From positions 40,306-104,305 of the forward strand of contig MVZM01000003.1 of NCBI GenBank assembly GCA_002068415.1: a DNA stretch of 64,000 bases. The letters are read 5' to 3'. Origin of the DNA: Tenericutes bacterium ADurb.BinA124. Its GTDB lineage: Bacteria; Bacillota_I; Bacilli_A; ML615J-28; CAG-698. How positions within the stretch are numbered: the first letter of the stretch is position 1; each line of letters begins with the position of its first letter. A program made the translations under genes and the position numbers. The notes beneath the pieces were generated by a model, which was not told where the DNA came from, did not search any database, and worked only from the letters and a program-made list of their open reading frames with translations. Below, one piece after another: positions 1 to 64,000 of the stretch.

Positions 1-802
1 TGGTAACAGTCCCGACATAATATTGACCTTCTTGAGTTAAACTCAATAAAGAAGCACCACCAAGAGCATCTTGCGTAGTAACGGCAGCTGGTACCGATAC
101 TTCTTCAACTCTAAGCGGATAATCCCCCGTTTTAACATGATAGTAATTAACGGCGCCATAAGCATTAGTTAAATCAGCGGCATCGAGAGAACCTAGTTCG
201 GTATTAGAAGCCGAAGTCGGTAACTCATAAATAATGGGGGAATCACTGGACCCAGCCTTAATTACCGAAATTCTTGTAGAGTCGGCGGCATAGTATCTTA
301 TTGCTCCAGAATCCGACGTAATTGTTTCGCCTTTTGCATTCACAAACGAACTGACATCGCAACTCCAAAGTTTACCGGTCGAAAATAGTGTTGCTTCTTT
401 CCAGTAAATAACTAGTTTTTCACTATTTTTCGTTCGTATTTTTAAATTGAATTGAATATAACCACTGGCAGCACTGTCGTCGTAACCTTTAATTGTTTTA
501 CCATCAACTGAAGTATTGGCTTGATATTTAAAACTAGGATATTGGGGGGGATAATGAGTCGATTCAATGTCATAACCGTTGAAAAGATAACCATTGATAT
601 GTTCAGTCGATAAATTTGTAAACCAGTTAATTCCATCGAGTGACATATCTAAACCTTCACCGGCTGTTACCGTAGCACTAAAGGATTCAACCTTATTGGT
701 ATTATTTAAAGTAAACCAAGCGTAAGTTGTTGTTCCTAAAATGATAGCGGAGAAGACAATTAGTAAGATAGAAATAAAAATTTTATTTGTTATTTTTGGC
801 AT
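1..802 (-). CDS. Paralog 1 of a secreted TasA/camelysin-like protein family (C-terminus beyond the window start). N-terminus: MPKITNKIFISILLIVFSAIILGTTTYAWFTLNNT.
   Basis: Open frame running off the window start. ATG at 802 is preceded by SD GGGTGG. The N-terminal K-rich, hydrophobic, GTTTxAWFT signal resembles the SipW-cognate signal-peptide class (TasA: GGTxAxFxD). Shares the ISLDG and WFT motifs with the ORFs at 901..1815 and 1847..2821. Confidence 0.55.
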   Translation of the reverse strand, partial: MPKITNKIFISILLIVFSAIILGTTTYAWFTLNNTNKVESFSATVTAGEGLDMSLDGINWFTNLSTEHINGYLFNGYDIESTHYPPQYPSFKYQANTSVDGKTIKGYDDSAASGYIQFNLKIRTKNSEKLVIYWKEATLFSTGKLWSCDVSSFVNAKGETITSDSGAIRYYAADSTRISVIKAGSSDSPIIYELPTSASNTELGSLDAADLTNAYGAVNYYHVKTGDYPLRVEEVSVPAAVTTQDALGGASLLSLTQEGQYYVGTVT

Positions 803-900
803 CTTAACCACCCTAATTCAATGTAATAAATTCAACATATTAAGAGAGAGGAGAAGTATAGAAGCCTATAATTCTCCTCTTGATATTAGAAATAGTCTAA

Positions 901-1815
901 TTATGCGTTAGTGTTTTTGAATACTAAGCCAATTGATAAAGTATCATCTAAAATAGCGTTAAAAGCATTTTGATCCCAACCTTCTAACCAAATAACGACA
1001 CTTACTGAACCGGTCCAATTTTTGGCAGCTCCTGTTAAAGTTATTAATTCATTATTGTCTAGGTCAGCTGGATCAGTAACAGTATTAGGAATAGCTGCAC
1101 CTGCAGGAACTGTTTGCACTACACCTTTAGCTGCGTTATAAGATTTTTGACCGGCTGTTAAAGCTTCTAATTCCGCTTTGCTTTTTTGCCCTAAAACAGT
1201 ATTTCCTTTAGAATCAAAATTCTCGGCTAATTCATAAATTACTGGATTATCAGCGCCGCCCTTAATAGAAATACGAGCAGCATTGGCAGCATAACGAGGT
1301 AAGTTAGCATCTCCTGCGGTTACGCTAGGAGTAGTTGCTCCAACGGCATCTGTAAAGCTAGCATCAGCTGTCCATTGTTTTCCAGTTGAAGTAATCGTAG
1401 CATTATTCCAATAAATTTTCGGAGCTATATCGGTATCATCCTTAGAACGGAAGTAAAGAGTAAATTTAATATAGTGGGTTCCAGCAGCCTCATTAACGCC
1501 TGTTGCTCCATCCATTAATGTAAAAGCCAGTCCGTCTGTCGAAGTTACTAAATCTAATTTGAAAGTTGAAGCATATTTACCAGTGCCAGCAGCGAATAAA
1601 AATTCTTCAATTTTAGCTTCAGTAAGAGTTGTATACCAATTGGTTTGATCTAATGAAATTTCAATACCTTGACCAGCGGTAACAGTTGCATTGAAAGGTG
1701 ATACAGTAGCGGTATTACTTAAAGTGAACCACGCGAAAGTAGTGGTGCCAAGAGCGATAACTGCAAAAGCGACAGTTAAGATCGAAATAAATAATTTGTT
1801 TGTTAATTTTCTCAT
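901..1815 (-). CDS. Paralog 2, secreted TasA/camelysin-like protein (304 aa). SipW-cognate-type signal LGTTTFAWFTLSNT; C-terminal motif IWLEGWDQNAFNAI.
   Basis: ORF track. RBS AGGAGA is 7 nt upstream of the ATG at 1815. N-terminal signal and C-terminal WLEGWD block are shared with neighbouring paralogs. Thr/Ala/Gly-rich mature region typical of beta-rich fibre subunits. Confidence 0.6.
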   Translation of the reverse strand: MRKLTNKLFISILTVAFAVIALGTTTFAWFTLSNTATVSPFNATVTAGQGIEISLDQTNWYTTLTEAKIEEFLFAAGTGKYASTFKLDLVTSTDGLAFTLMDGATGVNEAAGTHYIKFTLYFRSKDDTDIAPKIYWNNATITSTGKQWTADASFTDAVGATTPSVTAGDANLPRYAANAARISIKGGADNPVIYELAENFDSKGNTVLGQKSKAELEALTAGQKSYNAAKGVVQTVPAGAAIPNTVTDPADLDNNELITLTGAAKNWTGSVSVVIWLEGWDQNAFNAILDDTLSIGLVFKNTNA

Positions 1816-1833
1816 TTTTTTCTCCTATTTTTC

Positions 1834-1848
1834 TTTTTTTTTTTTTTT
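1834..1848 (-). repeat. Homopolymeric A15 tract (T15 on the plus strand) directly after the stop codon of paralog 3 and about 16 nt upstream of the paralog 2 RBS.
   Basis: Counted directly: 15 consecutive T at 1834..1848 on the plus strand. Confidence 0.9.
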
Positions 1849-2821
1849 AATCCGTGATGGACTTACCAGCCCGGAATTTTAATTGGATTCTAATTACATC
1901 ATTCACGATTGCATCGAAGCAATCTGCATCCCAACCTTCTAACCAAATATTCATGGTAACTTTACCAACATAATAAGTTTGGCCCTTACTATCTTTTTGG
2001 TCACTCACAATCAACTCCATAATCCTCGAGTTATCACTTACAGGAATGTAGGGGTTGTTTGGGGAAAATTTAGTTAGTTCATAAACCGTTTCGGGTTTCT
2101 GAGCTGGTGCTTCAATGATTCGACTCATTCGTTTACTAATGTAATCTAATGCACCGTACGAAACTCCGTATCCTCTGAGAGGATCTCCACTCGGATCAAT
2201 TATCACCTTTCTTAAAGATGAAGGAATCCGGGTGTCATAGATATTGTCATCGTGAACTTGTTCTACAAAAGCAATTCGCACTGCTTTACTAGCATAGTAA
2301 GTATTCCTTGTTCCTTCATGAACAACATCATTAATTGTATCCGTTCCATTAACGAAGGTCAGATCGGCCTTCCAACTTCTCCCGAGGGATACCACAAAGG
2401 TCCCATCACGTCCAGTATCAAATTCAACATCATTACTTATGTTATCAACGAGGTAAACAAATCGTTCAGCGGCTGTGGTGCGAAACCACATTGTGATAGC
2501 GACATAGTCACGGTTGGGGATAGCCTCCCCAAGACCGGTTGGACCTCCTGAACTGAAAGTTATACCATTGATAGAAGTAACATCATGCATTTGCAAGTTG
2601 GTTAACTGCTTAGCAATCAACTCACCCGGCAACTTGTTGTAGTAAGAAATACCATCTAAGGAAATTTGTAAGTCTTCGCCATTAGTGACATTAAGGACTA
2701 AGCCATCGGCGACACCCGTGTTGGACATCGTAATCCAAGCGAAGGTTACCGTCCCAAGCATGATTGCTGAAAGAGTAAGCGATAAAATGGATAATAGTAA
2801 TTTATTAACTAATTTGTTCAC
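1847..2821 (-). CDS. Paralog 3, secreted TasA/camelysin-like protein (324 aa). Signal LGTVTFAWITMSNT; C-terminal NIWLEGWDADCFDAI. GTG start.
   Basis: ORF track. GTG start with GGTGA SD. Same N- and C-terminal motif architecture as paralogs 1 and 2. Confidence 0.55.
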   Translation of the reverse strand: MNKLVNKLLLSILSLTLSAIMLGTVTFAWITMSNTGVADGLVLNVTNGEDLQISLDGISYYNKLPGELIAKQLTNLQMHDVTSINGITFSSGGPTGLGEAIPNRDYVAITMWFRTTAAERFVYLVDNISNDVEFDTGRDGTFVVSLGRSWKADLTFVNGTDTINDVVHEGTRNTYYASKAVRIAFVEQVHDDNIYDTRIPSSLRKVIIDPSGDPLRGYGVSYGALDYISKRMSRIIEAPAQKPETVYELTKFSPNNPYIPVSDNSRIMELIVSDQKDSKGQTYYVGKVTMNIWLEGWDADCFDAIVNDVIRIQLKFRAGKSITD

Positions 2822-2859
2822 GTTATTCTCTCATCACCCAATTTCCTTAAAGTGTATTT

Positions 2860-3564
2860 CTATTCCTCAGCGCCTACAATATCAAATTTCATCTGAATCC
2901 TAATCATCCCCCCTAATATTGAATCGACACAATCCGGATCTTCACCTTCCAACCACATAATTACACTATATTTTTTATACATGTGGGGTCGGAGGTTGGC
3001 AATCTTTCCTCTCGTCACAATTTCATCATCGATGAAGTAATTAGCCTTCGGCATCTCTTTCGGGTAATCATAGGGAACCGTATCAGGCTTTTGATACAAA
3101 TACTCATCGGTATCATCTTCGATAATTAATATTCTAACGGCTTCATCAACATTTTTGTAAGTATCAGTTATTTTTAAATGATAACCAACATCCACGGTTT
3201 CACTGCCAATGTTCTTGACATAGAAGGTATAGGCAACATAACGATAATCTTCATCGATATAATCGCCATCCGTTGCTTTAATCTCCGATAGCTTTAACCA
3301 GGAATAAGTAATATCTTTCACATCGATAACGGGATTAGCTAACAATCTTGGGGAAGGAGCTAAGAATTTATCGTCACTAGAAAGGATGATGCCACGGGTG
3401 AATGAATCGGGGTCAATCGACATAACGAAGTTTCCGGCTTGTTGACCATAGAAGGTGATGATGGCAATGGCTATTGATAGAAACGCCGTAATCAGCAAAC
3501 CGATGGTCACAGCTGTTGTTCGGACAGCAAATTTTCTAACTCCAAGCATTTTGGAAAGCCGCAT
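2860..3564 (-). CDS. Paralog 4 (234 aa), first gene of the operon. Divergent N-terminus with a single TM anchor (TAVTIGLLITAFLSIAIAIITFY) instead of a cleavable SipW-type signal. Retains the family C-terminal block MWLEGEDPDCVDSI...IRIQMKF.
   Basis: ORF track. ATG at 3564 with SD AAAGGCGG. The C-terminal about 30 aa align to paralogs 2 and 3. Its position and membrane-anchored N-terminus suggest an anchoring or accessory subunit (TapA-like role, by analogy only). Confidence 0.5.
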   Translation of the reverse strand: MRLSKMLGVRKFAVRTTAVTIGLLITAFLSIAIAIITFYGQQAGNFVMSIDPDSFTRGIILSSDDKFLAPSPRLLANPVIDVKDITYSWLKLSEIKATDGDYIDEDYRYVAYTFYVKNIGSETVDVGYHLKITDTYKNVDEAVRILIIEDDTDEYLYQKPDTVPYDYPKEMPKANYFIDDEIVTRGKIANLRPHMYKKYSVIMWLEGEDPDCVDSILGGMIRIQMKFDIVGAEE

Positions 3565-3584
3565 TCAAACACCGCCTTTCTTTG

Positions 3585-3685
3585 TGGAAATAAAAAATAG
3601 CCAGTATCATTCTAATAATGACAACTGGCTACCATTTCAGGCCCTTTAGCTTTGCGTCCCTAGATTTCTCTAAGTTTGCCTTTTA
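3585..3685 (-). promoter_or_regulatory. c-di-GMP-I (GEMM) riboswitch, copy 1 (proximal to the operon), with a terminator-type expression platform.
   Basis: Minus-strand RNA: AAGGCAAACUUAGAGAAAUCUAGGGACGCAAAGCUAAAGGGCCUGAAAUGGUAGCCAGUUGUCAUUAUUAGAAUGAUACUGGCUAUUUUUUAUUU. The core GGCAAAC-N5-GAAA-N4-GGGACGCAAAGC matches the conserved GEMM-I aptamer (compare V. cholerae Vc2 GGCAAACCAUUCGAAAGAGUGGGACGCAAAGCC). It has a GNRA-capped P2 hairpin CUUAGA-GAAA-UCUAGG, then an 8-bp hairpin UAGCCAGU/ACUGGCUA followed by U6, which I read as an intrinsic terminator. Sits 20-30 nt upstream of the SD and ATG of the 2860..3564 gene. Confidence 0.8.
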
Positions 3686-3734
3686 CATATCTTCTTGATA
3701 AAAAGATAAATAAAACTTATTAAATTATATCCTT

Positions 3735-3835
3735 AAAGAAAGAAAAAAGCCAGTATCATTCTTACAATGACAACTGGCTACCATTTCAGGCCCTTTAGCT
3801 TTGCGTCCCTAGATTTCTCTAAGTTTGCCTTTGAA
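3735..3835 (-). promoter_or_regulatory. c-di-GMP-I (GEMM) riboswitch, copy 2 (distal). About 95% identical to copy 1 and also followed by a hairpin plus U-tract.
   Basis: Minus-strand RNA: AAAGGCAAACUUAGAGAAAUCUAGGGACGCAAAGCUAAAGGGCCUGAAAUGGUAGCCAGUUGUCAUUGUAAGAAUGAUACUGGCUUUUUUCUUUC. Same conserved core as copy 1. Tandem arrangement separated by about 65 nt. Confidence 0.8.
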
Positions 3836-3859
3836 CATTTTTCTATCTTAAGTGCCTCC

Positions 3860-3888
3860 ATTCTAACACACCAATAAAATCTTGTCAA
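3860..3888 (-). promoter_or_regulatory. Sigma-A-type promoter driving the tandem riboswitches and the paralog operon (-35 TTGACA at 3888..3883, 17-nt spacer, -10 TAGAAT at 3865..3860).
   Basis: Read on the minus strand: TTGACAagattttattggtgtgtTAGAAT, about 25 nt upstream of riboswitch copy 2. Confidence 0.55.
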
Positions 3889-3930
3889 CAAAAATACAAA
3901 AATAATTATAAATAGTTCAACTATAATGGG

Positions 3931-5430
3931 TTATTTCTTTTTGTCAACACTTTCTTCCGGTTCTTTTAAAAGTTTTCCCTTCCAAGATTGACCTTCGATA
4001 TAGGATTTCAAATCATCACCTGACATCGGATAACCAAAATAATATCCTTGAACGACATTAATACCAAAATTGCTAACTTTCTCCAGCATTTCGTAATTCT
4101 CCACTCCTTCAGAAATAACAACCTTTTGGTTATTACGAGCAAAACCAACAAGCAGGGTGGCAAATTTTTCCGTCATATAGGACTCTTGCGTATCGCTTAA
4201 GAAAGACCGATCCAGTTTAATGATGTCAATCGGCATTTTTTCCAGTTTGGCAAGAGTTGCAAAATCCAGACCAAAGCCGTCAATAGCAATTTTAAAACCG
4301 ACATCTTTAAGTTTTTGAATATTCACCATAATTTCATCATAGCGCTCAAACAAGGCAAACTCCACAATTTCCAAAGTGATATTGGAAGCTTGTAAACGGT
4401 ATTTGCGTAAAATCTTCAAGAAATCAGCAACCAAAGTTAAAACAATCAATTGTTTAGGGCTCAGGTTTAAGGATAAGCGTAATTCTAGTTCCGGAAAATC
4501 TTTTTTAATTTCAAAGTATTGTTTAATGAGGTTTTCAATGCCCCATAAACCAACCCAATAAATATCCCCGGATTGCTCCATGATATTGATAAATTGGTGA
4601 GGAGACAAAACACCATGTTCCGGATGATTCCACCTTAATAAGGCTTCCGCCCCATATAAAGTTCCGTCATCGACATTGATAATAGGTTGATAATAAAGCA
4701 AAAACTCTTTATTCTTCATGGCTGTTTTAATTTGATAATAATAAGCCAAGTTTTCAAATTCCGTTTCATTGATGTCTTCGGAATAGAGCATGAAATCATT
4801 TCCGCCCTTTTTCTTCAACAAATAAATGGAAATCTTTAGAGAATTAATTAATTGTTTTAAACTACTTCCATGTTTGGGGTAAAAGCAGACCGCCACACAA
4901 GCCGTGGGGGTCACAAAGGTATCACTATAAATTTTAATCGGCGTGCGAACAACTTCTAACAGTTTCTTCGCCACTTCCAAACTTTGCAAGCGGTCATAAT
5001 CACCTTTTAAGAAAACCAAGAATTCATCACCGGTTAAGCGTGCCATTTGTACACGCTTCGGCAAAACATGGCTGAGGTTTTGGGCAATTTTCTCTAAAGC
5101 CCGTTCCGCTTCCTTTTCCCCAAAGGCATTGATAATATCGGTAAATTTATCAATATCGACATAAATGAGGGCGAAGGTCGTTTCCAACGAGCCCTTGGCA
5201 ATATAGCCGGAAATGGCACTCGTCAATTCGGACTTCGACAATAAGCCTTCTAACAAAACCGTCTTCTCTTCACGGAACTTAGCTCGTTCGCGAAAAACCG
5301 AGCGAATTAAAAAATATCCGAGCGTCGCCGTAACTGCGAGGGCAATGATCGAAAAAAAGATATAGGCACCATCATTAAAGTTGGCAAGAAACATGGGATC
5401 ACCTCTTGTATATTGTATCACAATCATCAA
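3931..5430 (-). CDS. Membrane-anchored GGDEF-EAL domain protein (499 aa) with non-canonical motifs: TGDEF instead of GG(D/E)EF; EAL present (EALLRW) but DGFGLD instead of DDFGTG.
   Basis: ORF track. N-terminal TM helix; RLTGDEFLVFL; YGAEALLRW. Likely a c-di-GMP phosphodiesterase or a degenerate receptor. Confidence 0.75.
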   Translation of the reverse strand: MMIVIQYTRGDPMFLANFNDGAYIFFSIIALAVTATLGYFLIRSVFRERAKFREEKTVLLEGLLSKSELTSAISGYIAKGSLETTFALIYVDIDKFTDIINAFGEKEAERALEKIAQNLSHVLPKRVQMARLTGDEFLVFLKGDYDRLQSLEVAKKLLEVVRTPIKIYSDTFVTPTACVAVCFYPKHGSSLKQLINSLKISIYLLKKKGGNDFMLYSEDINETEFENLAYYYQIKTAMKNKEFLLYYQPIINVDDGTLYGAEALLRWNHPEHGVLSPHQFINIMEQSGDIYWVGLWGIENLIKQYFEIKKDFPELELRLSLNLSPKQLIVLTLVADFLKILRKYRLQASNITLEIVEFALFERYDEIMVNIQKLKDVGFKIAIDGFGLDFATLAKLEKMPIDIIKLDRSFLSDTQESYMTEKFATLLVGFARNNQKVVISEGVENYEMLEKVSNFGINVVQGYYFGYPMSGDDLKSYIEGQSWKGKLLKEPEESVDKKK

Positions 5431-5456
5431 AAAAAGATATTGTTTTTTAAAACAAA

Positions 5457-8048
5457 TTATTTTTCTTTTGTTTTTGATTTCACTTTTATTTCTTTAGTTT
5501 TATTAATATTATACTCATTAATGAGTTTTAAAGCGACACTTTCGGGAACAGCGGCACTGATTAAATGCCCTTGAATGACATTACAGCCGCTTTTAACCAA
5601 AAATTGGTTTTGTTTATCATCTTCAACACCTTCCGCAATCACATCCAAGTCCAAGCTCTTGGCCATGGAAATAACTTTGGAAACAATAGCCCGCGAGAAT
5701 TTATCGGTATTGAGATGACGAACAAATTCCTTATCAATCTTAATGGTATCAATCGGTAAATCTTTTAAGTAGAGCATCGAACTGTAACCGGTCCCGAAGT
5801 CATCCAAATGAATATTAAAACCATGATTTTTCAAAAGCTTTAATTTTTCAATCACCGAGTCAAAATTAGTCATCAAGAAAGTTTCGGTGATTTCCACCGA
5901 AATGGCATGCGGTTTTAATTCAAAGCGGTCGTATATTTCCACAATCTCGCTGACAAACCCGGCTTGCAATAATTGAACTGGAGAAATATTGATGGAAATG
6001 TGCACATTATAAGGTTCAAATTCTTTCGCAATCCGGAAAGTATCTAAAATAACGAATTTACCGATTTCGATAATTAAGTTGTTTTGTTCAGCTAAGGCAA
6101 TAAAATGAGCCGGTGACTCCAATAAATACTTCGGATTATTCCAGCGAATTAAGGATTCAAAACCAACAATCCGCTCTTGTTCATTATCAAACTGCGGTTG
6201 CAAATACATGACAAATTCTTTTTCTTGAATGGCCTTGACCAAATCGGTTTCCATAATCTGTTCGCGGGTAATGTACTGTCCCAAACCGAGGTCATAAGTA
6301 ACATATTTAGCCGTCCGCGAGTTTTTGGCCCGTTTTAAAGCAACCATCGCATGATCATAAGCCATGGTTGGTGTTAAATTGCCATAGATTTCACTTTCAA
6401 TATTAAAGATTCCCATTTTCACATCCAAAATTAATAAGTTCTTATTAATTTCGACCGGATGCGCTAACAATTCGAGAGTGCTTTCCACCCATTTTTTAAC
6501 TTCATTAAAACTTTCAACGCGTTCAAACAAAACCACGAAGTTATCCGCTTCCGTATTAAAGAGCGTCGCATTCTTGTCTTTTAAGGATTCCTTAACAATA
6601 TTAGCAAGGGTAATTAAGGTTTCATCACCGATTTTCATCCCGAATAAATTATTGATGTTTTTAAAGGAACTGATATCAAAAGCAACCAAGGAATTAAGCA
6701 ATCCCAATGATTCCTCATTGTTAAACAAGTCCTTTAGTTTGGCTATTAAATAGTTTTTATTCGGTAATTTCGTCGTTTTTGTGTAGAGAGCCATATTCCG
6801 GTTCATCAAATAATCTTGTTCGCGGGCCGTAATATCTTCCCCTAACAAATAATAACCGAAGCCGGAGCGTAAGGGAATAAAGCGAATGAAGATTTCACTG
6901 CCAGAAATGGAAGTAAAGGAAGCCGTAAAGGGCCGTTGTTTGCGTAAATACGAAAGCACGGTCGTACTATCCACTTCGGTTTTAAAATCGCTTAAATATT
7001 GATAATCTTGATAGGACTGCAAATTGCTTTTACAAGTCTTATTAAAGTAGCGGATTTTCCCGCTGGCGGACACCCGAACAATATAGGGTTTGGAATAATA
7101 ATAAATCAAGCGCGCCGCTTCCACATCGGAGTTTTTCGTTCTTAGTAAATGATAAGTGCCAAATAAAACTACCGCAAACAAGAGCGCCACTAACACCAAA
7201 ACAATAATGAGCGACATCCCTAAATAACTCATGGAACTTAAAACATCAGTTTTTGCGAAAACATGGACCACAAACAAATGGCGGGTGGAAAAATCCTTTG
7301 ACAAAGGTGAATAAGCGAGGTAGGATTGTTTGCCATCAAAATTAACCATCGCTATTCCGGTTTTTCCGGCATAGAGATTGTCAACAATTTGGGCAATGTC
7401 TTCTTCGGCACTATTACCGCGGACATAATGTTCAAACAATTTATCACGGATAGTAAGGTGATCAATTTGGTAATTAATCAATCCGTCTTTACTAATGATG
7501 AAATACTGATTTTTGGGCGCATTGCTTACTTCAAGAAAGATGGGATCAAAATATTTAATGGCATCAAAAACAGCAATGTAATTGTCAATTTTGAAAAAGC
7601 CATAAAGGGTGGTATCGGTACTATCAATAAAGGCATCCGCAAACGCATAAATCGCTACCCTTTGATTATAATAGTCCGTTGACAAAAATTCTGTATTATA
7701 GAAATAATCAGTGCCATCAATAATGAAGCGATCCGCTTCCACACTACCAAAATACACATAGGGGTTGGTGCCGACCCTTATTTTCGCCTTTTGTGCATTT
7801 AATTGGCTGAGGATATCACCATCATTGGGATCGAGATTATTAATAACATCAGTTAATTTATCATAATCATAATTGATCTTTAAATCGACATTAAGGGCAA
7901 TCTTTTGATTAATGTAAAGCATGTTTTCCGCCGCTTTACCTTCGATAAAATGATCGGCAATGAAATAATAAGCTCCATAAGCGACCAAAGCGACGATTAT
8001 TAAGATGGCAGAGAACAAAATCGATATTTTAACGGTATAAGACTTCAT
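5457..8048 (-). CDS. Large membrane sensor protein (863 aa): signal-anchor, extracytoplasmic domain, second TM, degenerate GGDEF-like region, canonical EAL phosphodiesterase domain (ESLIRW...HLDDFGTGYSS).
   Basis: ORF track. EAL-domain motifs present. SD AGAGGAG 8 nt upstream of the ATG at 8048. Confidence 0.75.
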   Translation of the reverse strand: MKSYTVKISILFSAILIIVALVAYGAYYFIADHFIEGKAAENMLYINQKIALNVDLKINYDYDKLTDVINNLDPNDGDILSQLNAQKAKIRVGTNPYVYFGSVEADRFIIDGTDYFYNTEFLSTDYYNQRVAIYAFADAFIDSTDTTLYGFFKIDNYIAVFDAIKYFDPIFLEVSNAPKNQYFIISKDGLINYQIDHLTIRDKLFEHYVRGNSAEEDIAQIVDNLYAGKTGIAMVNFDGKQSYLAYSPLSKDFSTRHLFVVHVFAKTDVLSSMSYLGMSLIIVLVLVALLFAVVLFGTYHLLRTKNSDVEAARLIYYYSKPYIVRVSASGKIRYFNKTCKSNLQSYQDYQYLSDFKTEVDSTTVLSYLRKQRPFTASFTSISGSEIFIRFIPLRSGFGYYLLGEDITAREQDYLMNRNMALYTKTTKLPNKNYLIAKLKDLFNNEESLGLLNSLVAFDISSFKNINNLFGMKIGDETLITLANIVKESLKDKNATLFNTEADNFVVLFERVESFNEVKKWVESTLELLAHPVEINKNLLILDVKMGIFNIESEIYGNLTPTMAYDHAMVALKRAKNSRTAKYVTYDLGLGQYITREQIMETDLVKAIQEKEFVMYLQPQFDNEQERIVGFESLIRWNNPKYLLESPAHFIALAEQNNLIIEIGKFVILDTFRIAKEFEPYNVHISINISPVQLLQAGFVSEIVEIYDRFELKPHAISVEITETFLMTNFDSVIEKLKLLKNHGFNIHLDDFGTGYSSMLYLKDLPIDTIKIDKEFVRHLNTDKFSRAIVSKVISMAKSLDLDVIAEGVEDDKQNQFLVKSGCNVIQGHLISAAVPESVALKLINEYNINKTKEIKVKSKTKEK

Positions 8049-8148
8049 CGCTTGGCTCCTCTTTAACTAAATTAACTTAATTATACACTAAAAGTTGCTA
8101 ATTGCAAGGTATCTTTCATCAAGAATGATAGTTTCCGTTACAAAAAGG

Positions 8149-8178
8149 TTGAAATCTTCAATCTTTTTTGTTATAATA
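8149..8178 (+). promoter_or_regulatory. Sigma-A promoter for tRNA-Thr (-35 TTGAAA at 8149..8154, 18-nt spacer, -10 TATAAT at 8173..8178).
   Basis: Consensus hexamers read directly. The tRNA 5' end at 8192 lies 13 nt downstream of the -10. Confidence 0.6.
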
Positions 8179-8191
8179 CTATCTAGAAAAA

Positions 8192-8265
8192 GCTCCTATA
8201 GTTTAGTGGTAAAACAAAGCAATGGTAATGCTTAGATCCAAGTTCGATTCTTAGTAGGAGCACCA
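8192..8265 (+). tRNA. tRNA-Thr (anticodon GGU)
   Basis: Hand-folded cloverleaf. Acceptor GCTCCTA/TAGGAGC (7 bp), D-stem GTTT/AAAC, anticodon stem AAGCA/TGCTT with loop AUGGUAA (anticodon GGU), T-loop TTCGATT, 3' ACCA. One C-A mismatch in the T-stem. Confidence 0.8.
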
Positions 8266-8276
8266 TTGACTAATTT

Positions 8277-8310
8277 AAACAACCCCTTTTGATAGGGGTT
8301 GTTTTTTTTT
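8277..8310. terminator. Bidirectional rho-independent terminator (AACAACCCCT-loop-AGGGGTTGTT followed by T9), shared by tRNA-Thr (+) and the antiporter gene (-).
   Basis: 10-bp perfect stem with a flanking U-run seen in the sequence. Confidence 0.8.
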
Positions 8311-9508
8311 AGGCTAAATTAGGTATTTCCTGGGCCTTTTTCAAAGTTATTTTGGTAATAATCGGACCAACCAGTTCATAAACCAAGGTTGCTGCCAACA
8401 CAATCGTGCGGATTTGGGAACCCATCTCAGGATTAAGAATTTGGGTCGCAATGAGGCTTAAACCGATGGCCACCCCGGCTTGGGGAATCAAAGTAAAACC
8501 TAAGTATTTCGCAATCTTAGGATCCGCATGGGTTACTTTGCTGCCAAACCAAGCCCCGAAGATTTTACCGGCAACCCGGGTGATGATATAAACAAGACCA
8601 ATAATACCGACAATCTTGAGGATTGATAGCTTTAATTCCGCCCCACTTAAAACAAAAAACATCATGAAAATCGGTGGGGTAATATAATGGGTTAGTCCGT
8701 TCACCTCATCATAATCCTTGCTGATGTTGGCAAAAAGACCGCCAAAGGCCATGCAGGCCAACAAAACCGAACCGCCTAAATAATCAGTTAAAAAGATAGT
8801 TAAAAAGACAAAGGCTAAAGTTAGAGAAATCCGATTACCGCGATTGGAAAACCACTTACAAGCAAAGTTTAACACAATCCCAAAAAAGGCGCCAATGCCC
8901 AAAGAAAAGATGATTTCCCAAATCGGTTTAATGATTTGAATGAACAGGGAACTATCACCATTGCCCCCTAAACCGTTGGCAATCGCCACATTGATGCCAA
9001 ACAGCATTAAGGCCACCGAATCATCAAGGGCCACGACGCTCATTAGCATTTCCGTAAGCGGTCCGGAAGCCCAGTATTGCCTCACCACCATTAAGGTTGC
9101 GGCCGGTGCGGTCGCCGCAGCAATCGCCGATAACACCAAGGAAAAGCGAATATTCGTTAAATCGAGCGTTCCTTTAATAGCAAAGAAAACAATTAAGCCG
9201 CCAAAAACAAACAACACGGCAAATAATGATTCAAAGATGGCAATTACAATCGGTCTCGTCCCGACTTTTTTAAAATAGCTGAGCTTTAATTCATTGCCAA
9301 TGGAAAAGGCAATAAAACCGAGGGCAACTTGCGAAACCAAATTTAAGGAAAGCAGTTGATCTTCGCCAACCAAACCGAGGACACTGGGACCAATAATTAA
9401 ACCACCAACTAAATAACCGGTAACATTCGGTAAATGTGAGTATTTAGCTAATTTACCAAACAAAAGTCCGGTTACTAAAACAATCCCCGCATATAATAAA
9501 ATATCCAT
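8309..9508 (-). CDS. Monovalent cation:proton antiporter, CPA2 family (Kef/NapA-like), 399 aa, about 12 TM segments.
   Basis: ORF track. N-terminal LPNVTGYLVGGLIIGPSVLG is a typical CPA2 signature. Polytopic membrane protein. Confidence 0.75.
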   Translation of the reverse strand: MDILLYAGIVLVTGLLFGKLAKYSHLPNVTGYLVGGLIIGPSVLGLVGEDQLLSLNLVSQVALGFIAFSIGNELKLSYFKKVGTRPIVIAIFESLFAVLFVFGGLIVFFAIKGTLDLTNIRFSLVLSAIAAATAPAATLMVVRQYWASGPLTEMLMSVVALDDSVALMLFGINVAIANGLGGNGDSSLFIQIIKPIWEIIFSLGIGAFFGIVLNFACKWFSNRGNRISLTLAFVFLTIFLTDYLGGSVLLACMAFGGLFANISKDYDEVNGLTHYITPPIFMMFFVLSGAELKLSILKIVGIIGLVYIITRVAGKIFGAWFGSKVTHADPKIAKYLGFTLIPQAGVAIGLSLIATQILNPEMGSQIRTIVLAATLVYELVGPIITKITLKKAQEIPNLA

Positions 9509-9510
9509 AG

Positions 9511-9846
9511 CTACTTCTTATACCCTTTTACATACTCAATATTAAGCGTAAAAACAATGCCAGAATTCGGTTTGGATAAATCACCGGCTAAACGATCAAT
9601 TATATCTAAAACCCTTGGCACTTGTTCATCTTCCAAAGCCATCAAAATAACTCGTGAATCCGTCCTTGGCGTATCAAAGATGGCTTTTAAGGACCCGATA
9701 ATATCAAAGTTATCGCTTTCAACTAATTTTCTACCCATCCCCGTACTGTTTAAAATCGTGGCGCCTCTAATTTGCGCATCTTTCAACTCGTGAACAAAGC
9801 GGTCTAAAAGATTAACATTATTCATCACATAAACTAACAGTTTCAT
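9511..9846 (-). CDS. PII-like signal-transduction protein of the PstA/DarA type (putative c-di-AMP receptor), 111 aa. Translationally adjacent to the antiporter (2-nt gap).
   Basis: MKLLVYVMNNVNLLDRFVHELKDAQIRGATILNSTGMGRK aligns by eye with B. subtilis DarA [36 protein letters not shown]. The size matches PII-like c-di-AMP receptors. Confidence 0.5.
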   Translation of the reverse strand: MKLLVYVMNNVNLLDRFVHELKDAQIRGATILNSTGMGRKLVESDNFDIIGSLKAIFDTPRTDSRVILMALEDEQVPRVLDIIDRLAGDLSKPNSGIVFTLNIEYVKGYKK

Positions 9847-9899
9847 ATTTACCTCACTTGTCTTTATTCATTATACCCCGATGTTAGCTTGATAGCAAT

Positions 9900-9945
9900 A
9901 AAAAAAAGCTAAGAAATAACTAACGGATTTCTTAGCTTTAATAAT
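9900..9945 (-). terminator. Rho-independent terminator of the ferritin gene (12-bp perfect stem AAGCTAAGAAAT/ATTTCTTAGCTT, then U8 on the minus strand).
   Basis: Hairpin and T-run read directly from the sequence. Confidence 0.8.
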
Positions 9946-9952
9946 ATGAACA

Positions 9953-10474
9953 TTAATCTAAATTAAGTGATGGAGCAACAAACTGACGCGCTTTCAATTC
10001 TCGATCAAGGGCATAAAGGCTCCCGCCATGTTTTCCAAAGTTCTCGTAAGCGGAAATTAAATTCTCAGCATTCATTTCTTCCTCACCCTGTTCTTTCACA
10101 AACCAGTTTAAGAATTCAATGGTGCGATAATCTTTCAAGGACAAGGCCACATCATAAATATGATGAATGGAGGCGGTAACAAATTGTTCGTGTTCCAAGG
10201 CACCATGAAGGGGATCTTTCAACTCCTTATAAACTAAATGCGGTTTCGCAATCGCATCCAGCGTAACATTAAAACCATTGTTTTGTAAATATTTGATAAA
10301 CAACATCGCATGGCTTTGTTCTTCTAAAGCCTGGACATTGAACCAATTGGCAAATCCTTCCAAACCTTTGTTTTGATAGAAATTAGCCATATCTAAATAT
10401 AAATAAGCTGAATAAAATTCTTTGTTTATTTGTTCATTTAATAATTTTGTTACTTTTTCGTTTAACATTTTCAT
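9953..10474 (-). CDS. ftnA: Bacterial non-haem ferritin (173 aa)
   Basis: Ferritin-like di-iron ligand pattern (E..EE.H ... E..H). Strong resemblance to FtnA over its whole length. Confidence 0.85.
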   Translation of the reverse strand: MKMLNEKVTKLLNEQINKEFYSAYLYLDMANFYQNKGLEGFANWFNVQALEEQSHAMLFIKYLQNNGFNVTLDAIAKPHLVYKELKDPLHGALEHEQFVTASIHHIYDVALSLKDYRTIEFLNWFVKEQGEEEMNAENLISAYENFGKHGGSLYALDRELKARQFVAPSLNLD

Positions 10475-10510
10475 TTCTCACCTTTCTATAAGGTTTTTCC
10501 TTACATAAAG

Positions 10511-10540
10511 ATTATAACATATTTATTTTTAATAATTCAA
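10511..10540 (-). promoter_or_regulatory. Sigma-A promoter of the ferritin gene (-35 TTGAAT, 18-nt spacer, -10 TATAAT on the minus strand).
   Basis: Read as the reverse complement of 10511..10540. Confidence 0.5.
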
Positions 10541-10551
10541 CTGAAATGCTT

Positions 10552-11829
10552 TTAGCTCCAAATGAACCAAAGCAATAAATAACCGGTGATAACTGCTGCC
10601 AAGGTGAAAGGAATTCCGATTTTAAAGAAATCGGAGTTTTTGACTTCATAACCTTCTTTCCGCAAAATCCCAATCCCGGCAATGTTGGCAGAAGCGCCAA
10701 TCGGTGTTAAGTTGCCACCTAAAGTAGCACCTACCAATAGGCCAAAGTATAAGATATAGGGCTCAATGCCAAGCTGTAAAGCGATGGCGGAAACCACGGG
10801 CAACATCGTTGCCACATAGGGAATATTATCAATGAAGGCGGAAAAGAGGACAGACGCCCATAAAATTAAGGTATAAATCAAGAATAAATTATTACCGCTG
10901 GCCTTCACAAACAATTGGCTAATTTTATCAATGACTCCGGCTTCAGTAATCCCACCAATCACAACAAATAAACCGATTAATAATAATAAGGTCGTATAAT
11001 CAATTTCTTTTAAAGCCTCCACAAAGGGTTTTATTTCTCTCTTCACAATTATTTTACGGGTAATCCCGACAATGAATAAGGAAACACAGATAATCCCGTT
11101 AATCAATCCTCCGGTTGCTGCGGAAAGTTTGGGGAAGAAAGAAGCAATAATCAACAACACAATCACACCAAGTAATAAAACAGTTGGAAAATAATCTTTA
11201 ACTTCGGTTTTTTGGACTTCTTCCACTTTAGCGGTTTCTTTTCGGAAAATCCAAAGTAAGATTAAAGCGGAAACCAAGGCTCCGGCTTGCACAACCCAGA
11301 AAATCCCAACCTTCCCTTTAAAAAAGAAAAAGTCTAAAAAGTTCATGTTCGCCTCACCACCCAACAAAATGGAGGTAGTGTCACCAACCAAGGTGGCAGC
11401 GCCTTGCAAATTAGAGGATACGGCAATGGCAATAACCATGCCCACCGGCGAAATCTCTAATTTCTTGGCAATGTTTAATGCGACCGGAGCAATCATTAAG
11501 ACTGTAGCCACATTGTCAATAAAGGCGGAGATTAAGCCCGCAAAGAGCGCTAAAATAAAAATCGTCCATTTAACATTCGGCATTTTCGCAATAATAAAAT
11601 CCGCCAGCCGCGAGGGCATTTTCGATTCTATAAACAATCCCACAACGCCCATCGTCCCAAAGATCATCATAATGACATTCCAATCAATGGCTCCCAAAAC
11701 TTTATTAAGGGGAATAATTCCTAAAATAATAAACACCGCCGCCGAAGTAAGGGCCACATAAGCGCGGTATTTAGGAAGGGCCAACAATAACACATAAGTA
11801 CATGCAAATAAGATTAGCGCTAAAACCAT
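10552..11829 (-). CDS. ArsB/NhaD-superfamily anion permease (425 aa, polytopic)
   Basis: ORF track. Motifs IDNVATVLMIAP and AFIDNIPYVATMLPV are typical of the ArsB/NhaD/CitMHS ion-transporter superfamily. Assignment within the superfamily is uncertain. Confidence 0.55.
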   Translation of the reverse strand: MVLALILFACTYVLLLALPKYRAYVALTSAAVFIILGIIPLNKVLGAIDWNVIMMIFGTMGVVGLFIESKMPSRLADFIIAKMPNVKWTIFILALFAGLISAFIDNVATVLMIAPVALNIAKKLEISPVGMVIAIAVSSNLQGAATLVGDTTSILLGGEANMNFLDFFFFKGKVGIFWVVQAGALVSALILLWIFRKETAKVEEVQKTEVKDYFPTVLLLGVIVLLIIASFFPKLSAATGGLINGIICVSLFIVGITRKIIVKREIKPFVEALKEIDYTTLLLLIGLFVVIGGITEAGVIDKISQLFVKASGNNLFLIYTLILWASVLFSAFIDNIPYVATMLPVVSAIALQLGIEPYILYFGLLVGATLGGNLTPIGASANIAGIGILRKEGYEVKNSDFFKIGIPFTLAAVITGYLLLWFIWS

Positions 11830-11873
11830 TCTGTCACCTCATAAAAACTGTTCTTATTGTAACATAAAGCCCT
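11824..11873. repeat. Left copy of a 49-bp direct repeat (AACCATTCTGTCACCTCATAAAAACTGTTCTTATTGTAACATAAAGCCC). Includes the start codon and RBS of the permease gene.
   Basis: Matches 13963..14012 with 2 mismatches and a 1-nt indel. Found by eye. Confidence 0.85.
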
Positions 11874-12112
11874 TTAAACTGCAACCATTGGTCTTTAGAA
11901 TCCACCTTAGAAGCTACAAAAATGGCATTTTAGAACTTACATATGATTGTTTACAAGGCTAAATTAATTAGCCAAGCATGTTAAAGAGATACTTAAGAGA
12001 ACCAAAACAAGTGAAATCTTTGAATAATAACCAATGGTTTTATTAAAATGAAAAACTATGCAAATAATAAAAACAATTTGATTCGGATAGACAAATTTAA
12101 TAACAATATGAC

Positions 12113-12160
12113 AAAACCCACCGCATGTAAAGTTGCAGTGGGTTTGATCATTTTATAGTT
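12113..12160 (-). terminator. Probable terminator downstream of the SDH-protease gene (CCCACCGCA...TGCAGTGGG hairpin followed by a U-rich tract on the minus strand).
   Basis: Imperfect 9-bp stem plus TTTTGT. Moderate quality. Confidence 0.4.
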
Positions 12161-12246
12161 TATTATAAAAATTAGTGCTTTTTGACCATAAAACCACAAA
12201 TTTTTAAAGAAGTTAATTGTCACACAACAATATTGTAAATATTTGA

Positions 12247-13122
12247 TTAAATTTGACGAATCAGAGCTCTTCCTTCTTGGTTTTCAATTAATTTAATTGC
12301 TCTTGTAGATGAAATGGTAATTGTGGAAGCATGATAGATGCTCAACACTAAATCTTGTAATATCGCGTCATCTTCTAAACGAACAATTTTTAATCCCATA
12401 TCTATACAATATTGCAACGAAAAATGTCTAGCATGGGATTTGGCATTCATATTTAATTTTTTTACAATTTCTTTGATGATGTTAGTCTTGTTTTCGTCTT
12501 TAAACATATACTTTTCTAACCATTCTTGTACAAGAATTTTTGAAAGTTTCATAGCATCAAACACTCGATATAAAAAAGCTGCGGGGTATTTCGACAACAA
12601 TTGACGCCAATATTCAGAAGACTGAGGATTATCAGTTAACTCTTTTTTGGCATTCTTAAATTCCTCTATGATGTTGAAGGCAGGTATGCCACCAAATTGA
12701 GGATCAACGGGACCTAAGCAGGATTGCTTTCCCATTATTATTTCCTTCGCAGCACAAGCGAACATTGTCCCTGCTGACATTGCCATATGGGGAACAATTA
12801 CCCTAACATCATTATTAAACACCGAATGCAAATAATTAACAATGTGTTCTGTTGCTGTAGGATCACCACCGGGTGAATGTAAAATAATATCTACACCTTG
12901 ACTTTTATTCAATTTATTGACAGTTGTCATAAAACCAGGCATATCCAAATCGGTAATATCCGTTCCTGGCATTTGCGGTTTTTCTAGCCATCCAGAATAA
13001 TATAGGATGGTGTTTCGCCCCGTGTGATTAGATAGTTTTTTTAAGTAAGTTCTTCTAACCAAGTCAACATTATTATTATTTGTTTTTATCTCTTCAAGTA
13101 TTTCATTCCATGACCCCATCAA
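12247..13122 (-). CDS. SDH-family (S49-like, ClpP-fold) serine protease, 291 aa
   Basis: ILHSPGGD...MAMSAGTMFA is the ClpP/SppA-type Gly-Gly-Asp ... Ser-Ala-Gly catalytic neighbourhood. The size matches the serine-dehydrogenase-proteinase family. No signal peptide. Confidence 0.6.
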   Translation of the reverse strand: MMGSWNEILEEIKTNNNNVDLVRRTYLKKLSNHTGRNTILYYSGWLEKPQMPGTDITDLDMPGFMTTVNKLNKSQGVDIILHSPGGDPTATEHIVNYLHSVFNNDVRVIVPHMAMSAGTMFACAAKEIIMGKQSCLGPVDPQFGGIPAFNIIEEFKNAKKELTDNPQSSEYWRQLLSKYPAAFLYRVFDAMKLSKILVQEWLEKYMFKDENKTNIIKEIVKKLNMNAKSHARHFSLQYCIDMGLKIVRLEDDAILQDLVLSIYHASTITISSTRAIKLIENQEGRALIRQI

Positions 13123-13307
13123 ATGCCTCCTTCAATTACCTGTGTTGAAGAAGAAAAAGTCATTTTTAACGATTGGTCTTTACCAGTATGGAGTTTATTT
13201 GGTAATACATATGAACCAATAAAATCAACATCTTTATTATTTATTTTTAAATCATCTAAAATTTTAATTATTTCTTCAATAGTTAATTCTTTATTTGTTT
13301 TTTTCAT
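13119..13307 (-). CDS. Small hypothetical protein (62 aa), translationally coupled to the protease by an ATGA overlap.
   Basis: Strong RBS AAGGAGA 7 nt upstream of the ATG at 13307 (MKKTNKELTIEEIIKILDDLK...). The track ORF begins 16 codons earlier without an RBS. 4-nt overlap with the protease start. Confidence 0.5.
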   Translation of the reverse strand: MKKTNKELTIEEIIKILDDLKINNKDVDFIGSYVLPNKLHTGKDQSLKMTFSSSTQVIEGGI

Positions 13308-13545
13308 TTTCTTTCTCCTTGTCGATTTAAAGTAAAACAACTTATATGGTTGCAAATAATTGTTTTATTTGATTTTGTTATAATAATAATATATCAAAAA
13401 AAAGGGCTTGTCAAATATTAGTTTTTGAAAAAATTATTAGTGCAAATATCAACTTAAAATTGACCACCCTCACCAATTAATAGTCAAATGCTTATCTTTT
13501 TTAGTATAATAATTACATTTATCATTAGGGGAAGAAATAATAATT

Positions 13546-13929
13546 TATGAATCTGATGATGGAGCAACTCATATTGAAGTAAAGTTGGAAGATGATAATA
13601 TTTGGTTAACTCAGCAACAAATGGCTGAACTTTTTAGCACTTCTAGGCCCAATGTAGTTATTCACATCGGAAATATCTATTCTGAGGGGGAACTTGATAA
13701 AATTTCAACCTATAAGAATTTTAAACAGCTTCGAAAAGAAGAAAATAGAATGGTTGAAAAGGAGATACCTTTTTATAATTTTGATATGATTATTTCTCTG
13801 GGATATAGAATTAAATCATCTTTAGCCATTAGATTTAGAATATGGGCAACTGAAAAACTTAAAGAATATATGATTAAAGGTTTTACAATGGCATCTTCAG
13901 CAGAAATTATCATTAATTCACTAATGTAA
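13546..13929 (+). pseudogene. Truncated RhuM-family (virulence protein RhuM-like) gene fragment. Corresponds to residues about 20-135 of the intact paralog at 28012..28725. Unrelated C-terminal tail.
   Basis: MNLMMGATHIEVKLEDDNIWLTQQQMAELF...MIISLGYRIKSSLAIRFRIWATEKLKEYMIKGFTM aligns almost residue-for-residue with the 237-aa protein at 28012..28725 and then diverges and terminates. Confidence 0.7.
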
Positions 13930-13962
13930 TAGCTCGGTATTTTTTCGATAGTGTTAATTAAT

Positions 13963-14012
13963 CAACCATTCTGTCACCTCATAAAAACTCTTCTTGTTGT
14001 AACATAAAAGCC
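13963..14012. repeat. Right copy of the 49-bp direct repeat flanking the roughly 2.1 kb islet.
   Basis: AACCATTCTGTCACCTCATAAAAACTCTTCTTGTTGTAACATAAAAGCCC. Confidence 0.85.
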
Positions 14013-14043
14013 CCCATAATATCAATCATTTTGGGGGCTTTAT
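14008..14043. terminator. Bidirectional terminator hairpin (AAAGCCCCCA...TGGGGGCTTT) downstream of the ABC exporter operon.
   Basis: 9-bp G/C-rich stem with flanking A and T runs. Confidence 0.7.
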
Positions 14044-14047
14044 CATT

Positions 14048-14902
14048 TTATGATTTTTTAGTGCGGAGACGAAGGATGGAAATTCCGTAAAACAGAATCC
14101 CCATAACTACTAAAAACATGATGGCAAATAGCGGAGTAACTTGCCAATTCCCAATTTTAATCACCACTCCCATTTCAAGGGCAAATCTGGACATTTCGGC
14201 TTCCGGGGCTTGCGCAAACACTTCGCCCATCGGTTCTTTCATAATGATGGTGCGGAATAAGGCCACCGAATAGGTCCCCGGAAAAACTTTCATTAGTTTT
14301 TGAATAAAATCCGGTAAGGCCCCAACAGGAACATAAATGCCCATTAAAAACCCAATAATCGTTCCAATGATAATGGACAAGGTCGAAAAAGCATTTTGAG
14401 TACGAATAAAGGAAATGACTAAAAACAAGATGGCGGAATTTGCAAAAGTCGATAAAACAATCACACCGAAGACTTTTAATAAATCAAATAAACTTAAAAG
14501 CTCGCCACCATTGATGATGATATACAGTTCACCAAACACCAGAGCCAAACAAGACATGATAGTCCCGATGACAAACGAACTGATTAAATAACCGCCAATG
14601 AGCGTTGATTTCTTGATTGGCGACGAATAAAAATCCTTAACGATGTTTTTGGAATAATCCTCAACAATAACTCCTAAAGCTCCCAAGGTTGATGTCACAC
14701 TGGAAGCGGCTACTAAACCCGCTACAATCCAGCTATCCATTAAAAACCTTACTCCCGTAACTCCCCCTTCCCAGTTAGACATCATGTCCCCTAAGAAAAG
14801 CACATATAAACTCATAATAATAATGACACTTAAAGACGAGAAAAAAACGGAGGTTTTATCTCGAAAGAACAAACGGATATTTCGTTTCGCAATATTAATC
14901 AT
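14048..14902 (-). CDS. ABC-2 type transporter permease (284 aa, 6 TM)
   Basis: ORF track. Polytopic. 8-nt overlap with the upstream ATPase gene. Confidence 0.7.
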   Translation of the reverse strand: MINIAKRNIRLFFRDKTSVFFSSLSVIIIMSLYVLFLGDMMSNWEGGVTGVRFLMDSWIVAGLVAASSVTSTLGALGVIVEDYSKNIVKDFYSSPIKKSTLIGGYLISSFVIGTIMSCLALVFGELYIIINGGELLSLFDLLKVFGVIVLSTFANSAILFLVISFIRTQNAFSTLSIIIGTIIGFLMGIYVPVGALPDFIQKLMKVFPGTYSVALFRTIIMKEPMGEVFAQAPEAEMSRFALEMGVVIKIGNWQVTPLFAIMFLVVMGILFYGISILRLRTKKS

Positions 14903-15821
14903 AATCTTCTATTCCCCTTCCGGTGATTGATAAAAAGGCATCATCCATTGAGCCATTGACAACCGAAAAACTGATGATGTCATCTTGGTAACGGTTGATT
15001 AAAGGAATGGCATCCACGCTCCTAAGCAATCTGATTTTCACAACATCGGCAATCACCGTATATTCTAATTTTTCTTTTTTTAAAGCCTTTACAAAGGGCT
15101 CAAGTTCTTTGGGTTTCATCATCAAAGTATCGCGGGAATGTTTATTTTTTAGTTCCGTCGGCGTTCCCATTGCCGCAATACTTCCACCGACAATTACCAC
15201 GACATAATCAGCATTATCCGCTTCTTCCATATAATGGGTTGTGAGGAAGATGGTCATTCCAAAATCCGCACGCAGTTTTTCAATCGTTTTCCAAATCTGT
15301 TGTCGGCTCATCGGATCAAGTCCGGTTGTCGGTTCATCTAAAAACAAGATTTTGGGAACATTGATTAATGCGCGGGCAATATCAACACGGCGTTTTTGGC
15401 CGCCACTTAAGACTTTATAACGTCGGTTTTGAATATCTTCCAAATTTGTCATTTGTAAAGCATTCTGAACTTTGGCTTCGGCTTCTTTAGCCGAAAGACC
15501 ATATAAAGCGGCTCGAAACAATAAATTTTCTTTCACGGTCAATAACTCATCTAAGACCTTGTCTTGGAAAACAACGCCGATGGCTTTTTTTATCTCAAAA
15601 TCATCTTTGCCGATTTCCCAACCGTCAATTAGAATTCGACCCGAGTCCGCCTCTAAAATGGTGGTTAAAATATCAATGGTGGTGGATTTCCCCGCCCCAT
15701 TGGGACCTAAAAAGGCAAATAAATCGCCTTTTTTGACACTAAAATTGATGCCATTAACGGCATGAACATCTTTGTAACTTTTATGCAAATTACTAACTTC
15801 AATAATTTTTTCACTATTCAT
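14895..15821 (-). CDS. ABC transporter ATP-binding protein (308 aa)
   Basis: Walker A GPNGAGKST, signature LSGGQKRRV, Walker B ILFLDEPTTGLD. Confidence 0.9.
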   Translation of the reverse strand: MNSEKIIEVSNLHKSYKDVHAVNGINFSVKKGDLFAFLGPNGAGKSTTIDILTTILEADSGRILIDGWEIGKDDFEIKKAIGVVFQDKVLDELLTVKENLLFRAALYGLSAKEAEAKVQNALQMTNLEDIQNRRYKVLSGGQKRRVDIARALINVPKILFLDEPTTGLDPMSRQQIWKTIEKLRADFGMTIFLTTHYMEEADNADYVVVIVGGSIAAMGTPTELKNKHSRDTLMMKPKELEPFVKALKKEKLEYTVIADVVKIRLLRSVDAIPLINRYQDDIISFSVVNGSMDDAFLSITGRGIEDYD

Positions 15822-16362
15822 TGTGGTTCTTTTCCTCTTTCTGAAGACGTTTTTTTCTAATTCTTCCTAAATACATTAATATAAAAACAAGGCTAAGGGC
15901 AATGGAAACCCATTTGCCGGCCGTTAAAACACTGGCCACATAAGCTAAAATACCCGTTGACTGGGGATAGCGACTAAAAAAGATGATTAACAAAGTATTT
16001 TCGCCCCAATCGAATAAGAGGGCGAGAGTAGGAAAAAACAAAGCGATGCCCTTTTGTTTCATCATATTACACAAATGACCGATAATGACGGTCAAAGAAA
16101 ACCAATAAACAAGGGGCCAAATAATATCAAACCAATATTTGGATTGAATATAAACTTGGATTCCTTCAGGACCATAAATTTGCGCTAAATTGTTTAAAAT
16201 AGTCGGCGAATAAAAAATCATCATGTCGGGGATAAGGGCCGTATGGAGTTTCCTTAACAAAACCCCATTAACAATCGGTAAGATAACAATCACAAACACG
16301 GCTAGTAAAAGAAGGGAAATGATGACCATTCGACGATTTATGCTGGCAATTATTTTTTTCAT
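15814..16362 (-). CDS. Small polytopic membrane protein of unknown function (182 aa), first gene of the ABC-2 exporter operon.
   Basis: ORF track. 4-5 predicted TM helices. Operonic overlap with the ATPase. Confidence 0.5.
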   Translation of the reverse strand: MKKIIASINRRMVIISLLLLAVFVIVILPIVNGVLLRKLHTALIPDMMIFYSPTILNNLAQIYGPEGIQVYIQSKYWFDIIWPLVYWFSLTVIIGHLCNMMKQKGIALFFPTLALLFDWGENTLLIIFFSRYPQSTGILAYVASVLTAGKWVSIALSLVFILMYLGRIRKKRLQKEEKNHNE

Positions 16363-16691
16363 AATTCACCCTTTCAACATTCTATTATAAGCTTGTTATT
16401 CCGTCAACCAATACGCATTAAATCACCTTTTTTCTTCCTCTATTAATCAAGAGTGAGGGCAAATAAAAATCCTTATACGGAAGTAATACTATTTTTAGTT
16501 TTCTTGGTTTGTACCCACCTAATAAAGCAAAAACGATTAATCAAACGAGTGAAGCGATAATTATTCCTCGTTATTTTTTTTCCATATTCCACCTTTTCCT
16601 TGTTTTATTATCAACTCGACACTATTATACTATATGCCATACATTATTGTCAAGTAAAAAATATTATTATTTTATGATTGAAAAGTAATGA

Positions 16692-16722
16692 TAAAAAAAG
16701 GAGCAGTCTAGTTGCTCCCTTT
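16692..16722 (-). terminator. Terminator of the PAS-GGDEF-HD-GYP gene (GGGAGCAACTAGACTGCTCC followed by U7 on the minus strand).
   Basis: Hairpin with flanking A7/T-run read directly. Confidence 0.7.
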
Positions 16723-16789
16723 ATTCATGGATCATTTTTGCTTGGAAAGAAAGCTAAAGTGATATTTATTGAATGAATTTTGGCAAATT

Positions 16790-19348
16790 TTAAGCATCTT
16801 CTTCCATTAATTCAATAAATAAGGCGGCTAAATAAGGATCAAACTGCGTTCCCGCACAAGCTTTGATTTCCGCTAAAGCTTCTTCCGTTGTTTTGGTGGG
16901 ACGGTAGGAACGCTCTTGGGTCATGGCATCGAAAGCATCAACAATGCTGATGATGCGTGATAAGAGGGGAATTTCTTGACCTTTTAAACCTTGTGGATAG
17001 CCGGAACCGTCCCATTTTTCATGATGAGACAAAACATACTCGGCAATCGAACTCAGTTCCGGTGATGCTTTGGTAATGCGGTAACCAATTCCCGGATGTT
17101 TTTTGATTTCCTCCCATTCCGTAGCATTCAATTTCCCCGGCTTATTTAAAATATTACTATCAATGCCGACTTTGCCAATATCATGAAGCGTTGCCAATAA
17201 GGATAATTCATCAAGACCTTTTTGATTAAGGCCGAGTTTCTTGCCAACTCTTTCGGATAAAAGCCGCATTCGTTCCGCATGAGCTTCTGTTTCTTGGCTC
17301 TTTTCAAACATGGTGGCGGTAATGGACGAGACGAAGGAACTATGTAAACTGTTTCGTTCCAAGAGTTTGCGCTTATACATAAAATCTTCTGCTGTTTTTT
17401 GTACATTACTAATACTTTCCGTTACGCTTTCTTTAGTTGCAAAGCCCAAGGAGAGACTAATAATTGAACCTTTGCCGAGAGTATTGCTTTTATCTTTATC
17501 ACAGCGATCTTGAATCTTTTTTAAATAATAATAGGCGGTTTCGCTATCCGTATTCGGTAAAAGAACGGTAAATTCATCGCCTCCGGTGCGGGCGACCACA
17601 TCATCTTCTCGAACGGAGGTTTTGATAATTTCCGCTGTTCTTTTTATTAAGTAATCACCTTCATCATGACCAAAGGCATCATTGGTTAGTTTTAAACCAT
17701 TGATATCAGCAACAATAATCGACAATGGTAAATACTGTAGATGGTCTAAGCGGGCGCGTTCTTTATCAAAATACCCCCGATTATAAAGCCCTGTCAACAT
17801 ATCATGTTCACTCATATATTGGATTTCAATTTGTTTGCTTTTTTGTTCACTAATGTCAAGGATAAGTCCTTCTAAAGATTCCACAAATCCCATTTCATTA
17901 TAAACCGGTTGCCCTTGTTCAAGAACCCATTTTCGTTCTCCAGTGGCGGTGACAATGACGAACTCTTCCCGCACTGCTTGCCGATTTTTGACGGCATCAC
18001 CCCACACTTGCCACAAATGTTCTTGAAACTCGGGGGCAATTAATTCATTGAACGAAAGATCCCGATTATTGATGATGTTTTCCGGGCGATGGCCGGTTAA
18101 TTCGAAACATCCTTCCGACACAAATTGCATCGTCCAATTGCGATCAAAATTGCATTTATAAGCCATTCCCGGCAAATTAGATAACAAAACACTATGACTG
18201 TGAACACTTTCTTTCAACTGTTTTTCAACGGCTTTACGTCGCGTAATATCAAAGAAAGTAACCACGACGCCGGTAATTTGACCTTGTTGGAAAAGGGGAT
18301 GAGCAAAAACTTCAACACTGAAACTCGTGCGGTTCTTCCGCCAAAATACTTCTTTGTCTGAGTAAAAACCGGCTTTGGTTTTAAAGACTTGTGTAATTCC
18401 ACATTCTTCAACGGGAATTATTTGATTGAGAACATTATGGTGGTGGAAGAGTAAATGGGCATTTTTGCCAAGCAAATCACTTTCCCGTTCGTAACCAAGC
18501 AAGCGACGACAAATGAGATTACAGAATTTAATATTTCCTTCCAAATCAATAACAAAAAGGGCGGCAGTGGTGGTATTAAAAATGGATTTAAAAAATTCTT
18601 CGTTGCTGAAAAAATGACCGGGGGATGATGGGTTTTTCTTTAACAATTGAATATGAGCAATTAAACCCCTTACTTTTCCGGAAGCATTGCGCAAGTAAGT
18701 AATCTTATGAGAAGTAAGCAACGAAGTTTGGTTTTTATGAATCATTTCCACTTCCAATGTAAAAGGTTTTTCATCTTCATGGCCGTGGTCATCTTCAAAG
18801 AGTTGCATAAATAATGTTAGGGAAGAAACTGCAATTAAATTAAAAATGCTTTTTTGTTTGATTTCTTCCACCGAATAACCTAATAAAGAAACAACACCCG
18901 GACTAGCATAAGCGATTTGGTAATCGTTCCGGACAATTAAACTCATTTCGCCACTTTCTTCATAATCATGGTCGCTTAATTGATGGCTAATTTCTTGGTA
19001 ACAAATAATGACTTGATTTTTCTTGATTGATGAAGCACGCGCAAAATAATAAATCTTACTAAAGGCCGAATAACCTTTAAACTGCTTTTGGGTTTTGGTG
19101 TTTACCACTTCACAAAACTGCTTCCACAATTCCCATTCATCGAAAAAATCATTAAAGACCGCTCGACCTGCTTTTTTTAACACATGACTTCTATTTAAAC
19201 CCCAAAAGCCAAGCATGGTTTCATTGATTTCTAAAAAAGAAAAATCAATAATTTTAGATGCTTGTTTTTTCACCTTTAAAATAGCTAAACCGATGTCGTT
19301 TTCGCCAAACAATTGCTTCCATTGTGAAGATTTCATGATGTACCTCAT
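16790..19348 (-). CDS. Cytoplasmic multi-domain c-di-GMP protein (852 aa): PAS/PAS - GGDEF (RTGGDEFTVLL, canonical) - HD-GYP (HHEKWDGSGYP).
   Basis: Motifs read from the translation. No TM segments. Confidence 0.85.
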   Translation of the reverse strand: MRYIMKSSQWKQLFGENDIGLAILKVKKQASKIIDFSFLEINETMLGFWGLNRSHVLKKAGRAVFNDFFDEWELWKQFCEVVNTKTQKQFKGYSAFSKIYYFARASSIKKNQVIICYQEISHQLSDHDYEESGEMSLIVRNDYQIAYASPGVVSLLGYSVEEIKQKSIFNLIAVSSLTLFMQLFEDDHGHEDEKPFTLEVEMIHKNQTSLLTSHKITYLRNASGKVRGLIAHIQLLKKNPSSPGHFFSNEEFFKSIFNTTTAALFVIDLEGNIKFCNLICRRLLGYERESDLLGKNAHLLFHHHNVLNQIIPVEECGITQVFKTKAGFYSDKEVFWRKNRTSFSVEVFAHPLFQQGQITGVVVTFFDITRRKAVEKQLKESVHSHSVLLSNLPGMAYKCNFDRNWTMQFVSEGCFELTGHRPENIINNRDLSFNELIAPEFQEHLWQVWGDAVKNRQAVREEFVIVTATGERKWVLEQGQPVYNEMGFVESLEGLILDISEQKSKQIEIQYMSEHDMLTGLYNRGYFDKERARLDHLQYLPLSIIVADINGLKLTNDAFGHDEGDYLIKRTAEIIKTSVREDDVVARTGGDEFTVLLPNTDSETAYYYLKKIQDRCDKDKSNTLGKGSIISLSLGFATKESVTESISNVQKTAEDFMYKRKLLERNSLHSSFVSSITATMFEKSQETEAHAERMRLLSERVGKKLGLNQKGLDELSLLATLHDIGKVGIDSNILNKPGKLNATEWEEIKKHPGIGYRITKASPELSSIAEYVLSHHEKWDGSGYPQGLKGQEIPLLSRIISIVDAFDAMTQERSYRPTKTTEEALAEIKACAGTQFDPYLAALFIELMEEDA

Positions 19349-19440
19349 TTAAGTAAAAAATTAACGGGTTTTTAAAAGGGAATAATCAAGGTTTTACTCT
19401 TAGACTAATTATACATCAATTTTATGATTTAAACAACGAA

Positions 19441-19478
19441 AAAATAAACGAGCTTCAACTAGATGTTGAAACTCGCTT
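19441..19478 (-). terminator. Terminator overlapping the stop codon of the HAD hydrolase gene (GCGAGTTTCAAC-ATCTA-GTTGAAGCTCG followed by a U-run).
   Basis: Hairpin and T-run read on the minus strand. Confidence 0.65.
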
Positions 19479-20138
19479 TTTGATTAAGCTTAATAATTGC
19501 TTGGGTTCATCAATTAAGAGTTCAGCTTGAGCTTTCCATAATTGCTCCGCAGTGCGAAAACCCCAAGTTACCCCAATAAAGGGTAATAAAGCATTCTTGG
19601 CCGTTAAAACATCGGTTTCCGAATCACCGACATAAACGATATCGGAGCTGGGCTTTAGACCTAACTCGGAAAGGGCTAGATGAACACTGTCGGGAGCCGG
19701 TTTTAAAGCTAAGCCCGGACGATTACCGATGGCCACATCAATCCATTTTCCAAAAAACTGATCCCGAAGGCCATCAACTCCGGATTGAATCTTGTTGGAA
19801 ACAATGGCCATAGGGATTTGTTGGCGTTTTAATTCATCAAGCAAGGATTCTATGCCATCATAGGCTTTAGTTTCAATCAAAAGATGCCTTTGATAATATT
19901 CTTTAAAGAATATTAAACACTGTTGATAAATGTCCTCACCAATAGTTTCCGGAAGAGCCTTGCGCACTAGCCAAGCAACACCATGGCCTAAATAACAGCG
20001 AACTTCTTCCCGTGATTTTAAGGGATAGTGATATTGACTTAAGGTGGCATTAACCGCCGCCGTCAAATCGTCCAAAGTGTCTAACAAAGTGCCATCTAAA
20101 TCAAAGATAACAGCTTTAAGGGGGGTGGTAATCTTCAT
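19455..20138 (-). CDS. HAD-superfamily hydrolase, phosphoglycolate-phosphatase-like (227 aa)
   Basis: VIFDLDGTLLDT motif I. Motifs SNK and GDSETD present. Confidence 0.8.
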   Translation of the reverse strand: MKITTPLKAVIFDLDGTLLDTLDDLTAAVNATLSQYHYPLKSREEVRCYLGHGVAWLVRKALPETIGEDIYQQCLIFFKEYYQRHLLIETKAYDGIESLLDELKRQQIPMAIVSNKIQSGVDGLRDQFFGKWIDVAIGNRPGLALKPAPDSVHLALSELGLKPSSDIVYVGDSETDVLTAKNALLPFIGVTWGFRTAEQLWKAQAELLIDEPKQLLSLIKKRVSTSS

Positions 20139-20143
20139 CGATA

Positions 20144-20809
20144 TTACCCCTTTTGCGAATTCACATAGTGATTGAATTTCGCAATCTTCGCCGTGGCCCC
20201 AAAAACATAAATATGATCATTGGGCATAATGCTGTCACTGGCTTTAGGCAGCAAGGACAGTTGGTCCCGTTTAATCAATAACAAGTTGACATCAAAGCGG
20301 TTGCGCGGATTTAACTCTTGAATATTGAGGGGGGTGATGTCGCTTTCAATCGATATTTCCGCAACCGAAAATTCAGTATTGATATTAAAATAATCAACAA
20401 AGGTATCGGCAACAATTTTATTGGCCAAGCGCACACCGGCAATTTTTTGGGGGGAGACGATATCCGTGGCCCCCAGTTTTTTCATCACGGACACATAGAA
20501 TTCATCATCAACCCGCACCGTTATTTTAGGAATCCCCATTTCCTTTAAAATAATTGTCGTTAAAATGGTGTTTTGGAGGTTGGAACCAAAGGCAATAACG
20601 GCATGGTCGACATTGTGTACCCCTAATTCTTTTAAAGCGGCTTCGTTTGTAGAGTCACAAACAAAAGCGCTACTAACAAATTCGCTCGCCTTAACAACAT
20701 TTTCCTCCATAACATCAATGGCAATGATATCAACATTGTGCATACTTAATTCTTCAATTAATTTCAGGCCAAAACGGCCCAAGCCTAAAACGGCAAAGGA
20801 TTTTTTCAT
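20144..20809 (-). CDS. ktrA: K+ uptake regulatory subunit, TrkA/KtrA family (RCK_N + RCK_C), 221 aa
   Basis: AVLGLGRFGLKLIEEL Rossmann motif. The size matches KtrA/KtrC. Confidence 0.75.
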   Translation of the reverse strand: MKKSFAVLGLGRFGLKLIEELSMHNVDIIAIDVMEENVVKASEFVSSAFVCDSTNEAALKELGVHNVDHAVIAFGSNLQNTILTTIILKEMGIPKITVRVDDEFYVSVMKKLGATDIVSPQKIAGVRLANKIVADTFVDYFNINTEFSVAEISIESDITPLNIQELNPRNRFDVNLLLIKRDQLSLLPKASDSIMPNDHIYVFGATAKIAKFNHYVNSQKG

Positions 20810-20830
20810 ATGAACCTCCTAATGTAAATT

Positions 20831-22162
20831 CTATCCGATAATCATTTTTTCTTCAAGGTACTTAATGCCGACATTGGCATCAATATTCCAATTCCGGTTC
20901 CAAGCACTGATAATCGTAATCGGCCCTAAACGCCCAAAAAACATCGTTAAACAGATGATTAATTTACTGCCCCAAGTTAAATGAGCTGTAATCCCCATCG
21001 AGTTTCCTACCGTCCCAAAGGCGGAAAAGACTTCGAAAACAATTCGTTCTAAATTGTCGGTCGTAGCTGTCGCTAATAAATGCTTTTGTTCGGTCAATGT
21101 TAAAGCAAAAATAGCCAAAAAGATAAATGTTAAGGAAAAAACCACTAAAATAAAAGCTTTAATGACACTGCCAGTAGCAATCCGTCGTTTGAAAGTAAGC
21201 GGTAAGCGACCACGAGCAAAGGAACTGATATATTTAATAACGGTATAAAAGGTGGTCGTTTTAACGCCACCACCGGTGGAAGCGGGTGAAGCACCAATAT
21301 ACATTAGAGCCATTACAACAATTAAAGCACTGCTGGTGATGGTGTTAAAGTCTACGACAGCGAAGCCGGCCGTTCTGGCTGCAACACTGGTAAAGAAAGC
21401 TTGCATCCAAGTGATATTATTCCATTCCAACAGTTTTAAAATAAGTGCCCCAAAAACAATTAAGCACAGCGATGTTAACAACACAATCTTGCTATGAACA
21501 GATAATTTTTTCCAGGATTTATTGGTAATAATGTCATTAATGACAATGAAACCAATTCCCCCAATCACGATTAAAACAGCCGTGTTAATTAAAAGGAGGG
21601 GATTTTGATAAGGTATGAGGGAAGTTCCTTCAGTAAACAAATCAAAGCCGGCATTATTAAAAGAGGATATGGCATGAAAAACACTGATTCCTAAAGCCTT
21701 CCCAAAGGAAAAATACCTATTAAATACTAAAAAGTTAATAATGGCACCCAATGTTTGCACAATTAAAGTAACAAAAACAGTAAAGCGCACCAGTTTAACG
21801 ATCCCTTTTAAGGAGTTTTGATTTAAAGATTCCTTTATTAAGAAACGATCCTGAATCCCAATCTTTAATCCTAACAGCGTGAAAATAAAGATAACAATCG
21901 TCACAAAGCCCAAACCGCCAATTTCCATTAAGATGGCAATGACGATTTTCCCAAACAAGGTATAGGTCCCGGCTAAAGTGGGGACGGCGGATAAACCCGT
22001 CACACAAACCGCACTGGTAGCGGTAAATAAAGCATCAATATAGGATAAGGAAACATGATTGTAAGTTGCGAAAGGAAGCATCAACAAAAGCGAGCCGATT
22101 AAAATAAGGCCGATAAACCCCAAGATAATGATAACATAAGGCGAGATTTTTTTCTTATTCAT
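20831..22162 (-). CDS. ktrB: K+ transporter membrane subunit, TrkH/KtrB family (443 aa)
   Basis: Polytopic, with repeated GxG-containing pore-loop motifs (GFAVVD, GFDLF). Adjacent to ktrA. Confidence 0.75.
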   Translation of the reverse strand: MNKKKISPYVIIILGFIGLILIGSLLLMLPFATYNHVSLSYIDALFTATSAVCVTGLSAVPTLAGTYTLFGKIVIAILMEIGGLGFVTIVIFIFTLLGLKIGIQDRFLIKESLNQNSLKGIVKLVRFTVFVTLIVQTLGAIINFLVFNRYFSFGKALGISVFHAISSFNNAGFDLFTEGTSLIPYQNPLLLINTAVLIVIGGIGFIVINDIITNKSWKKLSVHSKIVLLTSLCLIVFGALILKLLEWNNITWMQAFFTSVAARTAGFAVVDFNTITSSALIVVMALMYIGASPASTGGGVKTTTFYTVIKYISSFARGRLPLTFKRRIATGSVIKAFILVVFSLTFIFLAIFALTLTEQKHLLATATTDNLERIVFEVFSAFGTVGNSMGITAHLTWGSKLIICLTMFFGRLGPITIISAWNRNWNIDANVGIKYLEEKMIIG

Positions 22163-22254
22163 TCATATCACCATGAAAGATTTTTCTATATTGGTATTAT
22201 ACGCTTATTATTTACTTTATGCAATGAATGGTTTTTTTAGACTTTTTTTCTTTC

Positions 22255-22290
22255 TACAAAAAAAGGGTCATTTTGACCCTCTTATCCAAC
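22255..22290 (-). terminator. Terminator of the pot operon (AGGGTCA-AAA-TGACCCT followed by U7 on the minus strand).
   Basis: Seen in the sequence. Confidence 0.75.
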
Positions 22291-23415
22291 TTTAACATTG
22301 TTAACCATCGTAATAATGGACGCTAAATACTCTCTCGAAAGATTAGTTAGCGGGGTGCCTTTAAATTGCACAAGGTCTGTTGGCAATGGTTTCGGATAAT
22401 ATTTTAAATTAGCTTGCGCCCATGCTTTCAACCAAGGATCATCGCCTTGATAGCCGACAATTTGGTCATAAGCTTTTAAAACGGGGGTGCAGTAGCCCAC
22501 AACACTGGCATTTAAGTAAGCAATTTCCGGTCGCAACATGAAATCAATAAATTTATGGGCCAATTCCACATTATGAGCGTTTTTCGGAATAACCAAGCCA
22601 TCCATAAAGGCAATCGTATCTTCCGGAATATAAATATCGAATTTGACTTTGCTGGGATCGGGATTAACATCGAGTTGTTGGTAATAAACATCTAAGAAAT
22701 CCCCCGTCCAAACAAAGGCTAAATCTAAGTTATTGGCAACAATCGCTTTTTTCAGAGTATCCGTTCCCCATTCCGCAAACTCCCGCTTTCTTAACGTTGT
22801 TTCCGCAAGCGCCAAAGCCGTACTTGATTCTTCGTTGACACTTAAGCCGTTATAAAGCATCGCCGCAGCATAAGCATAGCGGGGAATATTATACATCCCT
22901 ACTTTCGTCCCGCTGGGAACTTTGTCCACATCAAAGAAAGCACTCCAAGCGTTCGCAAGCACCGCTTCTTCCAAGCCCGCTTTTTGTTTATTATACATTA
23001 AGCCCCAAGTTCCCCAAAAATAAGGAACGGCATATTCTTCATTCCCGCTAAACATGGCTCCTTGGATTCCTAAAACCCCGGGCATCAAGGGATTATTAAC
23101 AGGATCATAATTGCTTAATTTAGTTAAATCAATTTTTTGGAGTAAACCATCATTCTTCATCTTCTCAATCATATATTCGGAAGGCACCGCAATATCATAA
23201 ACAGTGGTCGCATTGTCAATTTTTTCATAGAAACCTTCATTGCTCTCCACATAAGTCGGAACAACCCGAACATGATACTCTTGTTCAAAGCGGCTTACCA
23301 CTTCATCATTGATATATTCGCCCCAGTTGAGAAGCATTAATTTTTCCGAACCGGAACAAGCCGAGCTCACTACCAATAACCACAGCGAAATTAAAAAAAC
23401 ACTAATTTTTTTCAT
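22282..23415 (-). CDS. potD: Spermidine/putrescine ABC transporter substrate-binding lipoprotein
   Basis: Lipobox LVVSSAC. PotD-like binding protein. Operon order potA-B-C-D. Confidence 0.8.
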   Translation of the reverse strand: MKKISVFLISLWLLVVSSACSGSEKLMLLNWGEYINDEVVSRFEQEYHVRVVPTYVESNEGFYEKIDNATTVYDIAVPSEYMIEKMKNDGLLQKIDLTKLSNYDPVNNPLMPGVLGIQGAMFSGNEEYAVPYFWGTWGLMYNKQKAGLEEAVLANAWSAFFDVDKVPSGTKVGMYNIPRYAYAAAMLYNGLSVNEESSTALALAETTLRKREFAEWGTDTLKKAIVANNLDLAFVWTGDFLDVYYQQLDVNPDPSKVKFDIYIPEDTIAFMDGLVIPKNAHNVELAHKFIDFMLRPEIAYLNASVVGYCTPVLKAYDQIVGYQGDDPWLKAWAQANLKYYPKPLPTDLVQFKGTPLTNLSREYLASIITMVNNVKVG

Positions 23416-24271
23416 TTTTATTTTTACCTTTCCTATGAGAAATAAAATTAAACAACAACAAAAGCCCCAGTGTAAACAAGGTTAACAAAGTGCTAAAAGC
23501 ATAGACGGCCGGGGTTAAGCTTCGGCGACCAATGCTGGCATAAATCCAAATGGATAAATTATCAAATCCATTGCCGGTTGTGAAATAACTGACGACAAAA
23601 TCATCAATGGACATCGTAAAGGCTAGTAACATGCCGGAGAAAATCCCGGCTTTAATGGCCGGAATAATCACTTTAAGCAAGGCTCGATAAGGTTTAACCC
23701 CTAAATCGAGAGCCGCATCCATTAAATTGGGATCAATTTCCTTTAGTTTGGGCAGCACACTTAAAATAACATAAGGGAAAGTAAAGAATAAATGCGCTAA
23801 AATTAAGGTTGGGAAACCAAAAATATATGGATAAATATTGATTAAAAGCGAAAACACCAACATCAGGCTAATCCCGGTCACAATATCGGCATTTAATAAG
23901 GGAATGTTATTTAATAACAAAAGCCGTTGTCGTTTTTTGGTTTCCAGAGAATTAATCCCGATGGCGACAAAAGTCCCCAAAACCGTCGACAAAACGGTCG
24001 CTCCCACACTAATGATTAAGGTGTTTTTAATGGCCGGAGCGAGGGTCGGATGGCTGAAAATCTTCGTATACCATGATAAGGTAAAAGAATCAAAAACATT
24101 CAGTTGCGTACTGGAATTAACGGATTGAATGGCAATAAGGACAAGGGGTAAATAAAGAGCGATGATGATTAAAATAACCATCACTAGTTTAACGATATTA
24201 AAGATTTTTTTCCAAACCGTATAATCTTTATAACCGTATTCTTCAATGCGAGCTCTGGGATATGCCATCAT
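23402..24271 (-). CDS. potC: Spermidine/putrescine ABC transporter permease
   Basis: 6-TM permease with an EAA-like loop. Operon context. Confidence 0.75.
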   Translation of the reverse strand: MMAYPRARIEEYGYKDYTVWKKIFNIVKLVMVILIIIALYLPLVLIAIQSVNSSTQLNVFDSFTLSWYTKIFSHPTLAPAIKNTLIISVGATVLSTVLGTFVAIGINSLETKKRQRLLLLNNIPLLNADIVTGISLMLVFSLLINIYPYIFGFPTLILAHLFFTFPYVILSVLPKLKEIDPNLMDAALDLGVKPYRALLKVIIPAIKAGIFSGMLLAFTMSIDDFVVSYFTTGNGFDNLSIWIYASIGRRSLTPAVYAFSTLLTLFTLGLLLLFNFISHRKGKNKNEKN

Positions 24272-25125
24272 AGCAGGGTCTCTCCTTCCTTATCGACTTT
24301 GCTGACCACAAAGATGGAGCCTAAAATCAGCACTAATAAAATAATGGCTAATAGAGAACCAAGATTATAGTGAGTATGCAAGAACGATTGTTCGATAAGA
24401 TTACCGACTAACACGATATTGCCTTTCCCTAAAATTAACGGGATAGCAAAACCCGACATGGAAGGAAGGAACACCATAATCGATCCGGTGATGACGCCTT
24501 TTAAGGAAAGGGGAAAGATAACCCGCCAAAACTTTTGAAAATCATTAGCTCCTAAGTCAACAGCGGCTTCTTCCAAGGAATAATCGATTTTTTCCAAAGC
24601 GGTATAAATCGGTAAAATCATAAACGGTAAATAAGTAATGACCAAACCTAATAAAACCGCCAATTGATGGCCTTCTTTATTACCGAAATCAAGGGCATAA
24701 ATATTAACGCTTAAGTCAATATTGATGCGACTTAAGAGGTCTTGAATCATATTATTAGGTTCCAACATATTCCGTAAAGCTTCATTTCTTAAAAGAATAT
24801 TTGACCACATTGGTAAAATTAAGATTGTTAATATCAAGAATTTGTTTTTGAACTTGGAACGAAAGATTTGATAAGCGACTAAGTAACCTAAAACCCAACA
24901 GATAGCCATCGTCAAGAAGGCAAATTTAAAACTGTTTCCAAAGGCCTGCAGGGTTGATGGTTCCTTTAGAAAGGCAAAGTTTTTTAAAGAAAAAACGGCT
25001 TGACCAAATTTAATTCCCGGCACATCCAAAAAAATTAATACCAGCATCATAAAGACCGGAAAGACGGCCAAGATAGACAACCAGACTAAATATGGCGTCG
25101 CCATTTTGGTAAAGGCTTTATTCAT
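24268..25125 (-). CDS. potB: Spermidine/putrescine ABC transporter permease
   Basis: 6-TM permease. Operon context. Confidence 0.75.
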   Translation of the reverse strand: MNKAFTKMATPYLVWLSILAVFPVFMMLVLIFLDVPGIKFGQAVFSLKNFAFLKEPSTLQAFGNSFKFAFLTMAICWVLGYLVAYQIFRSKFKNKFLILTILILPMWSNILLRNEALRNMLEPNNMIQDLLSRINIDLSVNIYALDFGNKEGHQLAVLLGLVITYLPFMILPIYTALEKIDYSLEEAAVDLGANDFQKFWRVIFPLSLKGVITGSIMVFLPSMSGFAIPLILGKGNIVLVGNLIEQSFLHTHYNLGSLLAIILLVLILGSIFVVSKVDKEGETLL

Positions 25126-26314
25126 TGCTTTCCACCTTCATTAAATGAATCTCATAGGGATCAACTTTTAAACCAATTGGTTGTCCGACTTCATAATTTT
25201 CATAGGTGTTGACCACAAATTCCACACCTTGAATATTAATGCATAGTTCATTATGAACACCTTTAAAAATGGCGGAAGTCACCACGCCCGTTAATTTGGC
25301 TTGGTCAAGGGGGACAACATCAAAATCTTCCGGACGAATAACAACATCGACATTTTCGTTGTCAGCAAAGGTATAGCCCATGCATGCAAACTCCACAGCC
25401 ATGAACTTCACTAAATTTTTCTTTAAGTAAACACCCGGGATGATATTCGATTCCCCGATAAAGGTCGCTACATAGCGATTAACCGGTTCATTATAAATAT
25501 CTTTCGGGGTCCCTAATTGTTGAATAACGCCATCTTTCATCACAACAATTCGATCACTCATCGTCATCGCTTCTTCTTGGTCATGAGTCACAAAGACAAA
25601 GGTAATCCCTAAGGTTCTTTGCATTTCTTTTAATTCGTACTGCATGTTTTGGCGTAATTTTAAATCTAAAGCCGCTAATGGTTCATCAAGCAAAAGAATT
25701 TTAGGACGATTAACAAGAGCCCGAGCAAGGGCCACGCGTTGTTGTTGACCGCCGCTTAATTGGTTGACTTTACGGCTTTCATAACCTTTTAGTTTAACCA
25801 AGGCTAGAGCTTTTTCCACCGCGGCACTGATTTTCCCATTGATAACTTTTCTTAGATCTCTTTTCGTAATTTTATAAGGTTCCGCTTGCCCGCGGGCTTT
25901 TTTTGTTTCTTTCACTTCATCGATAATTTGTTCTTCGTTAAAGAACTTTAATAAAAACTCCAAATTGCGGTTGCGTAAACCAAAGGCGACATTATCGAAA
26001 ACATTTAAATGGGGAAACAAAGCGTAGCGTTGAAAAACAGTATTAATCGGCCGAACATAGGGTGGTAAATCATTGATGACTTTGCCATCAATGATTATTT
26101 GTCCGGCATTCGGGCTTTCAAAACCGGCAATCATGCGAATAGTCGTTGATTTACCGCAACCCGAAGGACCTAATAAAGTTAAGAATTCATTCTCATAAAT
26201 CTTGAGATTGAGATTATCAACAATCACATCGTCGTCAAATTTTTTAGTAATATTTTTTAGCTCAATTAAAACCTTTTGCACACCAGTTTGCCTCCATTTT
26301 TTGTGATAGAACAA
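25118..26314 (-). CDS. potA: Spermidine/putrescine ABC transporter ATPase (398 aa; contains an about 40-aa insertion after Walker A relative to typical PotA)
   Basis: Walker A GPSGCGKST, signature LSGGQQQRV, Walker B LLLDEPLAALD, C-terminal TOBE-like domain. Confidence 0.85.
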   Translation of the reverse strand: MFYHKKWRQTGVQKVLIELKNITKKFDDDVIVDNLNLKIYENEFLTLLGPSGCGKSTTIRMIAGFESPNAGQIIIDGKVINDLPPYVRPINTVFQRYALFPHLNVFDNVAFGLRNRNLEFLLKFFNEEQIIDEVKETKKARGQAEPYKITKRDLRKVINGKISAAVEKALALVKLKGYESRKVNQLSGGQQQRVALARALVNRPKILLLDEPLAALDLKLRQNMQYELKEMQRTLGITFVFVTHDQEEAMTMSDRIVVMKDGVIQQLGTPKDIYNEPVNRYVATFIGESNIIPGVYLKKNLVKFMAVEFACMGYTFADNENVDVVIRPEDFDVVPLDQAKLTGVVTSAIFKGVHNELCINIQGVEFVVNTYENYEVGQPIGLKVDPYEIHLMKVESNE

Positions 26315-26434
26315 TTATATATTAATTATTGAGAAATACAAGTTAAAATTTTTATTTTTTTAAATTAATTTACATAGAAAAAAGCCAGTAAAACTGACCT
26401 ATTGATTTTGGGGTCACCTTAAAGGGATTAACTT

Positions 26435-26545
26435 TTTTTACCTCACAATTTATTAGATTGTGAATGTTGTTTAAACACAAGGGGTGATCAATTTCAAATC
26501 ACTGTTTTCTTTAAAATCTGGTCAATTTCAATTTACTATAAACAG
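26435..26545. repeat. About 110-bp direct repeat, copy 1 (contains two GGTCAATTTCAA motifs and the palindrome GTGATCAATTTCAAATCAC).
   Basis: About 85% identical to 27609..27720. Confidence 0.8.
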
Positions 26546-27100
26546 ATCTTTTACAATATCTTCAGGACAAGTAATCTCATTTCCTTTTAACGCTAAATCT
26601 AATACTTTTTCTTTATTATGATTTCCTTGATAAAGTAGCAATCTTTCATAGAGAGAAGTATTTACCTGACGCTTTAGTTCTCGAACAGACCATTTAGAAT
26701 TTATACTTTCTTTTTCATAGAAACTTCTTTTATTTTCATCACTTATGCTAAGAAGTTCGTAATAATGAGACCAAGACAATTTGCCAAACAGTGTCTGGCT
26801 TTATGGATAAGTAAGAAATAACTTCCTCATGTTTTGTAAATTTGACCTTGAAAATCTTTTACCAAACTCTTTGTTAAGTTCCTTTAAGAGGTCTTTAATC
26901 AAAGCCTGACCATATTCTACTCTGTCCAAGTGATTTTGTTCGTCTTCCACAATAGTTCTTCCTATTTCCCAATATACTTTGACTAAAGTGGTGTTCACAG
27001 TTTGAGATAGCTCTCGTCTAGCTTGGAGCATTATTCCTTTTATATTTTTAAAAACAGTGTTTTTGTCTTGATTTATCAAATTGCTCATATCCATCTGCAA
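26528..27100 (-). pseudogene. Frameshifted and truncated YhcG/DUF1016-family (PDDEXK nuclease) gene. Only the N-terminal about 190 aa, split over the track ORFs 26801..27100 and 26528..26779.
   Basis: LVKVYWEIGRTIVEDEQNHLDRVEYGQALIKDLLKELNKEFGKRFSRSNLQNMRKLFLTYP and SWSHYYELLSISDENKRSFYEKESINSKWSVRELKRQVNTSLYERLLL match the YhcG N-terminal domain. The nuclease domain is absent. Confidence 0.65.
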
Positions 27101-27555
27101 ATGTCAACTTGAAATTGACCACCTAGCGGTTTAACCACTCCTTGTTTAAGAAATTTATTATGTCCCCACGGTATTCTTAGTATTGGTGTTTCAAATTCCA
27201 CCCCAGCTTGGGGTAAATTCAGCACATTTGGATATAATTCGTAAAACCAAACCATATAGCGTAAATTTGTGACCGAAAACGACTTTACATCCAGCAGAAG
27301 TTCTGTTAAATCCTTACTGACATTATTATAAAAATCAGTACCATAGAGTGATGTTCTATTCATCGATGCAATATCTCTGCCGAGTATCCAATAAAACTGA
27401 AGCATTTGGTCGTTCACTTTAACAGCCACTTTTAATTGGCTTTTTCTAAATGCCTTGCTGATGGATTGAATCCATCCACGATAATATTCATCCTTCTTTA
27501 TCAATTCACTTACGAATCTACCTCCAAGCATTTTAACTTTTCTATGAAATCGCAC
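27085..27555 (-). pseudogene. Second, divergent YhcG/DUF1016 N-terminal fragment (156 aa)
   Basis: KVAVKVNDQMLQFYWILGRDIA...NLRYMVWFYELYP...IPWGHN follows the DUF1016 N-terminal domain pattern. No nuclease domain. Confidence 0.5.
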
Positions 27556-27608
27556 TTAATTCAACTTCTCTACAATCTCAAACCAGTAATAATTTTCTTT
27601 CTACTCCC

Positions 27609-27720
27609 TTTTACCTCACATTCTATTAGATTATGAGTGTCGTTTAACACAAAGGGTGGTCAATTTCAAATTGCTGTTTTCCTTAAAATCTAGTCAATTT
27701 CAGTTTACTATAAACAATTA
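27609..27720. repeat. About 110-bp direct repeat, copy 2.
   Basis: See copy 1. A partial inverted copy (GGTGGTCAATTTCAAGTTGACA) also lies at 27095..27125, and another partial copy (GGTGGTCAATTTTAAGTTGA, reverse complement) at 13445..13470 inside the islet. Confidence 0.75.
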
Positions 27721-27986
27721 TCATTATTTTTTACTTTATTATCTATTGTTTTAATAGTCTTTAAATATTCTTTCTCAACTTTTGTTAAAGTTTTAACTTG
27801 GTATTTTTTATATTCATCTCTTGCCTTTTCTATTGCTTGTTCATGAGAAATTGTTCCCGCATTTGCTAATATTTCTTCTCCAGCAGTGGAAAGAATTGAG
27901 TCTAAATATTTAATATGATCTTTCATATATATAGGTTTTTTTCTTATGGCATTTATCTCAGCGAAATCAAAATAACCTGAAACCAT
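27708..27986 (-). CDS. Hypothetical protein (92 aa), no recognisable domain
   Basis: ORF track only. The gene is adjacent to the RhuM gene in the same orientation. Confidence 0.3.
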   Translation of the reverse strand: MVSGYFDFAEINAIRKKPIYMKDHIKYLDSILSTAGEEILANAGTISHEQAIEKARDEYKKYQVKTLTKVEKEYLKTIKTIDNKVKNNDNCL

Positions 27987-28011
27987 ATTATTTAAAACTT
28001 TTAGTTCTTCT

Positions 28012-28725
28012 TCAGTTAAATAATTTTTGGCAATACCAATTATCCTTCATTCTTGGAAGTTCACCCTCAAAATTAGTAAGTCCCATAAAAGGTTTATTTG
28101 CATCTACACGATGATATATTATTTCGGCAGCAGTATTTCCATGGACAGCAAAGTGTAATTTATTTTGAACAATTTTAAAAAATTCAAATGTTTCTTCTGC
28201 TTCAGAATCGTAATCAATGCTAGTGGTATATAAGTCTAAAACTTGACGATATATAACCTTTTCAGAAGAACGAATATCACGAATTCTATCAATTAGTTCT
28301 TTCCAATAACTTCCCCCACCAAGCTCTTTAAGTCTTTTATCATCCATAGTAAAGCCTTTTATCATATATTCTTTTAATCGTTCTGTTGCCCAAATTCTAA
28401 ATCTAGTAGCAATAGATGACTTTATTCGATATCCTAGTGAAATTATCATATCTAAATTATAATAAGGCATTTTTCTTTGAACCTCTCTATTTCCCTCTTT
28501 TCGAACTTGTCGGAATTTCCGACAGGTTGAGTTTTCTAATAATTCTCCCTCACTATATATATTTTTAATATGTTCATTAACATTTGTTCGAGAACTATCA
28601 AAAAGTTCAGCCATTTGTTGCTGAGTTAACCAAATATTATCATCTTCAAGTTTTACTTCTATATTAGTTAAACCATCTTCAGTCTTGTAAATTATTATTT
28701 CACCTTTATCATTTTTTACTGACAT
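28012..28725 (-). CDS. RhuM-family protein (virulence protein RhuM-like), 237 aa, intact
   Basis: Family-typical IWLTQQQMAELF...NEHIKNIYSEGEL...MIISLGYRIKS...RFRIWAT. It is the full-length paralog of the fragment at 13546..13929. Confidence 0.65.
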   Translation of the reverse strand: MSVKNDKGEIIIYKTEDGLTNIEVKLEDDNIWLTQQQMAELFDSSRTNVNEHIKNIYSEGELLENSTCRKFRQVRKEGNREVQRKMPYYNLDMIISLGYRIKSSIATRFRIWATERLKEYMIKGFTMDDKRLKELGGGSYWKELIDRIRDIRSSEKVIYRQVLDLYTTSIDYDSEAEETFEFFKIVQNKLHFAVHGNTAAEIIYHRVDANKPFMGLTNFEGELPRMKDNWYCQKLFN

Positions 28726-29030
28726 AAGATATCTCCTTCTATAATTTATTATGATATTAAGTTTTAATGTTATTTCTTGTATATTTTAGCATAAATCTAT
28801 CGTCAAATAAAGTCATTTTATAAGATAAAAGCAATTATATTTTGATCAGTTCAAACTTCTAAAAGATAAAAGCAAATATATCAGTTCGAACTCTTGAACC
28901 AATAATACACAAGATCATTGCACAAAAAAACCGCTATAAGTTAAGATTTGAACTTATAACAGTTTGTATATTAATTAGTTTATTTAGCTTTATAGAGCAT
29001 TTTTTTCATTAAACTAACTTAACATTTCCT

Positions 29031-29105
29031 TGGAGCAGGTAGCGAGAATCGAACTCGTATCTTCGCCTTGGGAAGGCGACATAATAACCATTATACGATA
29101 CCTGC
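29031..29105 (-). tRNA. tRNA-Gly (anticodon CCC)
   Basis: Minus-strand cloverleaf GCAGGTA-TC-GTATAATGGTTATTATG-TCGCC-TTCCCAA-GGCGA-AGAT-ACGAG-TTCGATT-CTCGC-TACCTGC-T-CCA. Acceptor and anticodon stems are perfect. The D-stem is short and wobbly, and there is one A-C mismatch in the T-stem. The track ORF 29030..29284 (+) is antisense to it. Confidence 0.7.
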
Positions 29106-29209
29106 ACTCATTTTTTACGAATGTTATTTTAACATATCTCATCACATATTTCAACAAAAACAAACAAAATTTTAGGGGAAAAATCCCAGCTTTTTCCCCT
29201 AAAATAAGA

Positions 29210-29980
29210 TTATTTATGAACAAAGAAATAGGCAAACGGGACGAAAACCGCACCACCAATGATGTTCCCGATGGTTACTGGTAATAAATTCATGAGCATT
29301 TGACCAATGGTGATTTGGCTACCTAACATTTTCGCATAAGGTAGTAAAAACATATTGGCAACACTATGTTCATAACCGCTTAAAACAAATAACCCCACCG
29401 GCAAAATGGCTCCGGCGATTTTGCCACCAAGCGTTTTAGCAGCAAAAGTTAAATAGACGGCTAAACTAACTAAAATATTGCCCAAAATGCCGCGAGCGAG
29501 GGCTTCCAAAAAACTCAGTCCGACTTTTGTGATGGCTAAATTTAAAACAAACATTTCCACAGTTCCGGAAATCACTTGGGCGGAAAAAAGTAAGGACACT
29601 AAAAGAAGAGCACCGATGAAATTGCCTACATAGACAATTCCCCAGTTTTTTAAAACCGCCAAAAAACGGTACTTCTTCCCCAACCAGCCAAAGGTAATTA
29701 AGCAATTGCCTGTAAACAAATCACCGCCCGCCAAAATAATAATCACTAAGCCAATCGGAAAGACAAACGAACCGATTACTTTTCCTAAAAAGTGAAGCTC
29801 GGAAGTAGAGCTCCCTGCTAAAACCAAATAACCATAATAACCTAAACCAATAAAAAAACCGGCAAGGATGGCAGAAATAAGTAATTTCCCCAACGGTTTT
29901 CGGACTTTATTTTCCCCCACTTTAATCGCTTCCTCAACAACTTCTTCTGGAGAATACAACAAATGATTGTTTATTTCCAT
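29210..29980 (-). CDS. Formate/nitrite transporter (FNT) family channel, 256 aa
   Basis: 6-TM FocA/NirC-like protein. Last gene of the hut operon. Confidence 0.7.
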   Translation of the reverse strand: MEINNHLLYSPEEVVEEAIKVGENKVRKPLGKLLISAILAGFFIGLGYYGYLVLAGSSTSELHFLGKVIGSFVFPIGLVIIILAGGDLFTGNCLITFGWLGKKYRFLAVLKNWGIVYVGNFIGALLLVSLLFSAQVISGTVEMFVLNLAITKVGLSFLEALARGILGNILVSLAVYLTFAAKTLGGKIAGAILPVGLFVLSGYEHSVANMFLLPYAKMLGSQITIGQMLMNLLPVTIGNIIGGAVFVPFAYFFVHK

Positions 29981-30612
29981 AATTCATTCACCAAAAACAA
30001 AGCTTGCTTAGCTATCGCTTTTCCCTTTTCTTCATATTCCTTAGCTTTAGTTAAATAAGTATCCGCTATCTTAGCATCCATAAAACCGGCCATATTAGTG
30101 CGCACATTGAAAACTGCCCCCACCAAACCCGCTTCCAACATCAACACAGCGACCCCAAAATCCGAGCCCGTGCTTTTCACAATCACCGGAAACAGCGGTA
30201 AAGCGATTTCCAAAGCGGTGAAAGCCGTTTTTGCCGTTAACAGCGGGACTTCCGTGGCATGAATAGTCGCTTGGTCGATGGCTTGTTTTCGGATAGCTAT
30301 GTGCTCATCGCTTTCTTTCGGTAAGCGGTAAGCTTCCATAATCTGCTGATAAGAACCAGCATCACTTTCAACCAAAGTTAAAGCTTCCTGCTTTAAAGCG
30401 CCCAATGTTGATAGTTGTTTATAAAAGTCATCTTTCACCTTTTCGTCAAGTTGAAGAAATTTCTTTTTCGTCATGGTCAGTTTTCCAACCATTCCCAATA
30501 AACTAATGCCCATGGCAACACCGAAGGCGGCAGCACTTCCGCCACCGGGAATCGCTGTTGGCGCATCAATTTCATCTAAAAACATTTTCAGGGGCATGGC
30601 AATTAATTTCAT
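29971..30612 (-). CDS. Formiminotetrahydrofolate cyclodeaminase-family protein (FTCD C-terminal-domain-like), 213 aa
   Basis: PGGGSAAAFGVAMGISLLGMV near the N-terminus is characteristic of the cyclodeaminase/cyclohydrolase family. Confidence 0.65.
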   Translation of the reverse strand: MKLIAMPLKMFLDEIDAPTAIPGGGSAAAFGVAMGISLLGMVGKLTMTKKKFLQLDEKVKDDFYKQLSTLGALKQEALTLVESDAGSYQQIMEAYRLPKESDEHIAIRKQAIDQATIHATEVPLLTAKTAFTALEIALPLFPVIVKSTGSDFGVAVLMLEAGLVGAVFNVRTNMAGFMDAKIADTYLTKAKEYEEKGKAIAKQALFLVNELWK

Positions 30613-30624
30613 CTTGTTCTCCTT

Positions 30625-31875
30625 TTATGTTTCTCTTTCAATCAGCTTTTGACCGCCTATATAAACACTATGGACATGATTAATCCCAAAATGGTAGAGC
30701 AAATAGGCTAAATTAGGAATTTTAAGAAAAACCAAATCGGCATCTTTTCCGACTTCGAAAGAGCCCTTCCTTTTTTCTAAACCTAAACTAACAGCCGCAT
30801 TGATGGTAACAGCGGTGATGATTTCTTCCGGTGTTAATTTTCCCTTTAAAAAAGCCATTTGCATCGCCAACTGCAAATTTTCTGAAGGACTGGTTCCGGG
30901 ATTGTAATCAGTCGCAATCGCAATTCCACAACCTTTATCAATCATAAAGCGAGCTCTAGCCATCGGTTTATTTAAATAAAACGATGTTAAAGGTAAAATT
31001 GTTGCCACGGTTGTGCTTGTCGCTAACAGGTCAATATCCTCATCCTTAGTCACCAATAAATGGTCAACGGAGTGACAATTTAAGGAAACTGCTAAGCTCG
31101 TCCCCCCTAGTGAAACCATTTCATCGGCATGCATTTTTAAACCGTAACCCAAGGCTTGTGCTCTTTCTAAAATAAGTTTAGTTTCCGCAAGCGAAAAAAC
31201 GCCCTCTTCACAAAAGACATCCACAAATTCCGCAAGCTCCTCCTTTCGGAAAACTTCCATCCATTTAAGGAGATTAGAAAGATATGTATCGCGATGTTCA
31301 CAAGTTTTCGGAAAGGCATGAGCCCCCATAAAGGTATTAACCACGAGCGGTCCCAATTCCTTATTTAAGGCTTTCCCTACTTCCAGTTGTTTTTTTTCGC
31401 TTGCGAAATCAAGCCCATAACCGCTTTTAGCTTCCACGGTCGTCACGCCAAAAGCCAGCATCGTTTTTAAACTGGCTTTGGCTTTTTCGTATAATTGGGA
31501 AAAACTGGCATTTTGCGTTTGTGAAACGGTTTGGTGAATGCCACCGCCGCTTTTTAAAATATCTAAATAACTTTCCCCTTTAGCTTGGCGCTCTAAATCA
31601 TTTTCCCGTGAACCATAATGAACTAAATGGGTGTGGGAATCAATGAAACCGGGAAGCACAATGAAGTCTTCTCCGTTAATTAATTCGCATTGTTCTGTGT
31701 TTACAAAGGCTAAATAATCCCTATTACTGCCAAGAGCAATAATCTTCCCCGCTTCCACAACCAAAAAACCATTTTCAATAATTTTAAGGTCCCCCATTTC
31801 CGCACCACGACGTAAACGATTAGGCCCGGAAACGGTCACTAACTGGCGAATATGGTGAATGATGAGGCGTTTCAT
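30625..31875 (-). CDS. hutI: Imidazolonepropionase
   Basis: Amidohydrolase fold with metal-ligand motif DSHTHL. hut operon context. Confidence 0.85.
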   Translation of the reverse strand: MKRLIIHHIRQLVTVSGPNRLRRGAEMGDLKIIENGFLVVEAGKIIALGSNRDYLAFVNTEQCELINGEDFIVLPGFIDSHTHLVHYGSRENDLERQAKGESYLDILKSGGGIHQTVSQTQNASFSQLYEKAKASLKTMLAFGVTTVEAKSGYGLDFASEKKQLEVGKALNKELGPLVVNTFMGAHAFPKTCEHRDTYLSNLLKWMEVFRKEELAEFVDVFCEEGVFSLAETKLILERAQALGYGLKMHADEMVSLGGTSLAVSLNCHSVDHLLVTKDEDIDLLATSTTVATILPLTSFYLNKPMARARFMIDKGCGIAIATDYNPGTSPSENLQLAMQMAFLKGKLTPEEIITAVTINAAVSLGLEKRKGSFEVGKDADLVFLKIPNLAYLLYHFGINHVHSVYIGGQKLIERET

Positions 31876-33902
31876 GATGATTGTTTTATCCTATCCCGCA
31901 GTGTTTTTAATAACTTATCATCGACCAAATAAGGAATTGTCAAATGATCATGATTATTTTGGTTATGCATAATAGCCGTTTCGATGGCATGAGGATTGCG
32001 CGCCCAAGCACGTCTTCCCACACCGACCATGACATCCCAACTAATGGCTTTATCAATGATCTCATCAACTTCGTAAGAGCCATCTAAAAATAAGCCGTAG
32101 CCGCCATTAATGGATTTGCCGATGCCAACACCGCCACCATTTTGTAAAGCTACCATCGTCATGCCGTGAGCGGCATTACCGGCAAAAACCGATGTTGCCA
32201 TATCGGCCATGATATTGGAGCCATCTTTGATATTGGATGTTTCCCGAAACGGCGAATCTGTACCTCCGGTATCATGATGATCCCGCCCCAGCATAATGGG
32301 ACCAACTTGTTTGTTACGAACAAGGGCATTAAAAGCTTTCGCAATCTTAACCCGCCCATAGGCATCTTGATAGAGAATTCGCGCCTTGGTGCCGACCACA
32401 AGCTGGTTCTTCTTAGCATCTTTCACCCAGTTATAATTATCTAAGTCCTGAAAGCGGCGGTTTTTATCAATGCAAGCCATTGCGGTTGCATCAGTTAAAT
32501 CTAAATCACTTTGGCGACCGGATAAACAAACCCAGCGGAAGGGACCATATCCATAATCAAACAAAAGCGGTCCCATAATGTCTTCCACATAACTTGGCCA
32601 AATAAAGCCATCTTGGGGGTCGGTCTTGTTTGTACAAATCTCTCTAACCCCAGCATCAAAGACCGCCTTCATAAAGCTATTCCCATAATCAAAGAAATAT
32701 GTTCCGCGCGCCACCAATTCTTTTATCAACTGAAAATGACGTTGCAAACTGGCATTCACAAGTTCACAAAAACGTATTTTATTCGTTTTCAAGAGCTTTG
32801 TGCGCTCTTCAAAACTAATCCCAACCGGACAATACCCGCCGTCATAAGCATTATGGCAAGATGTTTGATCACTAAGTAAATCAATTTTTTCATCATTTTG
32901 AACCGCATAAGCCAATAAATCAACAATATTGCCTTCCAAAGCAATCGCCGCTGCTTGTTTTTTAGCTTGATACTGATGGGCAAGCATGAAGGCCTGTTGC
33001 GGTGAACGAACCCAATCGGTAATCCACCCTTGGGAAAAACGCGTGTCAATGCGGGAACGATCAACCTCAGCAATGATAGCAACCCCACCGGCAATCACAC
33101 AAGCCTTGCCTTGAGCACCGCTCATTCCCCCTAAACCGCTACTAACAAATAATTTGCCCGCTAAGTTTTCTTCTTTTTTTAAACCTAGTTTTAAACGACC
33201 GGCATTGATTAAGGTCGAATAAGTGCCATGAACAATGCCTTGCGGGCCAATATACATCCATCCTCCGGCCGTCATTTGCCCATAGGAAGCAACACCCAAA
33301 CTGGCCGCTTTATGCCAATGAGCCAAATCGTCATACATGCCCACCATTAAACCGTTAGTAATGATGACGCGGGGAGCATGTTTCGACGAGGCAAATAAAC
33401 CTAAAGGATGGCCGGAATTAACCACTAAGGTTTGCTCATCGGTCATTACTTCTAAATATTTGTGAATGAGGTGATATTGCATCCAATTTTGTGCAACCGC
33501 CCCTGTCTCCCCATAAGTAACGAGTTCATAGGGGTAAAGAGCCACTTTGAAATCGAGATTATTGTCAATCATCACCCGAATCGCTTTGGTAGCCGTTAAT
33601 GAGCCCGGGTATTCATCAATGGGTTTACCATATATCCGTTGTTTTGGATAGAAACGATAGCCGTAAATGCGCCCCCTGGTTAATAACTCTTCTAAAAACT
33701 CATCCGCTAACTCGGCTTGCCAAGCTGGGGGAATATAGCGTAAAGCATTTTGTAAGGCCAATAATTTTTCTTCCTCACTTAAATTAAGTTCCCGCATCGG
33801 GGCACGGCGGATAACCGGGTTAAACTTCGGATACTTGGGAAGTTCTAAAAAAATACTGTCCAATTTAATCGTCATGGCTTGAGAAATTTGCTTATTATTC
33901 AT
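31872..33902 (-). CDS. hutU: Urocanate hydratase (long, roughly 676-aa form). Start chosen at MNNKQISQ with RBS AAGGAGGG; the track ORF starts 20 codons earlier.
   Basis: Urocanase NAD-binding region GGMSGAQGKA, and overall length and similarity to urocanase. The earlier track start would overlap hutH by 50 nt and lacks an RBS. Confidence 0.8.
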   Translation of the reverse strand: MNNKQISQAMTIKLDSIFLELPKYPKFNPVIRRAPMRELNLSEEEKLLALQNALRYIPPAWQAELADEFLEELLTRGRIYGYRFYPKQRIYGKPIDEYPGSLTATKAIRVMIDNNLDFKVALYPYELVTYGETGAVAQNWMQYHLIHKYLEVMTDEQTLVVNSGHPLGLFASSKHAPRVIITNGLMVGMYDDLAHWHKAASLGVASYGQMTAGGWMYIGPQGIVHGTYSTLINAGRLKLGLKKEENLAGKLFVSSGLGGMSGAQGKACVIAGGVAIIAEVDRSRIDTRFSQGWITDWVRSPQQAFMLAHQYQAKKQAAAIALEGNIVDLLAYAVQNDEKIDLLSDQTSCHNAYDGGYCPVGISFEERTKLLKTNKIRFCELVNASLQRHFQLIKELVARGTYFFDYGNSFMKAVFDAGVREICTNKTDPQDGFIWPSYVEDIMGPLLFDYGYGPFRWVCLSGRQSDLDLTDATAMACIDKNRRFQDLDNYNWVKDAKKNQLVVGTKARILYQDAYGRVKIAKAFNALVRNKQVGPIMLGRDHHDTGGTDSPFRETSNIKDGSNIMADMATSVFAGNAAHGMTMVALQNGGGVGIGKSINGGYGLFLDGSYEVDEIIDKAISWDVMVGVGRRAWARNPHAIETAIMHNQNNHDHLTIPYLVDDKLLKTLRDRIKQSS

Positions 33903-33912
33903 AAACCCTCCT

Positions 33913-35454
33913 TTATAGCGAACCACATCTTTGTTCGACTTCTTTAATGATTGTTTCTTCATTAACTAGAGCAAAGATTTGCTCTAATAGTTGGGACATG
34001 ATTTGGTCATCTTTTAGGAAAGGGATTTTATTCCTAATCAATTGATAAGCTATTTGCGTCCCCACACCCAGTTGTTTTTTTGGTCGTAAATCAAGGGCTT
34101 GACAAGCGGTTAATAATTCCATCGCAATGACTTTAAAAGCATTGTGCAGGATATTTAGGGCCCCTCTAGCCGCAATCGTGCCCATGGAAACATGATCTTC
34201 CTGATTGGCGGATGAGGGAATAGAATCGACACTGGCCGGATGAGCCAAGGATTTATTCTCGCTTACTAGGGAAGCGGCACTATATTGGACAATCATGAAT
34301 CCGGAATTTAAACCGGGGCTACTTGCTAAAAAGGCCGGTAGACCGCCGTTTAAACTGGGATTGACCAATCTTTCAATGCGGCGTTCACTAATACTTCCTA
34401 GTTCACAAAGGGCCACTTTTAAGAAGTCAAAGGGGAGGGCTAGTGGTTGACCATGAAAATTGCCTCCGGAAATAACGGTGTCGGGCCCAAAAATAAGCGG
34501 ATTATCCGTCGCCGCATTCATTTCTATTTCCACTTTGCTTTTCACATATTCCAGTACATCACGGCTCGCCCCATGAACTTGGGCAATACAGCGAAGTGAA
34601 TAAGCATCTTGAACCCGAATTTCGCCCTGACTGCTTAAATAAGTACTGTTACGGCATAAAAAATGGATATTTTCCGCTACCTTGATTTGACCGTTTTGTC
34701 CTCTAACTTGATGAATCCGCTCATCAAAAGCTTCTTTAACACCTAAAAGAGCTTCTAGTGATAAGGCACTCGCAATATCCGCTAATTTTGCTAGTTTAAT
34801 GGCATCATAGAGGGCAATGGCTCCCACCGCCGTCATGGCTTGGGTGCCGTTGATTAACGATAAACCCTCTTTAGCCTGTAAACCGGCCAAAGGTTTTAAC
34901 TCGGCCAAAGCTAAAGCTTCTTGTGTTGGCATGAGCCGCTTTTGATAATAAACTTCCCCCAAACCAACAAGCGTCAAACCCATATGTGATAACTGGGCTA
35001 AATCGCCACTCGCTCCCAATGAGCCTTGTTCGGGAATCGCAGGAATAATATCATGGTTCAAATAAGCAATAATTTGCTCTAAGACCACTAAACGAATTCC
35101 GGAATAACCCTTGGCAAGGGCATTAACGCGTAACAACATCATGCCACGGACGATTTCTTCGGAAAAATGTTTGCCAACGCCACAAGCATGGGACTTTAAC
35201 AATTTAATCTGTAAATCGGCGAGATTGTCTTTGGAAATGATGACATCACTCATTTTCCCAAAACCCGTATTAACTCCATAAACCGTTTTATTGCTTTTCA
35301 CAAGCGCTCTAATCCATTGGTTTGATTGATTAATCTTGGTTTTAGCTTCGCTTGATAAGGTGACCGCTTCTTTTTTTCTAGCAACCTTCATAAAGTCATG
35401 CAGTGTTAAATCATTCCCCGTAATTATTAACATAAAAGTCTCCTCTTTATTCAT
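33913..35454 (-). CDS. hutH: Histidine ammonia-lyase
   Basis: MIO-forming motif GSLGASGDL and PAL/HAL fold over the whole length. Confidence 0.9.
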   Translation of the reverse strand: MNKEETFMLIITGNDLTLHDFMKVARKKEAVTLSSEAKTKINQSNQWIRALVKSNKTVYGVNTGFGKMSDVIISKDNLADLQIKLLKSHACGVGKHFSEEIVRGMMLLRVNALAKGYSGIRLVVLEQIIAYLNHDIIPAIPEQGSLGASGDLAQLSHMGLTLVGLGEVYYQKRLMPTQEALALAELKPLAGLQAKEGLSLINGTQAMTAVGAIALYDAIKLAKLADIASALSLEALLGVKEAFDERIHQVRGQNGQIKVAENIHFLCRNSTYLSSQGEIRVQDAYSLRCIAQVHGASRDVLEYVKSKVEIEMNAATDNPLIFGPDTVISGGNFHGQPLALPFDFLKVALCELGSISERRIERLVNPSLNGGLPAFLASSPGLNSGFMIVQYSAASLVSENKSLAHPASVDSIPSSANQEDHVSMGTIAARGALNILHNAFKVIAMELLTACQALDLRPKKQLGVGTQIAYQLIRNKIPFLKDDQIMSQLLEQIFALVNEETIIKEVEQRCGSL

Positions 35455-35540
35455 TCTTATTTTACAATAAAAGCCTAATTATAGCAAGATGGGATTACTA
35501 AGAAAAAAGAAGAAAAAATTTATTAAAATCTTTTCTTCCC

Positions 35541-36590
35541 TTAATTTAAATTTCCTGACAAGTAGAGGGTTTTACCTTGGAAATCAGCACTTAATTCACA
35601 AACGACCGTTTGTTTAATGATTTCCCTTTGACCGGCAGTTTCAATCATCACAAAATGGGGATTATAGAGATAGGGGTCAATAATAAAAGCATTCAAGGGA
35701 TCAAAACCTATAATTTTAAAATCTTTGTTTACGCTTTTCCCTGTTTCCAAAACTTTAGTTATTTGTGCTTGTTTTTTTCCAAAATCATTCTTTAACAAAC
35801 TTTCAATTTGTTCATCAATTTTAAAATCGAAGTTTACATCAGCGCTGGGCTGGGAGAGCATTGCGAAAATCGTTTTCGTTTCCTCACCAATCCGGTGCTT
35901 AAATGAGCATTTTTGAGCATCCATTATTAATAAAAGCATTGTTCCCACATCATAGGATAGATGTCTAATTTTCAACAAGCGATTTTGATCAAGTAAGCGC
36001 AGCAATAACTTATTATGCTCTTCTATAAAAACTTGTTCATCAATTTGTTTTAGGGCTTGCATTTCCACAAACTGGGCCATCCCTTCCACAACCTCTATCT
36101 TGCTTTCATAGTCCACTTGTTTGGGAAAGTGAAGCGCTCGGTAATTACGCCGTTTAATAAATTCATCCCACTTTGTGTTTGTAAAATGGCGACTTAATTC
36201 TCCAAGTAAGAGGTTTTCTTGATACTTAATCGTTAAATTCAAGGCCGAAAAACCATAACGAAGACCATCCATTTCATTGGGAAAGCGTTTTTCCTTCTGC
36301 TCATATTGAAAAGCATGGAACATCTCATGCACCAGTTTAGCGGTCAACAATTGATAATCATTATCACTTGCGTCTTGAATATTCCAAATAGCTAACCAAG
36401 ATTCCTCCCATTTGATGGCGGTGTTGCCGATAAATTGTGGGGTTATGGGTCTTTTTTCATTATCGATGACTACTTCTTCTTGATTATACAAAGCAAAGGG
36501 GAAAGGGTGAAAATCCGGCCACAGGGCGGAAAAATCAATTTCATCAAGTAAGTTAGCAATTTTTTGGTAAAGAATTTGTAAATCACTCAT
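35541..36590 (-). CDS. Hypothetical cytoplasmic protein with HExxH motif (HEMFH), a possible metallopeptidase-like fold. 349 aa.
   Basis: ORF track. HEMFH motif. Operonic (8-nt overlap) with the PfkB kinase gene. Confidence 0.35.
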   Translation of the reverse strand: MSDLQILYQKIANLLDEIDFSALWPDFHPFPFALYNQEEVVIDNEKRPITPQFIGNTAIKWEESWLAIWNIQDASDNDYQLLTAKLVHEMFHAFQYEQKEKRFPNEMDGLRYGFSALNLTIKYQENLLLGELSRHFTNTKWDEFIKRRNYRALHFPKQVDYESKIEVVEGMAQFVEMQALKQIDEQVFIEEHNKLLLRLLDQNRLLKIRHLSYDVGTMLLLIMDAQKCSFKHRIGEETKTIFAMLSQPSADVNFDFKIDEQIESLLKNDFGKKQAQITKVLETGKSVNKDFKIIGFDPLNAFIIDPYLYNPHFVMIETAGQREIIKQTVVCELSADFQGKTLYLSGNLN

Positions 36591-37500
36591 CGTTTTGCTC
36601 CTTTAAAAATTGTTCGACTTCCGCACTGGTCGGATAGGAATTAAGCACATGGGGCTTCGTGACACTGAAAGCGGCGACGGCATTGGCCCAGCGCACCGCT
36701 TCTTTTAAGGTTTTTTTATGTAGTAATTCTCTAACTAAAGCAGCATTAAAAGCATCCCCGGCGCCGGTTGAATCAACACAGGCAACTTTAAAGGCCGGAA
36801 TAAAGCCTTCTTCATGATTATCAAGGTAGTAAGCGCCCTTGGCCCCGAGAGTTACCACAATTCGTTTTTTTAATTGTTTTAATTTTTTTACAACCAAGCC
36901 CCAGTCACTAGAAAAGTCTAAACCGGCCATTTGGCGGGCTTCACTTTCATTAGGTGTTAAAATATCGACTTTATGAAGAATATCTTCGGGAATGACTCGG
37001 TAAGGAGCGGGATTTAAAACGATTAATTGGTGTTTTTTACTAGCCATATTGACGGCTACTCGCAAAACTTCATCGGCGACCTCAAGCTGAAGTAAGAGCG
37101 CTTTTGAAGAAGCCAGCGATGAGGTAAAATGGTCAACATCGTCTTTGCTTAAGGATGCTCCCGGAAAAACCGTTACTTGATTATCACCATCCCGATTTCT
37201 TAGAATGCTTGCGATGGCCGTTTGTTGGTTTTGTTTGTAAACGATATGAGCTTTAATGCCCCTTTTTACTAAATATTGTTCACATTGGTGCCCATATTCA
37301 TCATTTCCAACCGCTGATAAAAAAGCGACTTTAAGGCCTAATAAGGACAAAGCTACCGCTTGGTTAAAACCTTTTCCCCCCGGCTCCACAAATAAACATT
37401 CACTGATTAAAGTTTCACCGGCTTGATGAAAATGATCAACTTGGAAAAAAAGCGATTGGCCACTTAAGCCAATAACACTAACAAGGGCTTGTGCTTTCAT
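36583..37500 (-). CDS. PfkB/ribokinase-family carbohydrate kinase (305 aa)
   Basis: C-terminal DSTGAGDAFNAA (PfkB signature 2). N-terminal GG motif. Confidence 0.8.
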   Translation of the reverse strand: MKAQALVSVIGLSGQSLFFQVDHFHQAGETLISECLFVEPGGKGFNQAVALSLLGLKVAFLSAVGNDEYGHQCEQYLVKRGIKAHIVYKQNQQTAIASILRNRDGDNQVTVFPGASLSKDDVDHFTSSLASSKALLLQLEVADEVLRVAVNMASKKHQLIVLNPAPYRVIPEDILHKVDILTPNESEARQMAGLDFSSDWGLVVKKLKQLKKRIVVTLGAKGAYYLDNHEEGFIPAFKVACVDSTGAGDAFNAALVRELLHKKTLKEAVRWANAVAAFSVTKPHVLNSYPTSAEVEQFLKEQNDE

Positions 37501-37582
37501 ATTAAAATACCTCTCTTATATTCTACCAAAAAAAGAAACTAAATGACAAGTAAAAAAACCTCCCCAAGGAGGGAGGTAAAGA

Positions 37583-39352
37583 TTATTCAATATCGGCAGT
37601 CGGATCAAAGCCTAAACGCCGCAATGTTTCCACAACATAGGATTCTCGGTATTCTTCGCCGGGTTTTCTTCCTAAATAAGATTTAAAGAATTCTTCACAA
37701 GCCTGTTCATAAGAAATCTTGGCTAATGTAGAAATAATGCGGGTACTGCGGTCAATCAGTTTCTTATTGGAGGGGAAAACTTGAATCATCCAGTTGGACC
37801 ATACCCGACCCATTTTTGCCATCGTCGCCGTACTCAATAAGTTAAAGGCCAATTTGATAAATAAATGGGTCATTAAATCCATAATCGTCCGCGGTAATTT
37901 AACCGGTACATGAATTTCATTAGCAAATAGTTTAAGATGAGGAATATCACCAAAGCGGAGCACTAAACCATCGCTAAATTTCCCAACATGTTGATTGAAC
38001 CAATCCATAACACCGCCATAAGCGGAGCCATTGATGTCAACAGCGATTAAATGGGCGGGTTGACGCGAATAACGCGAAGGATCGTCAACATTACCAATAT
38101 TATATTGTTCAATTTCTTGCGAACCAAGTTGCGGTGGATTGTCAATAATCGACTGTGAAGCCTTCATGCGAATATAATCTTCTTTTGTCCAATCCAAGCC
38201 TTTAATGGGACGACGGATGATATGCGACCAAGCCACGGTATTGGGATAGAGCGGGTCTTTTACATAGGCCCAGCTGACGGGACTGGTGTGGTCGCTAAAT
38301 TTACGAAAGGGTGGTAAAGTAAAGGTCGGTTGGCGTTCCGTTGTGTCCGTCATAATATCAATCAAATATTCATGGGTTAGATAAGTAATTAAGCCGTTTT
38401 GATTATAAGTATTAGTTTCAAACTCGACCGCTTTAGCTAAGCCTTGTAAGGGTTCTCCTTGCGATAAGGTATCAAGTAATTCTTGATACATTTGTGAATA
38501 TTCTTGTAATTCATAAGCACCTTGACCAAGAACGGATAATTCTTCCGCTGTTAGGTTTTCTTTTAACCAGCGCCAACAAGCAACTTCTAAAGCCGCACCG
38601 ACGGCTAATAATTCAACCGTCGTTACTTGCATCCGCGTTGAACCAGCAACGGCCATATTACCGACGAACAAACTGATTTTAATGATGTTTTCGCGTTCAA
38701 AAACGACGCGAACACGGTCAAGATGTTTCACTAAGATTTCTTTAGGATTGCAATAAATATAATAAGTCGTACACCCGCGTTCATCCGCTTCCAAAACGGA
38801 ACCATTAATGCTGGCAGAAAGCCCGCATTCGGCTAAACCGACGACCACATCACCAGGACCAACCTTGGCTTCCTTAACTTGTTCGCGGCCGAAAGTCATA
38901 TAATCTTCATAATTTTCGGCTGTTTTAACTAAAGCGCGGTCCCCTCCTGTCATAAAACTATTGCATCGTTCGATGTTTTCTAAAAACATTTGCCGTTTGG
39001 CAGGAATTTTTGTTATCATTGATGTCCAGAATAAACGCCACATGCCATCAAGTTGCAAAGCCATCCGTCCCGAGGCCCCCACACTGGAAAACAACAAAGT
39101 TTTTTTCTCATCAATAACGCGTTTAATATCATCGACTAATTGAGCAAATTCTTTCGTTGCGAAAGCTTTGGCTGTAGCACTGGGAATATTAACATCCGCC
39201 CCCAAAATCATTTTGATTCCGGCAGCCGTGTCCTTCGCAATCGTCGGGCTCAAATTACGAGTAATCGGATTGGATTGTTCGGTCGGGATTACTCCTAAAT
39301 GGAATTGTTTCTCATTTTCTAGAAAATCTTTGGCAGCTTGTTTGTAGTCCAC
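37583..39352 (-). CDS. Large double-SIS-like protein, glucokinase-regulator/MurQ-etherase-like (589 aa). GTG start with SD AAGGAGG.
   Basis: The C-terminal NKKLIDRSTRIISTLAKISYEQACEEFF resembles the MurQ/GckR C-terminal helix. Size fits GKRP-like double-SIS proteins. Tentative. Confidence 0.4.
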   Translation of the reverse strand: MDYKQAAKDFLENEKQFHLGVIPTEQSNPITRNLSPTIAKDTAAGIKMILGADVNIPSATAKAFATKEFAQLVDDIKRVIDEKKTLLFSSVGASGRMALQLDGMWRLFWTSMITKIPAKRQMFLENIERCNSFMTGGDRALVKTAENYEDYMTFGREQVKEAKVGPGDVVVGLAECGLSASINGSVLEADERGCTTYYIYCNPKEILVKHLDRVRVVFERENIIKISLFVGNMAVAGSTRMQVTTVELLAVGAALEVACWRWLKENLTAEELSVLGQGAYELQEYSQMYQELLDTLSQGEPLQGLAKAVEFETNTYNQNGLITYLTHEYLIDIMTDTTERQPTFTLPPFRKFSDHTSPVSWAYVKDPLYPNTVAWSHIIRRPIKGLDWTKEDYIRMKASQSIIDNPPQLGSQEIEQYNIGNVDDPSRYSRQPAHLIAVDINGSAYGGVMDWFNQHVGKFSDGLVLRFGDIPHLKLFANEIHVPVKLPRTIMDLMTHLFIKLAFNLLSTATMAKMGRVWSNWMIQVFPSNKKLIDRSTRIISTLAKISYEQACEEFFKSYLGRKPGEEYRESYVVETLRRLGFDPTADIE

Positions 39353-39384
39353 AATCTTAACCTCCTTAATTGTTTACTATAAAT

Positions 39385-39423
39385 AACGCTTTATATTATA
39401 CCATTAAAGCGTTTTTTATGCAA
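39385..39423 (-). promoter_or_regulatory. Promoter of the SIS/PfkB/HExxH operon. -35 TTGCAT (39423..39418), 17-nt spacer, extended -10 TGgTATAAT (39403..39395). The -10 lies in the loop of a perfect 9-bp inverted repeat AACGCTTTA-N11-TAAAGCGTT (39385..39413), a probable operator.
   Basis: All elements read directly on the minus strand. The inverted repeat symmetrically brackets the -10. Confidence 0.6.
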
Positions 39424-39550
39424 TTATTTCCCAAGCAAAATAAAAGTATTAATAAACAGTTTTTTGTGTCTACTAATACTTGTTTTTCACATTCATCCTT
39501 AAACTAATAAAATAATGTTTTATGAGTTTTTTGGTAAACGCCTAACCGCC

Positions 39551-40738
39551 TCATTTTTGCTTTAACGAAGATTCCCCATCAGCAGGGTGAAGATGAAAGA
39601 TGGGTTTTTGTTCTTTTTGTTCGTAAAGCAATTTATCAAGATGAGCAAAAAATTCATGGATTGAAAACGGACTTTTCGCATCAAAGCAATCAATGCCCAT
39701 ACTAATGGAAACAATAAAGGGCAATTTGTTGGTTTTGTTTAGTTCGCTAACATTGGCTAACAAGCGGTTTTGAAAAACCCTGATATCTTCTTTATGGGAT
39801 ATTTCAAAAAACGCTACAAATTCATCGCCACCAATGCGGGCTAAAAAGTCAGTACGACGAAAACTTTGACGCAGGATATTACCGATTTCTCGAAGAATAA
39901 AGTCGCCCATTAAATGGCCAAACTGGTCATTGATTTGTTTAAAGTTATCTAAATCAAAGAATATTCCCCCTAATTTCCGGAAACGGTAGCGACTCTTATT
40001 AATAGTGGATAAGTATTTTTCAAACTCACGTTTATTATATAAACCGGTTAAGTAATCGGTAACGACATTTTCCGATTGTACAAAGACAAAGACCAGTAAA
40101 ATGGATAAAGCAATCGTTTGCCAAGTTAACAGTAAACCGTAATAAAGCGATTGTAAGACAGCTCCAATCAAAGGAGGAATGAGGAACAAATGTAAGGGGA
40201 TAAAATTGGATTTGCGGATGCTCTTCCTTTTCACAATCATTACAACAAAACTGATGATGAAATAAAAAGCCGCCACTAAAATATAAACAAAGAACAAGTG
40301 ACCACGATGATAGACATTATCCTCATCAATGTAAAAAAGGGAGTTGCCAAATAAACTATATACGGCTAAGAACGCATTAATAAAGAAGGGAAGCAAAAAC
40401 CAAAGATGTTTTTTTTGAATGGGAATCGGTTGTTTTTGAATTAAAACATTAATGAAATAGAACCACAAAACCCCAATTGAAGGAGCAATCACAAGACTAA
40501 TGACTTGAGTAGCATAATAAAAACCAGTAACCCAAGCCCCCGGTCGTCCTTCAATCAAGCAACTGAAAATATCCAAGGCCATCAAAATGATATCCACGAT
40601 AATGATGGTCTTGAAAATATTATTTCCCAAATTAAGCGATTCCTTATACTGTCTAAGACTTATTAAGATAATCACTAAAATGATGATACTATAAATATTG
40701 GTTTGAAGTAGATAAGGTAGCCAATAATTCCCCATCAT
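39551..40738 (-). CDS. Membrane-bound diguanylate cyclase (N-terminal 6-8 TM sensor domain + GGDEF, RIGGDEFVAFF), 395 aa
   Basis: Canonical GGDEF. RxxD I-site-like RRTD upstream of it. Confidence 0.85.
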   Translation of the reverse strand: MMGNYWLPYLLQTNIYSIIILVIILISLRQYKESLNLGNNIFKTIIIVDIILMALDIFSCLIEGRPGAWVTGFYYATQVISLVIAPSIGVLWFYFINVLIQKQPIPIQKKHLWFLLPFFINAFLAVYSLFGNSLFYIDEDNVYHRGHLFFVYILVAAFYFIISFVVMIVKRKSIRKSNFIPLHLFLIPPLIGAVLQSLYYGLLLTWQTIALSILLVFVFVQSENVVTDYLTGLYNKREFEKYLSTINKSRYRFRKLGGIFFDLDNFKQINDQFGHLMGDFILREIGNILRQSFRRTDFLARIGGDEFVAFFEISHKEDIRVFQNRLLANVSELNKTNKLPFIVSISMGIDCFDAKSPFSIHEFFAHLDKLLYEQKEQKPIFHLHPADGESSLKQK

Positions 40739-40802
40739 ATCACCTGGCTTTCATCTAAGAATTACCATCATTATATCACATTTTTTAAAAGTGAAGTAAT
40801 AA

Positions 40803-43088
40803 TTACAACAATAAATCTGCTAAAACCCACAAAAATTTAGCCGTTGTGTGTCCCCACACCTCTTTGTAAACCGCATTATTGACAAGCGGCCAATACGGAA
40901 CATCGGCGGAACCCTTCGTTTTAATGCCAACCGGTAGGGCTCCCAAGAGTTGCTGCGAAAAAGCGACATATAAAGGATGGTAGTTATAACCTTCGCCATA
41001 CATCGTTGAAGTCGCAAAGGGATTTTTTCCTAAAATCCACTCCACTTGGTTAATTGCCACTTGTCGCATCCTTGCACTATTCAAACTTTGGCTAATGGCA
41101 CTGACTGCCTTCGTCTTACTCAATAAGGTGGCATGAAAACCTCGTCTTTGAATGGCAATCGGAAATCTTCTTAAGAAGACTTCATCATCCAAGGCAATTC
41201 CGGTTTCAATTTGCTCATGTAACTGTCTAAGATAAGAATCAAGAAGATCGCGATTAGGCAGCGTAAAACGGTCAAGATTGATTTTATCTTTTTCATAAAT
41301 GTGGGCGGGCAACAAACCATAGGGTAAAATAAAGTCTTTCGTCTTTTCAATATATTCTTGGTATAAAGTCACCGTTTGCTTCCACTTACTAAATTGGGGA
41401 TGATGAGGAGCTACCGCCATCAATTTAATAATTCCTGTAATCGGTGATTGTTCATGACCGCGATGCTCATAGCTTAAATAATGTTTATGATCACTATCTT
41501 CATAAAAGAAACCACGTAAGGGCTTTTGCCAATTTGGTAAATTGACCTCCTGACAATCCATAACTTCTTGAGCGGACAAAACCGCTACATCCAAATATTT
41601 TTCATCTTTAGTTAATTCATATAATTGGCTGGCCGCCAAAACTAAGGCTCCACTGACTTGGGCAAGGGGTCCCCGCCCCCAACGACGGGTAAACAAGCCT
41701 TTTTTTAGGCCCTCAACGCCAAAAGCAAAATCGGCCTTCGCAATTCTTAAACAATAATGAGCAAAAATATCATCCCGCTTTTGAAACATTTTCGCACAAG
41801 CGGATAAAGCCGCTGATGCTAAAAAGTTTTCAAAGGGTCCGTTTTCCGCAACATTTTTTATCGTGGTCGGCGTTTCCATTTTCAATAAATCTGCCGATTT
41901 AATCTGATTGCTAGTCCAAATGGAATAAAGAACCGCAAGTGAGCGATAACCATCGCCGAAGTGCGTCTTCAAAAGCCAATTGGCCCCGTGGCGAGCTTCA
42001 TCAAGTAGCATTTCGCTTAATTCTTCATCGTGTTGGCCCAGTTTTTCGGCACAATCAAGCAAGGCATGAACAATTTCTGCAGTGCAAATGGCAAATTGCG
42101 AAACATCACCGGCATCATGCCAGCCACCCCAATCACCAATTAAGCGACCATCAAGAGGATGAATGGTGTGATGCGTTAAATGACAGGCACTATGAACACC
42201 CTTAATTTCACAACCACAGCGTAAACTCTTTAAAAAGTGAACACTTTTCCAAAGTGCTTCCCGATAAGGAAACGAAGAGATGGGAAACAAGGCTGTTTCT
42301 TTGTTGCCGGTTTGGATTTTGTATAAACCCGGTTTTTGGACCGTTGAAAAATCAAATTCCCAAAACTGACCATATTCATTATCAATTAAGCGCCCAGGTT
42401 GGGAGAAGACAATCTCATTTTGCTCATTCAATAGTTTAAAGCTTGATGCTTGGGAAGCGGCGACCAAAGCCTTCTTTTCCGCATCCAAAAAATAACCGCT
42501 ATGGCAATAAGCAATTCGCTCTTCTAAATCCCAACCAAAGTCATAATCAGGACTTACTTGTTCTAAAACAATGTTGCTGAAATAAAAAGCCACTTCCGGA
42601 TTGGCTTCCGGCGGGCAGCCCATCAATAAGGGGCCCATGCTAATTCCGATAATATCTTCCCGCACAAAATCAGGGAATTCAAAGAAGACATGATTCCACT
42701 GATTGGGAATCAAGCTGGGAGCATGGACGATATTTTGGTTTTCCTTATTGGTAATGGCCGCATGAAAATAAAAGTTAATAAAACCTTGGGATTTAGGATA
42801 AACCCAAACCGATAAGCGATTAAAGCTCTGCCAATTTTCATGATTAATGGCCAAAGAAAAACGGCAAGCTGGACGCGGACGAACATCTTGAATATCGGTA
42901 TTGGCTTTAAGCATTAAGCTGGTCGAACCAAAGCCTTCTTTCACTACTTCTTGTGAGTAAAGCATTTCCCCTTGACCGTTGAAAACGGCACTTCTGTCAA
43001 TACTGCAATCATAAACAGTGCGCGCATGGAAAACGGTTTTATTTTCCCAACGCCAACTGGCACTATTTCTTTCAATAATATTGTCCAT
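40803..43088 (-). CDS. Cytoplasmic glycoside hydrolase family 9 enzyme with N-terminal Ig-like domain (761 aa)
   Basis: GH9 signature GGWHDAGD (compare GGWYDAGD). No signal peptide. Confidence 0.65.
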   Translation of the reverse strand: MDNIIERNSASWRWENKTVFHARTVYDCSIDRSAVFNGQGEMLYSQEVVKEGFGSTSLMLKANTDIQDVRPRPACRFSLAINHENWQSFNRLSVWVYPKSQGFINFYFHAAITNKENQNIVHAPSLIPNQWNHVFFEFPDFVREDIIGISMGPLLMGCPPEANPEVAFYFSNIVLEQVSPDYDFGWDLEERIAYCHSGYFLDAEKKALVAASQASSFKLLNEQNEIVFSQPGRLIDNEYGQFWEFDFSTVQKPGLYKIQTGNKETALFPISSFPYREALWKSVHFLKSLRCGCEIKGVHSACHLTHHTIHPLDGRLIGDWGGWHDAGDVSQFAICTAEIVHALLDCAEKLGQHDEELSEMLLDEARHGANWLLKTHFGDGYRSLAVLYSIWTSNQIKSADLLKMETPTTIKNVAENGPFENFLASAALSACAKMFQKRDDIFAHYCLRIAKADFAFGVEGLKKGLFTRRWGRGPLAQVSGALVLAASQLYELTKDEKYLDVAVLSAQEVMDCQEVNLPNWQKPLRGFFYEDSDHKHYLSYEHRGHEQSPITGIIKLMAVAPHHPQFSKWKQTVTLYQEYIEKTKDFILPYGLLPAHIYEKDKINLDRFTLPNRDLLDSYLRQLHEQIETGIALDDEVFLRRFPIAIQRRGFHATLLSKTKAVSAISQSLNSARMRQVAINQVEWILGKNPFATSTMYGEGYNYHPLYVAFSQQLLGALPVGIKTKGSADVPYWPLVNNAVYKEVWGHTTAKFLWVLADLLL

Positions 43089-43164
43089 GGTTTTTTCCTT
43101 TCTTGTCCTGCCCTTATTATACTGAATTTTCTTCTTTTAATAAACGCTTTTTACTAAAAAACCT

Positions 43165-43198
43165 TTATAAAAACCAAAAACGAATCATAACGATTCGT
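43165..43198 (-). terminator. Terminator of the starch operon (AACGAATC-GTTAT-GATTCGTT followed by U5GGU5 on the minus strand).
   Basis: 8-bp stem plus T-run. Confidence 0.7.
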
Positions 43199-45037
43199 TT
43201 AGTTCAGTTTAATAATTTTGGCGGTTTTTTTAGGAACATTGACTTTTTTCGAAACAGCGAGCTCATCAATTAAATCAAAGCCTTCTCCCAAATGATAGCT
43301 AATGTCATAATGATTATTATTAACGATGGTTAAGATTTTTTCGTGGTCTTTTTTCCGGGAAAAAGCAAAAACATTATTGCTCGTTGATTCTTCGTAATAT
43401 TGACCATCAACAAAGACTGATAAATGACGAATCTTCCCTAACTTTTGGTACCAATTAAAGAGATCTTGATTGATATGATCCCAATCAATGGTTCTTCGGC
43501 AGAAAGGATCACGGAATCCTTCCATGCCCGTTTCATCACCATAAAAAATAGAAGGTACCCCGGGCAAAGTAAATTGGATGGCCGTTGCCATTTTCAATCT
43601 CCTAACCGCTTCATGATATTCCGCTTCACTCATGTGATAATAAGCTTGTTCTTCTTTACGAAGCTGATCAGGACTGACGGGGGCAAAATTAGTCAATAAA
43701 CGGACAGTGTCATGCGTTCCTAAATGGTTCATCAAACTATCAATGACATGTTTCGGATAATTATTGATTAAATGGCGGATTTGGATGACCAAACCGGTTA
43801 AATTGTCATGCTTGATAAAATCAATGATGGCCTTTTTAAGGGGATAATTCATAACACTGTCGACTTGCTTCCCCCACAAATAACGACGACGCTGATTATA
43901 AGCATGCTTTGTGGAGGCATCTTCCCACACTTCACCGATGACGATGTTTTCCGGGTCATTGGCTTTGACAGCGGCATAGATTTTATCTAAAAAAGTATTA
44001 TCCAGTTCATCAATAACATCCAGCCGCACGCCTTTGGCCCCTTGAGTTAACCACTTATCAAGAACCCCATGCTTCCCCGTAATAAACTGTTGATAATAGG
44101 GATCTTGTTGGTTGACGGCGGGCAGGGTTTTAAATCCCCACCAACAAGCATATTGATTAGGCCAGTTAATGAACTTGTACCAACGGTAATACTTGGAGGC
44201 TCGGGATTGATAAGCACCCAGTTCAGGATAACGCTGGTATTTATTAAAATAAATACTGTCATCGCCGGTGTGGTTATAAACACCGTCAAAGATAATTGCG
44301 ATGCCTTTTTCCTTGGCTTTGGCACATAACAATTGGAAATCAGCTTCCGTTCCCAACATGGAATCAATTTTTCGATAATCACCGGTGTCATATTTATGAT
44401 TGGAAAAAGCTTCAAAAATGGGGTTTAAATAAATCACACCGACATTCAAGGACTGTAAGTAATCGAGTTTCGCAATCACTCCTTGTAAATTCCCCCCAAA
44501 AAAGTCATTGTTCAAAACAACTCCATTAGTGGCTTGAAAATGCGGAACATCACACCAATCATCATGCATGATAGCATGGGGTTTTGGAATGGTTTGCCCA
44601 ACTTTAAAAAAGCGATCAACCATAATTTGGTACATGACTTTCCCTTTAAACCAATTTAATTCACCAATAAAGGCTTGATGAACCAACAATTGCCAAGAAG
44701 TCGGATAATAATCCGTCAAAACACCGTCCAAATCCCGGTTGGAACCAATAAAGTGGGTGCCATAAACATCACAGCATTCAAAATAATACCAATATAAGCC
44801 CTTTTCTGCCAAAGAAAAAGTTACTTGATAAACCTGGTAATTGTTCTCATGGCCCTTTTTTTCTAAACTCAATCTTTTTATCTCTTGATTGCCATCGTCT
44901 TTCACAAGCAAATCTAAATAATAGAATTGATATGTTTCGATGACTAAAACAGTGATTTTAACTTGATCACTGTTTTTTATTGCACCTTGGGGAAATTTGT
45001 ATTTTTCATAAAAAGGATTGAATAAGATGTTTTTCAT
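43199..45037 (-). CDS. GH13 neopullulanase / cyclomaltodextrinase / maltogenic amylase (612 aa, cytoplasmic)
   Basis: N-terminal domain plus GH13 conserved regions (DGVYNH, GVRLDVIDE, EVWE, HDTVR). Confidence 0.85.
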   Translation of the reverse strand: MKNILFNPFYEKYKFPQGAIKNSDQVKITVLVIETYQFYYLDLLVKDDGNQEIKRLSLEKKGHENNYQVYQVTFSLAEKGLYWYYFECCDVYGTHFIGSNRDLDGVLTDYYPTSWQLLVHQAFIGELNWFKGKVMYQIMVDRFFKVGQTIPKPHAIMHDDWCDVPHFQATNGVVLNNDFFGGNLQGVIAKLDYLQSLNVGVIYLNPIFEAFSNHKYDTGDYRKIDSMLGTEADFQLLCAKAKEKGIAIIFDGVYNHTGDDSIYFNKYQRYPELGAYQSRASKYYRWYKFINWPNQYACWWGFKTLPAVNQQDPYYQQFITGKHGVLDKWLTQGAKGVRLDVIDELDNTFLDKIYAAVKANDPENIVIGEVWEDASTKHAYNQRRRYLWGKQVDSVMNYPLKKAIIDFIKHDNLTGLVIQIRHLINNYPKHVIDSLMNHLGTHDTVRLLTNFAPVSPDQLRKEEQAYYHMSEAEYHEAVRRLKMATAIQFTLPGVPSIFYGDETGMEGFRDPFCRRTIDWDHINQDLFNWYQKLGKIRHLSVFVDGQYYEESTSNNVFAFSRKKDHEKILTIVNNNHYDISYHLGEGFDLIDELAVSKKVNVPKKTAKIIKLN

Positions 45038-47445
45038 TTCTTAAATGACCTTAAATGCCAGATGTTTTTCACATATTCATCAATACTGCGATCAGCGGAA
45101 AAAATCCCCGCCTTGGCAATATTAATTAAAGCCATTTGCTGCCATAAACGACGATTTTTGTAGACTTGATCTAAATGATAGTATACTTGCATATAAGAAT
45201 CAAAATCCGCTAAACACATATAAGGATCGGAAACCGGATAACTGCTTAATAAATAACGGGTGATGTTATCGAAACTGCGACCATTAAAACCGCGGTTTAA
45301 ACGATCAACGACTTTCCTGATTAAAGGATTGTTATCAAAATAAGCATGAGGATGATAACCTCTTTTCCATAATGCGACCACTTCTTCCGCTCTCATGCCA
45401 AATAAGAAAATATTATCCGTTCCAACCGCTTCGGTTATTTCCACATTGGCGCCATCAAAGGTGCCAAATGTTAAAGCGCCGTTAATCATAAACTTCATAT
45501 TGCCGGTGCCACTGGCTTCTTTCCCCGCTAAGGAAATCTGCTCACTAACGTCACTAGCCGGAATAATCCGTTCCGCCATCGTAACATTATAGTTTTCTAC
45601 AAACACCACATTCAGTTTTTCCCGAATCAATTGATTCTTAGAAATATCGGTGGCAATAGCGCAAATCAACTCAATGATTTCTTTCGCAACAAAATAGCCC
45701 GGAGCCGCTTTCGCACCAAAAATATAGGTTTGCGGCGTGACATCGGCACTGGGGTTTTCCTCCAGTTCCACTAACAAAGCGACAATTTTAAGAACATTCA
45801 ACAATTGGCGTTTATACTCATGCAGACGCTTGATTTGCACATCAAAGCGGCTTTTCGGGTTCACAACAATCCCGGTTTTCTTAAACAAATATTTCGAAAA
45901 TTCGACTTTATTATAATGTTTAATCAGTTCCAGTTGTTTTAAGACTTCATCATCATCTTGATAGGCTAAGAGTTTCTCTAATTCCTCAGCATTTTGCATG
46001 TAAGCGGTGCCAATTTTATCATTCAAAAGTTCCACCAAACGCGGATTGGCTTGATTGAGCCAGCGACGGTAGGCAATGCCATTGGTGACATTGGTGAATT
46101 TTTCCGGCCAAATTTGTGCAAAGCCTTTAAAGAGATCATTTTTAATAATATCACTATGGAGTTTCGAGACCCCATTTACTTTAAAGGAAGCCACAACCGA
46201 AAGATTAGCCATCCGAATTTCACCATGATGGATGATTGCTAAATCGGCAATGGCCGCATCCGAAAGGACCAACTCGTGACAGTAGTGAATAAATCTTTCA
46301 TTGATTTGTTTTAAAATAATATAAATGCGCGGTAAAAGTTTTTGAATTAATTCTTCCGACCATTTTTCCAAAGCTTCGGACATAACGGTATGGTTAGTAT
46401 AACTAATGGTCTTTTGAACAATTTCCCAGCTTTCCTCATAACTTAAATCATATTCGTCAATTAAAATCCGCATTAATTCAGGGATGCAAAGCGCCGGGTG
46501 GGTATCATTAATGTGAATCGCCACATATTTAGGAAGACTATGAATGTCTCCATAATAGCGTAAGTGATCGGCAACGATGTTTTGCATCGACGCACTAACT
46601 AAAAAATATTGTTGTTTAACCCGTAAGGCTTTACCCTCATAATGATCATCGGAAGGGTAGAGAACTTTCGAAATTAAATCGGCTTCATTATATTCCTTCA
46701 TCGCTTGTGCGTAATCGCCCTGCGAAAACAAATTAAGGTTAAAATCCCTAATGTTACGGCTCCGCCATAAGCGCAAAACACTGATGGCTTCGCTGTTGGC
46801 GCCGGAAACCATCATATCATAAGGCACCGCTTCAATCGCTTTATAATTTTGATAATCATAAATGATTTTATCGCCAACATGTTTTTCAATGACTTCACCG
46901 TTAAACCTAATTTGATAAACTTTATCACCCCGTAAGGTTAACCAAACTTCGCCCCCGGGAAGCCAAACATCGGGCAATTCCGTTTGCCAGCCATTAACAA
47001 TTTTTTGTTTGAACAAACCATATTCATAACGAATCGAAAAGCCCATGGCCGGATAGGCTTGTGAGGCCAAAGCATCTAAAAAGCATGCTCCTAAACGACC
47101 TAAACCGCCATTGCCTAAGCCGGCATCCGGTTCATGTTCGTATAAATCATCCAAAGTATAGCCAATGCTTTCGAGAATGCTGCTAAACTCGTCCACTAAG
47201 CCTAAATTATAAATATTGTTTTTGAAGGACCGCCCCATGAGAAATTCCATGCACAAATAGTAAACTCGTTTCCCTTGGTTTTCTTTTACAATATTGTTAT
47301 AAACGCGCCGTTTTTTTCGTAAAATATCATTTACGGAAACCGCGGAAGCTTTATAAAGCTGTTCAATATTGGCATCCGTCAAGGTCACCCCATACATTTT
47401 TGATAAATTGTCTTCCACAATTTCCCTTAATTCCATTTTATTCAT
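45034..47445 (-). CDS. glgP: Glycogen/maltodextrin phosphorylase (803 aa)
   Basis: PLP-lysine motif EASGTGNMKFMINGA. GT35 family over the whole length. Confidence 0.9.
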   Translation of the reverse strand: MNKMELREIVEDNLSKMYGVTLTDANIEQLYKASAVSVNDILRKKRRVYNNIVKENQGKRVYYLCMEFLMGRSFKNNIYNLGLVDEFSSILESIGYTLDDLYEHEPDAGLGNGGLGRLGACFLDALASQAYPAMGFSIRYEYGLFKQKIVNGWQTELPDVWLPGGEVWLTLRGDKVYQIRFNGEVIEKHVGDKIIYDYQNYKAIEAVPYDMMVSGANSEAISVLRLWRSRNIRDFNLNLFSQGDYAQAMKEYNEADLISKVLYPSDDHYEGKALRVKQQYFLVSASMQNIVADHLRYYGDIHSLPKYVAIHINDTHPALCIPELMRILIDEYDLSYEESWEIVQKTISYTNHTVMSEALEKWSEELIQKLLPRIYIILKQINERFIHYCHELVLSDAAIADLAIIHHGEIRMANLSVVASFKVNGVSKLHSDIIKNDLFKGFAQIWPEKFTNVTNGIAYRRWLNQANPRLVELLNDKIGTAYMQNAEELEKLLAYQDDDEVLKQLELIKHYNKVEFSKYLFKKTGIVVNPKSRFDVQIKRLHEYKRQLLNVLKIVALLVELEENPSADVTPQTYIFGAKAAPGYFVAKEIIELICAIATDISKNQLIREKLNVVFVENYNVTMAERIIPASDVSEQISLAGKEASGTGNMKFMINGALTFGTFDGANVEITEAVGTDNIFLFGMRAEEVVALWKRGYHPHAYFDNNPLIRKVVDRLNRGFNGRSFDNITRYLLSSYPVSDPYMCLADFDSYMQVYYHLDQVYKNRRLWQQMALINIAKAGIFSADRSIDEYVKNIWHLRSFKK

Positions 47446-47470
47446 AATGCCTCCTTGTGGGTAAGTACGA

Positions 47471-48943
47471 TTATCGACGATATACTTTGACCCAATAATT
47501 AATTTTTTTGGCTAGTTGTTCATTCATAGCCGCTTTTTGGACACGCCAAATCCAGTTGCCTCCTAAAAAGGAGGGTCGGTTCATCCGGGCTTCACCTTTC
47601 AAAGCTAAATAATCCTGCATCGGGATGATGGCAATCTCACAAACGGATTTTAAACATTCCAAAATGGCTGTAAAACCCGCCTTTTTTCGATCATTAAGAT
47701 GTAAATAATCCATAAAGTATTGGTAATCTTTAGGGTTTAAACTATCAATCCACGCTTCAATCGGAAGATTATCATGCGTGCCGGTGTAAACAACGGCATT
47801 CTTCACATAGTTATGCGGAGCATATTCACTGTCACTGCGGGCATCAAAGCCGAATTGAAGAATTTTCATGCCCGGATAACCACAGTCATGGAGAAGTTGA
47901 TAAACTTCGGCCGTCAAAAAACCCAAGTCCTCAGCAATAATCTGGACTTCGCCCAAGATTTCTTTGACCTTGGAAAATAATTTCATTCCCGGGCCCTTCA
48001 CCCAATGACCGTTTTCCGCCGTTTTATCCGTGAACGGAACGGAATAATAAGCTTCAAAACCACGAAAATGGTCAATTCGAACGACATCAAACAATTTTAA
48101 ACTTTCCCTGATTCTTTCAATCCACCATTTAAAACCGTCTTTTTCCATCAAGTCATAATTATAAAGCGGATTGCCCCACAATTGACCGGTGATGGCAAAG
48201 TGATCGGGGGGAACCCCGGCCACACTAAGCGGATTCAGTTCTTGGTCCAATTGCCAATACTTAGGATTAGCCCATACATCACTGGAATCATAAGCGACAT
48301 AAATCGGCATATCACCAATGATTTTAATGCCCTTTTCATTGGCATAGTTCTTTAAAGCATGCCATTGTTCAAAGAACTTATATTGGAGAAACATCCAAAA
48401 TTGGATATCTCGCGCATTATCCTTTTGAAAGCGCTTAAGCGCCTTGGGGTCTCTTATTTTTAACTCATAATCCCAAAGATGCCAATTTCCTTCTGGCATA
48501 TGCTCTTTAATGGCCATAAATAAAGCATAATCGGCTAACCACATCTGGTTATCGCTAATAAATTGATTAAATTGATCGTGATTGCTCGCTTTTAAAAAGC
48601 GTTCAAAAGCTAATTTAAGAATCACAAAGCGGTGCTGATACTGAAACGAAAAATCAATACTAGCACTGGGATCTGTTTTTAAAATTTGATATTCGCTTTT
48701 TTTCAGTAATTTCTCTTTACATAATTGATCAAGGTCAATAAAGTAGGGGTTGCCGGCAAAAGCGGAAAAAGTTTGATAGGGTGAATCACCATAAGAAGTT
48801 GGTCCTAAGGGCAAAACTTGCCAATATTTTTGTCCGGCTTTCTTTAAAAAGTCCACAAATTGATAGGCTTCTTTTCCCAAAGTGCCAATTCCATAGGGAT
48901 TGGGTAATGAAGAAATATGTAATAAAAGGCCACTTCCTCGCAT
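47471..48943 (-). CDS. malQ: 4-alpha-glucanotransferase (amylomaltase, GH77). Start chosen at MRGSGLL with RBS GAGGAGG; the track ORF starts 13 codons earlier.
   Basis: LLLHISSLPNPYGIG N-terminus typical of MalQ. The RBS-supported start abuts the glucosidase stop. Confidence 0.85.
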   Translation of the reverse strand: MRGSGLLLHISSLPNPYGIGTLGKEAYQFVDFLKKAGQKYWQVLPLGPTSYGDSPYQTFSAFAGNPYFIDLDQLCKEKLLKKSEYQILKTDPSASIDFSFQYQHRFVILKLAFERFLKASNHDQFNQFISDNQMWLADYALFMAIKEHMPEGNWHLWDYELKIRDPKALKRFQKDNARDIQFWMFLQYKFFEQWHALKNYANEKGIKIIGDMPIYVAYDSSDVWANPKYWQLDQELNPLSVAGVPPDHFAITGQLWGNPLYNYDLMEKDGFKWWIERIRESLKLFDVVRIDHFRGFEAYYSVPFTDKTAENGHWVKGPGMKLFSKVKEILGEVQIIAEDLGFLTAEVYQLLHDCGYPGMKILQFGFDARSDSEYAPHNYVKNAVVYTGTHDNLPIEAWIDSLNPKDYQYFMDYLHLNDRKKAGFTAILECLKSVCEIAIIPMQDYLALKGEARMNRPSFLGGNWIWRVQKAAMNEQLAKKINYWVKVYRR

Positions 48944-48944
48944 G

Positions 48945-50660
48945 TTAATCTTCCTCCTCAATTTGGATAAGCATGGCTTCATAAGGCAATAGGGCGGGAC
49001 TTAACTGTCTTCCCTCATAATTTGCTAATATGATTTTAACTTGTTGATAAGGTATTGACGGTAAAGCCACCGTTTTTTTAGTCATATTAGCAATAACCAA
49101 AAGCCGTTGGTGAGCATAGCTCCTCATATAAGCAAAAAGGTCCGGATGTTCCATCCATAGTCCTTCATAAGTCCCATAAACCAAAACATCACGATATTGA
49201 TCGCTTTTCCGCAACGCAATAATCCTTCGATAGTAAGTAAATATCGATTGGGGATCATTTATTTGCTTCGCCACATTGATTTTATGATAATCACCAATGA
49301 TGTTCCATGGTTTTACCAAAGAAAATCCCCCATCGGCTTGATCACTCCATTGCATCAAACTGCGGGCATTATCCCGTGAAGTGAGGGCCGCCCTGGCTAG
49401 AAAAGCTTGTTCGTCTTGATGATGGCGCTTAACATTGATTTCATATTGGTTAATAATGGAAACATCCCGAAAATCAGCAATTGATTTAAACTCAGGATTG
49501 GTCATGCCAATCTCTTCGCCATTATAAATAAAGGGTGTTCCGCCCATAAAGTAAAGGACGGTCGCCAGCATTTTAGCACTTTCTTGGTGATAATGCTCGG
49601 GATCACCATATTGGGACATCAATCTCGGTTGATCATGATTGAGCCAATAGATAGCATTCCAGCCTTGTCCATATAAGCCGGTTTGCCATTTGTGGAAAAC
49701 AGCTTTTAATTGCTGCACATCGGTGGACAATTCTTTCTTGCTTTGGGCTCCCCAAGCATTGTTACACCAATTGTGGTCAAAATTAAAGACCATATTCAGT
49801 TCGTGATTCTTAGGATTGGTATAAGCAATCCCCTCGCTAACGGGGGCATTCCCCCCCACTTCACCAATCGTCACAATATTATATTTCGAAAAAACCCGTT
49901 TGTTAAGTAATTTTAAATAATCATGAAGGCGAGGAAGATTGGAATATTTGCTCCAATCCGGTTTATATTCATGATCGGGGAATAAGTCTGAATCCACAAA
50001 TTCAGCCTTCGCTAAGTGGGAAATGGCATCAATACGAAAACCGTCAATGCCTTGCTCGCACCACCAAGTGGCCATTTGCACCATTTCCTCTTGGACTTTG
50101 GGGTTTTCCCAATTTAAGTCGGGCATTTTTTTGGAAAAAATTTTCATATAATATTCTTGGGTGCGAACATCAAATTCCCAACAGCTGCCCCCGAAAAAAG
50201 AGGCCCAATTGGTTGGTTCAGTTTGTTGGCCGTCAATTATTCGGGGTTTTTTCCAAATATAATAATCACGATAAGGGTTGTTAAGGGACTTACGACTGGC
50301 TTTAAACCAGGGATGTTCATCCGAAGTGTGGTTTAAAACCAAGTCAATAATGACTTTCATCTGTAATTGGTGAGCACTTTTGATAAGGGAGCGAAGATCC
50401 TTTAAGGTGCCGTATTCCCTTGCAACTCGGTAAAAATTAGCGACATCATAACCATTGTCGTCCATCGGGGAAGTATAAAAAGGACAAATCCAAAGAAGAT
50501 TAACGCCTAAGTGAGCTAGATAAGGAAGTTTCGCAATAATCCCCGGTAAATCACCGATGCCGTCATTATTGCCATCAAAAAAACTGCGTAAATATATTTG
50601 ATAGCCAAAGGCTTCTTTCCACCAATTTTTGTCCATAAGTGCTCCTAAAAAGGAAGACAT
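48945..50660 (-). CDS. GH13 alpha-glucosidase / oligo-1,6-glucosidase (571 aa)
   Basis: GH13_31-type motifs (DLVLNH, GFRIDAI, GEV, HDQPR). Confidence 0.85.
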   Translation of the reverse strand: MSSFLGALMDKNWWKEAFGYQIYLRSFFDGNNDGIGDLPGIIAKLPYLAHLGVNLLWICPFYTSPMDDNGYDVANFYRVAREYGTLKDLRSLIKSAHQLQMKVIIDLVLNHTSDEHPWFKASRKSLNNPYRDYYIWKKPRIIDGQQTEPTNWASFFGGSCWEFDVRTQEYYMKIFSKKMPDLNWENPKVQEEMVQMATWWCEQGIDGFRIDAISHLAKAEFVDSDLFPDHEYKPDWSKYSNLPRLHDYLKLLNKRVFSKYNIVTIGEVGGNAPVSEGIAYTNPKNHELNMVFNFDHNWCNNAWGAQSKKELSTDVQQLKAVFHKWQTGLYGQGWNAIYWLNHDQPRLMSQYGDPEHYHQESAKMLATVLYFMGGTPFIYNGEEIGMTNPEFKSIADFRDVSIINQYEINVKRHHQDEQAFLARAALTSRDNARSLMQWSDQADGGFSLVKPWNIIGDYHKINVAKQINDPQSIFTYYRRIIALRKSDQYRDVLVYGTYEGLWMEHPDLFAYMRSYAHQRLLVIANMTKKTVALPSIPYQQVKIILANYEGRQLSPALLPYEAMLIQIEEED

Positions 50661-50685
50661 GGTGACACCACCATGTCTTTCCTAA

Positions 50686-51741
50686 TTAACCTTTTGTAGC
50701 TCCCGCCGTAATTCCTTGAATGAGGAAGCGTTGGAAAGCCATATATAATAATGTGATTGGCAAGGCAACAATTAAGGCCCCCGCCGCAAAGGTCGTATAA
50801 TTGGCTTTATCCTGACCGGAAATCATCGAGAATAATCCGATTGCTAAAGTCCAAACTTCTTGAATATCACCGGAATAATCCGGGCTGTTTAATAAATAAT
50901 TCGGTAACATATAGTCCATCCATGGAGCCATGAATTGGGAAACCGCCACAAACGAGAGAATCGGCACCGATAAGGGCAAAATAATTTTGGAAAAAATTTG
51001 CCACTTGTTGGCCCCATCGAGCATCGCACTTTCGTCCAGGTCTTTGGGAATCTGTTGCAAATAACCTTTAATAAGCCATAAATTAAAGGGAATAGCACCA
51101 CCGACATAGAGGATGGTTAGGGCCCAGGGCTTATTTAAAAGACCAAAGGTATCGAACAAAGTGAACATAGCAATAAGACCCATGAAGGACGGAAAAGCTT
51201 GGAGAACCAAAATAGTAATTAAGCCAACTTTCTTGCCCTTAAATTTAAAGCGGGCAAAAACATAGGCCGCACCGGTAATAAACAAGACCCCAAAAACCAT
51301 GTTTAAAACGGCAATGGTAATCGTGTTTTTATACCAATACCAGAATTTAGTTTCCGTAAATAATTTTTTGTAATTGTCCCAAGTCATCTTCGAGGGCCAA
51401 AAGGTCGTCGGTAAACCACTCGTCTTCGCAAAGGATGAGCCGACCAAATAAACAATCGGCACAATGACAATCGCCGCCAGCAAAATTAATTCCCCAAAAG
51501 TAAGTAACTTCATGAAGATTTCTTTGACGGAAAAAAATTGTTTCAATCCGCCTTTTTGAACAGCTTTAATGGCCGGAGCCCGAAAACAATGTATTATACC
51601 ATAAATAGGAATTAAAGACCAGAGGGCACCGCGATATCTTGAATAACCTTTCTTCTCATAAACTTCCGCACCAATGGCGTCTTGAGTAAAATAAACCACA
51701 AGCACGAAATAAATTAATAAAATTTTTAAAAATAACGGCAT
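50686..51741 (-). CDS. malG: Maltodextrin ABC transporter permease (MalG-like). Start chosen at MPLFLKIL; the track ORF starts 20 codons earlier.
   Basis: 6-TM permease with an EAA loop. The earlier track start overlaps the malF stop by 59 nt. Confidence 0.75.
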   Translation of the reverse strand: MPLFLKILLIYFVLVVYFTQDAIGAEVYEKKGYSRYRGALWSLIPIYGIIHCFRAPAIKAVQKGGLKQFFSVKEIFMKLLTFGELILLAAIVIVPIVYLVGSSFAKTSGLPTTFWPSKMTWDNYKKLFTETKFWYWYKNTITIAVLNMVFGVLFITGAAYVFARFKFKGKKVGLITILVLQAFPSFMGLIAMFTLFDTFGLLNKPWALTILYVGGAIPFNLWLIKGYLQQIPKDLDESAMLDGANKWQIFSKIILPLSVPILSFVAVSQFMAPWMDYMLPNYLLNSPDYSGDIQEVWTLAIGLFSMISGQDKANYTTFAAGALIVALPITLLYMAFQRFLIQGITAGATKG

Positions 51742-51742
51742 A

Positions 51743-54130
51743 TTAATCCTCCTTAAAGGCTCGAGTGCGGGAATAGTTCCAAGCCGCAATGGAGCCGACA
51801 ATGAGAAAGATGAGAATCGAGAACACCGAGGCCATGTTGTAATACTTCTCGTTAACAGTTAAAGTATACATCCAAGAAATTAAAATATCCGTATCACCCG
51901 CAAAGGCCGTATTATAGCCGTTGTTGGCACCACCTTGGGTAATAAAATAGATAACCCCGAAATTATTGAAATTACCGGAGAAAGTCATAACCAAAAGCGG
52001 AGCAGCGGAATACATCACTAAAGGGAAGGTAATTAGTTTGAATTTTTGGGAACGGTTAGCCCCGTCAATATCTGCCGCCTCATAAAGAGTCCGATCAATG
52101 CCAACCATAATGCCCGTCATTAAGGCCATGAAGTAGGGGAAACCCAACCAAATATTAACTAAAATCAAGACAATCCGAACAAACCATGGGTTATGCGGAT
52201 TGGTAAACCATTGAATGTTTTCATTCCCTAAATAAAAGATTTTCGGTAAACTTCCGGTTAAGAATTCATCAATGGTCTGACCGAGCATGCCCCAGTTTTT
52301 TAAAATATCATAAACGCCTAGGCGTTGCAAGAAGGCATTGACAACCCCGCTTTCATTAAAGAAGTTGGCAAAAACCATCTGGGAAATAATGGCCGGAACC
52401 GCCCACGGCAAAATGAGTAAAGTCCGCCAGAATTTCTTCAAAGGAACCCGTTCTGAATTGATAATAACGGCTTGGAAAAAACCGCCAAAGAAACAAGTTG
52501 CCGTCGAAAAGATAGCCCAAATAACTGTCCATAAGAAGACCCGCCAAAAGATTCTTCCAAAGGGAATGCCGACATTGGAGCCGAAATTAAAGATTAAGAC
52601 AAAATTTTTGAAGCCAACCCAATCGAATAAGCCGACATCGGCGGAATTACCGTTATAGGAAGTAAAGGCAATTAAAAAACCAAATAAAATCGGCATAATG
52701 GAAATAAAGGTTAGCACAAAGAGGGCCGGCATTAAGACGATATATTCGAAGGAAGATTCATACATCTTCTTAAAATATTCACGGTCTTTCACAAACACAT
52801 GATTATTGGCATATTCGTAGCTAGTTTTATAAGCATCATGGATATTCCAAAGATAAATAATCACAAAATATAGTAGTAATAATGTGGAAATTAAACCACG
52901 AATCAACAAATAGGATGAAATATGCCCTTGAATCGGCAAATTGGTTAATACCGAATCACCGATATCAGCAACATCAATCGCTTTTGATAATTTATCAATT
53001 TGGTAATAATCATTTTTAGGGGCTGTCCCTAAAGTGATGATTGACCAAATGCCTTTAAGAAAGAAACCGGCACGGTCATTAAAGAAATTATCGTAGGTTT
53101 TTTCAAAATTCTGTTTAACTTCCGGGTTCATTTCAAAATAAACTCGCAATTTGAATTTTGCAAAATCTTCCGGGGTATTGGTTTTATAGACCTTTTGAAA
53201 GTCAACAAAATATTGCGATAAATACTTCGAAAAAACCGTGGAACGATATTTTCCACCCCGACCTTCCGGATTAAAGAAACCGTAAACACTTGTCTCACTA
53301 TAGAATAAAGCATCGGAAACTTTCGCAATTTTGCTTAAATTAGCCGCTTCCCCGTCGTCTTTCATAATTCGTTCCGTCGTATTAATGATATTATCATAAC
53401 GAAGGGGGCTTAAAACACCGTTTTTATTAACCAAAACCTCAACATAAAATTTTGTATAATCATTATTACGATAGATATTCCCAGTCCGTTCAAGTTGATC
53501 AAAATTAATAATATCATTAGCCGTTAAGATATCATTTTCATCCTTAACATTGATGTAAACAAAACTCGGGTCAGTCGCTGTCCCTTGGTTATATTTATAA
53601 TATTCATCCCCGGCCGGTGATTGATAGCTTGTGAAAATCGGATTGAAGCCTGTTAATGAACTAATGGCAAGATCATCTTCACCGGGAACTAAATCCGAAG
53701 GACGGTCCTTACCCTTATTGGCTTCTAGGGCTTGCAGTTCTTCTGCTAAAACATAGTATTTGTTTTTGCTTCCGGCTTTAATATCCATAGCTAAATATTG
53801 AATCAGCTCTTCCGGAGTAAATTCATTATCTTTATGCTCATTATAAAAGCTATCAAAGGAAGCAATTGCCGGCATGCCGTCAAAACAATCGGCTTTATAG
53901 GAACTAACGAAACGATTAATAAAGTTTTGGTTAAAATCGACACCGGGAACTTTTTCATAAGGAGAATAGCCGGATAGATAACGACTCGTGCCAACTTCAA
54001 TGCCCACAAGAATCCCAAAAAAAGCAAAAAAGAATAAAGCTTTCCAGTATTGGCGATTGAAAACTTGGCCTAAACCCCAAATTATTCCCGAAGCAATGGC
54101 TTTAAGAATGTGAATTATTTTTCCTTTCAC
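51743..54130 (-). CDS. malF: Maltodextrin ABC transporter permease (MalF-like) with a very large (about 450 aa) extracytoplasmic loop between TM2 and TM3. 795 aa.
   Basis: The C-terminal half is a typical MalF-type permease core. The N-terminal half is hydrophilic between TM segments. Confidence 0.7.
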   Translation of the reverse strand: MKGKIIHILKAIASGIIWGLGQVFNRQYWKALFFFAFFGILVGIEVGTSRYLSGYSPYEKVPGVDFNQNFINRFVSSYKADCFDGMPAIASFDSFYNEHKDNEFTPEELIQYLAMDIKAGSKNKYYVLAEELQALEANKGKDRPSDLVPGEDDLAISSLTGFNPIFTSYQSPAGDEYYKYNQGTATDPSFVYINVKDENDILTANDIINFDQLERTGNIYRNNDYTKFYVEVLVNKNGVLSPLRYDNIINTTERIMKDDGEAANLSKIAKVSDALFYSETSVYGFFNPEGRGGKYRSTVFSKYLSQYFVDFQKVYKTNTPEDFAKFKLRVYFEMNPEVKQNFEKTYDNFFNDRAGFFLKGIWSIITLGTAPKNDYYQIDKLSKAIDVADIGDSVLTNLPIQGHISSYLLIRGLISTLLLLYFVIIYLWNIHDAYKTSYEYANNHVFVKDREYFKKMYESSFEYIVLMPALFVLTFISIMPILFGFLIAFTSYNGNSADVGLFDWVGFKNFVLIFNFGSNVGIPFGRIFWRVFLWTVIWAIFSTATCFFGGFFQAVIINSERVPLKKFWRTLLILPWAVPAIISQMVFANFFNESGVVNAFLQRLGVYDILKNWGMLGQTIDEFLTGSLPKIFYLGNENIQWFTNPHNPWFVRIVLILVNIWLGFPYFMALMTGIMVGIDRTLYEAADIDGANRSQKFKLITFPLVMYSAAPLLVMTFSGNFNNFGVIYFITQGGANNGYNTAFAGDTDILISWMYTLTVNEKYYNMASVFSILIFLIVGSIAAWNYSRTRAFKED

Positions 54131-54192
54131 TCTTTACCTCCAAATAAGGAAATAGGTGGCCAATTAAGGCCACCTTATTTCACTTTTGTTCA

Positions 54193-55512
54193 TTAAGATG
54201 CCATATCTCGACTGGCTTTATAAGCTTTTTCAGCCGTAAATGCTTCTGTCGCAATTACTCCATCAGCGTTCCAAATGTTTTTCATCATGGACTCCGCCGG
54301 ACCCCAATAATAAGTTACTTCTGGAATCGTTGGCATCGGTACGGAAGTCGATAATTGATCCAACATGACGGAAATTAATTTATCATCTTTAATACCGGTA
54401 ATAGTTGCTAAGATTTCATCTTTTAAAGCTGGGCAATCGCCCGAAGTACGATAGAGGATTTCAGCGGCTTGATCGGTTTGTAAGAACTCCACAAACTTCA
54501 TGGCCGCATCGGCATTTTTAGAATATTTGTAAACGGAAACCATTTGCGCACCAGCAAAGGTTTTTGGATTAACACCGTTGATGGAAGGAAGCGTAATATT
54601 TCCTAAATCAATTCCGGCCTTAAGGTATTGCGGAACATTCCATGGTCCAGTCAAAATAAAGGGTAATTTTCCTTCTTCAAACAAAGTTGAACCGTTGATG
54701 GAGTTGTGTGTTCCTGTTCCCGTTACTTCCGGTTTTAAATTATTGATCATCCATTCCATAGCACGGAGGGATTTTGGATCTTCAAAGCCCACTTGAGTCG
54801 CATCATTGAGATTCGGTCCAAACGGTGTCCAGCCAAACGCTCCATAAAAGCCTTGCAAGAAATAAGCATCCGCCCAGTGTGAGCCGGTAGCAAAATATCG
54901 TTGTCCTTCGTGAGCAGCTCGATAAGCAGCCGAATCAGCTAAAAAATCTTCAAAGGTTTTCGGTAAATCAGCTTCTTGAACTAAAGCTTTGTTGTAGTAA
55001 ATGGTGACTGATTCAATCGAAATTGGGACCGCAAAGAGTCGTTGCTCGGCCCCGGCAGCACATTCAAAGCTACCAGTTTCATCATCGTAACATAATGTCG
55101 CAATATTTAAAGCAACCGGGATAATCCGTTTTTCCAAACGCGTCTTCAAAGCATCCGGCAAAACATAAACTAAGTCATCTAAGATGGCTTGAGCCATATG
55201 GTCATGCGGGAATTGGAAGACATCGGCACCTTTACCGGATTTACCATAGGTTTTTAATTTTTCGCGAATATCAACCGTTCCCATGTGTTGGAATTCAACC
55301 TTAATGCCCGGATTTAATTTTTCAAAAGCCGGGATGATTTCATCCATAAAAACACCTTCACTGTCATCCATCCACACACGAATGACTTGAGCTTTAACTT
55401 GGGTTTCATCAAACTTGATTACTTCTCCGGTTGTCGCGGTGGTTTGTTCCGAGCAACCGACAATCATTAACATTAAAACAAATACGGAAATGATGCTTAA
55501 TAATTTTTTCAT
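54193..55512 (-). CDS. malE: Maltodextrin-binding lipoprotein (MalE-like)
   Basis: Lipobox MIVGCSEQ. SBP family 1. Confidence 0.8.
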   Translation of the reverse strand: MKKLLSIISVFVLMLMIVGCSEQTTATTGEVIKFDETQVKAQVIRVWMDDSEGVFMDEIIPAFEKLNPGIKVEFQHMGTVDIREKLKTYGKSGKGADVFQFPHDHMAQAILDDLVYVLPDALKTRLEKRIIPVALNIATLCYDDETGSFECAAGAEQRLFAVPISIESVTIYYNKALVQEADLPKTFEDFLADSAAYRAAHEGQRYFATGSHWADAYFLQGFYGAFGWTPFGPNLNDATQVGFEDPKSLRAMEWMINNLKPEVTGTGTHNSINGSTLFEEGKLPFILTGPWNVPQYLKAGIDLGNITLPSINGVNPKTFAGAQMVSVYKYSKNADAAMKFVEFLQTDQAAEILYRTSGDCPALKDEILATITGIKDDKLISVMLDQLSTSVPMPTIPEVTYYWGPAESMMKNIWNADGVIATEAFTAEKAYKASRDMAS

Positions 55513-55530
55513 TTTCTTTCTCCTTTCCGC

Positions 55531-57951
55531 TTACGCATATCTTCTTCTTCTAAAGAAGAAAACTAATCCTAATAATCCGAACCCGACCATAGCACTAGCA
55601 CTGTTGGCTTTGCAGCCTTTTTCCGGTGCAACAACGGTAATCGTAAAATCTAATTGCCCAACATTACCCCATTCATCAACAACTTCCAATCTAATTGGGT
55701 AATCGCCGACTTTATTCGTATCTAGGGTTCCATGTCCCTTCGCCACATAAACTTTCGGTGTAAGGTTAGCATCGCGATTGTCCGTAACGCGATAAACCGG
55801 GAAGAGGGATTGATCCCATTTAGCGCCCAAAGCAACCGTAATCGCGGCATCCGGATCAACTAAAGCAATCACCGGTTTTTCTTTATCTAAGTCTAAAGCA
55901 ATCTCAGCTAATAATTGTTTATCGCCCGTTAAACCGTTGTTGAAGTGCAAGGTATAAGCTTTGGTATTGTTTAAGGCATTGGCTTCCGCTAACTGAATAA
56001 CGAATTCATTAGTTGAATCAGCGGTCGTGTTATAGTCAATTTGCGCAATTGGCACAACTGTTGTTCCTTGTTTTAAAGTAAAGTAGGTTTTCAAATCAAT
56101 TAATCCCATAACATCACGAACATATGCCACATCACCATAAACATCGGTGAAAATTACTTCGCCACCAAAAGCAACGGGTGCAAAGTCAATTCGGGATTGG
56201 AAAATCGTTTCCACGGTGACATAGACAAGTTTAACTTGGCCAGCCGTCATGGTTTTGAAACCATCAAGATTACCGGAAGGATGTTTCTTGGTAGCATCAT
56301 CGCCCGCATAAATTAGTAATCCCGGATCTTTAGTGCCATCAGGTGTGAATTGCAATAAGGCGGCTTTGCCTTGGACATTGTCCGGTGACTTAAAGCCATC
56401 CTTAAACACCTTAGCCGGTGTTCCCCAATCGGTTTCCGTAAAGTTTTCCCAGCCATTCCAAGCATGAACGCCGAGGTTTTCTTCATAGGTGCCGGTCTTA
56501 TCAAAGTATAAAACCAAAACATTGGCTTTAGCCGGATCGGCAACATAGTAGGTTTGGAATCCGCCTTGGAAATAGTAGACATGAATAGTGGTCGCAGTTC
56601 CCGCTTTAATGGCGGTAACATCAAAATTGATGTGTTGGCCATCCGGGGTTTCCCGATGATTCCAACGAGCATCACTACCAATTTCGGCACCAATCGGAAT
56701 AATACCGATGGTATCCGCAGCATCATCGTCAATGTTGATTTCCATAACGGCGCCGAAAGCATCGACTCCCGTCATCGCAACTCCATCTTTAGTGCCGTCA
56801 GTCCCGGCATTCCAAGTCCATAGTCCTGTTCCCGTATAGTTTCCATCCCATTTTTGGTAATGGAAAACAACGCGCCCTTTTACATTTGCAGGAAGAGCGG
56901 TCGCCTTATAAGCGGGATATTCCGGTAAATCCGTCGGTAATTTCCAGCCGTCTTCACTCGGAACAACTTCAATTTTTTGACCGATTACTTCGTTAACATA
57001 ATAAGTTTCTTCACCGGTTTTTTCTTTCGTAGTCACCGCAATTGATGTTTTAACGAAAATAACCCGTGGATCTTTCGCATAAGTTCCATCAAGAGTTGCT
57101 AAAGCAAAAGGAATAAAGTCAAAGGTAAAGGCGTTATCAACAAATGTTTGACGCTTGTCAACGCCATCATAAACACTGCCGCCCGAAACATAAACGACTT
57201 TGACGGCTCCGGCTTTTAAATCTTTGAAACCTTTAATATCACCGGCCGAAGCATGTTTCTTCGTTTGATCACTGCCGGCATAAATTAAAAAGCCTGGATC
57301 TTTCGTGCCATCGGGAGTAAATTGCAATAAGGCCGCTTTGCCTTGAACATTACCCGGTGACTTAAAGCCATCCGAAAACACCTTAGCGGGAGTTCCCCAA
57401 CTTGGTTCCGTAAAGTTTTCCCATCCGTTCCATGCATGAACGCCTAAGTTATCTTCATATGTTCCCGATGGATCATAGTAAAGAACGATAACATTGACTT
57501 TAGCAGGATCAGCAAGATAGTAAGTTTGGTATCCGCCTTGGAAATAATAAACATGGAGTTCATTAACGGTTCCATTCTTTAAAGCAGTCACATTAAACTT
57601 AATGTGATAGCCATCCGGTGTTTCCCGAGAATCCCAACGCGAATCCAAAGTAATGTCTTTCCGAAGGGGAATTAAGCCAATTTCATCATCAGCGTCGGAC
57701 ATAACATTAATTTCATAAACACCACCAAAAGCATCCGTAACAGTACTTGTTACGGCACTACTGGTTCCTCCCGTTCCGGTTCCCCATGTCCATAAACCGG
57801 AGCTTGAATAATCCCCATCCCATAATTGGTAATGGAAGACCACTTTTCCAGCTGCCGTCGGTTCAGCAGCATTAATTTTCGTATCAATTGTGAAAAAGAG
57901 CGTTAATAAAGCAAGGATTGATACGAAAAGTACGATCAGATTTTTCTTCAT
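55531..57951 (-). CDS. Cell-surface starch-binding protein with two tandem about 300-aa modules, each with a CBM41/pullulanase-associated-like domain (VVFHYQxWDG...GLWTW). Signal peptide from MKKNLIVLF (RBS AAGGAGG). C-terminal GC-TM-RRRR tail.
   Basis: Internal protein and DNA-level tandem duplication (about 56280..56560 versus about 57250..57560). CBM41-like motif shared with the pullulanase N-terminus. Start refined from the track ORF start at 58002. Confidence 0.6.
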   Translation of the reverse strand: MKKNLIVLFVSILALLTLFFTIDTKINAAEPTAAGKVVFHYQLWDGDYSSSGLWTWGTGTGGTSSAVTSTVTDAFGGVYEINVMSDADDEIGLIPLRKDITLDSRWDSRETPDGYHIKFNVTALKNGTVNELHVYYFQGGYQTYYLADPAKVNVIVLYYDPSGTYEDNLGVHAWNGWENFTEPSWGTPAKVFSDGFKSPGNVQGKAALLQFTPDGTKDPGFLIYAGSDQTKKHASAGDIKGFKDLKAGAVKVVYVSGGSVYDGVDKRQTFVDNAFTFDFIPFALATLDGTYAKDPRVIFVKTSIAVTTKEKTGEETYYVNEVIGQKIEVVPSEDGWKLPTDLPEYPAYKATALPANVKGRVVFHYQKWDGNYTGTGLWTWNAGTDGTKDGVAMTGVDAFGAVMEINIDDDAADTIGIIPIGAEIGSDARWNHRETPDGQHINFDVTAIKAGTATTIHVYYFQGGFQTYYVADPAKANVLVLYFDKTGTYEENLGVHAWNGWENFTETDWGTPAKVFKDGFKSPDNVQGKAALLQFTPDGTKDPGLLIYAGDDATKKHPSGNLDGFKTMTAGQVKLVYVTVETIFQSRIDFAPVAFGGEVIFTDVYGDVAYVRDVMGLIDLKTYFTLKQGTTVVPIAQIDYNTTADSTNEFVIQLAEANALNNTKAYTLHFNNGLTGDKQLLAEIALDLDKEKPVIALVDPDAAITVALGAKWDQSLFPVYRVTDNRDANLTPKVYVAKGHGTLDTNKVGDYPIRLEVVDEWGNVGQLDFTITVVAPEKGCKANSASAMVGFGLLGLVFFFRRRRYA

Positions 57952-58033
57952 TTTTTCCTCCTTGAAAAAAAGATAAAAGAGAGTCTTACATAAACTTCTC
58001 ATACATAATTATTTTAACACTTTCTTGTTTTTT

Positions 58034-58047
58034 TGCAAGCGATTTCA
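58034..58047. promoter_or_regulatory. cre-like / LacI-family operator site 1 (TGCAAGCGATTTCA) in the divergent promoter region.
   Basis: Fits the cre consensus WTGNAANCGNWNNCW including flanking T and T. Imperfect palindrome centred on CG. Confidence 0.55.
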
Positions 58048-58120
58048 TTTATGTAATGGTTTTCATAATCAAGAAGTTTTTCTTTCACTTCTTTTCGTTT
58101 AAGAAAACCGTTCTTTTTAA

Positions 58121-58134
58121 TGCAAACGATTTCA
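58121..58134. promoter_or_regulatory. cre-like / LacI-family operator site 2 (TGCAAACGATTTCA).
   Basis: 12 of 14 positions palindromic. Direct repeat of site 1, 87 bp away. Confidence 0.55.
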
Positions 58135-58231
58135 TTTATGGAAACCATTACACATTTTAGGCAATTGAAAATCTTAACATCTTATAGTAAAATAAACTAA
58201 AGCAACAAACAAGTTTTGGGAAAGGATTACT

Positions 58232-61018
58232 ATGAAAAAAAGATTATTAATGATGTTTTTACTGCTGCTTTTGATAATCCCCATCAGCATCGCCGCCGCC
58301 GAAACTAATGTTTCCACCCTCAAAATCCATTATTATCGCTATGGAAACGATTATGATAGGGGTTGGAATATCTGGCTTTGGCCCTTTGGAAGCGAAGGTG
58401 AGCAGATTGATTTTGATAAAAACGAGGGTGTATTTGTACAAGATGACTGGGGAGTGGTGGCAACCGTTGATTTAAGCGCCACCAAGTATCGCAACATCAC
58501 CCAAATCGGTATCATTTTTCGCAGGGGTGCTTGGGCGGAAAAAGATATTGATTTCGACCGCTATATTCAAATACCGACGACAGCCGAAAACGGCCTTTTA
58601 AATGTTTATTTTGTGGAAGGAGATGAAAGAATGGGGTATTCACCAACAGACCAAAGCGGTCCTGACCGCTCCGATAAAATTAAAGCCGCTTTTTTCACAA
58701 ACACCGCCGAAATTGCTTATCAGCTAACAGCACCCTTGAAAGCCGCTGATTTATCATTATATGAAGATGATGTTTTGTTAGCAGCAAGCATTTCACCAAT
58801 GGCCAATACCGGAAAAATTACCTTAACAAAAAACCTTGATTTTTCCAAAAAATATGTGTTAAAAGCCCAATTTCCTTCCGGTCTTAAAAGCTATGATGTC
58901 ACCTTTGACGGTATTTATGACTCCGAGGCTTTTGAAGCCGCCTTTGCTTATGATGGCAATGACCTTGGTGCCCTTGTTACGGGGAATGTAACTAATTTTC
59001 GTTTGTGGGCACCGATTTCCTCAGCTGTAAGCCTTAATTTATATGAAACGGGAACTCCGGCGGCCTTAGGCGGAAGTGATACCAAAATCGCCACTTATCC
59101 AATGACCAAAGATGTTAAAGGCACCTGGAAATATGCCGCCAATCAAAACCTGCATGGCAAATATTATACTTATTCGGTGACCAACGGTTCAAGAACTTTT
59201 GAAACAATTGACCCCTATGCCAAGAGTGCGGGCGTAAACGGCTTAAGAGGCATGGTAGTCGACTTTCCTAAAACCAACCCCACCGGTTTTAAATACCACG
59301 AGCGGCCTAATAATATTGAAAATGCCACCGATGCAATTATTTATGAACTGCATGTGCGCGACTTAACATCCCATTCCAGTTGGAATGGGCCCAAGGAACA
59401 TGCCGGCAAATTCCTCGGTCTAATTGACGAAGGCACTACTTATCAAGGCATCACCACCGGCTTTGACCATATTAAAGAATTAGGCGTAACCCATGTTCAA
59501 CTACTACCCTTCTTTGATTTTGGGGTCGTTGATGAAACAAAACTGAATGAGCCGAAATACCAAGCTAAAGGAATTTTTAACTGGGGCTATATGCCGCTTA
59601 ACTTCAATGTTCCTGAAGGTTCTTATTCTTCCGATCCTTATGACGGCACGAAACGCATCACGGAGTTAAAACAAGTTACTACGGCCTTTACCAAAAATAA
59701 CATCGGTTTAATCATGGATGTGGTTTATAATCATACCGGTTTAAGCGCCGATTCCAATTTTCACTTAATCCTTCCGGGTTATTTCCACCGCCTAACCCCA
59801 ACGGGGGTCTTTTCCAATGGGTCAGGAACCGGTAACGAAACCGCTTCGGAACGCTATATGGTGCGCAAATTTATTGTCGATTCCACCGTTTTTTGGGCCA
59901 CGGAATATAATATTTCCGGATTCCGTTTTGACTTGATGGCTTTACACGATGTGGAAACCATGAAGGCCGTTGTCAGCGCCTTGAAAGCGATTGATCAAAA
60001 CATCTTAATCTACGGTGAACCGTGGAATGGGGGAGCGACCCCGCTTCCTCCTAGCATGGCAGCGGATAAAGTCAATCTCGCCAAGATGCCCGAGGTCGGA
60101 GCTTTCAACGACGAAATCCGCGACGGCATTAGAGGGTCCGTCTTTACCACAGCGGAAGGCGGTTTTGTACAAGGGGGAACTTCACCAAAAATCATGAACC
60201 GCACCAAATACGGTGTTGTTGGTGGTGTGGCTTACCCAGGGCTGGATTTAAAAGATCTTTCTTACCAAACTGTTTGGCATACCCAGCCAAGCAAAACCAT
60301 CAACTATGTCAGCGCCCACGACAATAATACTTTGTACGACAAATTGCGTTTATCCACCACCTATCAACAAAAACAATATCTTGACGAAATGCAAAAACAG
60401 GCCAACGCCATTGTCCTAACTTCACAAGGTGTTCCCTTCCTTCATGCGGGAGTTGAATTTCTACGTTCCAAACCGGATGGCAGCGGCGGTTATGATCACA
60501 ATTCTTATGAGTCGCCGGACAGCGTCAACCAACTCCGTTGGGATTTAAAAGCGGAAGCGTTAAATATGTCAGTCTTTACTTATTACAAAGGATTGATTGC
60601 CTTACGAAAGGCCCATCCGGCCTTCCGAATGGCGACGGCCAAAGAAGTAATTGCTAATGTGAAATTTGTTTATGAAGACAAACCGGGAATTTTGGCCTAC
60701 ACCATTGCCAATTATGCCAATAACGATTCTTGGGGGACGATTCTCGTCATTCATAACAACGGCAATTTCATCCAACTAAAACTGCCCGAAGGTGAAGAAA
60801 CTTGGAATTTAGTCGCCAACGGCAGCCAAGTTGGTGAGGAAACTATTAAATCCTATGCCGGGGGTGCGACCATCAGCGTCCTCGAACATGAAAGCTTAAT
60901 TTTGTATCAAGGCTACCGTGCCAAACCGACGAAACGCGGTTGCTTTGGGGGAGCGGCGATAATGCCTTTAGCCCTCCTCGGTTTAGGTGTTTTGATACTT
61001 AAAAAACGAAAACATTAA
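58232..61018 (+). CDS. pulA: Type I pullulanase (GH13_14) with signal peptide, N-terminal CBM41-like domain and C-terminal GC-TM-KKRKH tail. 928 aa.
   Basis: Signal MKKRLLMMFLLLLLIIPISIAAA. GH13 regions YNHTG, GFRFDLMA, GEPWN, YVSAHDN. Pullulanase-type architecture. Confidence 0.85.
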   Translation: MKKRLLMMFLLLLLIIPISIAAAETNVSTLKIHYYRYGNDYDRGWNIWLWPFGSEGEQIDFDKNEGVFVQDDWGVVATVDLSATKYRNITQIGIIFRRGAWAEKDIDFDRYIQIPTTAENGLLNVYFVEGDERMGYSPTDQSGPDRSDKIKAAFFTNTAEIAYQLTAPLKAADLSLYEDDVLLAASISPMANTGKITLTKNLDFSKKYVLKAQFPSGLKSYDVTFDGIYDSEAFEAAFAYDGNDLGALVTGNVTNFRLWAPISSAVSLNLYETGTPAALGGSDTKIATYPMTKDVKGTWKYAANQNLHGKYYTYSVTNGSRTFETIDPYAKSAGVNGLRGMVVDFPKTNPTGFKYHERPNNIENATDAIIYELHVRDLTSHSSWNGPKEHAGKFLGLIDEGTTYQGITTGFDHIKELGVTHVQLLPFFDFGVVDETKLNEPKYQAKGIFNWGYMPLNFNVPEGSYSSDPYDGTKRITELKQVTTAFTKNNIGLIMDVVYNHTGLSADSNFHLILPGYFHRLTPTGVFSNGSGTGNETASERYMVRKFIVDSTVFWATEYNISGFRFDLMALHDVETMKAVVSALKAIDQNILIYGEPWNGGATPLPPSMAADKVNLAKMPEVGAFNDEIRDGIRGSVFTTAEGGFVQGGTSPKIMNRTKYGVVGGVAYPGLDLKDLSYQTVWHTQPSKTINYVSAHDNNTLYDKLRLSTTYQQKQYLDEMQKQANAIVLTSQGVPFLHAGVEFLRSKPDGSGGYDHNSYESPDSVNQLRWDLKAEALNMSVFTYYKGLIALRKAHPAFRMATAKEVIANVKFVYEDKPGILAYTIANYANNDSWGTILVIHNNGNFIQLKLPEGEETWNLVANGSQVGEETIKSYAGGATISVLEHESLILYQGYRAKPTKRGCFGGAAIMPLALLGLGVLILKKRKH

Positions 61019-61020
61019 TG

Positions 61021-61050
61021 AAAAAGTAATGCCGGCCGGCATTACTTTTT
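61021..61050. terminator. Bidirectional terminator (perfect palindrome AGTAATGCCGGCCGGCATTACT flanked by A5/T6).
   Basis: 11-bp perfect stem read from the sequence. Confidence 0.85.
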
Positions 61051-61886
61051 TATTGATTAAGATTAGTTTCTACTCCCTTCGCCCCGCGATAAATGGCTAA
61101 GAGGGCAATTAAGGGGGTTAGGAATTGAAACAAAACCACCGTAAAGGAATTAATTTCCATGATTCCCAAAAGGCCGACTAAAAAGCCGATTAAAGCGGGA
61201 ATCGTCATCGAAGCAATGATAATCTTAAGGTTATCACTAAACTTAGTAAGGGGTTTATAATTAACGCGGATTAACAAAAAAATCGCCGCCAAAATTAAAA
61301 CTAATAATAAATTCATTCCTAATTGAACAAGGGTATTAATGGCCACCGAATAAAAAACAGCATAGGGACTGAAAGCCCCATCAATCATGGTTAAGAACAA
61401 ATCAACCGCTTGGCTTTTGTCGAGCGTTTTTAAGTCTGCAAAATCCATCACCGTATTAACATGTTGATAATCACCCAATAAAGAATGCCCCTGCCCATCA
61501 AAAAAGCTAATTTGCTCAGTTCCTAAAACAATCGTGTTGACAACATCGCTTGCTGGTGTTTGCGGATTAATGATGATTGTGAAAACACCGGCTTCGGTCG
61601 TCGTCATAAAGCGATATTCTTGATTTTGAATGAAATGTAAACCCGCTTGCGAAATGGACATATCACTCGGCAATTGCTCCGGAAGCCATTGCGGGTTAGC
61701 CTTCCTTAACTCATAGGTAATCGTATTTAAGCCCCGAAAGCCATCATTTTTAATGATTTGATAATTGAGGGGAAAAGCAATCACCAAAACCAAGAACAAA
61801 AAATAAGCAATAAAAGCTTTCAAAGGTTTTTTTCTTTGTTTAAAAAGATTGGATAAAGAAAAACTATGCCAAAAGATTTTAAGCAT
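61050..61886 (-). CDS. Polytopic membrane protein of unknown function (maltodextrin-operon-associated, YvdJ/DUF1189-like). Start chosen at MLKIFW, overlapping the amylase stop (ATGCTTAA) with SD GGAGG.
   Basis: Track ORF trimmed to the RBS-supported start. 5-6 TM helices. Confidence 0.5.
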   Translation of the reverse strand: MLKIFWHSFSLSNLFKQRKKPLKAFIAYFLFLVLVIAFPLNYQIIKNDGFRGLNTITYELRKANPQWLPEQLPSDMSISQAGLHFIQNQEYRFMTTTEAGVFTIIINPQTPASDVVNTIVLGTEQISFFDGQGHSLLGDYQHVNTVMDFADLKTLDKSQAVDLFLTMIDGAFSPYAVFYSVAINTLVQLGMNLLLVLILAAIFLLIRVNYKPLTKFSDNLKIIIASMTIPALIGFLVGLLGIMEINSFTVVLFQFLTPLIALLAIYRGAKGVETNLNQ

Positions 61887-63477
61887 TATCCGCCTCCGAG
61901 ACATCAAAAATGATGGTTGATTTGGGAGGTATTTCACAAACATCCGTAAAATCCGTTGTATTTGATAAATAGAGAATCGTCCCTAAGGCTTCAATCGCTT
62001 GCGCTTGGCGAGAAAGATTATGAATGACTAAAACTTTTTGGTAATGATTTAAATAACTAAATTCTCGGTAAAAACCTTGGAGCTGATAGTTGTTCTTTTC
62101 ATAGGGCGAAAGATGATTCCCATAATATAAAGCCGGGTTGGCTTTACGAACGGCGATCATTTGTTGGTAGGTTTTGAATAAAGAAGTCGGTTCAGTGATT
62201 TGTAAGGACAGGGGCTTCAGTTTTTGATTTGCTAAAACGCTGGGAAAGTTCGAATCCGTAAACCAAGTAGTTTCATATTCATCACCAAAGGGGAAGGGCA
62301 AGCGCCTTGTTTCATCCCAAACGGCGATGCCTTGGGACAATTCGCCATTGGCTTTAACACCATGCATACCGACTTCTTCACCATAATAAAGAATTGGTGA
62401 ACCCGGAAGCACCAATAGCATTTCGGCCGCTAACTTCATTTTTTCCATATCACCACCAAGTTGGTCAGCCACCCGATCCATATCATGGTTAAACAAAAAG
62501 GGGGCACTGATAAAGGCCGGATTTTCTTTCGCATATAATTCATATATCTTAATTAAACTATTAACATAGGTCGTACTTCCGTTGGCTCCGGCAATCGTCG
62601 ATGTTTTAAGAGCCACCGGAAAATCTAAAGGCGAATCTAAACCGCGGAAATAAGGTGCGACAATTGATTCAGCCGTAATATAAATTTCTCCGGTTAAATA
62701 GAATTGAGAATTTAATTTTCGTAAATTATTTCGTAACACTTGTAAGAAGATGATATTTTCATAATCATCATAGCGTTGGTTTTGGTATTCATTAATGCCA
62801 TAAAAATGAGCGGCGGCATCCAGCCGAAAACCACTAACACCTAAATCAAGCCAAAATTGGCTGATGGCGGCAATCTCCTTATGGACTTCCTTATTAAAAA
62901 AATTTAAATCCGGCATCGAAGGCGAAAAATAACCGACATAGTATTGGTCATCTTGGTGATGCCAAATGTTTTGCCCCCAGCTGCCCAATAAACTGCGATT
63001 TGTTGTGGGCGTTGCGAAAGTATAATAATCCCGGTATTGGGCATCATTCGCTAAAGCCGCTTTAAACCACGGATGTTGATCGGAACTGTGGTTAAAAACC
63101 ATGTCCAGCATAATTTTAATGCCCCGTTTTTTTGTTTCTTTTAAAAGCTGTTTAAAATCATCTAAAGTGCCGTAATCGGGATTAACATCATAATAGTCAA
63201 TGACATCATAACCGTGATAACTGGGACTGGGGTGAATGGGCATTAACCATAAGCCCGTCACTCCCAAGCTTTCCAAATAATCCAGCTTCGCAATAAGGCC
63301 TTGAAAATCACCAATGCCATCACCATCGCTATCCGCAAAACTCCGAACAAAGAGTTCGTAATAAATATCATTCCGCGGAAAAGCTTCTCTTAAGGGGTCC
63401 TTCTTGGGACCGCAACCACTGATTACTAGGAGCACGAAAACTAATAAAAGTAAAGTAAGTTTGTTTTTAATCATCAT
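61879..63477 (-). CDS. GH13 alpha-amylase lipoprotein (532 aa)
   Basis: Lipobox LLVISGCG. GH13 regions DMVFNH, GFRLDAA, GEIY, FLFNHD. Confidence 0.85.
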   Translation of the reverse strand: MMIKNKLTLLLLVFVLLVISGCGPKKDPLREAFPRNDIYYELFVRSFADSDGDGIGDFQGLIAKLDYLESLGVTGLWLMPIHPSPSYHGYDVIDYYDVNPDYGTLDDFKQLLKETKKRGIKIMLDMVFNHSSDQHPWFKAALANDAQYRDYYTFATPTTNRSLLGSWGQNIWHHQDDQYYVGYFSPSMPDLNFFNKEVHKEIAAISQFWLDLGVSGFRLDAAAHFYGINEYQNQRYDDYENIIFLQVLRNNLRKLNSQFYLTGEIYITAESIVAPYFRGLDSPLDFPVALKTSTIAGANGSTTYVNSLIKIYELYAKENPAFISAPFLFNHDMDRVADQLGGDMEKMKLAAEMLLVLPGSPILYYGEEVGMHGVKANGELSQGIAVWDETRRLPFPFGDEYETTWFTDSNFPSVLANQKLKPLSLQITEPTSLFKTYQQMIAVRKANPALYYGNHLSPYEKNNYQLQGFYREFSYLNHYQKVLVIHNLSRQAQAIEALGTILYLSNTTDFTDVCEIPPKSTIIFDVSEADNA

Positions 63478-63967
63478 ATGTTGTTCCTTTAAGACTTTTA
63501 GCAGCCGAGGGAGTTGTTGATAAACCGATGCGATCCGAGGTATATTTGGTTAAAGCAATCACCCGGGTTTTAAAAATTAAATCATGGATGGTTCTGCCAT
63601 CTTCGCGACCGGAAGCAACAAGCCCCGCTATAAAAATATAGACGCCAAATGTTATAAAAGTTAAAAGTGCTTTAACAATTTCACGCAAGATTAATAAATA
63701 AAGCGCCGGAACAAACACCTTCTCGGGAATTAGTTCCTGATAGTTTTTCACAACCTTTAATTTTTGAATGCGTTTCCCGAAAGTTTGGCCGGGCGAAAAG
63801 AAATGAGGAATAATCATAACCCCAAAATAACACCCCAAAGCAATGGCCATTTTACCTAAAGGCAAGATGCTAGGAAGATTATAAATGACAATCATACCAA
63901 TAAGCATTAAAGTAAAGGCTAATGATGAATCGATTGAATAAGCCCGCAATCGGCGATCAAAATTCAT
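63467..63967 (-). CDS. RDD-family membrane protein (166 aa)
   Basis: N-terminal RRLRAYSIDSS (R-x-x-A-x-x-I-D RDD motif). 3 TM helices. Confidence 0.65.
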   Translation of the reverse strand: MNFDRRLRAYSIDSSLAFTLMLIGMIVIYNLPSILPLGKMAIALGCYFGVMIIPHFFSPGQTFGKRIQKLKVVKNYQELIPEKVFVPALYLLILREIVKALLTFITFGVYIFIAGLVASGREDGRTIHDLIFKTRVIALTKYTSDRIGLSTTPSAAKSLKGTTYDD

Positions 63968-64000
63968 AAGCTTTCCTCTTTTCTTATCTTCAAGTTTACT

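Follow-up and report, generated by a model that had tools for sequence, protein, structure and literature searches.

The window analysed here, a stretch of DNA of 64 kb, contains two adjacent, divergently transcribed and co-conserved genes, which encode a secreted protein with PUD/CBM41 repeats (PUD protein in the following) and a type I pullulanase, in a locus that also encodes a maltodextrin ABC importer (Table 1). The start of the PUD gene is most likely the ATG at 57951 and not the one at 58002: the motif AAGGAGG is found 6 nt upstream of the former, and the resulting protein of 806 amino acids has the same length as the database protein P0001. Pfam assigns two PUD-containing repeats (PF03714, twice) and an Ig-like domain (PF16403) to the PUD protein, followed by a C-terminal tail with a Gly-Cys signature (G-C tail). 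The pullulanase is composed of PUD, CBM48, the GH13 catalytic domain and an all-beta domain (Pfam), and ends in a G-C tail as well. The initial annotation of this DNA had described both proteins as starch-degrading, which is correct for the pullulanase and does not apply to the PUD protein, in which the Pfam scan found carbohydrate-binding repeats and no catalytic domain.

Table 1. Coordinates of the two genes and of their terminal signals within the window.
Feature	Position	Strand	Basis
Secreted PUD/CBM41-repeat surface protein, CDS	55531..57951	-	ORF; 806 aa + stop
PUD protein, signal peptide MKKNLIVLFVSILALLTLFFTIDTKINA	57868..57951	-	translation; cleavage site inferred from sequence pattern
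PUD protein, C-terminal tail PEKGC-KANSAS-AMVGFGLLGLVFFF-RRRRYA	55534..55626	-	sequence, translation
PUD protein, tail Cys codon (C780 of 806 aa)	55612..55614	-	translation
Type I pullulanase, CDS, 928 aa	58232..61018	+	TIGR02104, 684 bits (cut-off 504.5)
Pullulanase, signal peptide MKKRLLMMFLLLLLIIPISIAA	58232..58297	+	translation; cleavage site inferred
Pullulanase, C-terminal tail PTKRGC-FGGAAIMPLALLGLGVLIL-KKRKH	60926..61015	+	sequence, translation
Pullulanase, tail Cys904 codon	60941..60943	+	translation

Both proteins start with a type-I signal peptide without a lipobox, MKKNLIVLFVSILALLTLFFTIDTKINA in the PUD protein and MKKRLLMMFLLLLLIIPISIAA in the pullulanase, each followed by AE at the predicted cleavage site; the translation thus bears out the signal peptides that had been proposed before. 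Since MKKNLIVLFVSILALLTLFFTIDTKINA contains no Cys, the PUD protein is not an N-terminal lipoprotein. The C-terminal ends read ...APEKGCKANSASAMVGFGLLGLVFFFRRRRYA in the PUD protein and ...KPTKRGCFGGAAIMPLALLGLGVLILKKRKH in the pullulanase, and are present as initially quoted, with a Gly-Cys, one short hydrophobic helix and a cluster of Arg/Lys; likewise, neither sequence contains an LPXTG motif. In the pullulanase tail the helix follows the Cys without a spacer and includes a Pro (AAIMPLALLGL). C780 is the sole Cys of the mature PUD protein, and Cys904 is the sole Cys of the entire pullulanase.

Only these two ORFs display a Cys followed by a transmembrane (TM) helix and a basic C-terminus when the 64-kb window is taken together with the 8 kb past its end and with the portion of locus L040 before its start. 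A rough estimate, with the Gly at position -1 left uncounted, puts the probability that a lone Cys would fall among the 8 residues preceding the helix in each of the two proteins at (8/778) x (8/906), i.e. ~1e-4. Of the 21 loci in which both tails are readable, the window being one of them, 20 encode a G-C tail on both proteins. The shared G-C tail is not due to chance, a point that is settled by the comparative data.

Conservation of the tail Cys was counted over distinct G-C tails, 54 from PUD orthologues and 52 from pullulanase homologues (106 in total). The Cys is kept in all of them (54/54 and 52/52), with overall identities to the window protein as low as 37-38% among the PUD orthologues and as low as 51% among the listed pullulanases. 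The Gly at -1 is conserved to 90-94% in the same tails and is now and then replaced by Ser or Asn; of the "invariant Gly-Cys" that had been noted, the Cys is invariant and the Gly is not. Flanking positions are free to vary: the window proteins display PEKGC and TKRGC, and ETSGC, AAASC and ASNC are found elsewhere, while many PUD orthologues display A-P-E-T-G-C followed by a spacer, the helix and the basic tail. The distance from the Cys to the C-terminus is always 25-35 residues. 24/53 PUD orthologues and 11/52 pullulanases contain no Cys other than that of the tail; a second Cys (CxSC, GCGC) is found at +2 to +7 in 29/52 pullulanase tails, with GCGC in P0102, P0106, P0187 and P0189. Thr occupies position -2 in 65% of the PUD tails and in 30% of the pullulanase tails. 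Within single loci, it is Lys/Arg in both tails in the window and in L013, and Thr in both tails in most Izemoplasmatales-type loci; a possible co-variation between the two tails yields p = 0.13 (Fisher, 15 pairs), and a hand tally including four more loci (2/0/1/16) yields approximately p = 0.02, both values being uncorrected for phylogeny. All named carriers of G-C tails are Mycoplasmatota, Acholeplasmatales, Izemoplasmatales, Tenericutes or "Bacilli" MAGs. The tail constitutes a tripartite module at the C-terminus, which is conserved and has a Cys that looks essential.

The initial annotation had named a restriction of the tail to these two proteins as a point against a sorting signal. Across related genomes there is no such restriction: the window holds two carriers, and about five protein families carry the tail in all. 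Across related genomes a G-C-type tail is found on a metallophosphoesterase (P0073) and on its neighbour of 1151 amino acids, in a distant organism of 27% GC (loci L033/L034, two adjacent and unrelated tail carriers), as well as on a C-terminal Big_2 fragment adjoining a second phosphoesterase gene. A search of 1.84 billion representatives with a tail profile of 32 positions returned seven matches at E <= 1e-3, two of them new carriers; the search is not a census and the seven matches are a lower bound, because a profile of this length leaves most true tails below significance. The same type of search in a word-indexed protein database returned three fragments of PUD orthologues and no new carrier family.

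A sister clade of pullulanases (e.g. P0116 and P0156, loci L037 and L038) carries a TM anchor without Cys and with a basic cytoplasmic end, often on proteins without any Cys at all. These plain-TM loci, L037 and L038, lack the PUD protein, a DUF1189 gene and an RDD gene (PF06271), the latter being present in G-C-type loci. The median length of the hydrophobic core is 17-19 residues for G-C tails versus 24 for the Cys-less sister anchors (Mann-Whitney p = 2e-14, uncorrected for phylogeny), and the shorter core fits a transient helix of the sorting type. No Cys point mutant of the G-C type was found among the tails examined. Exceptions have a wholly different tail (P0053, P0190, P0108, P0147, P0178) or no tail at all (P0065-67), and P0174 carries a G-C tail within the plain-TM clade. 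Between related genomes, tails are exchanged whole and never by point mutation of the Cys.

These data bear on the possibility that the tail does no more than stop transfer as a plain anchor, in which the G-C is an inherited feature of one tail lineage (for example a hinge or helix cap) and neither modified nor processed. Such an anchor is a workable alternative, because the sister pullulanases do carry Cys-less TM anchors, which are functionally adequate on homologous enzymes; tail type also tracks the pullulanase clades and is largely vertical. However, the Cys is kept in 106/106 distinct tails of two families while its neighbours turn over, often as the sole Cys in roughly 800-930 residues. 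The same signature on unrelated proteins of the distant 27% GC organism, the systematically different helix length and the acquisition of a G-C tail by P0174 inside the plain-TM clade point in the same direction, and we regard a plain anchor as improbable. The comparison shows that the Cys is indispensable to the G-C tail type, and that the module is common to unrelated secreted proteins and distinct from plain TM anchors.

A role of the tail Cys in a disulfide, either as a covalent tether between PUD protein and pullulanase or as a redox or metal site of the CxxC type, may be suggested by the adjacency, divergence and co-conservation of the two genes, with both products G-C-tailed in nearly all readable loci, and by the CxSC of many pullulanase tails. 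However, in locus L027 the PUD protein keeps its G-C tail beside pullulanase P0108, which has a Cys-less anchor, and the same Cys-less pairing is suggested by P0190 and P0031, which probably lie on one contig, their longest contigs being of equal length. In other loci the tail is found on unrelated proteins, and the organisms derive from digesters and sediments that are anaerobic, so that disulfides outside the cell are presumably unfavoured. Moreover, the window proteins have no CxxC, because each has a single Cys. Such a disulfide is highly improbable.

No sorting enzyme had been seen in the window initially, and this is still the case: the window contains no gene for a CPBP protease, sortase, rhomboid or exosortase, and none was seen in ~0.6 Mb of related loci, a result which would also be expected of a plain anchor. 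Regular expression scans of all loci for CPBP (EExxxR...FxxxH...HxxxN/D) and sortase (TLxTC) motifs returned only false matches inside the pullulanases, and a Pfam scan of the unexplained multi-pass membrane ORFs revealed no protease; among these ORFs, Pfam recognised a heliorhodopsin, ABC-2 permeases, RDD, Lgt and DUF1189. Another part of the genome may encode a housekeeping sorting enzyme. The starch loci of the Izemoplasmatales type contain a divergent Lgt homologue scoring below the NCBIfam equivalog cut-offs; its WC30 copy is named plain Lgt by NCBI. DUF1189 was set aside as a sorting factor, given that it is also encoded, as YvdJ, in the Bacillus subtilis maltodextrin operon, which is not known to have such tails. 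RDD had been a candidate on account of its presence in G-C-type loci and its absence from the two plain-TM loci, and was set aside as well; the one role reported for a member is that of a cation/proton antiporter. An RDD binding site facing the cytoplasm has also been described (PMC12419801).

An LPXTG-type origin of the tail may also be considered. Pullulanases of walled Firmicutes are commonly anchored by LPXTG signals, which resemble G-C tails in their order of motif, spacer, hydrophobic segment and basic tail, with PETG being present in many orthologues. The LPXTG_anchor model of NCBIfam matches 28/35 tails (best E-value 6e-8), and one source labels the fragment P0069 "LPXTG-motif cell wall-anchored protein". 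It is nevertheless barely credible that a sortase still processes the tail as a degenerate signal of the LPXTG type. The Leu is missing, the Thr is not conserved and is absent from PEKGC and TKRGC of the window, and the sole constant residue is a Cys after the Gly, which is needed by no sortase motif. A sortase gene is found in none of the loci, and the ancestor of Acholeplasmatales and Izemoplasmatales is reported to have lost both sortases and peptidoglycan (PMC10868615), so that a route of anchoring other than by sortase is needed. The likeness to LPXTG would be better read as ancestry, with an LPXTG-type tail re-used after loss of the wall. Annotation pipelines can mislabel G-C tails as LPXTG anchors, as in the case of P0069.

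Based on this dataset, we hypothesize that both tails represent one C-terminal signal for membrane anchoring, which is specific to a lineage of wall-less, Mycoplasmatota-like bacteria, depends on its Cys, is of the MYXO-CTERM kind, and is lipidated and then probably clipped; we assign a probability of roughly 45% to this reading. Judged from the sequences, Sec would export both proteins, with removal of the N-terminal signal peptides, and the short helix together with the cytoplasmic Arg/Lys cluster would stop the transfer and keep the enzyme attached to the outside of the single membrane. The Cys, positioned at the membrane surface or just above it, may then be modified by a lipid, by analogy with MYXO-CTERM, for which the literature names Lgt or an Lgt-like transferase as leading candidate. 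Subsequently, the helix would probably be cut off by a CPBP/Rce1-type intramembrane protease ("myxosortase"). As an outcome, the starch-binding protein and the pullulanase would be tethered by a C-terminal lipid beside the maltodextrin ABC importer. Against clipping, it may be said that proteins of a monoderm cell need no cleavage to reach the surface.

Alternatively, the tail may be a permanent TM anchor with an uncleaved helix, in which a lipid or another modification of the juxtamembrane Cys reinforces or positions the short helix. The conservation of the Cys speaks for this arrangement to the same extent, a short hydrophobic core could need a lipid to remain in the membrane, no protease candidate is present in any locus, and a monoderm cell need not release the helix. 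On the other hand, known tripartite tails with a Cys do undergo cleavage (PMC11980579), a basic cluster combined with a short helix is typical of sorting signals and not of stable anchors, and the sister clade anchors its enzymes permanently by a longer helix without Cys. We consider a permanent modified anchor rather unlikely.

The lipidated and clipped signal preferred above may, as a tentative proposal, be extended to an undescribed Cys-dependent C-terminal sorting system in lineages of the Acholeplasmatales and Izemoplasmatales type, which would have replaced LPXTG and sortase upon wall loss and would likewise act by lipidation and subsequent clipping, as a monoderm counterpart of MYXO-CTERM and myxosortase that yields surface enzymes anchored by a C-terminal lipid; possibly, Lgt or the divergent Lgt homologue within the locus lipidates the C-terminal Cys in this system. 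By its sequence, the Cys-dependent tail resembles the sorting signals of myxobacteria and appears to be of a kind not yet described for this bacterial branch. If true, it would constitute a second, independent Cys-tail system, in small genomes (~1.6-2 Mb) of wall-less organisms, and would explain how large hydrolases are held on the single membrane of bacteria without sortase, wall and N-terminal lipobox. The contrast of G-C tail versus plain anchor in close relatives is well suited for phylogenetic profiling of the transferase and the protease; genomes of the G-C type include CP134495.1 (Mycoplasmatota bacterium WC30) and OW818673.1, those with plain anchors CP076021.1 and ERZ21878204 (ctg9552c).

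Our literature search found no link of such tails to Mycoplasmatota, and neither NCBIfam release 20 nor Pfam holds a dedicated model for the G-C tail. No curated tail model of NCBIfam or Pfam scores above its cut-off on either full protein: the whole PUD protein reaches 13.4 bits with TIGR03901 (cut-off 20) and 13.5 bits with TIGR03382 (cut-off 15.85), while the whole pullulanase matches neither. The excised PUD tail reaches 18.9 bits with TIGR03382, above the cut-off, and 19.5 bits with TIGR03901, just below it; no curated model is significant for the pullulanase tail alone. The curated models nearest to the G-C tail are MYXO-CTERM and GC_trans_RRR (TIGR03901 and TIGR03382): across 35 tails, the former matches 17 and the latter 13 (best E-values 2.6e-5 and 2.8e-6).

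The initial annotation had likened the tails to the signals of exosortase, archaeosortase and rhombosortase (PEP-CTERM, PGF-CTERM, GlyGly-CTERM). This is not supported, as matches to these classes are sub-threshold and limited to the helix, and no such gene is present in the loci. CGP-CTERM was rejected, with the Cys-Gly-Pro signature being absent from the tails, and so was JDVT-CTERM, for which no DP motif precedes the helix and weak matches are found in 4/35 tails. In the N-terminal lipobox (Lgt/Lsp), as in G-C tails, a Gly-Cys is located at the outer surface of the membrane and small polar residues come next; lipoproteins of the window locus read IVGC and ISGC. However, in the lipobox the Cys follows the helix, whereas in G-C tails it precedes it, so that the topology is inverted; G-C tails also lack the hydrophobic residue at -3, and a cut of the Lsp type N-terminal of the Cys would free the protein and not anchor it. 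With a C-terminal Cys before the helix, and signal peptides devoid of Cys, the class of bacterial lipoproteins was rejected. The anchors of the sister clade are found on the same enzyme, in the same position and organism group and with the same basic cytoplasmic end, but have no Cys and a longer hydrophobic core (median 24 against 19).

The nearest known class is that of the Cys-containing signals MYXO-CTERM and Synerg-CTERM, which are handled by "myxosortases" of the CPBP/Rce1 type (Haft 2023, doi 10.1101/2023.06.07.544157; PMC11980579); the initial annotation had mentioned CAAX proteases solely as a target for searches. Synerg-CTERM (TIGR04564, MrtS) resembles the pullulanase tail by a single Cys abutting the helix and by a Pro in a Leu-rich helix (Haft 2023). 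In contrast, its HMM does not match the window tails and weakly matches 1/35 tails, its Cys is preceded by a Ser/Gly cluster instead of Lys/Arg or Pro-Glu-Thr, it has no spacer where PUD tails have ~6 residues, and the phylum differs.

MrtX, a protease of the CPBP family, requires the Cys of MYXO-CTERM in order to cleave it, and for the modification of this Cys Lgt has the status of leading acyltransferase candidate (PMC11980579). MYXO-CTERM is restricted to Myxococcota, where it co-occurs with MrtX, MrtC or MrtP, whereas G-C tails are carried elsewhere and no CPBP gene is present in the fetched loci. The host of MYXO-CTERM is a diderm myxobacterium with type II secretion, that of G-C tails a monoderm, wall-less, Mycoplasmatota-like organism. 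The rationale given for myxosortases, hand-over to the type II secretion system, does not apply to a monoderm host. The helix of MYXO-CTERM has neither charged residues nor Pro, with which the PUD tail agrees and the Pro-containing helix of the window pullulanase does not. Both signals are tripartite (signature, TM helix, Arg-rich end), span ~30-35 residues at the extreme C-terminus and are found on diverse secreted proteins. Both have an invariant Cys preceded by Gly and frequently a second Cys, including the GCGC that is described as generic motif of MYXO-CTERM (Haft 2023, doi 10.1101/2023.06.07.544157), and it is with MYXO-CTERM that G-C tails display their best, though sub-threshold, HMM similarity.

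The C-terminal Gly-Cys tail shared by the PUD protein, a surface protein with CBM41-like repeats, and the neighbouring pullulanase is conserved and Cys-dependent; secreted proteins carry it as an exchangeable unit, and it differs from plain membrane anchors. The two genes are divergently transcribed (55531-61018). The longest PUD open reading frame starts at 58002; 57951 is taken as the start because this ATG is preceded, 6 nt upstream, by the strong Shine-Dalgarno sequence AAGGAGG and yields the 806-aa form of public databases (P0001). Public annotations differ in length (NCBI 806 aa, JGI 823 aa). A Pfam scan of the PUD protein gave no catalytic domain. In agreement with the initial annotation, both proteins carry N-terminal signal peptides, which are classical and free of Cys, and both ends consist of Gly-Cys, a hydrophobic helix and a basic cluster. 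The tail Cys is the sole cysteine of each mature protein. Neither the rest of the window nor the 8 kb past its end, nor the part of locus L040 that lies beyond the start of the window, contained a further reading frame ending in this way.

Table. Coordinates of the gene pair, neighbouring genes and other features (L, related locus)
Feature	Coordinates	Strand	Remarks
PUD protein gene	55531-57951	minus	two PUD/CBM41-like repeats, Ig-like domain (Pfam)
PUD protein tail			...APEKGC KANSAS AMVGFGLLGLVFFF RRRRYA
Type I pullulanase gene	58232-61018	plus	TIGR02104, 684 bits (cut-off 504.5)
Pullulanase tail			...KPTKRGC FGGAAIMPLALLGLGVLIL KKRKH
DUF1189 gene	61050-61943		window
Lipoprotein amylase gene	61879-63477		window
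RDD gene	63467-63967		window
Lgt homologue	L010 17463-18287		PF01790; also L009, L021-L023, L025-L027, L029
Heliorhodopsin gene	L025 6088-6876		PF18761, E = 9e-97
Palindromes	58034-58047; 58121-58134		TGAAATCG(T/C)TTGCA
LacI-family regulator gene	L001 18546-19526		just past window end
MalF-like permease gene	51743-54130		795 aa
Paralogous cluster	901-3564, on into L040 8252-19390		Pfam-less
GGDEF, EAL or HD-domain genes	3931-8048; 16790-19348; 39551-40738		four proteins
RhuM/DUF1016 region	~27085-28725		Pfam listing, L008

The resemblance of the two tails exceeds chance. Among 68 PUD homologues (P0055, P0061 and P0062 are truncated), every complete one has the tail save P0053, P0065-67 and the distant P0068. 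The Cys is invariant in 54 distinct PUD tails, at identities to the window protein down to 37-38%, and Gly precedes it in 90% of 55 tabulated tails, a tabulation that takes in P0053, a Cys-in-helix anchor. Loci of 22 GTDB species genomes, of two complete genomes and of an additional MAG were compared, and in these the pullulanase adjoining the PUD gene nearly always has a Gly-Cys end; the best 120 pullulanase homologues include 52 distinct tails of this type (Cys 100%, Gly 94%). Residues flanking the Cys vary freely, and its distance from the C-terminus is 25-35 residues. No other Cys occurs in the mature form of 24/53 PUD orthologues and 11/52 pullulanases; a second one follows at +2 to +7 (CxSC, CxxSC, GCGC) in 29/52 pullulanase tails. 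Disulfide tethering through the tail Cys seems quite improbable. Proteins identical to those of the window occur in metagenome contigs of several samples and in MAG GCA_029572635.1, and orthologues are filed under 'Bacilli bacterium', Tenericutes, Mollicutes, Acholeplasmatales, Acholeplasmataceae, Izemoplasmatales and Mycoplasmatota bacterium WC30.

A search of 1.84 billion representative proteins with a tail profile (E <= 1e-3) returned two unrelated carriers. One is an 835-aa metallophosphoesterase ending ...SESGCNKGSLIIFVTFALAGLVFVLYRRR (P0073), whose contig (27% GC) encodes as its next gene a 1151-aa protein without family match, ending ...KETSCSKGSLVLLLTSLITSLSLVFVLRKKQ; the other is a C-terminal Big_2 fragment (P0072), with another phosphoesterase gene adjoining.

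Pullulanase homologues provide a natural control, as they split into two clades. The clade of the window protein bears Gly-Cys tails, and the other (about 60 of the best 120) has a Cys-less helix followed by KKKK, often in proteins without any Cys. Switches between the types are exchanges of the whole tail: four proteins of the Gly-Cys clade have plain anchors (P0190, P0108, P0147, P0178), one of the plain clade has a ...TTGCGSC... tail (P0174), and none of the tails examined was changed at the Cys alone. In one locus (L027) a plain-anchored pullulanase adjoins a Gly-Cys-tailed PUD protein, and therefore both types can coexist in one genome. The median hydrophobic core measures 17 residues in PUD tails, 19 in pullulanase Gly-Cys tails and 24 in plain anchors (p = 2e-14, without correction for phylogeny); the shorter core thus marks a distinct type with the helix length typical of sorting signals. 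The invariance of the Cys argues against a plain anchor with an inert Gly-Cys, and we consider this reading unlikely.

Pfam listings of all genes, motif scans and targeted Pfam scans of unexplained membrane reading frames covered the window and about 0.6 Mb of related loci. They yielded no gene for a CPBP, sortase, rhomboid or exosortase protein, which bears out the initial annotation's statement that no cognate enzyme is visible in the window. Such an enzyme may be encoded elsewhere; the myxosortase of M. xanthus is a housekeeping enzyme encoded away from its targets (Haft 2023, doi 10.1101/2023.06.07.544157). An overlapping RDD-amylase-DUF1189 operon (61050-63967), two of whose products are membrane proteins, is conserved beside the pair in those of the examined Gly-Cys-type loci that reach far enough, including L039, and is missing from both plain-anchor loci examined (L037, L038). 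In an Izemoplasmatales MAG, a heliorhodopsin gene stands between the DUF1189 and pullulanase genes. In about ten Izemoplasmatales-type loci extending far enough, a homologue of Lgt directly follows the malG-like permease gene. It scores 62-82 bits against the TIGR00544 cut-off of 118.9, below the NCBIfam Lgt cut-offs, and might represent a diverged Lgt or an additional one; at NCBI the WC30 copy bears the plain name Lgt (XMB71550.1). It is of relevance since lipidation before cleavage has been proposed for the myxobacterial Cys-containing signal MYXO-CTERM, with Lgt as leading candidate (PMC11980579).

Based on sequence rules, we hypothesize that both proteins would be exported by Sec and lose their signal peptides, and that the helix would stop transfer with the basic cluster inside and the Cys on the outer face of the membrane. 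Analogy with the MYXO-CTERM class suggests that the Cys may then gain a lipid and that an intramembrane protease may remove the helix, so that a lipid would hold starch-binding protein and pullulanase close to the maltodextrin ABC importer that the locus also encodes. We assign this sequence of events as a whole a probability of about 0.45. The loci examined held no protease candidate, which would suit an uncleaved anchor with a modified Cys; the sorting-signal-like helix length counts against such an anchor, and we regard it as a possible but weaker alternative.

The MalF-like ABC permease is unusually long (794-885 aa in all related loci), with a ~400-residue insert ahead of the conserved permease domain. 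The divergent promoter region between the PUD and pullulanase genes holds two near-identical palindromes, both resembling cre/LacI-family (MalR-type) operators. Elsewhere, the proteins of a paralogous cluster have N-termini (such as ...ALGTTTFAWFTL...) resembling SipW/TasA-type signal peptides. A weak Peptidase_S26 (signal peptidase I) gene belongs to this cluster, a 2387-aa protein comes after the cluster, and the locus may serve to assemble a fibre or matrix. The GGDEF, EAL or HD-domain proteins in 64 kb are a dense cyclic-di-GMP signalling set for a Mycoplasmatota-like genome. RhuM-family genes and a DUF1016 gene broken into three small reading frames point to the remains of a mobile or defence element.

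The tail lies outside every curated family tested. On whole proteins, none of the NCBIfam C-terminal sorting models passed its cut-off. The excised PUD tail scored 18.9 bits with TIGR03382 'GC_trans_RRR' (cut-off 15.85) and 19.5 bits with TIGR03901 MYXO-CTERM (cut-off 20). When 35 tails were scanned alone, MYXO-CTERM matched 17/35 and GC_trans_RRR 13/35, every match being weak; ten further tails, and Pfam, gave no match. LPXTG_anchor matched 28/35, and many Izemoplasmatales-type orthologues read A-P-E-T-G-C before spacer, helix and basic tail. The Thr is not kept: the two proteins of the window have PEKGC and TKRGC at this place, and selection therefore does not act on a sortase motif. Ancestral reconstruction places loss of sortase and peptidoglycan genes at or near the Acholeplasmatales-Izemoplasmatales ancestor (PMC10868615), and a sortase signal appears hardly credible. 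One source labels a PUD orthologue fragment ending ...PETGCGAANASIAAIGLLGVVLFFVRRREWQ (P0069) 'LPXTG-motif cell wall-anchored protein', probably a mis-annotation, as these organisms are reported to lack sortase and wall.

Searches of the accessible literature found no work linking such tails to Mycoplasmatota. Four Cys-containing tripartite signals have been defined (MYXO-, JDVT-, Synerg- and CGP-CTERM), each tied to a CPBP/Rce1-family intramembrane protease, in a study that mentions neither Firmicutes nor Mollicutes (Haft 2023, doi 10.1101/2023.06.07.544157). MYXO-CTERM is cut by the myxosortase MrtX; its Cys residues are needed, and cleavage functions in E. coli (PMC11980579). The earlier comparison with exosortase- and rhombosortase-type signals holds in part: the tail is a sorting-signal-like module, but its kind is that of the Cys-containing MYXO-CTERM and not that of the exosortase or rhombosortase signals.

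Follow-up and report, generated by a model that had tools for sequence, protein, structure and literature searches.

The 279-bp gap that separates two divergent transcription units of a starch/maltodextrin locus contains two pairs of operator-like boxes, and these paired boxes are real, far beyond chance. We give about even credence to reading the gap as a two-promoter, four-operator region with two classes of LacI-family operator and two regulators. Each pair consists of a box A (general form TGCAARCGATTTCA) and, 4 nt further on, a box B (class form TGNAAACCATTACA), and the two copies of B are inverted. The region is real but ordinary, a known promoter design with minor variations. All coordinates refer to the window, the whole stretch of 64,000 nt (64 kb) that was analyzed, and the main features are collected in Table 1.

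Table 1. Features of the divergent control region and its flanking genes (L numbers are related loci, described in the text).
Feature	Coordinates	Strand	Description
Maltodextrin operon	43199..57951	-	Same gene order in L081, L082, L083 and L088
Operon promoter, predicted sigma-A	58011..58038	-	-35 TTGCAA (58038..58033), 16-nt spacer, TGt-TAAAAT -10 (58016..58011); consensus scan
Box A1	58034..58047		TGCAAGCGATTTCA; predicted cre/MalR-like LacI-type operator; identical in L081 and L082
Box B1	58052..58065	-	TGTAATGGTTTTCA; predicted MdxR-like LacI-type operator; conserved in L081, L082, L083, L085, L001 and L088
Imperfect inverted repeat/hairpin	58055..58112		Arms 58055-58076 and 58091-58112; includes AAGAAG/CTTCTT
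Box A2	58121..58134		TGCAAACGATTTCA; second predicted cre/MalR-like operator; only in the clade of the window, L081 and L082
Box B2	58139..58152	+	TGGAAACCATTACA; predicted MdxR-like operator
Pullulanase promoter, predicted	58165..58193	+	TTGAAA, 17-nt spacer, TAAAAT; 10/12 matches, consensus scan
Type I pullulanase gene	58232..61018	+	928 aa, secreted; signal peptide, PUD, CBM48 and GH13 domains

The earlier note took the gap for the divergent control region of a starch/maltodextrin locus, and the domain content of the flanking genes bears this out. The named relatives of the pullulanase come from MAGs assigned to uncultured Acholeplasmatales, Mycoplasmatota and 'Bacilli'. In the other direction, the operon encodes a PUD-domain surface protein, a MalE-like binding protein, MalF/MalG-like permeases, a GH13 protein, a GH77 4-alpha-glucanotransferase, a glucan phosphorylase and a further GH13 protein, in that order. 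Translation of the PUD-domain surface protein likely starts at the ATG at 57951, behind the ribosome-binding site AAGGAGG, rather than at the ORF finder's 58002. The operon may extend to a GH9 gene at 40803-43088, whose product (GH9 plus CelD_N, cellulase family) would then close it. The MalF-like permease (51743-54130) is unusually long at 795 aa, with a large N-terminal extension.

Other parts of the window deserve a brief record. Four cyclic-di-GMP genes (GGDEF-EAL twice, PAS-GGDEF-HD-GYP and GGDEF) lie at 3931-8048, 16790-19348 and 39551-40738, a notable load for an Acholeplasmatales-like genome, and one of them comes immediately after the starch operon. RhuM-family and DUF1016 gene fragments sit between housekeeping genes at 13585-13929 and 27085-28725 and suggest remnants of mobile or defense-island DNA. 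A histidine-utilization cluster at 29971-35454 encodes urocanase, histidine ammonia-lyase, an imidazolonepropionase-like amidohydrolase and an FTCD-like protein; no site matching the cre consensus was found in its intergenic regions.

Both box A sequences that the earlier note had picked out are present (Table 1). Each is followed by TTTA and then by a 12-mer, GTAATGGTTTTC at 58053-58064 or GGAAACCATTAC at 58140-58151. The 12-bp inverted repeat described in that note exists, but its two 12-mers match at 11 of 12 positions and not at all 12, the strict reverse complement of GTAATGGTTTTC being GAAAACCATTAC. The symmetric unit is not the 12-mer but the 14-mer TGTAATGGTTTYCA. What had been treated as an accessory repeat is best read as a second class of LacI-type operator made of MdxR-like 14-mers. 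A repeat search returned a direct repeat of 29 nt (86% identity, spacing 87) and an inverted repeat of 17 nt (58052-58068 and 58136-58152, 94% complementary, with 67 nt between the arms).

The claim that A1 and A2 satisfy the cre/LacI-operator consensus holds: both match WTGNAANCGNWNNCW on both strands, and they are conserved in relatives. Box B does not match that consensus (WTGNAANCGNWNNCW or TGWAANCGNTNWCA) and has GG/CC at its center. Besides A1 and A2, the cre consensus occurs at only two further sites in the 64-kb window, both inside ORFs, and no other intergenic cre was found there. Counted by strand, the window has 6 cre matches where 1.63 are expected, a number reached by 1 of 100 shuffles. 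We also trained a weight matrix on boxes from the more distant lineages only (pullulanase identity 69% or less) and scored every position of the window with it; the four boxes took ranks 1, 2, 3 and 5, and a shuffled window is expected to give about 0.3 hits at that score. The outline of box B, TGNAA-N4-TTNCA, is that of a LacI-family operator, and its other-strand reading aligns with box A as TGNAARCSATTWCA.

Two weaker matches lie within genes. The fourth-best match to the matrix, GGCAAACCATTCCA (44585-44598, minus strand), falls within the operon's distal GH13 gene. It may be an internal operator or a chance match, about 0.3 such hits being expected. A loose cre-like sequence, TGGAATCGTTGGCA at 54322-54335, is found towards the 3' end of the MalE-like gene; L081 has kept it (2228-2241), though this may be due to nothing more than coding constraint.

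Orthologous loci with the same gene order were compared from uncultured Acholeplasmatales-like bacteria whose pullulanases are 82% (L081), 77% (L082), 69% (L083/L084), 65% (L085-L087) and 61% (L001/L088) identical to that of the window. When the window is aligned with L081 and L082, the invariant or near-invariant islands are A1-B1, A2-B2, both promoters, the operon leader and the ribosome-binding sites. The stretch that separates the two composites (55-70 nt) cannot be aligned and differs in length, so that the composites are spaced 87 bp apart in the window and 74 and 84 bp apart in L081 and L082. An A-B composite is kept in L083, L085, L001 and L088. It is single in L083, L085, L093 and L096, serving both promoters in L083 and L085, and it takes the form of a compact A-B-A' unit in L001 and L088. 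Across lineages, box A keeps TGCAAG/A and TTTCA, and box B keeps NAAACC and TTACA. The central CG of box A is kept in the window, L081, L082, L001 and L088; the orthologous box of L083, L084, L085, L093 and L096 is TGCAAGCCCTTTCA, without the central CG. In the L085 lineage, one B-like box sits across the pullulanase promoter's spacer and -10, and a second precedes the -10 of the neopullulanase promoter by 14 nt; these positions are repressor-like.

A small rearrangement was seen between two near-identical genomes. A 46-bp block (L001:9470-9520 and L088:9880-9930) differs between the two only in the 4 nt at the center of box B, and the two box B cores are exact reverse complements (TGTAA-ACCA-TTACA and TGTAA-TGGT-TTACA). 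The difference suggests that the short segment between the operator's palindromic arms was inverted.

The position of the boxes relative to the two predicted promoters is regular. The operon promoter is conserved in L081, L082 and L083, and both hexamers of the pullulanase promoter are invariant in the alignment of the window with L081 and L082. A1 overlaps the operon -35, as it does in all lineages compared; relative to the predicted operon start (about 58004, minus strand), its center is at about -36.5. B1 and B2 precede the -35 elements of the operon and the pullulanase gene by 13 nt and 12 nt, respectively, and both are centered at about -54.5 from their respective predicted starts (about 58200, plus strand, for the pullulanase). 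B1 reads TGAAAACCATTACA towards the operon promoter, the reverse complement of TGTAATGGTTTTCA, and in the direction of transcription B1 and B2 both read TGRAAACCATTACA. The 12-mers are therefore inverted because each divergent promoter has one B in the same orientation relative to transcription; judged from its sequence, the inverted repeat is one oriented element used at two divergent promoters. A2 lies outside both promoters, its center being at about -72.5 relative to the predicted start for the pullulanase, and the core of the pullulanase promoter is free of operators in the window clade. We considered A2 as a promoter -35 in its own right and rejected this, as no acceptable -10 lies 16-18 nt away on either strand. 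The earlier note had the cre-like boxes acting on both transcription units. A1 lies over the operon -35, but A2 is off the pullulanase promoter, so a simple repression reading fails there.

The closest counterpart that we found is the apuA promoter of S. suis. It has a -35 of TTGCAA, an MdxR-like site (OM1) 13 bp upstream and a cre (OM2, TGCAAACGTTTTCTT) over the -35, and EMSA indicated binding of ApuR to OM1 and of CcpA to OM2, with some residual cross-binding (PMC3958366). Motifs in similar positions have been described at mdxE of B. subtilis and at lmo2125 of L. monocytogenes (PMC3958366, text and Table S4). The predicted operon promoter of the window shares the TTGCAA -35 and has an MdxR-like box 13 bp upstream and a cre-like box over the -35, and its geometry matches the apuA design almost base for base. 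The cre of apuA is also close to A2 of the window (TGCAAACGATTTCAT), and in both systems the promoter is that of a pullulanase/maltodextrin gene and a LacI-family regulator is linked to the locus (here in relatives). There are differences. The window uses the module twice, at two divergent promoters and with B inverted; its second cre-like box is upstream of B and not over a -35; its B center is GG/CC (TGTAATGGTTTYCA) and not CCGG; and A and B are 18 bp apart from start to start, compared with 21-26 bp at apuA. The host differs as well, being an uncultured Acholeplasmatales-like lineage. The CcpA and/or MalR-type control proposed earlier is broadly right: LacI-family control through a CcpA homolog, a regulator specific to maltodextrin, or both is most likely and matches the architecture that EMSA demonstrated for apuA (PMC3958366).

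Box B is placed like an MdxR-type site and in part resembles one in sequence. B1, taken as (A)TGTAATGGTTTTCA, agrees with the MdxR consensus NTGWWWCCGNTWNCA at 10 of its 12 specified positions, but the CCG core is absent, the center being GG/CC where the consensus has CCG/CG. It is identical at 11 of 14 positions to a predicted MdxR site of S. suis malQ, TGTTACCGTTTTCA (PMC3958366, Table S4). Canonical MdxR-type forms occur in more distant relatives: TGATACCGTTTTCT in L004, GGTAACCGTTATCA in L007 and TGTTAGCGGTTTCA in L114/L115. As with OM1, B lies 11-13 nt upstream of the predicted -35 in several lineages, with its center between -53.5 and -55.5. This geometry holds at three promoters, those of the operon, the pullulanase and an esterase-neopullulanase-lacI operon, the third being seen in L081, L082 and L084. 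Linkage to a regulator is also as for OM1 in the relatives, which have a LacI-family gene near the locus and B-like boxes before its operon.

Box A has two sets of likely counterparts. The MalR operators of S. pneumoniae, CGCAAACGTTTKSG, are known from the divergent malMP/malXCD region and from pulA (PMC4451989). They closely resemble box A, and the two systems share a pair of operators in a divergent control region, LacI-family maltose regulation and a pullulanase gene in the regulon. MalR differs in being a repressor with a single class of operator and no second class at -54.5, and the linked regulator of the window's locus can be assigned only as generic LacI family. The other counterpart is the CcpA cre of the Firmicutes: A1 and A2 fit WTGNAANCGNWNNCW on both strands, and A1 lies over the -35, a frequent location of repressing cre sites. 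Other cre sites activate from upstream of the -35, as at B. subtilis ackA, where the site is centered near -56.5, and the shared point with box B is that a LacI-family site at about -55 can activate. Against a standard cre, the central CG, normally required, is lost from the A boxes of L083 and L085, and the sequences examined give no view of a wider cre regulon. Related loci totaling about 320 kb, a small sample biased to starch loci, have an intergenic cre outside the starch control regions only in L089. Since there is no other intergenic cre in the window or, except in L089, in the related loci, we see no sign of a global cre regulon, though the sample is small. The motif predicted for the 'CcpA homologue' of A. 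laidlawii differs (TTGTAAGNNCTTACAA) and covers only three operons (PMC5138195). The 'malO' of B. subtilis was considered as an analog and rejected, since it is an unrelated TTTCCC-N7-GGGAAA site (PMC8931375). The family assignments of A and B thus mean that each box probably works like the sites named here, as distinct from proven membership.

The earlier note also proposed that the LacI-family regulators be located. Pfam scans of the 49 larger ORFs found no regulator or transcription-factor gene, a CcpA homolog included, in the 64-kb window, but the loci of relatives do carry a LacI-family gene. It is 323-325 aa long, follows the neopullulanase gene in L081, L085, L086, L093-L097 and L113-L115, and, where both genes share a contig, is found about 6-8 kb beyond the pullulanase 3' end. 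The end of the window (63968-64000), compared with L081 12072-12231, corresponds to the -10 (TAAACT) of the promoter of an RDD/GH13/DUF1189 operon, and in relatives the divergent esterase-neopullulanase-LacI operon, with its B-like operator, begins immediately beyond that position. By this comparison, the regulator of the window's locus is probably encoded just outside the window, past 64000.

The DNA-binding domain of the linked regulator is essentially identical between lineages (MKVTIR-IAKKANVSVATVSRAINNKGYV). It is not CcpA (148 bits for TIGR01481, with a cut-off of 442), so a cre would need a second protein. No NCBIfam equivalog was found for it, and its named homologs returned only generic 'LacI family' names. 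The 323-aa form ends where residue 329 of E. coli LacI aligns, without the C-terminal tetramerization segment, and from its sequence the protein looks dimeric. In the closest relatives its own operon is preceded by B-like boxes but by no clear A boxes. Genomes whose regulator is 55% identical (L114/L115) have a single MdxR-type box, TGTTAGCGGTTTCA, between the GH13-GH77 and neopullulanase-lacI genes. Autoregulation has been reported for 72% of LacI-family regulators (PMC4052901), and Acholeplasmatales have been reported to keep a CcpA homolog, HPr kinase and several LacI-type motifs (PMC5138195). In one lineage a TrmB-family sugar-regulator gene occupies the position of the esterase gene (L001 16604-17428, L095 14241-15032 and L113 3444-4250), with an A-B composite upstream of it in L001 and L095.

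We infer the pairing of proteins with boxes, the sign of regulation and the effectors as follows. Class B would be the operator of a maltodextrin-specific LacI-family regulator encoded at the locus; we assign it to the linked regulator because B-like boxes precede that regulator's operon and autoregulation is usual in the family. Bound at -54.5, this protein would most likely recruit or stabilize RNA polymerase when maltodextrin is present, acting positively on both promoters. The activating role is suggested because B occupies the position of the MdxR/ApuR-type site of Firmicutes, where MdxR-type regulators have been described as activators; in E. faecium, MdxR is a positive regulator of mdxABCD-pulA (PMC3737153). 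Class A would be the cre/MalR-type operator of a second LacI-family protein, most likely a CcpA homolog. On A1, that protein would block RNA polymerase at the operon -35 when a preferred sugar is present. Since A2 cannot occlude the pullulanase promoter, it would act through the protein on B2, 4 nt downstream, either interfering or cooperating with it.

The main rival, possible though we think it doubtful, is that one regulator binds all four boxes. They would then be stronger and weaker versions of TGNAARCSATTWCA, occupied by adjacent dimers of a linked MalR-like repressor that maltose or maltodextrin releases, and catabolite repression, if any, would arise elsewhere, for example through inducer exclusion or through an effect of HPr-Ser-P on that repressor. 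With B1 taken as its reverse complement, the four boxes do agree at 11 of 14 positions, and a single matrix from distant lineages finds them all. A functional MalR operator (rokB, CGCAAACCTTTGCA) has a CC center like that of B (PMC4451989), as do the A boxes of L083 and L085, and repression is also suggested by the boxes that several lineages have over a -35 or a -10. However, A and B stay distinct across lineages in the conserved positions given above, and in the closest relatives the boxes before the regulator's own operon are all of the B type. The 17-18 bp between the centers of A and B also departs from the 13, 22 and 32 bp usual for sites of the same protein (PMC4052901), and a repressor would find no operator in the core of the pullulanase promoter in the window clade.

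An unlikely further possibility is that B is a truly asymmetric LacI-family operator with a GG/CC center, whose orientation matters at -54.5, and that A2-B2 is an anti-activation module. In loci with a separate B for each promoter, the reading towards that promoter is always TGNAAACC...TTACA; in those with a single B shared by two promoters, the 4-nt core of B is flipped between the near-identical genomes L001 and L088. If B is asymmetric, a CcpA-like protein on A2 would silence the activator on B2 and would not occlude RNA polymerase.

The earlier note suggested DNA looping between the two sites, and this found no support. A repression loop joining the two composites, about 87 bp apart, and jointly shutting both promoters is very unlikely. 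Two similar composites do lie in one intergenic region, and the spacings in L081 and L082 are near whole helical turns. However, 87 bp is 8.3 turns, the spacing is not conserved, and the same genes are controlled in lineages with a single composite or an A-B-A' unit. Both promoters would lie outside the loop. LacI-type loops involve a tetrameric regulator and helically phased spacing; here the spacing is variable, and the linked regulator stops short of the LacI tetramerization helix.

The AAGAAG...CTTCTT hairpin described between the sites does pair, as part of a larger imperfect inverted repeat, but it is specific to the window and not conserved. The DNA fold z-score of the spacer is -4.3 in the window and -1.1 and -0.7 in L081 and L082, and an Rfam search of the spacer gave only a sub-threshold chance match. 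We rejected it as an RNA or DNA element, with the fold absent from L081 and L082 and both promoters pointing away from it; the hairpin is probably not functional.

Least probable of all, and hardly to be expected, is that B is bound by a regulator of another family or is a functionless remnant of duplication and inversion: a TrmB-family gene does stand beside an A-B composite in L001, L095 and L113, but the closest relatives have the esterase gene at that position (the window ends before it), for which reason we rejected TrmB as the B-binding protein, and B has the LacI-family shape and resembles predicted MdxR sites (TTGTTACCGTTTTCA, PMC3958366; TGTTAGCGGTTTCA); the B core can flip by a small inversion, but the sequence, position and orientation of B are kept while its flanks diverge.

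For purposes other than annotation and regulon reconstruction, the gain is modest. Just three points are unusual: the non-CG operator center, the fixed orientation of B at -54.5 at two divergent promoters, and a cre-like box that lies upstream of a putative activator site and not over a promoter. What results is a map of starch-locus control in an uncultured Acholeplasmatales-like lineage, with two predicted promoters, four predicted operators and a candidate regulator. If the two-regulator reading is right, the MdxR-site plus cre design of Streptococcus, Bacillus and Listeria would extend to wall-less relatives of the Firmicutes.
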